36,849 nt of DNA from a virus (Duplodnaviria; Caudoviricetes), in IMG/VR virus record IMGVR_UViG_3300025841_000012, positions 1 to 36,849 of that record; one strand, written 5' to 3'. Positions 1-36,849 of the stretch are shown here, in pieces. Position numbers and translations under genes: made by a program. The notes beneath the pieces are model-generated. The model saw only the letters and a program-made list of their open reading frames with translations. It was not told where the DNA came from and made no database searches. Positions within the stretch are counted from its first letter, which is position 1. Every line of letters starts with the position of its first letter.

Positions 1-2900
1 GCTTTAGTTGCATCGTTTAGCCGCTTCATCGCCAGCGTAATCCTATCTTCAATCACCGCAATCTGTTCTCTGGTAGCGTTATTTTCAATCAATATCTTCT
101 TCTGTTTGCGCAAATTTTTGATAATTGTCTCGGTGAACTTTGCGCGACCAATCAGTTTATATTCAGGGTTATCTGCCATAAATTCATCAACTGGAAGATG
201 ATCTTGCATTCTGCCCTTTAACCCGTTTTCGGCCTCATTGATGCGCATGATGTTCGCGTAATATCTTCCTCCTTGGCTTGATTGATCTTCTGCATTACCA
301 TAAAATCTACCAACCAACGGAATTTTGTACGATGGCAAGTGTTCTCCTGTTACCACCGATTCAGCGCCTTGGAATGCCTTAGAAATTTCACGCCCTACAC
401 CGCCCGTTGCTTGACTTGTCAGGTAATCAATCGAATCAGCAGTTGGGCTGAATACGCCGACCTTGTAATCATCACCGCCCGATACTGTATTGATTGCTTC
501 AGCAAGGAACTTAGACCAAAGTGATGCGGTGTTTTTATTACGGGTAAAGCCAGGTGTTGGATCAAGCGAATTGAAATCAGGCTTATAAATCGTTTTGCCT
601 GTCCAATCCTTGTTTTCTGCCAGTGCCGCAAAAGGATCAAGCGCGGTAGGCGCGAGCGTTTGCATCGAGATACCGGAACTACCAATCGGATTAAAAGCAT
701 CTGCGAATACAGCGAATAACTGTGTCAGTCTGTCTCCTGGACGGTCGAATCCACTCAAAGTAAATTCCGTCAGAATGCGTCCGATATTAGGTATCGCATG
801 GAAGCCAAGCGGCATCGGTAAAGTCAAGTATTTCCCGTCGCCTATCGGCAGGATCAAGCTGCGCTCACGAATAAATTGCGGCGGCTGGTCATCATCGAAT
901 CCGGCAGCGGCCAGCATCAAGGCTTGCATCACGCCTAATGTGATTCCTCCTATGATGATATTCTTACCTGCGCCACTCAGGCGCAAGGTTTTAATGTCGC
1001 CACCTTCCATTTTAAAGAGTGTTTCACCGATACGCGCTGTACCTTGCGCAGCGGCATTAAAGAAGGCATACAGCGAGCCAGCTTGTTGTCCGATTTCACC
1101 TTTACGATTGAAATTGACGGTGATATTTTTGGCAAGGCTTGCGGCTTCGCTCTTGCTCATGCCGTTATCGCGCGCTACCTTATACGCGGCAAGTCGTGTT
1201 GCGCCTTCCGCTGTTTGATTGTAGTCAGATAACCAATTGAACAACCAAGCGGCTTTATTCTGCGCGATTGACATTGGAACTTTAAGCATTCCGCCTGCGG
1301 TGAATATCTTTCCTAATTGACTATCCTGCCATGCGTGAGGGTCAAGAGCGTGCTTAATAGCATTTGCCCTGTCCTCGCTATTGGCGTACAAATCGCGGTA
1401 GCTTGTCATACCGCCCTCATTCTGCAACTCTTCCCATAAAACTGCCCACTTAGACGTAGCGGCATGTCCTTTGCGTTCTGCGCGCATATCGGTATAAATT
1501 CCAATCAGAGCCGAAGGAATGTTTTTCAGCACATCGACGCGCTTATTGGCTATTGGTGTTGAGGAAAGGTTCAGCAGTAAGCCTTGCGTATCACGCACAA
1601 AATTGGTTAAGCCGAATACAGGGTTATATTGCGTGTTGATCGAGGCAAAATAACGGGTAATCTTGGCGGACGCGCTTAGTAATTCGCCTAAATGGATCGC
1701 GTCCAGATTTTTGATTGCCACTGCCATGCGAATAGCCCGGTCATTATGCTTATTGAAGATAATGGCGCGTTCAACGACATTACCTTGGCTGTCAACAACC
1801 TTTGCCACCACCACGTTTTCATGGTTCTTGAACGTCGGGTCAATACGTTCTTCAATCAGCCCAGTACGCTCATTAAGTACCCGTTCTTTTGGAATGTCAC
1901 CGACCGACCAGAATTCTTCGTTTGGATTTTGTTCAGCAAGACCTACCAGCGCAGCCGCTACACGGTTTTTCTCGCCGCGAACGATAGCCTTTTCCCGTTG
2001 CATGGCAACGTTCGCCAGAATATCAATCACCTTAGCAGTCGATCCGGTGCGGTGTTTAACCTCCTTGCCTTTGATTGAGAAGCCCTGACCGATCCCCATG
2101 TAGCCGTCGTGATCCTCACGCATCAGCGGAACATAATATCTAAACATTTCAGCCCATGAATCAACCTGATCTTTCGGCACAAGGCTATAATCAACATACA
2201 GGTCACGGGTTTTTGCGATAATTGCATCAACCTTTTGCGCGGCGGTGTTGAGTTTGTTCTTTTGCGCTATCGGCAAGGCTTTCATATATTCAGCAGCCTG
2301 ACGGTTGCTCATGCCAGACAAGGCAGTATTGTCGCCTACAAATGGTGTGACATAGCCCAGTTCGCGCACTTGATAGACGGCATTTAGATATTCGTTTATG
2401 TCCGTGCTGGATTTCTTCAGTTTAGCCAGTCTGCCTTCAAGGATGCTAACTAATGAATCATCAGCCTCACCGACCAGCACATCAGATTTGGCACGTAATA
2501 GCCTTGCGCGCACATCAAGGTACTTGGTAACATCAGCATTGTTGAACAGACTGTCGCGCTGCGCAGAATACTTTGCGATCAGTGCGTCAAGTTCAACCTT
2601 GGTTGGATTGCGGCTTTGCGCGAGGGCATTGGCTTCCGGCGCATGGCGTGCGTGCAGGTACTCGTCAAGGCTATCAGAACTCAGCCCATCCTTCTGCATC
2701 TGCTCCAGCATTGGGTTGAGTTCCGTCAGTATAAAATCTTGAGTGCGTTTCGATGCCCTGCCGTGAAATAATTCTTCACGCAGATAAGCATTCACGTTCT
2801 CCGTGACTTTTATGCCGGTTGATTTGATAGCTTCGATGACGCGCTTCATGTCAACGTGTTTGTCATGGAGCTTGTAATCAAGATTGTCGAACATTGAAGG
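1..2900 (-). other. C-terminal LPD38-like region of the giant protein (domain, boundaries approximate)
   Basis: Motifs YLHARHAPEAN, YYVPLMRE, TQYNPVFGLTNFVRD, TRLAAYK, ITVNFNRKG, LYAFFNAAAQG, YLTLPMPLGF and ENKDWTGKTI are characteristic of the C-terminal module of phage large polyvalent proteins (recognised from memory). Confidence 0.7.
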
Positions 2901-5900
2901 CTTTATGGAATCCCATGTTGCACGGCTGTGCGGCTGCCCGCCTTCCAATCCGAGATTATTCTGGAGCGGAGGTTGATCGTGTGGCTTGGCTGTGCCAGGG
3001 ATGGATGATTGCGCTGGGGCGGCAATCTCTTCCCTATCATCCAAATACGCTTCAATCTCGCTAAATTTATCTTCCGTAGACTGCGTTGTTCTTAAATCAA
3101 TATCCGCTTGCTCATAATGCAACGGGAGATTATGGTCCGATATTCTGATCTTCGTTCCACTTGGATTGTGGATGATGTATTCTGACTTGCTTTGCGTTGA
3201 ATGTGCAAACGAAAAAACATCGCCAAACCTTTCTTCCAACTTGCCGATAAGAGAGTTTTTATATGCTGAATTTTTTGCTCTAGCAATAGCATTATCGCTG
3301 CGCTCCAGATGCGAAAGCGAACTGGTGATTAAATCGGTCAAATCAGATGATATAGCAAAGAAACTGTTCCTGTTTCCTCCCCATGGTGGCAAATACGTTA
3401 ACTGGTATCTTCCGTCTGGCAGCACTCCAACTGTCATATAATAATTGTCCACCACCATAAAACCATTAAGCATTTCATGCTTATGTTTATTGATTTCACC
3501 AAAAACCGTATCTAATGGAACCGTCTTTTTCGTCCATTTGAAAAACTCTGTTTTTCCTGTCCGTTTGCGGCTTGCCAGCGCCCCTTGTGACACGCCAGCC
3601 GCGTCATATCCTTCGATAATCTTGATTGGGTTTAACGCTCCATTGATCCGCTCTCCGCCATTAAAATATCGAATTTCGACTGGTAGTGTTTCCCAGCCTA
3701 GCCGTGCTGCGGCCATTATTCGGTGATTACCTTCGCTTATCCATGCTTTACCATCCTGGTCTACCTCAATATAAGGCACTTCTGGTTTGCCATTTTCCAA
3801 GGTTGGAAGTGATCCTGTTTCACCCATTCTCCTTAACAACCAATCCAAATCACCTTGACGCACTTTACCCTGCTCCCCGCGTAACCCTGGAAGCGATTGC
3901 AATGCTTTCAAAGGGACGCTTACTGGTGCAGTAAAGCGTCCTGTTACCGCGCCAAATCGCTTGTATGCGCCATACTCATTGCGCCCAGCATCGGTAGTAA
4001 TGGCTCTCTTTTCATTGAGCCAGTAATCACTTAGGATGTCAGATTTTAATGTCGGCTTTACATTGGTGGATGCCAGCGCCACTTGTGACACGGCGGGCGT
4101 GTCATATCCATGCGCTTTATTACCCTCTACCGCATCCTTCATCCGCCGGATCAGCCTGAGCACCCCTCCATCGCTTACCTCTGTAACTGGTCTGCCAGTC
4201 ACCCGGCTAATGAACTGGCGTACCGCGTCCACCACCCGCCCGATCATGCTCAGTAAGTTGCTGCGCATCACGATAGGCACTTTCACGCCGTAGCGCTCAA
4301 GTATGGCATCAACATTGCCGGTGATGGTGGCCGCCGCCAGTTCGGCTATTGCTTCATCGGTGTGCGTCATGGCGTTGAATGTCTCGCCGCGATCCATTGC
4401 AATTGCCTTGGCGAGCTTGGTCACAAAGCCATTCTTGGCCGCATAGCTCAGCGCACCCACTACCGGGCTACCCAACATCCTGATGCCACCGTGCCCTACG
4501 ACCTCATGCACCGCGACCCAGACACTGCGCTCCGGCGATGCGATGTTGTCAGCCACCAGATAGACGGTGTAAGTCTTGGGATCGTAGATACCCTCCGAAT
4601 GCTGGCCTATCGGCTTACCCACACGCAGCGCGCGCAGGTAAAGTTCGTTCGGGATTTCTTTGACCGACTGAACGATGATGACACGCTTGAATCCGTGCCA
4701 GCTTGCGCGCAGTTTGGCAGTGGCTTGTTTAATGGAATCGACGGTTTGCGGCGTTAGGTTTGCCTGCTCGGTTTTACTGAACCGCGTCATTCCGGTGCGG
4801 TCAATATGACTTGCACCAATCTCGCCAAAGTAAAGCGCGCCAGCTTCGCGGTAGGCTATCGGCATGGGAGTGTTGGAATTAACGAAGCCGCCTTTGGAAT
4901 CGGCGCGCTGAACAACCAGCGTTAATCCGTGTTCATTGGCGAATCTTTGGAATCGAGCAGGAACATTGACGCGAGCGGGGCCGGTGACGATGGCTTTGCC
5001 GTTTGCGTTGATAGTGAAGGTAATGCCTCGCTCTGCCGATTCGATACCAGCCGCAGCACGACGTAGTTCAACGAGCGTGGCTGCGTCAATAGGCAGGTTG
5101 CGAGTGGTGTTGGGTTGTACTTCATAGCTGTCACTCTGCGCTTTATTTGCTACGCTTGCAAGCGGCGCATCATCGCTATTCATTTCCTTGAGCGCTGTTC
5201 CATACCCAAGTTCTTCCAATACCTTCTTACGTTCAGCGATTTCGGCAGTAAACGCGGCGCGTTCTTCCACCGGAACCGCGTCGATTTGCGTAGACTTCAT
5301 CAGCCTGCGCTGCACGAGACCATGGTTTTGCTGTGCTGCAGCAAGGGCTGCTATACCATCGAACGGTTTATCTATACGCGCCTCGATGCTGGCGATGTCC
5401 TTCTTCGCCAACTCAAGATCAAGCTGAACCCGCTCTTTACGCTGCGCTAGGCTATCGATGTAGTTGGCAAAGCGCGTCAGCATTCCGCTTGGCGAGATTA
5501 CATCCTTCGCACCGTATGACGCAACCGTTCCGATACTGGACTCAATCTCCACAAGACCTGCCGCCCACATAGCTTTAAGCGTGAACTTCACGCCGCGATA
5601 GTAAATATCCTTGGACTTGGTAAAGCCGGTGCGCACCATCGTTACCGCTTCAGCGATCTTCGTTTCAGCTTTTTCCTTGTCAGTTATGGTTTTCCCGTCA
5701 ATAACTACAGGCACAACCTTTCCTTTTTCTATTGTTACCGGGATTGCTCTTGCCGCAGCCATTTGAGTTTCAATCGCTTGGATGCGAGCAGGAAGCCACT
5801 CGGACACACGATTGCGCTCATGGCTCAATTTGCGCTGCATCGCGTACTTGCCGTCACTGTATGCTTTCTGCAAGGCGGTCAGGCGCTTAACCTCAGTATG

Positions 5901-8900
5901 CATCTTGGTTTCTTCCAGAATTAGCGGATTGCCGGATGCCGCCGCCTTCATGTCAGCGGAATTCGCCGCCTCTCCGGCTACGTCCTCTATCTCGATCTGC
6001 CCACTGTACTTGCGCAACTGCTCGATGCCGGAGGCTTTATGCTCCAGCAACTGCCAGCGGCGCGTGTCGTAGGTCTGCTCGGTTGCATAGCGCCCGATGA
6101 ACACCTCGAAGCCGTCAGGATCGCGCGCGTAGAGCATATTACCTTGGCGAATGATGCGGCCTTCGCGCTGCTCAAGGTCGGATGGCCGCCATGGTGCGTC
6201 AATATGGTGCAGTCCTACCAGACGTTCCTGCACGTTGGTTCCGGCTCCAAGTTTAGGTGTGGAGCCAAATAGGAAGCGCACATCGCCACGGTTCACGCTC
6301 TTGAATAGAGACTGTTTCTTGGCCGGGGTGTCGTAGTCGTGAATGAAGGCGATCTGGTTTTCAGGCACGCCGCGCGCTACTAGCTTTCCCTTGATGTCGT
6401 CATAAACAGAGAACTGGCTGTCACCTGATACACCTTCAATATCTTCCATGCCGACTTCGTTGCTGCCATCTTCAGCAAGTTCCAGATCGTTTTCTGCGCG
6501 GTACTCCGCCATACGTTCGGCGGTGATCGGTTCTTTCGATTCGCGCGCCTCATACCACTTGTCGCGGTTGGCATCCTTACTTAAGAGGTCAGCTAACCAA
6601 TCTTTCGCCTCGCCCTTGTTCGCCATGTCGCCTTTGATACGCAAACCTGTGACGGGATCGTAAATAGAGATTGAAGGCGAGCCGCGATCAATGGTGCGCA
6701 CCAGATAGAATGGGAAGCCCTCAAAGCCTTTTATGGTATGCAGTGTGCCGTTCTTGTGCGTCAACATCCCTTGGTCGTCCAACACGAACAATCTGCGGTC
6801 TTTGTTCCCCAGCGCGCTACGTGCCGACAGCGGAATGGAGGTGTCGCAGAAAACAAGCTGCGTTCCTTTATCCTTGCTCCACTTCTGGTACACGTCCATC
6901 ATCTTGTCAACAGCCTTGTTGATCTTGCTGCCCGCGAAATCTTCGGCGTTCGGGTTAATGATGCGCATATCCAGCCCGGCCTTGCTTGCCAGGCTGGTCA
7001 ACGACAAGGCGTTTATCTTGCCTTTTGTCTCGCGCGTCAGTTGCGCAAGGTTGCTAAACTGCCCAAGCAGGGAATCTGGGTCGAGGTAGAGTACCGGGGT
7101 GAGGGATTTCTCCACCAGCGCCAGCTCCGCATCTTCCTTGGTGTCATATGAGTTGGATGTATGCCCGTCGCTCAATATCCACTTGGCATCATTGCTCTGC
7201 TCGATCTTCGCCTTTGTTGCATCCATAGCGAACAACACCTTGCCGCTCTCGTCGCGCCGCACGGTCGGTGCGCCAAAGAAGTCGCGCTGTGCCGTGGAGC
7301 GTTGCGCCACGATGTTTTCCGGCTTTCCGCTGGCAATCTTCGGCACCGGGAATACTTTGCCCGCTTCCTTGGCCTGATCCTTCAGGTCTTGCAGCGTCAC
7401 GGTATCAGCAAAGGTGTGGTAGTGCGCCATCAGCGACGGCAGGTTCTTGAACTTCGAGAAGCGCTGGCTGATTCTGTATCCCACGCCGCTTGGCGCGACT
7501 TCGTACAGGCTTTCCACGTCGCCGTACATGCGCGCCCATGAATCGAACAGGTGCAACCCGTCGCGCTTCATTTCGTCGTATTTCATGTAGCGCTGCATGG
7601 TGAACATTTCTGACAGCGAATTCGATACTGGCGTTCCAGTGGCCGTAATGAACGGAACTTTCTCGCCGTAGGTCTTGGTCAGCCATCGCACCTTGGCGAA
7701 CAAGTCGAATGCCTTACCCGATCCTTTGGGATTACCAAGCCCAGACACGCGCTGCATCTGCGTCGAAAAAAACAGGTTTTTGAATTCGTGCATTTCGTCC
7801 ACAAACAGGCCATCAATGCCAAGTTCGTCGAATGTCACCACTTTGTCGCGCTCTCCGGCTAGTAAGGCCAGCTTCTCTACCTTCGCTTCCAGATTTGCCC
7901 TGATCTTCTCCATATCGCGCACGATGCCACGGTCACCACGTTCGCTCTTTATCGCCTCGATTGCGTTAGTTATCTCGTCGATCTGCTCTTTGTAGATGTC
8001 CTTTTCTATTGTTGGGTCGAGGCCGATCTTTGTCAGCGAGGAATGGCCGATAATCACCGCGTCATATTCGCCCAAGGCAATCTTGGAGAACATGCGCTGG
8101 CGGTTCGCCTTACTGAAATCTTCTGGATTGGCAGCCAGCACGTTCGCTGCCGGGTACATGCGCGCGAATTCACTACGCCATTGCGTAGTCAGATGGTTGG
8201 GTACCACCAGGATAGGCTTGCGCGCAATGCCCAGGCGCTTGTATTCCATGATGATAGCGGTACCCACAAAGGTTTTACCGGCACCGACCGCGTGATCCAG
8301 CAGCAGGTTGCGGTCTTGAATTCCTCGCCATACCGCAGACTTCTGGTGTTTGCGCAGGACGATGGCCGGGTTGGAGCCGTGCAGCACCAGATGATCACCG
8401 TTATATTTCCGGTTCACTGTGCGGTTGTGCTTCTCGTTGAACAGCTCGGCCAACTTCTCGGCGCGCACGCCGTCGTTCCATACCCAAGATTCCCAAGCCT
8501 GCTTGATCTTGTTGACCTTCTCGCGTGCCGCCTCGGTGGCTTCGGTGTCCGTCACAAACACCTCTTTGCCGTCGCGCACCGTTTTCATCTTCACTTCTGG
8601 AGCCTTGCCGTTCATCATCAACTTCAGCAGATCGAACGATGTCAGGTCTTTGGTGCCGTAGTCGTTACTCATCTTGCCAACATCGCCGCTGTCATTGATG
8701 TGACCAAGCCATTGTGCGGTTGCCGCCAGATAAGTCAGGTCTATCTTGGATGAGCCGGTGATTTCGGTGGCGAATTGCTTGAAGATGTCCGCCGGAATCC
8801 ACCCTGCACCAAGCGAAGCGTAAATCTCGCTTGGTAGTTTGTCGGATGGGATAACTTTTTCCAGAGCTATCACGTTGCGGCTGTAGGCGTGATTCTCGTC

Positions 8901-11759
8901 AGCGGACTTTTTCGCCGCAGCCAGCTTGGTCTTTACGTCGCCAGAAAGGTACTCGTCAGACATGACGGGATCCCCTGTTGTTGGGTCTAGGTAGAGCATA
9001 TCACCCAGCTCTTCGATGATTTCCTTTTGGCTCTTGCCGTAAGCGCGCTCCATGTATTCCAGATCGACTCGGCCTTTTGCGTCCAGCGAGGACAGTAAGG
9101 CATCATTGGCGGAGGTCACATTCATCTGCTCGGCAAACGGAAATAGCACGCGCCGCGTAAGGATGTCAGCTTTCTGGGCGGACGGTGCGCGCTCTTCCAT
9201 GCCATTCCGTAACGCAACCGCCTTCGATACTCCTTTGTCGTAGTCAAACTCGATGGCTTGCAGCAGAGCGTACTCCGTATCATCCATGAAGATGTTTCTA
9301 TTCACTTGGCTATTGACATAGCCGTACTTCTTGAAGAAGTCGTCGTAAGCCTTGCTTAATACCTTGCGGTGACTTTCGATCATCTTCACGCCGTTTTTCT
9401 CGTCGCGCTCCATGCGCATCTGAGTACGCAGTAGGTTTCGCAGCGAGATCATGCCCTTCATGCGCGCCATAGCTGTGTTGTTTTTCGGCTCCCATGCGGT
9501 TGAGGTTTGTGATCCGGCGATGTCCTGGCCGCGCTGTTTCACCTCTCCCTTATCGGTGATGAAGTAGGAACCTTGTTTAACTCCAGCGGGAATGGTGTTG
9601 TCAGTGCTGTCCAGCTCGTTGATTGTGCGCTCGACAGGCTTGTAGATGTTCTCCGGAATGGACGCAACGAACCCGGCAAGCTGTTTGGTAAGATCGCCGG
9701 TCGGCTCTACGGTGTATTCGTTAGCGCGGTACATTGATCCGGCGGTCGTTTCTTTTCCGAGGATGTTTTGTTTGTTGCGCTGGAAGTACACGTTAACGCT
9801 GGCAGTTGTGGATTCGCCACCCTTCGGCGCTGGCACAACAATATCCGACGCATTTATCCACGCAGGGCTCTTTTCGGGAGTTGCTGTTTTCTGTAAAAAC
9901 AGGATGTCGGTGACCACTTCAGTTCCAGCGTTGCCCTTGAAGGCAGTATTTGGCAGGCGGACAGCGGCAATAAGATTGGCGCGCTTGGCAATCCATTCGC
10001 GCGTCTTTGGGTTGATCGCATCCATGAAGTTGTGCGACACGATCACCGGAACAATGCCGCCGTCGCGCACCTTGTCTATCATACGTGCGATGAAGTAGTT
10101 ATGAATGCTGAAGCCGGAATACTCGCTGCGCTCCCTGTCAATAATCGGCTCGCTTCCGAATGGCGGATTGCCCATGGCGATGTCGAAGTAACCGACCGGC
10201 ACTTGATAATGCTGGAAGCCTGTAGCTATAGCAATGTTCGCTTTTGGATAGATCGCCTTCAGTAGTTTACTGGTCAATAAGTCAAGCTCTACACCGTGTA
10301 ATATGGATGCATTGCGGATGTCAGTCGGCATCATGCCGAAGAAATTGCCCGACCCAGCGGAAGGCTCAAGGAATCGCCCACCAATAAAGCCAAGGCGACG
10401 GACGGCGGAGAACATTGAATCAACTACCGGCTTACTGGTGTAGTGTGCGTTCAGTACAGAGGCGCGCGCCGATTCGTATTCCTCGTCGTTTAGCAGCTCG
10501 CGCAGCTCGGCGTATTGTGCCTTCCATTGCTTACTGTTTTTGTCGAACACTGACTTGAGCGCACCAAAACCAACATAGCGCGCCAGCGTTTTGCGTTCAT
10601 CGGGGGTGGCTGGACGCGATTCTGTGTCCAGAAGTTTGAGTATTTTGATGGCCGCGACGTTATCGCGGAATTTCTTGACCAGCCCACCGCTACCGATTTC
10701 ATTGGCATCGGTGATAACGTGATCTGCTAATCCAACGTCGGTGGATACGCTGGTTGATCGAACAACTCCATCAGTTCGTGCCGCGCCAGATGGGTGTAAT
10801 CCTTCTGTGTTTCCAGTATATTGCGTTCCTGATCCACTTGGTACTCGAACGCCACCTGATACTGCTTCGCCGCTATCAGCGCCTTCACCCTGCCCGGCCA
10901 GCCCAGCATCCAGCGATTCGCCAGCTCGATACCGACCTGACTTTGCGCCTGTATCACTTTGCGCAGATTCTCCGGGTACGCTTTCGGTAAGAGTAGGTCT
11001 TGCATTTTCTGTTCCTCCAATGAGTACATCCTGCGCTTTTGCGCCTTGTTTGTCAATTCCGAGATGTTCAACCGACTTGTACTCATCCTTGCGGTCTGCG
11101 GCAAAGTGCGCACCTTGATCGAGAGACTTATTTGTTTCCGGCTTGATCTTTTCCTGTATGGTTGCGATTGCGTCAATATCAGCCGATCCAGTCATCCCGT
11201 CAGTATTCAACCCAGGGTAGTGCCGCACGCTCTCATACAGGCTGCGCAGGTATGGTTTAATGGCATCACCAAGGTCTTCGATCATAGCCTTACTGTAGGC
11301 GGCAAACGAGCGCGCCCCGGCCTCTATATGAGCGCCAGCCAACACCATGCCGTCTTGCAATAATTCAGGGTCAATGCCGCTATTCAGTGATCCGAGTTTC
11401 TTTTTCAGGCGAGCGCGTGCTGCGTCAACTGCGGACTGGGTGAATATCTTGTTGTTGGCAAATTGGGTGTCGGCTTGGTTGTCGAAGCGTGATTGATTTG
11501 CGGTGGTCGGCTTTGCGCTTCCAGATTCTGACGTTTTGGCTGGCGCAGGAAGACCCATTGCTTCGTGAACAAGCTCCAGAATACCGTTCCTCTCTGCAAT
11601 CGCTTCGTCAAGCATGGTTTTAACGGCAAACTTTTCAGCCTGCTCCATGCTTATTTTGCCGATGTTTTGGTTGGCAATTGCGCGGATTTCTTTCATTTCA
11701 GCTTCACTGAATAGCGGCTTGCCTCTGTTTAGCTTGTAAAAACAATTCGATAATCTCAT
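1..11759 (-). CDS. Giant polyvalent virion/ejection protein (>=3,919 aa, 3' end beyond the window): DarB-like MTase + SNF2-type helicase + MPTase-like metallopeptidase + ParB-like + LPD38-like C-terminus
   Basis: ATG at 11759 overlaps the TGA of the upstream gene (ATGA). Hand translation starts MRLSNCFYKLNRGKPLFSEAEMKEI, and motifs at 10158, 8271, 7776, 4491, 3720, 3132 and the window edge (...EDRITLAMKRLNDATK) all fall in the same frame. The ORF track lists no stop-terminated ORF from this start, consistent with no in-window stop. Confidence 0.93.
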   Translation of the reverse strand, partial: MRLSNCFYKLNRGKPLFSEAEMKEIRAIANQNIGKISMEQAEKFAVKTMLDEAIAERNGILELVHEAMGLPAPAKTSESGSAKPTTANQSRFDNQADTQFANNKIFTQSAVDAARARLKKKLGSLNSGIDPELLQDGMVLAGAHIEAGARSFAAYSKAMIEDLGDAIKPYLRSLYESVRHYPGLNTDGMTGSADIDAIATIQEKIKPETNKSLDQGAHFAADRKDEYKSVEHLGIDKQGAKAQDVLIGGTENARPTLTESVPGESAQSDTGAKSGRYRAGESLDAGLAGQGEGADSGEAVSGGVRVPSGSGTQYTGNTEGLHPSGAARTDGVVRSTSVSTDVGLADHVITDANEIGSGGLVKKFRDNVAAIKILKLLDTESRPATPDERKTLARYVGFGALKSVFDKNSKQWKAQYAELRELLNDEEYESARASVLNAHYTSKPVVDSMFSAVRRLGFIGGRFLEPSAGSGNFFGMMPTDIRNASILHGVELDLLTSKLLKAIYPKANIAIATGFQHYQVPVGYFDIAMGNPPFGSEPIIDRERSEYSGFSIHNYFIARMIDKVRDGGIVPVIVSHNFMDAINPKTREWIAKRANLIAAVRLPNTAFKGNAGTEVVTDILFLQKTATPEKSPAWINASDIVVPAPKGGESTTASVNVYFQRNKQNILGKETTAGSMYRANEYTVEPTGDLTKQLAGFVASIPENIYKPVERTINELDSTDNTIPAGVKQGSYFITDKGEVKQRGQDIAGSQTSTAWEPKNNTAMARMKGMISLRNLLRTQMRMERDEKNGVKMIESHRKVLSKAYDDFFKKYGYVNSQVNRNIFMDDTEYALLQAIEFDYDKGVSKAVALRNGMEERAPSAQKADILTRRVLFPFAEQMNVTSANDALLSSLDAKGRVDLEYMERAYGKSQKEIIEELGDMLYLDPTTGDPVMSDEYLSGDVKTKLAAAKKSADENHAYSRNVIALEKVIPSDKLPSEIYASLGAGWIPADIFKQFATEITGSSKIDLTYLAATAQWLGHINDSGDVGKMSNDYGTKDLTSFDLLKLMMNGKAPEVKMKTVRDGKEVFVTDTEATEAAREKVNKIKQAWESWVWNDGVRAEKLAELFNEKHNRTVNRKYNGDHLVLHGSNPAIVLRKHQKSAVWRGIQDRNLLLDHAVGAGKTFVGTAIIMEYKRLGIARKPILVVPNHLTTQWRSEFARMYPAANVLAANPEDFSKANRQRMFSKIALGEYDAVIIGHSSLTKIGLDPTIEKDIYKEQIDEITNAIEAIKSERGDRGIVRDMEKIRANLEAKVEKLALLAGERDKVVTFDELGIDGLFVDEMHEFKNLFFSTQMQRVSGLGNPKGSGKAFDLFAKVRWLTKTYGEKVPFITATGTPVSNSLSEMFTMQRYMKYDEMKRDGLHLFDSWARMYGDVESLYEVAPSGVGYRISQRFSKFKNLPSLMAHYHTFADTVTLQDLKDQAKEAGKVFPVPKIASGKPENIVAQRSTAQRDFFGAPTVRRDESGKVLFAMDATKAKIEQSNDAKWILSDGHTSNSYDTKEDAELALVEKSLTPVLYLDPDSLLGQFSNLAQLTRETKGKINALSLTSLASKAGLDMRIINPNAEDFAGSKINKAVDKMMDVYQKWSKDKGTQLVFCDTSIPLSARSALGNKDRRLFVLDDQGMLTHKNGTLHTIKGFEGFPFYLVRTIDRGSPSISIYDPVTGLRIKGDMANKGEAKDWLADLLSKDANRDKWYEARESKEPITAERMAEYRAENDLELAEDGSNEVGMEDIEGVSGDSQFSVYDDIKGKLVARGVPENQIAFIHDYDTPAKKQSLFKSVNRGDVRFLFGSTPKLGAGTNVQERLVGLHHIDAPWRPSDLEQREGRIIRQGNMLYARDPDGFEVFIGRYATEQTYDTRRWQLLEHKASGIEQLRKYSGQIEIEDVAGEAANSADMKAAASGNPLILEETKMHTEVKRLTALQKAYSDGKYAMQRKLSHERNRVSEWLPARIQAIETQMAAARAIPVTIEKGKVVPVVIDGKTITDKEKAETKIAEAVTMVRTGFTKSKDIYYRGVKFTLKAMWAAGLVEIESSIGTVASYGAKDVISPSGMLTRFANYIDSLAQRKERVQLDLELAKKDIASIEARIDKPFDGIAALAAAQQNHGLVQRRLMKSTQIDAVPVEERAAFTAEIAERKKVLEELGYGTALKEMNSDDAPLASVANKAQSDSYEVQPNTTRNLPIDAATLVELRRAAAGIESAERGITFTINANGKAIVTGPARVNVPARFQRFANEHGLTLVVQRADSKGGFVNSNTPMPIAYREAGALYFGEIGASHIDRTGMTRFSKTEQANLTPQTVDSIKQATAKLRASWHGFKRVIIVQSVKEIPNELYLRALRVGKPIGQHSEGIYDPKTYTVYLVADNIASPERSVWVAVHEVVGHGGIRMLGSPVVGALSYAAKNGFVTKLAKAIAMDRGETFNAMTHTDEAIAELAAATITGNVDAILERYGVKVPIVMRSNLLSMIGRVVDAVRQFISRVTGRPVTEVSDGGVLRLIRRMKDAVEGNKAHGYDTPAVSQVALASTNVKPTLKSDILSDYWLNEKRAITTDAGRNEYGAYKRFGAVTGRFTAPVSVPLKALQSLPGLRGEQGKVRQGDLDWLLRRMGETGSLPTLENGKPEVPYIEVDQDGKAWISEGNHRIMAAARLGWETLPVEIRYFNGGERINGALNPIKIIEGYDAAGVSQGALASRKRTGKTEFFKWTKKTVPLDTVFGEINKHKHEMLNGFMVVDNYYMTVGVLPDGRYQLTYLPPWGGNRNSFFAISSDLTDLITSSLSHLERSDNAIARAKNSAYKNSLIGKLEERFGDVFSFAHSTQSKSEYIIHNPSGTKIRISDHNLPLHYEQADIDLRTTQSTEDKFSEIEAYLDDREEIAAPAQSSIPGTAKPHDQPPLQNNLGLEGGQPHSRATWDSIKPSMFDNLDYKLHDKHVDMKRVIEAIKSTGIKVTENVNAYLREELFHGRASKRTQDFILTELNPMLEQMQKDGLSSDSLDEYLHARHAPEANALAQSRNPTKVELDALIAKYSAQRDSLFNNADVTKYLDVRARLLRAKSDVLVGEADDSLVSILEGRLAKLKKSSTDINEYLNAVYQVRELGYVTPFVGDNTALSGMSNRQAAEYMKALPIAQKNKLNTAAQKVDAIIAKTRDLYVDYSLVPKDQVDSWAEMFRYYVPLMREDHDGYMGIGQGFSIKGKEVKHRTGSTAKVIDILANVAMQREKAIVRGEKNRVAAALVGLAEQNPNEEFWSVGDIPKERVLNERTGLIEERIDPTFKNHENVVVAKVVDSQGNVVERAIIFNKHNDRAIRMAVAIKNLDAIHLGELLSASAKITRYFASINTQYNPVFGLTNFVRDTQGLLLNLSSTPIANKRVDVLKNIPSALIGIYTDMRAERKGHAATSKWAVLWEELQNEGGMTSYRDLYANSEDRANAIKHALDPHAWQDSQLGKIFTAGGMLKVPMSIAQNKAAWLFNWLSDYNQTAEGATRLAAYKVARDNGMSKSEAASLAKNITVNFNRKGEIGQQAGSLYAFFNAAAQGTARIGETLFKMEGGDIKTLRLSGAGKNIIIGGITLGVMQALMLAAAGFDDDQPPQFIRERSLILPIGDGKYLTLPMPLGFHAIPNIGRILTEFTLSGFDRPGDRLTQLFAVFADAFNPIGSSGISMQTLAPTALDPFAALAENKDWTGKTIYKPDFNSLDPTPGFTRNKNTASLWSKFLAEAINTVSGGDDYKVGVFSPTADSIDYLTSQATGGVGREISKAFQGAESVVTGEHLPSYKIPLVGRFYGNAEDQSSQGGRYYANIMRINEAENGLKGRMQDHLPVDEFMADNPEYKLIGRAKFTETIIKNLRKQKKILIENNATREQIAVIEDRITLAMKRLNDATK
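3573..3611. repeat. 39-bp direct repeat, copy 1 (encodes GYDAAGVSQGALA)
   Basis: tgccagcgccccttgtgacacgccagccgcgtcatatcc; 34/39 identical to 4071-4109. Confidence 0.9.
3612..4070 (-). other. ParB/Srx-like domain within the giant protein
   Basis: PYIEVDQDGKAWISEGNHRIMAAARLGWETLPVEI (EGNHR at 3720-3734) matches the ParB-N GxxR signature. Confidence 0.7.
4071..4109. repeat. 39-bp direct repeat, copy 2 (encodes GYDTPAVSQVALA)
   Basis: tgccagcgccacttgtgacacggcgggcgtgtcatatcc; offset from copy 1 by 498 bp (166 codons, in frame). Confidence 0.9.
4130..4760 (-). other. Zincin-like metallopeptidase (MPTase-type) domain within the giant protein
   Basis: SEGIYDPKTYTVYLVADNI...VAVHEVVGHGGIR (HEVVGH at 4491-4508), followed by EAIAELAA (candidate third Zn ligand). 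Confidence 0.8.
4922..5125 (-). CDS. Possible nested +1-frame, leaderless 67-aa ORF (MKYNPTPLATCLL...)
   Basis: ATG at 5125 lies 7 nt downstream of a candidate -10 box. There is no SD and the protein has no recognisable motif. Confidence 0.25.
   Translation of the reverse strand: MKYNPTPLATCLLTQPRSLNYVVLRLVSNRQSEALPSLSTQTAKPSSPAPLASMFLLDSKDSPMNTD
5133..5164 (-). promoter_or_regulatory. Candidate internal promoter TTGCAA-N17-CAGAGT, with a perfect 12-bp palindrome CGCTTGCAAGCG (5153-5164) over the -35
   Basis: Same GCTTG-N17-GCGYAG architecture as the intergenic sites at 22373-22404 and 34140-34171. Confidence 0.4.
5850..8450 (-). other. SNF2/SF2 helicase domain (DarB-like) within the giant protein
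   Basis: Walker A DHAVGAGKT (8271-8297), Walker B VDEMHEFKN (7776-7802), motif III ATGTPVSNS, KGTQLVFCD, GAGTNVQ, and motif VI PWRPSDLEQREGRIIRQGN. Confidence 0.92.
9890..10720 (-). other. N6-adenine DNA methyltransferase domain (DarB-like) within the giant protein
   Basis: LARYVGFG, NAHYTS, SAM-binding motif LEPSAGSGNF (10341-10370), catalytic MGNPPF (10158-10175), AVRLPNTAFKGNAGTEVVTDILFLQK. Confidence 0.92.
10727..11005 (-). CDS. 92-aa protein fully nested in the +1 frame of the giant gene (MQDLLLPKAYPENLRKVIQAQSQVGIELANRWMLGWPGRVKALIAAKQY...HLARHELMELFDQPAYPPTLD)
   Basis: GGAGG RBS at 11014-11018, 8 nt before ATG 11005. The sequence is globular-looking, whereas the host frame here is a G/S/A/T-rich linker. 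The ANRWMLGWP...HLARHE pattern resembles a family of stand-alone proteobacterial hypothetical proteins (from memory, unverified). The ORF track extends it to 11176. Confidence 0.75.
   Translation of the reverse strand: MQDLLLPKAYPENLRKVIQAQSQVGIELANRWMLGWPGRVKALIAAKQYQVAFEYQVDQERNILETQKDYTHLARHELMELFDQPAYPPTLD
11028..11056 (-). promoter_or_regulatory. Candidate internal sigma70-type promoter for the nested gene: TTGACA-N17-CAGGAT
   Basis: Perfect -35 TTGACA (11056-11051), 17-nt spacer ending in GCG, -10 CAGGAT (11033-11028), then the RBS and ATG within about 25 nt. Confidence 0.55.
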
Positions 11760-12019
11760 AACAATTCCCGTATCACGATATTCATCACTAGGTGCAGCAC
11801 GATTTCATCCTCTGCGTGCTGCGCAGAAATCATTGCCAGTTTTTGCTGATCTACTTTTACGCTTTTTTCGATTGAGCGCGGTTGCTGATATTTCTGAGTC
11901 CGTTCGCTGTAGCTGCCAACACTCCCTGCCGGATGCTCAATTTGCTGTGTAGCTACACCGCCTAGCAGCGCCCCGGCAAATAATGCGCCTGCGAATAGTT
12001 TTCCGCGCATCAGGCTCAT
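11756..12019 (-). CDS. Small hypothetical protein closing the fibre-like module (87 aa)
   Basis: ATGA overlaps at both ends. N-terminal LFAGALFAGALLG repeat and acidic-hydrophobic C-terminus EDEIVLHLVMNIV. Confidence 0.8.
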   Translation of the reverse strand: MSLMRGKLFAGALFAGALLGGVATQQIEHPAGSVGSYSERTQKYQQPRSIEKSVKVDQQKLAMISAQHAEDEIVLHLVMNIVIRELL

Positions 12020-12633
12020 GGTGTCACCGTTGGGGTGCCGTTGCCGTTAGCGTCCGGCGTGAGCGTAATCACTGGCGTTACATCATCCTGCGCGTAGTAC
12101 GTTTCGGTTGCAGTTCCAATCCCTGCCCGTTTTCCTGCGAGAGCAGCTAGAGTTACTTTCATAATCTGCTCGGCGGTCAGCCCATCTAGCACCTTCGCCC
12201 AAGTCTCATTCGCTATGTCAATTTTGTCCTGAGCAGTCACACCAGACCCTACCGCCACAACCTGCAATCCAGCGGAATTTGCCGGGATAACTGATACGCC
12301 GTTAGGGTTCAGCACGTCTAACAGGTTGTTGTTCGAGCCTCCGACTAATTTAACCTGATAGCTCCCGTTCTCAAATGTTAGCGTAAATGGCGCAAGGAAA
12401 GAGATAGCACGGGCGTAAACCGTTCCTGAGATGGTTACTTGCGTTGCGTGCGTGAATGCAGGCGGAAGGGACATTCCAGCTTCACTATCCAGATAGTCCG
12501 CTAGTTCTCGCATTAAGGCATACTCATTATAACTTCTTATTTCGTACCCGGTAGACGCATTCGTCCCAACAAAGGTCGTGTCCGCCTTCGGGATTGAGAT
12601 AACGTGAGTCGCGTGGTTGATGGTGATGCTCAT
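12016..12633 (-). CDS. Putative virion fibre-associated protein (205 aa)
   Basis: Tight operon spacing. C-terminal LTAEQIMKVTLAALAGK...DANGNG motif is of a type seen in phage fibre-like proteins. Confidence 0.8.
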   Translation of the reverse strand: MSITINHATHVISIPKADTTFVGTNASTGYEIRSYNEYALMRELADYLDSEAGMSLPPAFTHATQVTISGTVYARAISFLAPFTLTFENGSYQVKLVGGSNNNLLDVLNPNGVSVIPANSAGLQVVAVGSGVTAQDKIDIANETWAKVLDGLTAEQIMKVTLAALAGKRAGIGTATETYYAQDDVTPVITLTPDANGNGTPTVTP

Positions 12634-12635
12634 GA

Positions 12636-15245
12636 TTATTCGTCCGCAATCAACAACACGGTGGCAGAAAAGCCGGAGCTGGTCGTCGTACCCGAGATCG
12701 ACCCCGGCTTGTAAAGTGTGCCGCTGGCTACCGTTGCCCGGCGCACCGTGCCGGTGATGGCATGGCTGGCGTACTGCGTCGTGCCGGTCAGGATGCCAGA
12801 TGCGTTGGTTACTCCCTCCAACACCATGTAGCCACCCACGTCCGTTGTGATCCGCACGCGGGCGTTCTGCATGGCAGCGAGCGTGCTGGAATCCTTGACG
12901 GTGACGGCTACTGTTACCGTGTCCAGCGGGTACAGATTCGCCGTCTGCGCCGCGAGCGTTGATGTAGTCGAGATGCAGATATACACCAGCACATTATTAG
13001 TTGCAGCCACCGCGCATACGATACGATATTTCAGCTTAAAACCAACGGCAGGGTCTATGCTGGCGCTAAAGCTGTTCAGGTTCGCTCCGGTCAAGTTGAC
13101 CCATGTTCCATTCCATCCGCTGCCGGTATCTATCTGGAAATAGATGTCGTGGTTCCCCCACCGCGCGCCGGAAGAATAGGTGACATTCGTGCCGGTTACA
13201 ACAGGAGATGTAATAGGCAACCCGGTACAGCCTTTGACAAAGTAATCCTGCTCGATTATCGCCTCATCGTTTAGTGTCGCCATTGAGATACTACCGGCGC
13301 TGGTGAACTTCGGCGTTCCAGCCACGACGGTGTAATACCCTGTAGTTTCTACGGTGGGTTCGTTTAAGCTCAAAACAACCATACCGTCAGTATCGCTGGC
13401 GAACGCATCTCTAAAATGCGTCCCATACACAGAAGCCTGCCCTGTTGTAGTATTTGTTCCGCCGCAATTCTTTGCGCTGGAGTTTAGGCTGGCAATAACC
13501 ATTGTGTCGGTCATGTCGCCATAAACATGCTCGTAAATCATACCTTTGTCAGAGTTGGTGGTTGACAACGCGAACGTTCTGGTGGGCATCATATATATCC
13601 GCTGAAGCCTGACGTTCAGATTGCCGCCGGAACTGGCAAAGATATAGTTTGGGTTGTTAGCGCTGCCGCCGTTGAGGAAAGCAGTTCTGCTGCCGCACTC
13701 GCGTAATTTGATATTGGTTGATTGGCCTACGTAAAAAATGCCCCCATACGGATGCACATTGGCAATAGCGCCTTTTAGCCCGAACGTGACATTGCGAATA
13801 ACAATATCGTCTGATGACGACAATATATACGCAACATAAAGGGCCGTCGTCGTGTTTGTCTCCCCAACAAACCTGTCGCAACTGTCGATTCCATCCACGA
13901 CGCAATGAAAGCTGGTTATGAATTTTATATTTCCATTGAACATATAACAGTCATTGAATGTTATGCTGCTTGACTGTGTGATCTGGAATGCCATGCCGGA
14001 GCCGCGCACATAGGTAATGACACCTGACTTGACGCGGGTGAACGTCTGACCGGAAGAGAATAACGTATAGGAAACGTGGGTTGCCGGTGAGTAATGATAG
14101 CACACCCAATCAGTGATATTCCCCCCTGCAAAACACGACGTTAATTGCAGAGTTACTGCATTTATTGACTGGCTGATTCCGTTACCTCCGTTGCTGATAT
14201 TCACTGGTGATGCACACTCCGTAATACTGACGTAGTCGAAGGTACATGAGTTTGCAATATCCACAGAGTACGGTTGAAAGAAATAAAAGTACCAGTCAGA
14301 CATGAAGTTCTGAATGTCAATAGCGCCCGCTGATGTGGTGACAAAGTCTGGCCGTGTTGTTGCAGTGGCGCTCGGAATGACGTTGGTTGTTTTATCCGCC
14401 GCAGTGCATTGCCGTCCGATTACGTTTGGAATCCGAACCTTCAGATTAGCCGCAGGAACTTCGCCAACAGCGGTTGTTCCGTTATGGCCGAATCTGACAT
14501 TCCCGTTTGTTTCCATACAGACGAACTTGCTGCGGTCATCGGTTCCGAGATTGGTCGTAGTCATTCCGGCGGCGAATAACGACGGCCAGAATTCATAGAC
14601 TCCAGACCCTACGGCAGTCTCTACGTACACTCCCGGGACATAGGCCGTCGCGCTTCCGTTGGTCGGAACTTGCATCAACTGATTTGCCACACCGGAGGTA
14701 GTGCCAATCTCGAACCAATCGCCGCGAACAGTAAAGTCTCCGAGCCGTGGTACGGTAATTGATATTGCTTGCGTATGAACAACCTCAATCCAGCCAACTA
14801 CATCAACTCCGTTGGTTGTTGCACCTATTCCAGTCAGTACATCATTATCCACAAACGCAACGTCTGCTTCGCGTAGCTTCAAAAATCCTGTTGCGGGCAT
14901 TGCCGCGCCAACCGCCGTAGGTGCGGATGTGAGGCTTGCCCACACGCCCAACAGGTATCCGTTCGCGCCGCTTGTGCCGCCGGTTACTATAGTGCCCACA
15001 GCGGGGACAATGCCAATTCCCGCGTCATAAGCAACCCATCGAACATTGCGTCCGTCCAGAATATAGCTTCCGCCAAAAGTCGAGCTGATAGTGTGCGCGC
15101 CAAGGCTTCCTGTCATCCCGGCGGGGCTGTTGGCGTGCCATCTCGTATCGGTGCGAACAGTGAGCGACCCGCCGTTATTGGTCATCGCCTCCCCTGCCGT
15201 GCGGGGCGCGTCGTCCAGGAAAACGGCGCTAGTGATTATTGCCAC
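12636..15245 (-). CDS. Putative receptor-binding/tailspike-like protein (869 aa) with a beta-helix-like core and Ig-like C-terminus
   Basis: GTG start after AAGGGA. Central repeats of the type SSSITFNDC / SSDDIVIRNV / STNIKLREC. C-terminal VTVAVTVKDSSTLAAMQNARVRI...EGVTNASG. Confidence 0.8.
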   Translation of the reverse strand: MAIITSAVFLDDAPRTAGEAMTNNGGSLTVRTDTRWHANSPAGMTGSLGAHTISSTFGGSYILDGRNVRWVAYDAGIGIVPAVGTIVTGGTSGANGYLLGVWASLTSAPTAVGAAMPATGFLKLREADVAFVDNDVLTGIGATTNGVDVVGWIEVVHTQAISITVPRLGDFTVRGDWFEIGTTSGVANQLMQVPTNGSATAYVPGVYVETAVGSGVYEFWPSLFAAGMTTTNLGTDDRSKFVCMETNGNVRFGHNGTTAVGEVPAANLKVRIPNVIGRQCTAADKTTNVIPSATATTRPDFVTTSAGAIDIQNFMSDWYFYFFQPYSVDIANSCTFDYVSITECASPVNISNGGNGISQSINAVTLQLTSCFAGGNITDWVCYHYSPATHVSYTLFSSGQTFTRVKSGVITYVRGSGMAFQITQSSSITFNDCYMFNGNIKFITSFHCVVDGIDSCDRFVGETNTTTALYVAYILSSSDDIVIRNVTFGLKGAIANVHPYGGIFYVGQSTNIKLRECGSRTAFLNGGSANNPNYIFASSGGNLNVRLQRIYMMPTRTFALSTTNSDKGMIYEHVYGDMTDTMVIASLNSSAKNCGGTNTTTGQASVYGTHFRDAFASDTDGMVVLSLNEPTVETTGYYTVVAGTPKFTSAGSISMATLNDEAIIEQDYFVKGCTGLPITSPVVTGTNVTYSSGARWGNHDIYFQIDTGSGWNGTWVNLTGANLNSFSASIDPAVGFKLKYRIVCAVAATNNVLVYICISTTSTLAAQTANLYPLDTVTVAVTVKDSSTLAAMQNARVRITTDVGGYMVLEGVTNASGILTGTTQYASHAITGTVRRATVASGTLYKPGSISGTTTSSGFSATVLLIADE

Positions 15246-15248
15246 GGC

Positions 15249-15407
15249 TTATCCCTTCAGGTGTATCTCGATGCCGCCAGAGTCCGACTGCACCTCGACG
15301 AGTTGCAAATCGTACTCGAGGACATCGTCTGCAATTCTGATTGGCGTCGAGTCAGGGTACGATTTGGATAGCGCCAGTAGTTCAGCGATGAGTTGTTGCA
15401 AATTCAT
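15249..15407 (-). CDS. Small hypothetical protein (52 aa, MNLQQLIAELLALSKSYPDSTPIRIADD...EIHLKG), below the ORF-track cut-off
   Basis: Hand-translated ATG 15407 to TAA 15249. It fills the gap, ends 3 nt before the next start, and has a typical small phage protein pattern (M..L..L...PD..I.I). Confidence 0.75.
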   Translation of the reverse strand: MNLQQLIAELLALSKSYPDSTPIRIADDVLEYDLQLVEVQSDSGGIEIHLKG

Positions 15408-15445
15408 AATAATTTATCCGATGAGTTCCTGTAGTAGTGTCAAGA

Positions 15446-17185
15446 TTATGCGTCCGACACACTTGATATGGTTGCCGATCCGCCTGTGGCTGACAATGAG
15501 CTAGTTGTATTAGCGGGTTTAATGCTGTCCAAAAAACTAGGCCCAGTACCACCAAAACGCGCCGACACATACAACGTCTGCGCCCCGCCAGATTGAATCG
15601 TGTTAAACGATATAGTAGGGCCAGTAGCGGCCGCATCAATGTAGCTAATGTATATGTTGGCACCGGCGGCGGCGTTATTAGTTGAAAAGTCGTGAGCAGT
15701 GATTGTGAATGTTTTAGTCCCTGAATTCACCGCCGAGTACGGATGCCGCGTGAACCTTCCGTCAGCGCGCTTAATGCGGATTGTCCCACTTGCTGGGGTG
15801 TTTGCTGGAATTGCTTCGACAACAACAACTGAAGTGACTGCAACACCATTCAGCAGCGCGGCGTTAGATAGTTGTGACTCAAGCAGACCACCCGCTCCAT
15901 TCTCCGGCCCGACCATAACCCGATAGCCCGTAGCCAAGCCGCCGACAGTGAAAGTGACATTGTTTGGCGGCTGACGAGTCGTACCATCAAGAGCAGTGAT
16001 TTTGTCATTCACTGCAAGGTCAACGTACTCAAGCGAGAAGCCGTACGAACCAACCAGAGACGAGCCAGTGGATTGACCGCACATCGGGGTCGAGATTGCC
16101 CGGCTTGTAACGATGCCTGCCGTGGCCGTCACAACTCCCTGTGTCAATGTATTGGCAGAGGGGATAACTCCGGTCAGCAGTTGGATGTACAACGTACCCG
16201 CTGTGCCGCCGTCGTTGTCTGCAAGAATCTGTCCAGTGCCAGCGGTAACGCCCGTGCCCCAAGACAATGGCGTAGCACCGCCCTGCGTGAAGCTGCCACC
16301 TGCTTGCGCCGTGTATGCTACCGAATGAGTGATACCACGGAACAATTCACCTGTCAGCCCGTACAGTGTTGTCGCCATGCCGTTGCGGGTCTTCCACTTC
16401 ATGTACTCGTAGAATGTGTTGATGCTGTTCGCACCACGATCCCACTTGGAATAGTATTGCTCATCGACTGCATTGTTATCCACATCAATCAGATTGAATC
16501 CAGACGTGACGTTGGTGATGTCGGCCAATGCCGCAATCGTTCCAATAACTGTTTGGTTGTTCAAGTCATCGGAGTAGGTCAACGGGACGGAGTTCTTGCC
16601 ACGATCCGTTGACGGGATACGGAACTCGGAGAATGTCTTACCCCATTCGCGCGTGGTGAATATCAAAGACCCGTTGTCAATGCTCACGCCTGCGGATTTG
16701 ACCTTGACCATGAACTGCATGGCAATACCGTTCGCTTCATCAGGATTGATACCATTCTCTACCTCACCGAACGGGGTGTTATTCCAGAACTTATTTGTCA
16801 GAACGGCGTTATTTTGAATGACATTAACCACTACACCTCGGTTGGCAATGATGGAAATGCCATCATAAATAGCTTCAGTTCCGCCCGATCCCTGGATAAT
16901 CGACCCACCATAAATAAATTCGCTGGCAGGAGTGACATAAGCGTCATCGAGGCTAAACCCATTCAGTAACTGAATAATAGTTGCGAACTTTTTATCTGAC
17001 GGGTTCGGCACGGTGATGTCGATGAAGTCGTCACCGGACATAGTTCCATCATCCGCGCGATCTTGTAGAAAGCGGTGTAATTCCAGCACCGTGATGTAAT
17101 TAGCTGCGGCGGTGCCGTGAGCGCCCCCGATATAACGGAGTGTTCTATCGCTGCGAACTTCCCATTTTGTGCTATCTAATGCCAT
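15446..17185 (-). CDS. Putative virion structural/fibre-module protein (579 aa)
   Basis: AGGAG RBS. G/T/A/S-rich beta-strand composition; N-terminal TVLELHRFLQDRADD motif. Confidence 0.85.
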   Translation of the reverse strand: MALDSTKWEVRSDRTLRYIGGAHGTAAANYITVLELHRFLQDRADDGTMSGDDFIDITVPNPSDKKFATIIQLLNGFSLDDAYVTPASEFIYGGSIIQGSGGTEAIYDGISIIANRGVVVNVIQNNAVLTNKFWNNTPFGEVENGINPDEANGIAMQFMVKVKSAGVSIDNGSLIFTTREWGKTFSEFRIPSTDRGKNSVPLTYSDDLNNQTVIGTIAALADITNVTSGFNLIDVDNNAVDEQYYSKWDRGANSINTFYEYMKWKTRNGMATTLYGLTGELFRGITHSVAYTAQAGGSFTQGGATPLSWGTGVTAGTGQILADNDGGTAGTLYIQLLTGVIPSANTLTQGVVTATAGIVTSRAISTPMCGQSTGSSLVGSYGFSLEYVDLAVNDKITALDGTTRQPPNNVTFTVGGLATGYRVMVGPENGAGGLLESQLSNAALLNGVAVTSVVVVEAIPANTPASGTIRIKRADGRFTRHPYSAVNSGTKTFTITAHDFSTNNAAAGANIYISYIDAAATGPTISFNTIQSGGAQTLYVSARFGGTGPSFLDSIKPANTTSSLSATGGSATISSVSDA

Positions 17186-17283
17186 AATTGTCTCCTGTAA
17201 ATGTTCAAGCTCTAACAGAATGGATCAATTTACCTTCTTTGATGTCCGTATGTGCATTTGCCGCACTCGACATTGATGAATGA

Positions 17284-17577
17284 TTACTGATTTGATCCTT
17301 TTTTATCGTACTGCGCTGTTGCCGTTATGTGCGTCATAAAACCCTTGGCATCACGATCAACCTTAAATTCCCATTTTTTAACATCCTGTTTTTCGTTCAA
17401 CGTTATTTGCTTTGAATCCACCGCTATAAGCGCATCCGCAATAGCCTTTGAGATCATCGCAGCCATCTTCTCGTTTGATTTGCTTATCTCGACAACCGCA
17501 ACAGCCAAGGCCGAACCGATCTCTTCCCCGGTAGTGGGTGGCGTTAAATCTTCCAGTGTGTCAAATAGGCTGCTCAT
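17284..17577 (-). CDS. Hypothetical protein opening the fibre-like module (97 aa)
   Basis: Likely start ATG 17577, overlapping the TGA of the 863-aa gene (the track starts at 17583). C-terminal KKWEFKVDRDAKGFMTHIT hairpin motif. Confidence 0.8.
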   Translation of the reverse strand: MSSLFDTLEDLTPPTTGEEIGSALAVAVVEISKSNEKMAAMISKAIADALIAVDSKQITLNEKQDVKKWEFKVDRDAKGFMTHITATAQYDKKGSNQ

Positions 17578-20165
17578 AAACACTTCAGTAACGCTTCAAG
17601 TTTCGTTATACGCTGGTTGGCGGCAAGCACTGCTTTTTGTGCGCTGACCTGCTTACGCTTAGTCTTTCCATCAACCACTTTTTCCAGCGTTATTCTAAGC
17701 GATTTTGGGATGTCGTTGACGGAAATTGTTTGAGGCGTTACTTTGATTGGTTTTTCTGGTTCTGTGGCTGGATTGGCTGACTGTCCGAACATATCCACCA
17801 CGCCGGTCTGCGCCATTCGTTTCACTTCCTCATTGGACTGCCCAAGCGCGAAGTTGTCGGATGCCACAGTGTTGACGTTGCGCTTCTGGGTGGCGTCTTC
17901 CTGCTTGCTTTCTGCCGATAACTTGGCAATCAGGTATGCGGCATAATCGTATGCTGTTTTACCAAGGTCGTAACCACCAACTTCATAGACGTTCTTTTTT
18001 CCAGCCTCTTTTTTCCTACGGTTATAGTCATCCTGCTCCTGCTGATTCATCCTATTCCATTGCTGGTTCGACTTTGGTTTGATTACATCTGCCTGATAAA
18101 TGCTTAAACTTTCACCGGCTGCAACTAAACGCCTGACAGTATCGCGCAGTGTTGTTTGTATGTTATCAGCACGTATTTGCGCATCAAGCGTAGCCTTTAC
18201 CTTCCCAAGTTGAAGAGGGGTTAATTCACTACCAAAACCATCAATGTTATTTTTCTCAACAACTGCTTTGTCGTTCGCAATTTTATTTGCATCGCTTGCT
18301 TCTTTTGCGCGTGCAAACTGCGCTAATTTGTTTTTCCTTTCAACTTCACCTTCTGGAGTAATAGAAAATTCATTTCTCTTAACTACTCCTTCGATCTGGT
18401 CAACACTATAACGACGCATTGTTCCATCAGGACTTTGTACCTCGTACAAATCGCCAGAGTTAAACTTAAGCCTTTGAGTAATACGCTGCGTTCCCCATTC
18501 AGAAGCCCATTCTCGGCCTATATTTTTATCTTCGGCTGGCTCGCTTACTGCATTGTCAGCACCAGCGCGTCCAGTATCCAATCCTCCGGCTGCAATATCA
18601 TTCTGGTTGCCATGCTGATACTCCTTCCGCCATTGAGCTTGAGCATCTTCGCTATCAGGGATAGATTTACTGGCTATCCAGTCGGCGTACTCTAGGCGCG
18701 TTGGTTTTGGTGTCGATTCTGATTGCGCTTCGCTCTGGATGGTTTGGGCGGCTTCTTCTGCGGTGCTTTGGACATTGATGTTTCCTTGTGGTTGTAAAAC
18801 TTGGCTTGGATGAATTACGCCTGAATCAATGCCGGCTTGTGCCGCTGTGCCGATCGCGCCATTACCGACTGATTGTTTGGCAATATCAAGTTGATCCTGT
18901 GCAAGTTGCAGATTCCAAGCCTTGTCACTCTCCGATTGTTTTTGTGCCGACTGCTGTTCCTGTATTAGTTCATAGGCTTTAGCTTCCTGATACTTGCGCA
19001 TCGCTTCCTGCAACTTGAGCGCCATTACGGTTTTTGGAGTTGTATTCGGTGCTGGTGGGGAGAATTGTAGTGCGCCTTGATTCTGATCGGCTTCTTTGGA
19101 TGGCTGCGCAACGTATTCGCTTTGGATTGCGCCAGATGGTGTTAAATCGAACGGGGTGGCAGGTGCGGTCGTGCTAGGTGCTGGCTTATCTTTTATTACA
19201 TCCTGTGGTTTCCGTGTTGTTAGTTTATCGTATCCACGCGAGGCGATCCCTCCTGCTCCGGCCATCAGTGTTGTTTGTAGGATAGTTGGGGCGGCCACCT
19301 CTTTTAACGAAGTTGCCCAATCGATTATAGATGAATAATTTCTTTGCTGTTCATCGGTTAAACCAGCGATTGATTCTTGGCGTTGCTGTATCTGCTGTGT
19401 AACCATTTCGGTTGCAAGCTCTGTGCCGTACATGGAGGCAAGTTTTTTGAATGCGCGCGCGACAATCGTTTTCCCAAACCCACCGCCTTTGCCACGCAAA
19501 ATAGCAAAATCAATCACATTGCCAAGTGCCTCCGGGATAGCCTCTGCTTTACCGTAAGCGGCAGTTTCAGCCTTGTTTTTTTCAACTATAGGCGCAAATT
19601 CTGCCGCCGTCAGTTCACGCCCGGCATCTTGTTCGGCTTTTGTTTTTAAGTCGTGCAGGAATTGGTTTTTACTGATTCTATCTGCGGTCACGCCAGAAGC
19701 CACTCCGCCCGCCGTGTAACCGGCAGCTATCCCTGTGACGGGGGTAGCCAATGATCCTGCGACACCGGCAGGAACGGCAGCGGCTAGTCCGGCCGCCATA
19801 CCTGCACCAGAAAACCCTAAACTTTGCCCAAACCCTTGAATATCTTTGGTACTCACACCGGGGATTGCCGTACCTGTTTCTTCTTGCGACATTTCAGATG
19901 CACGTCTGGCAGACAAATCTCTTGAGTTCTTGATAAGCCTTTCAGACAAGCTATTTTTAGCATCTTCGCCAACAGGAATATCCTCGCCCTGATAAGCAGC
20001 AGCAGCAGCGCCTGCCAAGTGTTCCGGCACGTCTATGATCTGTTTACCGAGTTCCTTAATTGTCGAACCAAGCCCTAGCGGTTTAGGCGTGGCAATCGGG
20101 TCAGCATCCCAAAAGTTGCTTGTCGGCTTGGAAACTATTTGATCGGCATCCCAAAAATTAGCCAT
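17574..20165 (-). CDS. Putative ejection/DNA-transfer (internal virion) protein, 863 aa
   Basis: Position after the tail genes. Tandem N-terminal NFWDAD motifs, Gly/Ala-rich hydrophobic helices (GFSGAGMAAGLAAAVPAGVAGS...), long Q/P/A linker, ends LEALLKCL. Confidence 0.85.
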   Translation of the reverse strand: MANFWDADQIVSKPTSNFWDADPIATPKPLGLGSTIKELGKQIIDVPEHLAGAAAAAYQGEDIPVGEDAKNSLSERLIKNSRDLSARRASEMSQEETGTAIPGVSTKDIQGFGQSLGFSGAGMAAGLAAAVPAGVAGSLATPVTGIAAGYTAGGVASGVTADRISKNQFLHDLKTKAEQDAGRELTAAEFAPIVEKNKAETAAYGKAEAIPEALGNVIDFAILRGKGGGFGKTIVARAFKKLASMYGTELATEMVTQQIQQRQESIAGLTDEQQRNYSSIIDWATSLKEVAAPTILQTTLMAGAGGIASRGYDKLTTRKPQDVIKDKPAPSTTAPATPFDLTPSGAIQSEYVAQPSKEADQNQGALQFSPPAPNTTPKTVMALKLQEAMRKYQEAKAYELIQEQQSAQKQSESDKAWNLQLAQDQLDIAKQSVGNGAIGTAAQAGIDSGVIHPSQVLQPQGNINVQSTAEEAAQTIQSEAQSESTPKPTRLEYADWIASKSIPDSEDAQAQWRKEYQHGNQNDIAAGGLDTGRAGADNAVSEPAEDKNIGREWASEWGTQRITQRLKFNSGDLYEVQSPDGTMRRYSVDQIEGVVKRNEFSITPEGEVERKNKLAQFARAKEASDANKIANDKAVVEKNNIDGFGSELTPLQLGKVKATLDAQIRADNIQTTLRDTVRRLVAAGESLSIYQADVIKPKSNQQWNRMNQQEQDDYNRRKKEAGKKNVYEVGGYDLGKTAYDYAAYLIAKLSAESKQEDATQKRNVNTVASDNFALGQSNEEVKRMAQTGVVDMFGQSANPATEPEKPIKVTPQTISVNDIPKSLRITLEKVVDGKTKRKQVSAQKAVLAANQRITKLEALLKCL
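18545..18613 (-). CDS. Candidate nested +1-frame micro-ORF, 22 aa (MATRMILQPEDWILDALVLTMQ)
   Basis: AAGGAG (18626-18621) 7 nt before ATG 18613, TAA at 18545; lies in a linker of the host protein. Confidence 0.4.
   Translation of the reverse strand: MATRMILQPEDWILDALVLTMQ
18692..18775 (-). CDS. Candidate nested +1-frame basic micro-ORF, 27 aa (MSKAPQKKPPKPSRAKRNQNRHQNQRA)
   Basis: AAGGA (18787-18783) 7 nt before ATG 18775, TAG at 18692; lies in a linker of the host protein. Confidence 0.3.
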   Translation of the reverse strand: MSKAPQKKPPKPSRAKRNQNRHQNQRA

Positions 20166-20167
20166 GA

Positions 20168-21307
20168 TTAGCGTTTAATCCTGGTTGTTCCGTCTGGGGC
20201 GGTGTATTGCGTTCCACTGGGTAATGCTGCAAGTTGTTCTGCTGTGCTAATAGCAACAGGCGCACCATGTTGAATTTGTGTTTTTGGAACACCCAAGTTT
20301 AGCTTCTCCGCCTGCCCTGTCTGTGTGTTAATGCGCACAATATCCTGAGTAGGAATCATACCGGTTGGGTCTGTACCCTTAACCTGTTCAAATTTATATT
20401 GCTCACCGACCGGACCGGATAAGTCATGTATCTTCTGGATCAGCGCAGTACGTTTAGGGTCGTTCGCTGGCAGCGCCGCCAATTGGGTATGTAGTCCTTG
20501 CAAATATTGCTGCTCGGCAATTTTCAGCCTCTCTGCACCCATCGTCTGTACGCTTTGCGCGATACTTTGTTGCTGCGCTTCTCTACGCCCTAATGAGTCA
20601 TACGTCTCAAGTGCATTTTTTTGTTGTGCGATACCTTGCCCTGCGACACGATCTGCGTTCTCGCTTTGCGCGTTGTAAATTCCAAGCGCTTGATTGTTGT
20701 TGGCCTGATTCATACGTCCACGCAACTTAGTCAAACCAAGCGCCATTGCCGCACCGCCTGCATTTGTAGGGGTTTGTGTTGGGGTCATATCGGCAATATC
20801 TGACTTACTGAACACAGGGTTTGGGGTAGCCAATCCTGAAGGCGCATTTAGTTGTTGGATGGATTGCATTTGTCGTTTAGGCGCTTGAATAACTTGCTGT
20901 TGTGGCGTGAATTGCGTTATTCCTCTGCCGGTCAGACTTCCTGAACCTTTGCTCATCGCATTGTTATAGTTCAAAGGTGCTGCTCCAGGCGCTTGTGTAC
21001 CTCGCCGTGGATCGTTGACTGATCGTAGCGTGTCGTATTTTTCTGGTTGTTGTACTGCCTGTTGAATAATCGTGGGCGCTTTCGCAATACCATAAGCAGG
21101 GTCAGCTCCGCTGCGTGACGGGGTTGGCATCATCGCATTAACCGCGCCAATGGTTGTATTTTTAGCAGCCTCCCCTATAGCGCCTAATGGCAAAATCGCA
21201 TTTGCAACCTTAAACGGGGCTTTTGCTGCTCGCCTTAAATAGTTCGCAATGCCAGACTTAGCTTCCTCAACGGATAATTGTGGGTCTGTTTGATAGTCTC
21301 TTGCCAT
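20168..21307 (-). CDS. Putative ejection (internal virion) protein, 379 aa
   Basis: AAGGAG RBS. Q/A/P-rich; C-terminal ISTAEQLAALPSGTQYTAPDGTTRIKR motif typical of podovirus ejection proteins. Confidence 0.82.
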   Translation of the reverse strand: MARDYQTDPQLSVEEAKSGIANYLRRAAKAPFKVANAILPLGAIGEAAKNTTIGAVNAMMPTPSRSGADPAYGIAKAPTIIQQAVQQPEKYDTLRSVNDPRRGTQAPGAAPLNYNNAMSKGSGSLTGRGITQFTPQQQVIQAPKRQMQSIQQLNAPSGLATPNPVFSKSDIADMTPTQTPTNAGGAAMALGLTKLRGRMNQANNNQALGIYNAQSENADRVAGQGIAQQKNALETYDSLGRREAQQQSIAQSVQTMGAERLKIAEQQYLQGLHTQLAALPANDPKRTALIQKIHDLSGPVGEQYKFEQVKGTDPTGMIPTQDIVRINTQTGQAEKLNLGVPKTQIQHGAPVAISTAEQLAALPSGTQYTAPDGTTRIKR

Positions 21308-21319
21308 GATCGTTACTCC

Positions 21320-22330
21320 TTAAATGTTTGCGCCAACCGAGATTGTGCTGTTGCGTGTTGCCATTGCTGCGGCTGCGACAGCGGCATTATGAGCGGCTGA
21401 TGCGATGGCGGTACGTGCTTGTACATCGGCGGCATCCACTCTGGATGAAATAACGGAAGTTGCGCCGCCCATATTGATTTCTTCCATTCGCAAATCTTGT
21501 GAACGATTTTCCAGTAGCGTATTGATACGGAATTTTTCCTCGTCAACTTCAGCGGAATAAACTGCGACGGCTTGACGATAGAAGGCTTCTTTGGCATTTC
21601 CGATTGTCTTGGCATAATCAGCCGCATCGGATTGCACCATCGCGGTACGAATGAACGTGCCAAGCGCACCGACGAACTGCGCGCGCAAGGAAACGGCCTG
21701 CGTAATAGCGAACTTGTGATTTTCGTTCAGTGTATCGAATGCCTTAAATGCAATCTCTCGATTTATCCCGGAAAGTTTGAGTTGTGAATCTTGTTGGATC
21801 GTGGCAATAGTGTGATTAACGACACCCGTTGGTATTGAAAATCCTCGCGCAGCAGAAGCGTTGATAACTTCCTGTTCAGCGCGCAATGCTTCCTGCACTT
21901 CACGGTCTTTGGCGCGGTTATACAGTGCATTTTCAACCGCAATCGGCACGCCTCGACCATTGATGATAATGTCAATCAATGCGGCATCTGAGCCAGTCTT
22001 TAGTGTAGTGGAAATATCAGGAAAAAAAGTTGCCAGGAAGTTCTGAATCTGCGGCTGTATGGTGGCATGTAAAGTAGCCAGCGAATTATTGTATGCCGTC
22101 TGAACGTCGGTACTGAAGTCAGTCGCGGCATTAGGTTTGACTTGAGCGACAGCGGTAATATCAATTGGATTTGCTGCGGCATTGACAGTCTGCCAGCCAA
22201 TACCCGCAACAGCATTATTCGCCCGCAATAATGCAGACTCAGCCTTGTTGAGCGCGGTATTCGCTAAATTTTTTGCATCAGTATAATCACTTGCGGCTTG
22301 GGTAACTAATTGATCGGCTGTTGTGGTCAA
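21320..22330 (-). CDS. Putative ejection (internal virion) protein, about 336 aa, alpha-helical and Ala-rich
   Basis: Likely TTG start at 22330, 5 nt after AGGAGG (the track starts at ATG 22348). Motif ASAARGFSIPTG; coiled-coil-like composition. Confidence 0.82.
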   Translation of the reverse strand: MTTTADQLVTQAASDYTDAKNLANTALNKAESALLRANNAVAGIGWQTVNAAANPIDITAVAQVKPNAATDFSTDVQTAYNNSLATLHATIQPQIQNFLATFFPDISTTLKTGSDAALIDIIINGRGVPIAVENALYNRAKDREVQEALRAEQEVINASAARGFSIPTGVVNHTIATIQQDSQLKLSGINREIAFKAFDTLNENHKFAITQAVSLRAQFVGALGTFIRTAMVQSDAADYAKTIGNAKEAFYRQAVAVYSAEVDEEKFRINTLLENRSQDLRMEEINMGGATSVISSRVDAADVQARTAIASAAHNAAVAAAAMATRNSTISVGANI

Positions 22331-22372
22331 GGTATCCTCCTGATGCATGGCTTATGGGTAGGTTATTTACTA

Positions 22373-22404
22373 TTTTCTACGCCCAATCATTTGAAAATAC
22401 AAGC
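22373..22404 (-). promoter_or_regulatory. Candidate promoter upstream of the ejection genes: GCTTGTAT-N14-GCG-TAGAAAA
   Basis: Intergenic. Identical anchors and spacing (GCTTG-N17-GCGTAGAAAA) to the site upstream of portal. Confidence 0.55.
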
Positions 22405-22410
22405 TACCTT

Positions 22411-24324
22411 TTAGCCCGCCTTGATCGCCTTCACCAACTCATACAGCAAGGGCTTGCCGATCTTGAATTCGCCTGATTTCCAGTCCTTGTCGCGCTCCTT
22501 AATGTAGGCACGAACATCCGGCCAGTGCAACCCGTTATAGGTGACGACGCAGTTGATTGAATCTTCACTCCATACGACACCTGCTGGCAGGTCAACGATC
22601 TTGGATTGCACCTCATTACCGTCTTTGTCGAGCAGCGGCTTCCATTTTTTGAACGTCAGCTCTCCGGTCTGCCAATCGAAATTATAGACTGCCGTACCAT
22701 ATAACTCCACCTGAGTACCATCCTCAGTACCACCCTCAATACCATCCTCTCTAACAGGGAAAATGCCGAGTGATGTTCCGGTTGCGGCATATCCTGCACC
22801 GTCAGCAATCAACCCTACAGGGGATAGTTCGATGGTTGTAACGCCAAACAGCGAAACATCATCAAATATGCTTGATGGTGTTTTGGTGACTGTATTACCA
22901 ATAAATATATTTGATGTAGCATTTACTAATTGATGTTTATATACTTCTTGACGATACACTTTAAAAAAATCAGGAAGCGTTCCAACAAGACTGTTTTTAT
23001 ATATATCGACATTGTATCCATTACCAAAATCGCCATCTTGCACAACCCCATTCCAAACAATCCCAGGGTGCGCTCTTCTGGTTTCTGTTGATTTATGTGA
23101 GTTATGCACATAGTCATTCTTAATTACTGCTACATCTGATATGTACTGATAATACGTTAAATTTCCAATCGGCATTATTGTGGATAAGGCGTATCCTCCT
23201 GTATCACTATTATATAATCTTGAGACTGATTTGGTATAACCCAGCGTATCGTTTTCATCAGATTCATCAGATACCCAATTTGAAAAATGGCTTACTATTC
23301 TAAGATAAGAAGAACTTGGATTTGAAAAATTATTCACCGACGTTACTGTTATTGTTCGTGTTCCATCAGCCGTCCATGTTTTTGTTACTGTTTTCCCATC
23401 AACGATAATGTCGTATGAGTAAGTTCTTGCCCTGCGGAAAACTATCGTTCCAGGATATTGTAAAAAATCCGTTGAATCGCTTACCATTTCATCTATTTTA
23501 TGTGTAACGGTAATAGGTGACGAATAAAATGCATGGGAAGCCAAAGAGCTTCCTTTGATTTTATTATTCCATCCATCTGGTAAAGTTCCAGTTTTTAATT
23601 TTGAAATATGCGAATCAGAACTTTTCTTTAAGGTTGCTGAAAAACGAATCATCATTTGCGCTACCGTTTCTAGCGTTGGTCCATATCCTTTTTGTACTAA
23701 ACCCAGTGATTCATCCTGATCCATAAGTGATTCCCTGGATGGCGTAATAGGCTGCAAAAAATCGTAGTTTGACCATTCATAGCCTGTATGCGCGTCATCA
23801 GCAATGTGCGTGCCGGATAATAACAACCATGCACCTGTGTCGTTTGGCCCTCTCTGGCCGGAAAAAGCGCCCGCACCTAAGCGTGGTGTCCACCCATACC
23901 CGCCTCCGAACATATTCCCGTAAGTACACCAATTAGACCAGACTTGCGGCGATAGATTATTTTGCGCGTAGCTGCCTGAACCTGAAACAATAAAATTACC
24001 TTTGCTGTCGTACGCTTTCCATTCTTGTGTAAAAACTTGATTAAATCCAGGTGCGTTATTTGATGTATAAGATATAAGCATCACCGGCCCGCCGGTGTAC
24101 TTATCAGGATTAGGCATACTCACGCCCACGTAGTCCGTGCCTGTCGGTGTGGTGTAGCAGGTGTTCTTGAATGGATGGTACTCGACTATCACGCCTGACA
24201 TTTCATCGGTAACGATGTAAACGCCCACCTTCTGAGCACTGCGCGTAGAGGTGACGCGGATTGCCGCCTGTATTTCTTCAACAGTCGGAGCGCCGCCGTT
24301 CTTGCTGATGACATGGGGGATCAT
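22411..24324 (-). CDS. Tail-associated hypothetical protein (637 aa) with an AT-rich variable core
   Basis: ATGA overlap with the upstream gene. Y/W/G/S/T-rich; termini about 50% GC, core about 28% GC in sampled lines. Confidence 0.82.
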   Translation of the reverse strand: MIPHVISKNGGAPTVEEIQAAIRVTSTRSAQKVGVYIVTDEMSGVIVEYHPFKNTCYTTPTGTDYVGVSMPNPDKYTGGPVMLISYTSNNAPGFNQVFTQEWKAYDSKGNFIVSGSGSYAQNNLSPQVWSNWCTYGNMFGGGYGWTPRLGAGAFSGQRGPNDTGAWLLLSGTHIADDAHTGYEWSNYDFLQPITPSRESLMDQDESLGLVQKGYGPTLETVAQMMIRFSATLKKSSDSHISKLKTGTLPDGWNNKIKGSSLASHAFYSSPITVTHKIDEMVSDSTDFLQYPGTIVFRRARTYSYDIIVDGKTVTKTWTADGTRTITVTSVNNFSNPSSSYLRIVSHFSNWVSDESDENDTLGYTKSVSRLYNSDTGGYALSTIMPIGNLTYYQYISDVAVIKNDYVHNSHKSTETRRAHPGIVWNGVVQDGDFGNGYNVDIYKNSLVGTLPDFFKVYRQEVYKHQLVNATSNIFIGNTVTKTPSSIFDDVSLFGVTTIELSPVGLIADGAGYAATGTSLGIFPVREDGIEGGTEDGTQVELYGTAVYNFDWQTGELTFKKWKPLLDKDGNEVQSKIVDLPAGVVWSEDSINCVVTYNGLHWPDVRAYIKERDKDWKSGEFKIGKPLLYELVKAIKAG

Positions 24325-25649
24325 ACACGGCGCTTGGTTGAATTCGGCATAAAAGCAAGGCTGTCTAGCTCAAAGTCTGCGCCGCCTACGTTTTTTACCT
24401 CGTGCTGCCAGTTTACCCCGAATAATCCACGCCCAATATCCACCCTGGCAGGCTTCACGGTTGCCGTGGCTGCGCTGAACGTATAGGTATAGGACTGCCC
24501 CTCGACATTACAGGTCAATGTCATTGGCTGCGCGCTCATGGCGTTACAGTAGGCATTCGCCATGCTCTTGATGAATGAACCGTCGAACTGCTCCGTACTC
24601 AAGTCAGATATTCCAGTGGTGATCGTGGCGTTGATCGGCAGACCGTTATCGGTATCACCGGATAACAGGAAAATCCCAGCTTCGTTGCACCCGTAGTAGT
24701 TCTCCCCGATCCGGCAGAAGGAATTGAATTTGAAATCTGCGTATTGAGCGGCAGTAGCCGTGTTGAGATTGAATGACCAGCCATCTGAAAGGCGTTGGTA
24801 ATACCCAATGTTAGCAGCACCTGATACCTTGCCGCCGCCGTGCATGGCAGTTTCAATCCAGTTGACCGCTGCGGTTGCCGTGCCGCTTATCTGCGCGCCG
24901 CCAGTCATCGCTTGAGCGTGGTGCAGAACCGAGATTGCTGCCACCAAAACTGCACCAGATACCTGAATTCCGCCTGCTGGAATATGCGAGAAGTTCAATA
25001 CTGCGACTGAATCAACCAGTGCAGCGCCAGCCACTTTCGCCCCACCGCTCATATCATCATGCTGGTAACTCAGCAGGGTTTGAAATACGATATTTGCTGC
25101 GCCGGATACCTTTGCTCCACCTGAAGCCGTTAGGCTAATCTTGATAGTTGAAAAGTCAGAGATAACCGCCGAGCCGCTGACTTTCGCCCCGCCTGATGGT
25201 TGGCTGGAGAAGGTCGTAACTATCGCGACCCCTGATGCCTGCGCCCCGCCGCTCCCAGCCATTTCTTTCCAGCCGTAAGTCACCGGCGCCGAGCCGCCAG
25301 ATTGCGTGCCGCCCATCATTACCACTTGCGTTATTGTGACCTGAATCGCAGTGACCGTCGCCGTGCCTGATACTTTTACCCCGCCGCTACCTGATGCAAT
25401 CCACGGATCAAGCGCAACGTCCGCCCATCCTGATACCCGCGCACCGCCCGACATCGAATAACTTGTAGTGGATGCAATCGCCTCAGTGAATCCAGGTGAT
25501 AACTGGACTCCACCGCCAGTATAATCGCCAAACAGCGCGGACAAGACAATGCCAGCGGGGGCTGATGGTTCTGCCATCAATACCGACAAAGCCAGCCCCG
25601 TCCGTGCGACGGGTTCGGCTAGTGCCACCGCTGGAAGAATGACAGGCAT
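24321..25649 (-). CDS. Tail-associated protein (442 aa) with about 10 (S/M)GG.(K/Q)VSG.A repeats and a globular C-terminal domain
   Basis: Repeats visible in the translation. C-terminal FNSFCRIGENYYGCNEAGIFLLSGDTDNG...RVDIGRGL...STKRRV domain. Confidence 0.85.
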   Translation of the reverse strand: MPVILPAVALAEPVARTGLALSVLMAEPSAPAGIVLSALFGDYTGGGVQLSPGFTEAIASTTSYSMSGGARVSGWADVALDPWIASGSGGVKVSGTATVTAIQVTITQVVMMGGTQSGGSAPVTYGWKEMAGSGGAQASGVAIVTTFSSQPSGGAKVSGSAVISDFSTIKISLTASGGAKVSGAANIVFQTLLSYQHDDMSGGAKVAGAALVDSVAVLNFSHIPAGGIQVSGAVLVAAISVLHHAQAMTGGAQISGTATAAVNWIETAMHGGGKVSGAANIGYYQRLSDGWSFNLNTATAAQYADFKFNSFCRIGENYYGCNEAGIFLLSGDTDNGLPINATITTGISDLSTEQFDGSFIKSMANAYCNAMSAQPMTLTCNVEGQSYTYTFSAATATVKPARVDIGRGLFGVNWQHEVKNVGGADFELDSLAFMPNSTKRRV

Positions 25650-25658
25650 ATCCGCCCC

Positions 25659-26492
25659 TTAAACCGAAATGGTCGCTTCGGTTAAATTGATTGTGCTGCC
25701 CGAGGTGATCGCCACCGTATCCAGAATGAAATCCGCCGCCGACGTGCCAACCGTGCCTTGCAATACATACGTTCCTTTGACAATACGTGCATAGGTTGCC
25801 GTGCCGGTTGCTACCGCTGCGCTCGATACAAGCGCAGCGGTTAATGCTGAAGCGCCCCCCACTGCTGCCGCCCACGGACTCGTTACGCCATTAGTAAAAC
25901 TCACTAGTAGCGTGCCGGTTGCGGCTAAATCTGCACTGGCAGGCGGCGTACCTGAATACACGTTCGTCACCGAACTGGTGCATAAACCAATCGTGGCCGC
26001 CGTCACATTCATCGCATTAGCAATCGCGTCCACCAGCGCGATATTCATCATCACTGCACCTAATACCTGCGGCATTTTAAAGCTGAAGGCTGTGACCGAT
26101 AGCGGCGTACCTATCGTGGCAGTTAGTGAATCCAGGATTGCCCCGCCACCGCCGCCGGACAAACTAACAGTAGTATCAATAATACCTACCTGACTTTGAT
26201 TGTAGATGCGGATATTTGCCAGTGATGCTACTGTGGTCGATGGTGTGGCGCTTTTTGGTGTGCCTAATGTACTTACACCGACACTGGCTGCGGACATAGA
26301 CGCTCCCAGGGCGAATGACGAAACGGCTGCAAACGGCAATGTTCCGGTTAAAGCCAGCGTAGGGTCGGGTTGTTGTGCGCCAGCATACGGCATGACATAA
26401 AGCGGTTGCACGTAGCTCAAATTCGTTGCCGCCCGCCCCGTTATGGTGTCAACAATGGCATTTTTGTATGCCGCACTCAGGTAGGTAGCCAT
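25659..26492 (-). CDS. Tail/fibre-associated beta-rich protein (277 aa) with two tandem copies of one domain
   Basis: GAGG RBS. The halves share Y.G..P......TGTL, R-I/V and ILD..T...G..I motifs. Confidence 0.85.
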   Translation of the reverse strand: MATYLSAAYKNAIVDTITGRAATNLSYVQPLYVMPYAGAQQPDPTLALTGTLPFAAVSSFALGASMSAASVGVSTLGTPKSATPSTTVASLANIRIYNQSQVGIIDTTVSLSGGGGGAILDSLTATIGTPLSVTAFSFKMPQVLGAVMMNIALVDAIANAMNVTAATIGLCTSSVTNVYSGTPPASADLAATGTLLVSFTNGVTSPWAAAVGGASALTAALVSSAAVATGTATYARIVKGTYVLQGTVGTSAADFILDTVAITSGSTINLTEATISV

Positions 26493-26502
26493 GATCTACC
26501 TC

Positions 26503-26910
26503 TTAAACCTTGGATAACGTGATCTTCGGCGTGATAATGATCTGGTCGCCCGCGTACTGCACCACTTTGCCCGCGACAAAACGCTCCGCCCAAAGCAGCA
26601 CGCCGGTTGTGGTATCTACGACAAAGTAACCGAACACTGTGACCGCCGTTCCTGCGCTGAATGTCCACGTCTGCGCCGCTTGTGAGGCTTCTGCCACGCC
26701 GCCGTTTTGCGCGATTGTCCAACTCCCTTTAACCAGTGACTTCGCTTCGTAGCCGAGCGTTGCCATTTCGGTGTAAGTTGCCGCCACGTCTGTGTCAGCT
26801 GGGATAATGTCGTTAGTGAACAACTTGAGGATTTGATTGCCTGGCGTTGCAAAGCCCAGCATAAAGCCCAGGTTAGTGTTTTCTGATTCGGTTGGAACAA
26901 TTAAAGCCAT
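26503..26910 (-). CDS. Tail/fibre-associated beta-rich protein (135 aa)
   Basis: AGGAG RBS. LKLFTNDIIPADTD...YTE...GYFVV...LLWAERF...GDQIIITP pattern. Confidence 0.85.
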   Translation of the reverse strand: MALIVPTESENTNLGFMLGFATPGNQILKLFTNDIIPADTDVAATYTEMATLGYEAKSLVKGSWTIAQNGGVAEASQAAQTWTFSAGTAVTVFGYFVVDTTTGVLLWAERFVAGKVVQYAGDQIIITPKITLSKV

Positions 26911-26928
26911 GATATTTCTCCTAAAAAA

Positions 26929-28125
26929 TTAACCGCCTGCGATCAGGCCGGATACTTGTGTGTTATTTCCAACCACAACGAACTGCCTTGCGCCGTCCTT
27001 CTCTCGCACTATCGCAGCGACGTTATTCATTTCACCGGATGCGATACTTTTTTCTACCAGTAATTCGACAATTCCGCTATCTTTCCCTATGCATGGGCCA
27101 CGAGAGGTCATCCAGATTGCATCTGTTGTATTCGGGATGGTGGTTGCCGAGTTAGCTTGCGCGCTGAATTCAAGGACAATGCGTTGCACTGCGTCTGGTT
27201 GTCCGGCCATTGGTAGAAAATAGGTATTGTCGGCACACACATAAATGCCATCAGTAACCGAAGCAATTACCGATACCGGCGCGAACTGATAGAAATTCTT
27301 ACGCCGATCAACATGCTCATAATCTTGCGATTCGGTATACCATACAATATGCGTATCTGCTGCATCAATAATAAAAATCCAACCGTTGTAATGCGTCAAA
27401 GCACTACCGAATGGAGGGGGTGATAGGTGTAAGGTCCGCAATGCGTGACCGTTTACCGGTGTGTCTATGCTAGTGAATTGGTCGGTAGGATTGACTTCAG
27501 CAGCCAGATACAGCGTGTCGCCGTTATCGGCTGTGAGGTACAAACGTTTTTTAGTCACGTCCGCATTAACAGGATTCGGCATGGACAGTGTGGTGATACC
27601 GCCATTAACTAATAGGGTTATCGAGGTCAGCGTAGAATTACCAGATTCACGCCCGTCTGCCGCGACATAAGTGACGCACGCCTGATAAATACCAGCGGGT
27701 AGTACACCCGCTGAAGTTATTAACGTAGGTGCGGAAGTCGGATTATCAATTCCCCATGATTCCAGTACGCCATTATTGATCCTAGCGCGAGCCGTTGCAC
27801 AGGTGAGATAGACTATGCTGTTGATTTTTTGGTAGCTGATACGGTTCGTATCGGCAGCAAATGCACCAAGAGCCACGCTTGCGTTACCCGGCACAAACCG
27901 ATACAGCACGTTACTCAACACATAATAGGCTGTCACCCCGTCAGACCAAAGACTATGCGCTCCTGCCAGTGCTAGAGCCAGCGTTGAGCCTTTACGTCTG
28001 CGCAGTCGACCGGAGTCCAAAACATCGGCATTGACGATCCGGCGGGCTACATCATTCGATAATTCGGTATCAGCGTGGATATTATCCATCCCTTTGAAGC
28101 CGCTGAAATTAACGACGGTAGCCAT
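26929..28125 (-). CDS. Putative tail nozzle/stabilisation protein (398 aa)
   Basis: Follows the adaptor with a TAATG overlap. N-terminal FKGMDN...VNADVLDSGRLRRRKG, as in podovirus nozzle-type proteins. Confidence 0.75.
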   Translation of the reverse strand: MATVVNFSGFKGMDNIHADTELSNDVARRIVNADVLDSGRLRRRKGSTLALALAGAHSLWSDGVTAYYVLSNVLYRFVPGNASVALGAFAADTNRISYQKINSIVYLTCATARARINNGVLESWGIDNPTSAPTLITSAGVLPAGIYQACVTYVAADGRESGNSTLTSITLLVNGGITTLSMPNPVNADVTKKRLYLTADNGDTLYLAAEVNPTDQFTSIDTPVNGHALRTLHLSPPPFGSALTHYNGWIFIIDAADTHIVWYTESQDYEHVDRRKNFYQFAPVSVIASVTDGIYVCADNTYFLPMAGQPDAVQRIVLEFSAQANSATTIPNTTDAIWMTSRGPCIGKDSGIVELLVEKSIASGEMNNVAAIVREKDGARQFVVVGNNTQVSGLIAGG

Positions 28126-28832
28126 TACCAGATCATCCGTGTGACTGGCAGGCGCTTATCACGGCGCTTGCGTTGCACGTTCGCGTCTGGCCGATAACCG
28201 AATGACTCAATGAATATCATTTCCTGCTCATCAGCTTTTGCCTTATCGAATCGGTCAGAGTCCTGTTTGAGTAGCGCGCAACGATATATCCACGGCATTA
28301 AGCGCAAGTGATAAAATGTTGGGATTTCAGGAGCAACCGTTGGCGCAGCAGTAGAAAGAGGCGTGAGTAGAGTTCTGTACACGGTCAGGTAAATTTTTGG
28401 CGTAATAAGAATTGTGGCTGCGGTCGGTATTGGCACAAGCCGTAGTGACTGCCCTGTAATAAAATAGCACTTCGGCACGCCGGTTTGTATTTCCCATTGC
28501 TGCCCTGGCAAATTACTGTAGCGGTTATCAATCTTGAAGGCAATCTCATTATCGAGCGATTCAACACTGGATTCTTCCAATTTGATACCAGCATAAGTGA
28601 CGCGCTTCACCTTAATCACCGAGCCATTAAGTGCATAATCTGCCTGACCATTTACTAAGGTAATTTCACAACACACCGCCGTTGTACGATCCTCAATCAA
28701 TAATGCACGTTCACATGCCTCATTCAAAGCAGAATTCAGGTATGATACAATTTCCGCATCTGTCCACGCATAGGGCGCGATCACGTCCTTGCGCTGCAAT
28801 CTGAATTCAGCAATGAAGTCGGTGACGTTCAT
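28125..28832 (-). CDS. Putative head-tail adaptor protein (235 aa)
   Basis: D...PYAWTDAEIVSYLNSALNEAC...LVNGQADYAL...LRLVPIP...PEIP..YH pattern of podovirus adaptors. Confidence 0.8.
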   Translation of the reverse strand: MNVTDFIAEFRLQRKDVIAPYAWTDAEIVSYLNSALNEACERALLIEDRTTAVCCEITLVNGQADYALNGSVIKVKRVTYAGIKLEESSVESLDNEIAFKIDNRYSNLPGQQWEIQTGVPKCYFITGQSLRLVPIPTAATILITPKIYLTVYRTLLTPLSTAAPTVAPEIPTFYHLRLMPWIYRCALLKQDSDRFDKAKADEQEMIFIESFGYRPDANVQRKRRDKRLPVTRMIW

Positions 28833-29173
28833 TTCGACATTTCATCCCAGATAGCGTCTGCTTCGCTACGAGATACGGTGAAACCAACACGTTCGCAGAG
28901 CTTGCCGATTGCCGGTTTACCTTGAGCGGTGAAATCTTCTTCATTGCTTCCTGACAGCATTGCATTCAACGCATCCACAATAACTTGTTTTCGATCAAAG
29001 GATGGCGTGTCGTCTTCTGGTGTGTCATTTACCCCTTCTGGCAAACAACCGTTTGCAATTGCTTCCTTATGAAAACGCTCATCCAGCACACAAGGCGCTA
29101 CGGTAACAATGGCAGTTTGCCCGCTAGTCAGCGCGAGATACACATCTTCGTTAGAATTTGAACGGAATTTCAT
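28829..29173 (-). CDS. Virion-associated hypothetical protein (114 aa)
   Basis: AGGAG RBS. C-terminal DFTAQGKP...L...GFTVSRSEADAIW motif; ATGA overlap with the adaptor. Confidence 0.85.
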   Translation of the reverse strand: MKFRSNSNEDVYLALTSGQTAIVTVAPCVLDERFHKEAIANGCLPEGVNDTPEDDTPSFDRKQVIVDALNAMLSGSNEEDFTAQGKPAIGKLCERVGFTVSRSEADAIWDEMSK

Positions 29174-29187
29174 TTTTTAATCTCCTG

Positions 29188-29212
29188 AATAAAACCCCGG
29201 CGAACCGGGGTT
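29188..29212 (-). terminator. Intrinsic terminator after the decoration-like gene
   Basis: AACCCCGG-TTCG-CCGGGGTT followed by TTATT on the minus strand. Confidence 0.8.
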
Positions 29213-29222
29213 GTGGTTAGGT

Positions 29223-29624
29223 TTAACCTTGGCTGAAAGAAGCACGGCCTTTGACGTAGTACTGCACGCTCAAAGTAGCTGCACCTGCGGTTGCTGCCGC
29301 GCCAACATAAGCGGGCGTTACATTCAGCACTTTTTCGGTATTGGTATGCACAAAGCCGGTCAGCGTCAGCGCGGTACGAGCTGCGATCTTGAGATCAACC
29401 GCAGTCGCATAACGAGTTCCTAGCGTGACATCACCCACGTTTAATGTGGCTGTTGTAGCAGTATTGAATGCAGTTGTGACGGTCAATGCGCCGCCAATAA
29501 TAACTGCATTCTGCGGAATATCCATCGCGGCATAGGCCGTGGCGGTAGTTGGAATGTCGGCAAAGGTGAAGTCAACACTTGCTTGAATCACTTCTTGTCG
29601 GCCTGAGTTCTTGGTAATAGGCAT
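29223..29624 (-). CDS. Putative capsid decoration/cement protein (133 aa)
   Basis: Immediately after MCP, AAGGA RBS. Beta-rich pattern DIPQNAVIIGG.L.VTTAFN...LNVGD. Confidence 0.75.
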   Translation of the reverse strand: MPITKNSGRQEVIQASVDFTFADIPTTATAYAAMDIPQNAVIIGGALTVTTAFNTATTATLNVGDVTLGTRYATAVDLKIAARTALTLTGFVHTNTEKVLNVTPAYVGAAATAGAATLSVQYYVKGRASFSQG

Positions 29625-29651
29625 GATGTTTCCTTTCGTTTAATTTAGATA

Positions 29652-29673
29652 GCGCAAGGCCGAAGCCTTGCGT
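29652..29673 (-). terminator. Stem-loop after the major capsid gene (weak terminator or stability hairpin)
   Basis: CGCAAGGC-TTCG-GCCTTGCG with a cUUCGg loop but a poor U-tract (CTATCT). Confidence 0.65.
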
Positions 29674-29679
29674 AATTAG

Positions 29680-30789
29680 TTAGGCGATGTACGTGTCACA
29701 GGTGACAATACCGAAGTCTTGCACCGAGCCGTTGTAGATACTATAAAACTTAGGCTTGAGCAGACCGAGCATCTTGTCGATATTGATACCTTGCTGACTT
29801 CCGTACTGGAACTCTTTTTCATTCCATTCTGGCGATCCAATATCGGCCATACCAAGTGCTTGCGCACCACATAACAGCGACCTTGTGCCATTGACCGCAC
29901 CACCTGCGCCCCACTTAGAGCCACTAATTGCGCCTTTAGTGGTGTAAACCAAGCGGTGTTCGTGGATCACAGCGCCGTCGATGGTGACTGTACCGCCTGT
30001 AAACCAAGGTGAATCCGTACCTTGCTTGGTTGCTACACCGACCACTGCGCGTTGGTAATCTGCATCTTTTTTCAAAGCTGCTAACGTGCCAGGCGCTACG
30101 AACAGCACGTAGTACTCCTTTCCGCCAGACATCAGCGGTTTGACGTAGTTTTCCTTGGCGTAGGCAATCAAATCAACGATCATCCGATAGCTTGGCAGGT
30201 ACGTGCTGGCAATCGCGCCGGTTGACGACACCTGTAGGCTAGTGCCGTCATACATCAGCGAACGCTTTGACGATGGCGCAGACACATCAGCGGCAAAGGC
30301 CAGGTTAGGGAAAGGTGAGGCGGTGCGAGGCGCGCCGTTATTCATGAAAGCGTAGCTGATACCTGACATTGTGAGGAGTGCCAGTTGGTCAACACGGTTA
30401 GCCAGCCAGTAGGCCAGACGATCCTTACCCATTTCACGGAAGTTGATAACAGATTTCTGATCTGACAACTTACCTTTGTTGCGTACCGAGTGAGTTATCA
30501 GGTCAATGTTAAGCGCAATACTGTACGACTGCATTGCCTCTTCGTTGCCTTCTCGTTCGTTATCACCGATCACACCATCATCAACCAGATCAGCGACCAA
30601 CTGCATCAGCACCTGCTCGCCTTTTTCGGTCTTGGTAAGTTCAGTGACGCGCTGAATGACGGCATTGTCGCCGCTACCCATGAATCGTTTAATAAACATC
30701 TGATCGCGCGCGGCTTGCCATACGTCGCGTGACCAGACAATTTTTTGTTGCGGGGTCAACCCCGAAAAATTAGTTAATCCACCAGCCAT
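29680..30789 (-). CDS. Major capsid protein, N4-gp56/DUF4043-type (369 aa)
   Basis: TAAGGAG RBS; follows the scaffold. Motifs RVTELTKTEKG, GVIGDNEREGNEE, IDGAVIHEH, LLCGAQALG, DFGIV. Confidence 0.9.
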   Translation of the reverse strand: MAGGLTNFSGLTPQQKIVWSRDVWQAARDQMFIKRFMGSGDNAVIQRVTELTKTEKGEQVLMQLVADLVDDGVIGDNEREGNEEAMQSYSIALNIDLITHSVRNKGKLSDQKSVINFREMGKDRLAYWLANRVDQLALLTMSGISYAFMNNGAPRTASPFPNLAFAADVSAPSSKRSLMYDGTSLQVSSTGAIASTYLPSYRMIVDLIAYAKENYVKPLMSGGKEYYVLFVAPGTLAALKKDADYQRAVVGVATKQGTDSPWFTGGTVTIDGAVIHEHRLVYTTKGAISGSKWGAGGAVNGTRSLLCGAQALGMADIGSPEWNEKEFQYGSQQGINIDKMLGLLKPKFYSIYNGSVQDFGIVTCDTYIA

Positions 30790-30944
30790 GATATTCTCCT
30801 TAAATTGATTGCGTAGTTACAGAACTGCTGTAGGCATACGCTGCCAATGCGAGAATTCATGATATTGTCAGCTATCAAGAGGCCGGACGTTTAACGCCTG
30901 TCTTTGGCGAAATCACCAGTTTAGGTGGGGTGAATCATTTTGGC
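30790..30944 (-). promoter_or_regulatory. Structured 155-nt leader of the capsid gene (five consecutive short hairpins)
   Basis: TCACC/GGTGA, CGCC/GGCG, TGATA/TATCA, CGC/GCG and TACAG/CTGTA stems on the minus strand. Confidence 0.4.
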
Positions 30945-31862
30945 TTATGCATCGCCGCGTAATCGTTTCTTTTCTGCTGGAGAGAGGTTTTCAAACTGAT
31001 CCTCTGACATTTCTGCCACGTTTACGCGCCCTGCTGTCGCCCTGTTTCCTGTGCCGACTTGTACCGACGGTGGCTGCAACATTGAATCTGCCGCACCCCG
31101 CGCCGTTGCCGCCGCACTTCTACTATCTGTTTTTCTACTTGAAATCTCACCAGATTGCAATACTTTTCCATTGCCCTCGGGTGAAAATAATGGCGCGATC
31201 TTCGCCACCGCTTCACGCAACGCCACGTCCATAGCTACGCCTTTTGCAATCTTGCTGTCACGCAGCGCGATAATCAACTCCGTGGCTTCCGCCCCCTCTT
31301 CGGTATTCAGGTATGGGTAGGCTTCAAATGAGCGATCCGCTTCCGCCTGTAATGCAGACTCAGCCTGTTGCTGTAGGCTAAACTCTTGTCGTTGTGCGTT
31401 GCGGCTTTCAACTTCAGCTAACATCTGTTCACGCTGGTGAGCGTTAATTTCCCGGCGGATTACTTTCGCCGCTTCTACATCGCCTTCCATAAACGCATCA
31501 ATATAGGCCTGTTCTTTGGCATCTTCGTCAAAGTTTGGCTCAACCTTCGTATCAACCTTTGGCGCACGCAATGACTCAATCACGCGGTTGGCTTCAGCAA
31601 GCGCTTCCTGAAGTTCAATTTTTTTGTGATTAACCTCGTCAAAGCGCGCTTTTGGAATATGGCTAGGCATAGGTTTAGCATCACTTTCATCCGCAACAAC
31701 TGCTGGTGCTATCTCTTCCTTTGCCAACTCCTTGGGATTTTCAACAGCGAGTTCTGGATCAATCTTATCACCACGATCTTCAGGCTCTCCAGGCTCTGGA
31801 TTGGCTTCACCTTCAGCGGCGATCACATCACCCTCTAAATCATCTTTAATATATTGCGACAT
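30945..31862 (-). CDS. Capsid scaffolding protein (305 aa)
   Basis: Between portal and MCP. Acidic N-terminus, IPKARFDEVN, coiled coil, C-terminal MSEDQFENLSPAEKKRLRGD. Confidence 0.88.
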   Translation of the reverse strand: MSQYIKDDLEGDVIAAEGEANPEPGEPEDRGDKIDPELAVENPKELAKEEIAPAVVADESDAKPMPSHIPKARFDEVNHKKIELQEALAEANRVIESLRAPKVDTKVEPNFDEDAKEQAYIDAFMEGDVEAAKVIRREINAHQREQMLAEVESRNAQRQEFSLQQQAESALQAEADRSFEAYPYLNTEEGAEATELIIALRDSKIAKGVAMDVALREAVAKIAPLFSPEGNGKVLQSGEISSRKTDSRSAAATARGAADSMLQPPSVQVGTGNRATAGRVNVAEMSEDQFENLSPAEKKRLRGDA

Positions 31863-31899
31863 CTTTAGTTCCTTTCAGTTTAGTTACACACGATCAAAA

Positions 31900-31929
31900 A
31901 ATATGACATTACACGACACGGCGCGTCAA
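31900..31929 (-). promoter_or_regulatory. Possible promoter upstream of scaffold (TTGACG-N18-CATATT with TGn extension)
   Basis: Intergenic, by-eye consensus match only. Confidence 0.3.
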
Positions 31930-31950
31930 TCAATAATTCCTTAAATCAGT

Positions 31951-34104
31951 TCATACTCTTACCCCGTCAGGTCGTTGTGTTTCAATTCCAGCCATTTCAC
32001 CTATGCCAGGTGTTGCTGGCATAACAGGGGCTGGCGGCATTACCGGGTCGGTGTTAGTGGGTTGATTGACTTGTGGCACGGCCATACCTTGCGGTTGCGG
32101 ATAGTTTGGATCGATACCGGCAGGATTTGGAGCCTGGTAGCCAGCCGATTGCATAATTGCATCAGCTATTGGCGCAACCTGCGGTATTTGTGCCACAACT
32201 TGACCGGCTTGCATTGAGGCGTAGGCCGATTCCACGCCAATCTTGACTTTGTTGGCAATCGAGGTATCAGCATCAGCATCCGTCTTGCGCGCTTGGGCTT
32301 TGAGCAATTCCGCTTTCGCTTCAAGTGTTGGATCGGCAGGTGCTGGCTGTATATTTGCCAGAATTTCATGTTTATCTTTATTAGTCAGATTACTGTAACG
32401 AATTACAGTCGCGTCTGGGATTGCTACACCCTCCTTACGCATTTCAAGCGCCTGCTGGAACTGACTATTTGCGAATGTGACATGCATCGGCTGCTCGGAA
32501 ATCACCACGTCATACGTGCCGATTGTCAGGTCATTAAAATAACTGCCTGTTTCAGGCACAAACTTATTGATTTCCAACAAGGTTTCGATTTCCTTGCCGG
32601 TTATTGGGTCGGTATCAGTGATTTTGAACACACGGTAGCTGTCGTAATAACGCTGCACTAGCTTAATAATGCGCTTAGCCAACAGTAAACGGGTATAGGC
32701 TAAGTTGTCCTGCGGGATCGCCAGTTGCTGTTGGCTGGCGAATTGATCGGCCTGTTTCGCTACACCAGAAACCGAACTTCCCTGCAATCCTCGCATCGAG
32801 TCCGGTACTGTTACATCTTTAAGCGCCTGAGTAGCACGATCAATCAACCTATCAACCCCTGTCGGCACTTGATTTGGCTGTATTTTTGTAGGCTGGTTTG
32901 AGCCTTTTTTATGTTCCAGCACCAGCCCGGTCATCGCTCCGATTTCGGTTAGCTCGTCAGTGTCCATGTTGGTTAAACTATTTTCCTCAACTACCCACCC
33001 TGAATTTGCTGAGCTGTTGATAATATGAACAAACTGCGATACCGCTTTATTTAGCGCCTCTTGTGGGCCGATTGCGTTGTCCACCATTCCGCGTGTCTTG
33101 CCGCGACGGAAATAGCTGAAATAAGGAATAATGGTAAAATGTTCGTATGGACTGTACTCATCAAACAATGTTGCGCAGTACGTGGATACTGTCCATCTGA
33201 TTCTCTTGCGCATCCGACTGGCTTTGACTGCACCTCTAGCTTGAGCATCGGCCAGTTGTGCTGTGGTCATATCTGCAATAATCTTAATATCGCCCGATTC
33301 AGGATAGACCATGCACGGGGTTTGTTCATAAACGAATTTCTGACGATCAACAATGCGATACCTTTTGATGTTATCGGTGTCGTTGCTATTGGTGTAGGCA
33401 TCGTATAATCCGTAACGCCCTTGCACTAAATTACCGAACTTATTGCGGTCTGGCTCTGCGTCTAGCGTGCCGAAGTCGGCAGACGAATCATAGGTTTGTT
33501 CCGCTTTATCTCTAGCCTTTGCCCCGTACCGTTGCTCAATCTGTCCTAAACTCAGCCAGCGTGTGATAATCACATCCGCCCACTTATCAGGATCGTAGTT
33601 TTTTGCATCTGGGTCAGGGATGACATCCATAGGATCGAGCGTTTCAACCTCAATTTCTCCCTTGATATTCTTGTCGAAGTTAACTCTCATATCATAATAG
33701 CCGCGCTGCTCAATCAATCCATCTGAATACAGTTGGGTTTCGTGCCAATGTAAAGCTATTTGGTCACACACCTGTTTCACGACTTTGCTTAGTATCGTGG
33801 CCTTATCCATATCCGACTCTCCACCACGCGGCTTGAATGCGATGTCCATGCGATTTTGAATCTGGTAGCCTACCGCTGAATTTATTGACGGCATTATCTC
33901 GTTGAACTCGTAGAACGGACGTTTTTGCCTGGACAGTACCGTTTTATCGGCTTCCGCCCACTGCTCACCACCGCCTAGGTACATGCCTTCGCATTTACGC
34001 GCCTGCTCCATATATTGCAGGTGACCTCGATCTTTACCATACAGATACCTGTGCCAGTTCTCGCGGGCTACGTCATCGAATCCGGAAACAGTTTGTTTAG
34101 TCAT
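31951..34104 (-). CDS. Portal protein, P22-like (717 aa)
   Basis: Follows TerL. Y.GG.QW...RP...FNEI, DPDAKNYDPDKWADV, GMVDNAIGPQEALNK, SGVA, DLTIGTYDVVI; Q/P-rich tail. Confidence 0.9.
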   Translation of the reverse strand: MTKQTVSGFDDVARENWHRYLYGKDRGHLQYMEQARKCEGMYLGGGEQWAEADKTVLSRQKRPFYEFNEIMPSINSAVGYQIQNRMDIAFKPRGGESDMDKATILSKVVKQVCDQIALHWHETQLYSDGLIEQRGYYDMRVNFDKNIKGEIEVETLDPMDVIPDPDAKNYDPDKWADVIITRWLSLGQIEQRYGAKARDKAEQTYDSSADFGTLDAEPDRNKFGNLVQGRYGLYDAYTNSNDTDNIKRYRIVDRQKFVYEQTPCMVYPESGDIKIIADMTTAQLADAQARGAVKASRMRKRIRWTVSTYCATLFDEYSPYEHFTIIPYFSYFRRGKTRGMVDNAIGPQEALNKAVSQFVHIINSSANSGWVVEENSLTNMDTDELTEIGAMTGLVLEHKKGSNQPTKIQPNQVPTGVDRLIDRATQALKDVTVPDSMRGLQGSSVSGVAKQADQFASQQQLAIPQDNLAYTRLLLAKRIIKLVQRYYDSYRVFKITDTDPITGKEIETLLEINKFVPETGSYFNDLTIGTYDVVISEQPMHVTFANSQFQQALEMRKEGVAIPDATVIRYSNLTNKDKHEILANIQPAPADPTLEAKAELLKAQARKTDADADTSIANKVKIGVESAYASMQAGQVVAQIPQVAPIADAIMQSAGYQAPNPAGIDPNYPQPQGMAVPQVNQPTNTDPVMPPAPVMPATPGIGEMAGIETQRPDGVRV

Positions 34105-34139
34105 GGCAATTCCTGCAATGCGTGTGATGTTGATTATTT

Positions 34140-34171
34140 TTTTCTACGCTAATTATATTTTTATTTCAAGC
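34140..34171 (-). promoter_or_regulatory. Candidate promoter upstream of portal: GCTTGAAA-N14-GCG-TAGAAAA
   Basis: Intergenic and AT-rich; same anchors and spacing as 22373-22404. Confidence 0.55.
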
Positions 34172-34173
34172 GA

Positions 34174-35508
34174 TTATGCAGATTGCGCCGTGCCTGAATT
34201 GCTTGTTATATTTTTAAGCCGGTCTCGCCAGTTCTTTTCTGGCTTGGCTTGTGCTTTTGGTTCTTCGTGCGCTACGCACATTAAGCCAAAAGCGTCTGCA
34301 CCATGACTCGCCCAATCATGCTCAGGTCCAAGGCCGATATTGCGCGTCTCGTCCTTTTTTTCGTGATACCAGCCCAGTGCATCCAACCCTGGCGCGCACT
34401 TCTCTTCGTCAAACCACATCGCACCGAATAAGCGACGACCTTCCTCGATCCTCGCCTTGGCTGCACCTTTACCCTGATTTGGAATTACCGTCACCGTATA
34501 ACCGACAGCTTCAAGCGAGCTTTCGTATGACACGTCATTTATGCGATCCTGCGTCTTTCCATCGTGAGGCAACCAGATTTGCGCCTTGTCAGGTGTATAT
34601 CCCTGTTCACGCAGCCAAATAACATGCGCCGACAGGGGTTGTCCGACCACCTCATAGTAATTCAGTACCCTGATTTCCTTGCCGATAAACTGCGCAGCCC
34701 ACATCGCGAAAGCGTCTGCACGCGCTCCAGTGCCGCCGATGTCGCAGAACAGTCGTATTGTCATCAGCGGGTCAGCAGTCACACGACCTATACGCCGTTG
34801 CAGTTTGGCAGCGGTGATTCCTGCGGCGTAATACGCTCCGGCTAGAACAGTGATGTAGCTGCCTCCCCAGATGTAATCGTAGGTGTCAGGACGCTCTGCT
34901 AAATCTTTAAGGCGTAACCGCTCCAGAATGGCAGGAAACCACGGATTATCACTCCAGTTCATTTCCGCCACTTTAACGCTAGCGTCTTTACTATTCCTAA
35001 AACGCAGATCAGTCGCGCTACCCTTGCGCTTAGGGTTCCATGTTACCCATAGCTCAGAATCTTCTTCGCGTAGTGTCGGAATCAGCACCTGCCATGCCTC
35101 TTCCGTGACTGGCTCTGCCTCATCCACCCAGCACAACAATATGCGCGACTTGGATTTGACTGAGTCGATATTCCGGTCAAGCCCGGCAAACTTGTATTCC
35201 ACACGTCCGCATTTGGTTCTGATGTACTTCTCGCCTATGTCGTAAAACTTAGCAAGCCACGGCTCAGACTTGATCGCAGCCTTGATTTCTTCCATTGAGC
35301 TATCATCGAGCGAGTTCATAAACTGCCTGCCGCACAGGATAATTCCTTCGCGTCCAGCCTTAGCCCATATATAACCGCGCACCGCCGTCATCTTGGCAAA
35401 CGTGCGCGTTTTCGCAGAGCCGCGTCCGCCATGCGCGCCGCGAATGGTTGCCTTACCATCAAAAATAGGGATTAGTTTCGGTGGGATTTCAAGCCGACGA
35501 GTGGTCAT
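34174..35508 (-). CDS. terL: Terminase large subunit (PBSX/Terminase_3-type ATPase + RNase H-like nuclease), 444 aa
   Basis: Walker A GGRGSAKT, Walker B WVDEAE, TWNP, DNPWFP; nuclease motifs CDIG, LPHD and HGADAF. Confidence 0.95.
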   Translation of the reverse strand: MTTRRLEIPPKLIPIFDGKATIRGAHGGRGSAKTRTFAKMTAVRGYIWAKAGREGIILCGRQFMNSLDDSSMEEIKAAIKSEPWLAKFYDIGEKYIRTKCGRVEYKFAGLDRNIDSVKSKSRILLCWVDEAEPVTEEAWQVLIPTLREEDSELWVTWNPKRKGSATDLRFRNSKDASVKVAEMNWSDNPWFPAILERLRLKDLAERPDTYDYIWGGSYITVLAGAYYAAGITAAKLQRRIGRVTADPLMTIRLFCDIGGTGARADAFAMWAAQFIGKEIRVLNYYEVVGQPLSAHVIWLREQGYTPDKAQIWLPHDGKTQDRINDVSYESSLEAVGYTVTVIPNQGKGAAKARIEEGRRLFGAMWFDEEKCAPGLDALGWYHEKKDETRNIGLGPEHDWASHGADAFGLMCVAHEEPKAQAKPEKNWRDRLKNITSNSGTAQSA

Positions 35509-35592
35509 TTCAACACACTTTCCATGGTCGGCACCAGGTTGATCTCGTAGATGGCAGCATATTACTATAATTTTTTTCCATGCGATTAGTTA

Positions 35593-35898
35593 TCACGTCA
35601 TGATATGCCTAGTTATGCCAGGTGTTGGGTAACTAACTCCGGCTGGCAATGGAATTTTTTTTTCGACTGCCGGATTTTCTGTAATTTTTTCCGTCATGAA
35701 TCCTGTGCCTTTATTTTTACCGCCACTTGCGCGGATAAAATCAACCTCAACTTTTGCGCTGTTGATGATGGTCTGGGCTAATTCCGACTTGGCTTTCGCC
35801 AGCGCTATATCTTCTGCGCTTGCTCCAACTTTAAGCGCGAGCAGCGATTCAAACAAGATGTTGCGCAGGGTGGCGATGTTGTTAGTTTTTTGTGGCAT
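35593..35898 (-). CDS. Hypothetical phage protein usually paired with the upstream HNH-like gene (101 aa)
   Basis: Likely start ATG 35898 (MPQKTNNIATLRNILFESL...AKAKSELAQTIINSAKVEVDF) after AAGGA; the track extends it to 35961. Confidence 0.8.
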   Translation of the reverse strand: MPQKTNNIATLRNILFESLLALKVGASAEDIALAKAKSELAQTIINSAKVEVDFIRASGGKNKGTGFMTEKITENPAVEKKIPLPAGVSYPTPGITRHIMT

Positions 35899-36550
35899 GA
35901 TTTTTTTCCTTTTTATTGATTTGACGGTTAAGCGCGCCGCGCAGTTGTATAAGCGTGGCAATCTCTTTTGGGTAATTATGATAACTATTTCTTTTCATGT
36001 TTTCTGCACGGCTGATACAGGCAAGGTTTTCGATAACGATATTTGATTTATTCCCATCCTTGAAAATAATGCAATGGTTTTTTGGGATTGCTCCGTTGTG
36101 CGACATCCATAACAAAACATGGACATAGACATAATCGCGTTGCGTGCATCCGGTGGAGGTAATTTTTCTGCGCAGATACCCATCGGCAGATATTGATTCA
36201 TAGCCTATTGGATGCGCGTTGTGAGGTGGGTGGCCTTTTTTGAAACAGGTTTCTTTTGATCTTCCACCAGCGAAAAAATGCCTCCCTTTATTCCATGCCT
36301 CCTGCCCTTTAACAAAACGCGTCCTCTTTCCTTGTTCGCAAGACAGTCTACCGGAATCTGGTGATTTTAGAAATTCAGCAGATTTTGCCAGTTTTAGCTC
36401 ACTGGCTTTTGAATAAATCGAGTGGCGTGCTCGGCCAATTATATCAACCAGGCGACATGCGCGCGTGTCAGGATAATACTTTCGCAACAACTCAATCTGT
36501 TCGGGCGACCAAAATTGCCGTGGTGGCCTGATATTGCGAGATTTAGTCAT
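35882..36550 (-). CDS. HNH_3-like protein with an N-terminal helical DNA-binding region (222 aa)
   Basis: WSPEQIELLRKYYP, FVKGQEAWNKG, FKKGHPPHN, DGYL, VHVLLW...IFKDGNKSN...NLACISRAEN. Confidence 0.85.
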   Translation of the reverse strand: MTKSRNIRPPRQFWSPEQIELLRKYYPDTRACRLVDIIGRARHSIYSKASELKLAKSAEFLKSPDSGRLSCEQGKRTRFVKGQEAWNKGRHFFAGGRSKETCFKKGHPPHNAHPIGYESISADGYLRRKITSTGCTQRDYVYVHVLLWMSHNGAIPKNHCIIFKDGNKSNIVIENLACISRAENMKRNSYHNYPKEIATLIQLRGALNRQINKKEKNHATKN

Positions 36551-36588
36551 GTCTTATCCCCTATATATTTCAGATTCGCGGTTCATTT

Positions 36589-36771
36589 TCAGCTCTTCCA
36601 CCGACTTGCCATATCAGTGTGGATTCTATCCATATCATCTTTTGCGAGTTCCGGCGTGGCAAATATGTTAGATGGATGAACAATATCGCTAGGGCGCGTC
36701 ATAGGACTTGCTTTATTCCATGCGGATGTGTCGCATAGACGATTACCGCGCGACATTGATGTTGAAATCAC
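36589..36771 (-). CDS. Hypothetical protein (60 aa)
   Basis: GTG start overlaps the TGA of the upstream partial gene (GTGA). No recognisable motif. Confidence 0.4.
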   Translation of the reverse strand: MISTSMSRGNRLCDTSAWNKASPMTRPSDIVHPSNIFATPELAKDDMDRIHTDMASRWKS

Positions 36772-36849
36772 CTACCCCTAGAGTTCCATTCTTTGAGCAT
36801 CGCCAGTATTTCCACTTCTGGAAGTGTGTCTCCCCATGAACCAAGTATC
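36768..36849 (-). CDS. 3' end of a small phage hypothetical protein (...ILGSWGDTLPEVEILAMLKEWNSRGR*), 5' part outside the window
   Basis: Hand translation, open to the window edge. GSWGDTL..E.L..L..WN looks like a conserved small-protein motif. Confidence 0.6.
   Translation of the reverse strand, partial: ILGSWGDTLPEVEILAMLKEWNSRGR

Follow-up and report, generated by a model that had tools for sequence, protein, structure and literature searches.

A conserved small gene nested in the N-terminal linker of DarB-like methylase-translocase genes, and its possible role as a cognate inhibitor

Why should a short open reading frame, equipped with what look like expression signals of its own, lie inside a giant polyvalent protein gene of a tailed phage? 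The window, the 36,849-nt stretch of DNA analysed here (IMG/VR record IMGVR_UViG_3300025841_000012), holds such a case. The giant gene (3..11759, minus strand, as are all features below) comes after the portal, capsid and other structural genes of the phage, encodes at least 3,919 aa and continues past the window edge. Its translation and domain matches reveal an LPD36 region with a GFGA motif (10455..10724; start at aa 346, nt 10724; end approximate), an N6-adenine methylase core with an NPPF motif (9954..10223; Pfam Eco57I at aa 513-602, E 9e-8), a SWI2/SNF2-type translocase (6141..8363; ResIII/SNF2 at aa 1133-1328, Helicase_C at aa 1802-1873) and, near the C-terminus, an LPD38 domain (312..890; E 1e-38). 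It carries, in that order, the LPD36 GxG[GAS] motif (defined in PMC5512222; Iyer et al. 2017), NPP(Y/F) methylase and SWI2/SNF2 ATPase by which we call a host DarB-like.

The nested frame comprises 92 codons in the +1 frame of the giant gene (10727..11005; ATG at 11005-11003, TAG at 10729-10727) and encodes a five-helix protein of an unnamed family (ANRWMLGWP) whose predicted fold is confident (pLDDT 91.5). A Shine-Dalgarno sequence, GGAGG (11014..11018), stands 8 nt before the ATG, with a strength of -9.3 kcal/mol against a control median of -2.4. Upstream lies a predicted internal sigma-70 promoter: a -35-like TTGACA (11051..11056), identical in loci L079-L084, followed after 17 nt by a -10-like CAGGAT (11028..11033), a 3/6 consensus match that recurs as CAGGAT in L081 and as CAGAGT in L082-L084. 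An initial annotation had listed these elements, and all lie where it put them. The Shine-Dalgarno and promoter scores each fall in the top 2% of control positions in the same giant gene; a plain consensus promoter scan did not list the TTGACA-17-CAGGAT site. The +1 frame here is stop-free for 154 codons, the longest of 187 such runs in the giant gene. Contigs from two further DNA runs span 9990-12129 without a gap, which rules out misassembly as the source of the overlap; RNA contigs are sparse. On these sequence grounds we conclude that the nested frame is a genuine same-strand gene with its own predicted initiation.

The giant frame stays open across the whole nested gene, from 11759 to the window edge, and the same DNA encodes a low-complexity linker in it (10725..11006, aa 252-345), polar and Gly/Pro-rich; among nested relatives, GSATPRDEQN residues make up 87% of this linker versus 62% of the methylase region. 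The nested stop falls three bases before LPD36. The initial annotation put it right before the methyltransferase domain; the catalytic core lies further on (aa 513-602).

The arrangement, a complete frame wholly inside the host frame on the same strand, recurs in many phages and plasmids. Across the family the ATG is conserved and Shine-Dalgarno strength has a median of -7.3 versus -2.4 kcal/mol (49 de-duplicated loci); a promoter-like site is present in 24 of these 49 loci and in 20 of 30 other nested loci. Identity is 45% in the small frame versus 29% in the host frame, bearing out the purifying selection anticipated in +1. The host frame is free of stops in 87/87 relatives with a downstream methylase, and nested loci contain 0 host-frame stops where 198 are expected from a GC null or 62 from shuffling of their own codons (ordinary genes reach 0.64-0.73 of the GC null). 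The pattern indicates that selection acts on both frames, through residue conservation in the small one and stop avoidance in the host. That the +1 frame might be an unexpressed shadow of constraint on the host protein is close to excluded by this pattern: the small frame is the better conserved in 1,127 of 1,128 pairs, with changes falling on its third positions, and the start codon, Shine-Dalgarno sequence, confident fold and free homologues speak against it too. Very improbable is a reading in which the signals serve a shorter methylase-helicase, made by re-initiation or frameshift from the small frame into the host frame. In many loci the small frame does end only a few codons away from LPD36, but the gap to LPD36 varies widely, the window has no host-frame ATG from the small stop to about aa 453, no stop interrupts the host frame anywhere along the small gene, the host start lies upstream and bears a clamp motif, and free copies are conserved as whole proteins.

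The small gene is closely coupled to one module. Where a methylase lies within 2.5 kb, it occupies the same open frame in 86 of 87 loci; conversely, and as the stronger test, viral loci picked by their methylase alone had an open +1 frame of at least 89 codons at this place in 48/48 cases, compared with 94/420 controls. Distances between small proteins correlate with those between hosts (Spearman 0.66, 39 pairs); the small protein by this measure co-diverges with the methylase, as expected from physical nesting alone. The nested gene is missing from P1 darB, which begins at LPD36. Of six plasmid homologues drawn from across the ranking, five lack it too. Dependence on the small protein is therefore not universal in the enzyme family.

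Nesting is also found in stand-alone methylase-helicase genes of plasmid/ICE type, whose starts lie 40-709 nt upstream. At the host N-terminus of these relatives we found a QLDLF-like pentapeptide, a putative beta-clamp-binding motif, in 15/15 cases by a loose definition and 10/15 by a strict one (background, 4 of 1,861 windows); the consensus was taken from 10.1101/2025.01.04.631326. The motif is absent upstream in the window's own giant. Stand-alone homologues of the small gene, which the initial annotation had foreseen, account for 62 of 153 loci, with no methylase nearby. They remain under selection, as Nitrosospira-type pairs are 77-88% identical with changes at third positions; the methylase was not matched in 8/10 genomes with free copies of that sort. 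Free copies look derived from nested ones, as they fall at scattered places in the tree (AU p 1.3e-6), are short of host-frame stops (40 versus 144 expected) and in two cases retain the host N-terminus. The proposal that an independent unit was swallowed when a DarB module fused to this phage's ejection protein is not supported, although nesting may have a much older read-through origin.

The nested family is probably a remote TnpV-like branch, judging from profiles and predicted structure. Two nested frames at the same position in other loci score above the TnpV (PF14198) cut-off, and nested frames fill 14 of the following 20 profile ranks; members of the window's own family stay below the Pfam gathering cut-off (0/29 and 0/65 above). 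Comparing the family with TnpV-positive proteins in hhalign gave 33%, and 88% probability (E 3e-6) with a set chosen partly by resemblance. Both appear to share a helix-Pro-helix-Gly-long-helix core, and free copies adjoin relaxases, a further likeness to TnpV of Tn4451-type mobilizable elements. The nested family differs in an extra N-terminal helix, an NRWxxGWP motif and the C-terminus, and TnpV is described as a free gene whereas the window's gene is nested.

Our best guess, at a probability of about 0.45, is cognate inhibition: the small protein would hold the DarB-like methylase-translocase inactive in the producer cell. On this reading the host frame has to remain open because the linker would join the enzyme to whatever precedes it, which is a clamp-binding motif in the plasmid/ICE forms and virion or delivery domains in phages. 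Given the internal promoter, production of the small protein would not depend on the giant mRNA. Of the two products, the enzyme alone would travel with the DNA, to start working only once inside the new cell. With one gene inside the other, the pair could hardly be separated, and free copies would be orphans left by enzyme loss, retained because they would target enzymes arriving on other elements. The family works with virion as well as conjugative delivery, which suits a partner of the common enzyme better than a chaperone specific to the capsid. The tight coupling, the promoter-like site and the selection on free copies in genomes mostly without a methylase match favour inhibition. Against it, the free loci equally fit a partner-independent function, about half of the family loci have no clear promoter-like site, and P1 darB and most sampled plasmid homologues do without the gene.

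Rather unlikely, in our judgement, is a separate role for the small protein, in transfer of the element or in counter-defence. It would then be a TnpV-like accessory of relaxase regions whose gene is nested for no reason beyond co-inheritance and timing. Such a role would suit the neighbours of free copies (relaxase-LPD7 or TraA-like genes before; Rv2179c-like exonuclease, HAD and phosphoesterase genes after), the tandem diverged copies in several phages and the location of TnpV in mobilizable elements with a mob gene (PMC3158075). It sits poorly with a position directly before LPD36 kept across very diverged subfamilies, with the lack of a PADLOC match and with the sufficiency of TnpX alone, which weakens the Xis-like role proposed for TnpV (PMC5704250). 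We consider it unlikely that the small protein is instead an Ulx-like folding or delivery chaperone loading the giant into the capsid or a type IV secretion system. It is small, helical and mildly acidic (median net charge -3), its gene always lies beside a protein delivered with DNA (a DarB-like protein was detected in JC1 virions; PMC9144972), and in P1, where the nested gene is missing, ulx lies right after darB; but a single family would have to work with capsids and with conjugation, free copies are kept even where the genome gave no methylase match, and a co-translated chaperone needs no separate promoter.

Combining the inhibitor reading with the relation to TnpV gives a broader picture that we offer tentatively: a large clade of DarB-like methylase-translocases in phages, ICEs and plasmids would hide its own off-switch gene, with a separate promoter, in the N-terminal linker; the TnpV family would be that switch; TnpV-like genes that stand free on chromosomes or mobilizable elements would be orphan inhibitors disarming the anti-restriction enzyme of incoming elements; and the plasmid enzyme would ride the host sliding clamp via a motif attached to it through the stretch that overlaps the hidden gene. 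The nested gene links an orphan family, and probably also the uncharacterised TnpV family, to the DarB dyad, which ranks among the most common counter-restriction modules of mobile DNA, and it opens a direct test of how a DarB-like enzyme is kept silent before it is delivered. It further offers a clean example from nature of long dual coding under unequal constraints, where one frame encodes a folded protein and the other a tether, and of nested genes that have escaped more than once to become free-standing. Gene callers were expected to miss it: GenBank phage records do leave it out, but the public protein collection contains the small protein and RefSeq calls relatives in plasmids, while plasmid records truncate the host and cut off the N-terminus with the clamp motif. 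The analysis brings out an unannotated gene in the cultured phages 8P, PEp14, Bcep22 and VvAW1, and no nested gene of this kind was found in the literature searched.

The DarB-type LPD36-methylase-SWI2/SNF2 dyad (PMC5512222), with P1 DarB, resembles the window's host in LPD36 (GFGA), NPPF methylase, SNF2 and LPD38, and in its occurrence in phages and conjugative elements. Packaging of DarB in the virion, guarding DNA from type I restriction, was shown for P1 (PMC5512222). The main text of PMC5512222 contains neither "overlap" nor "TnpV", and the nested gene and N-terminal clamp motif are additions to the dyad as described. Embedded Rz/Rz1 spanin genes are likewise a case of one coding sequence lying entirely within a second gene of the same strand (PMC9144972). 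They involve other proteins and another pathway, whereas here the overlapped sequence is the disordered linker of a 2,000-5,000-residue enzyme and the nested gene escapes as a free gene. P1 Ulx is a helper of DarB with a chaperone role. Its small gene is similarly linked to darB but lies downstream without overlap and encodes 146 aa, and PHROG gives the small protein no match that would link it to Ulx.

Matches to PHROG families for terminase, portal and major capsid identify the window as part of a tailed-phage genome. Its giant ORF runs on the minus strand from 11759 to beyond the window edge (3,919 or more aa, with Eco57I methylase, ResIII/SNF2, Helicase_C and LPD38 matches), and a 92-codon ORF is nested in its +1 frame at 11005-10727 on the same strand, occupying the longest of the giant gene's 187 stop-free +1 runs. 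The nested ORF is preceded by GGAGG with an 8-nt spacer and by TTGACA-17-CAGGAT, and its stop codon lies 3 bases ahead of the LPD36 region, which starts at giant residue 346; every element of the complete ORF, ribosome-binding site and promoter-like site described by the initial annotation was located. A consensus promoter scan did not list TTGACA-17-CAGGAT because its -10 element has only 3 of 6 matches. A 149-aa version starting at an upstream in-frame TTG was ruled out, as homologues begin at the ATG led by the Shine-Dalgarno (SD) sequence. Contigs from two further DNA runs span the nested region without gaps. Two metatranscriptome runs contributed 7 pieces, each 151-229 nt long and scattered across 20 kb, one of them within the small gene (10851-11001); these runs were found using the nested region itself and may contain DNA, so the pieces are no evidence for an internal transcript.

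The giant gene appears to be split in this phage: a five-gene block of 5.8 kb (17583-11756) separates parts that are contiguous in the homologous locus L081, where, in the region 2860-3729, a single ORF joins counterparts of residues 752-815 of an 863-aa gene (17574-20165; 85% identity) and of giant residues 96-248 (78% identity). An HNH endonuclease-like gene (PHROG 1891) lies at 35882-36550 on the minus strand, upstream of the terminase large subunit.

Homologues of the small protein were readily found. All 19 candidates of a word-index search were recovered: the query itself plus 18 relatives sharing 46-88% identity, all unnamed or "hypothetical." Among 1.84 billion representatives searched with a profile, 110 matched at E <= 0.001, a few of the tail entries being spurious. 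The protein matched no family in Pfam, PHROG, NCBIfam or PADLOC, and fell only in unnamed clusters of the ESM Atlas. Conserved positions in the protein include N30, R31, W32, Q56, E60 and E77. AlphaFold2 predicts five helices (pLDDT 91.5); a fold search with this model gave nothing at E <= 0.001 in PDB or BFVD (best VIA, Z 4.3), which we do not take as proof of a new fold, and a BFVD search with a TnpV-type model likewise gave no match at that threshold. A DNA mimic of the Ocr/ArdA kind was ruled out, the net charge being merely about -3.

We consider remote homology to TnpV (PF14198), as distinct from membership, probable from profiles and models. The family profile finds pGRT1-type plasmid proteins at E values from 1e-10 to 3e-8. 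In a ranking of 2,859 ORFs, nested ORFs fill 14 of the next 20 places. Profile-profile comparison with TnpV-positive proteins gave 33%, and a second gave 88% (E 3e-6) with a set picked partly for resemblance; the TnpV-positive and small-protein models share the same helix-Pro-helix-Gly-long-helix spacing. Iterated profile search did not draw PEp14-type or TnpV-positive ORFs below E 0.001 (best 0.004), a viral-contig scan with a pGRT1-type protein gave a single weak locus, and a homologue search seeded with a TnpV-positive ORF recovered only that ORF. TnpV has been postulated to be Xis-like (PMC3158075); TnpX suffices without a directionality factor (PMC5704250).

We surveyed 155 sequences: the window plus 154 loci drawn from collections of viruses, genomes, metagenomes, phages and plasmids. 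A profile match was present in 153. The small gene is nested in 86 of these, in an open -1 frame continuing into a DarB-like methylase; in one more (L070) no stop interrupts the host frame across the small gene and the frame changes after it, and four are cut off at contig ends. The remaining 62, 17 of them on short contigs, have no methylase within 2.5 kb, bearing out the earlier claim of stand-alone homologues. None of the 87 loci with a downstream methylase has a host-frame stop inside the small gene, and three loci belonging to a diverged sub-clade are nested too. A tandem, diverged second copy with its own SD lies about 300-370 nt upstream in the open host frame of L022, L023, L025, L026, L054, L098, L099, L136 and L140. 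In L070, L210 and L002 the small gene is intact, and the host gene is broken downstream of it by a frame change or a premature stop.

The same arrangement emerged from 48 viral loci picked on the LPD36-methylase alone. At a point 150 nt ahead of LPD36, the +1 frame is stop-free for 89-196 codons in every one of the 48, compared with 94 of 420 control positions; the +2 frame has no comparable excess (2 of 48). The majority of the loci contain an SD-led ORF of 80-140 aa. The window's family occurs at only six of them, those with the closest methylases. Two of 27 other nested ORFs scanned passed the TnpV cut-off and three matched weakly. Promoter-like sites scored in the top tenth at 20 of 30 other nested loci (the 42 non-family loci minus near-copies and unclear starts). 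Gene callers had been expected to miss the gene: records of the phages PEp14, Bcep22, VvAW1 and 8P do leave such a nested ORF unannotated, but plasmid records annotate the small gene and set the host start downstream of it. In the plasmid loci L030, L031, L209 and L211 the RefSeq methylase-helicase start is so placed despite an open upstream host frame. Nesting is not universal among darB-type genes: among P1 darB and six plasmid homologues from across the ranking, only Campylobacter pTet has a nested gene (158 aa, E 0.0025 to the family profile).

The overlap is also present in stand-alone host genes of plasmid/ICE type (15 after de-duplication, with KfrB, LPD7, ParA and T4SS coupling protein as neighbours), whose host frames begin 40-709 nt before the small ATG. 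Because these genes are already nested with a nearby host start, the overlap predates the phage fusion, and the proposal that the small gene was swallowed when a DarB module fused to an ejection protein is not supported. Within the first 16 host residues all 15 carry Q..[LMIF]F (10 strictly), against 4 of 1,861 background windows; QLDLF is a clamp-binding consensus (10.1101/2025.01.04.631326). The RefSeq start in L030, L031 and L211 removes an N-terminus bearing a clamp-like motif. In the phage genes the upstream part is instead made up of presumed virion domains, hundreds to more than 1,700 residues in length, and that of the window's giant protein has no clamp-like motif. The clamp tether may have existed before the nesting, since methylase-helicases of Ti-type (L218) and Sphingopyxis (L222) plasmids have short N-termini with DLF-type motifs and no nested gene.

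Among 141 complete copies, 82 remained after near-duplicates were dropped (49 nested, 33 free). Free and nested copies intermingle in an unrooted tree of only 94 columns, which implies 18 changes; strong branches force no fewer than 6 of them, and a single split is rejected (AU p 1.3e-6). Free copies hold 40 host-frame stops against 144 expected, a ratio of 0.28 versus 0.73 in neighbours, and L058 and L151 retain the motif-bearing host N-terminus, the enzyme being absent. The interspersed tree, the stop deficit and these leftover N-termini are most simply read as showing that the host gene was lost repeatedly. The first overlap may have arisen by read-through, insertion or overprinting. Some free copies lie in relaxase-bearing elements (L034, L040, L041, L036, L043), followed by recurring Rv2179c-like exonuclease, Swiss-Army-Knife HAD and metallophosphoesterase genes. 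Those of a Nitrosospira/Nitrosovibrio clade (L049, L051-L053, L055-L057, L059, L061, L068) occupy varied chromosomal sites and share a conserved upstream TGTTAAAA box resembling that in the nested phage loci L093 and L110.

Selection acts on the +1 frame. Over 1,128 nested pairs, identity averages 45% in the small frame versus 29% in the host frame, with the small frame higher in 1,127, the opposite of conservation in the giant frame only; between window and L081, differences affect 9% of first, 5% of second and 21% of third small-codon positions, and their downstream methylases show the usual host-frame pattern. The 49 nested copies contain no host-frame stops, against 62 expected from shuffling their own codons and 198 from synonymous recoding at local GC, a null of which ordinary genes yield 0.64-0.73. 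The ORF, its SD and its start codon are conserved, and SD pairing at the 49 small-gene starts has a median of -7.3 kcal/mol, versus -2.4 when other ATGs outside the host frame are taken. Scored with sigma-70-like consensus frequencies, 24 of 49 loci have a site in the top tenth (window q 0.02) and 25 lack a clear site; the window's -35 and spacing are retained in L081-L084. Because the loci share ancestry, the p-values overstate independence. These comparisons indicate that the small gene is separately initiated and selected, positioned just before LPD36, and that both frames of the overlap are maintained. A shadow ORF is extremely improbable, and it is very improbable that the nested signals serve to make a shorter enzyme.

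The small gene would be transcribed from its own internal promoter and its product would act on the methylase-translocase. We tentatively suggest (probability about 0.45) that it is an inhibitor which the resident cell produces and which stays there when the enzyme is delivered. We favor this because one family serves both capsid and conjugative delivery, because the gene has its own predicted promoter, and because orphans survive in genomes lacking a methylase match (8 of 10 by the query used, some genomes being incomplete). Small protein and enzyme co-diverge (Spearman 0.66), as expected from linkage alone. An independent transfer or counter-defence accessory is a rather doubtful alternative; a delivery chaperone, presumably the role of the darB-linked P1 protein Ulx, we consider unlikely.

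In full-text searches judged mostly on listings and abstract openings, we found no description of a gene nested in DarB-like genes, and no paper on Pseudomonas phage 8P; the main text of PMC5512222 mentions neither "overlap" nor "TnpV," and its supplementary files may list the small protein. From sequence comparison, we conclude that the nested gene is real, conserved and widespread. A DarB-like protein has been detected in virions of phage JC1, and an embedded Rz1 gene is described in the same paper (PMC9144972); the small gene described here resembles such known cases in being itself an embedded gene.
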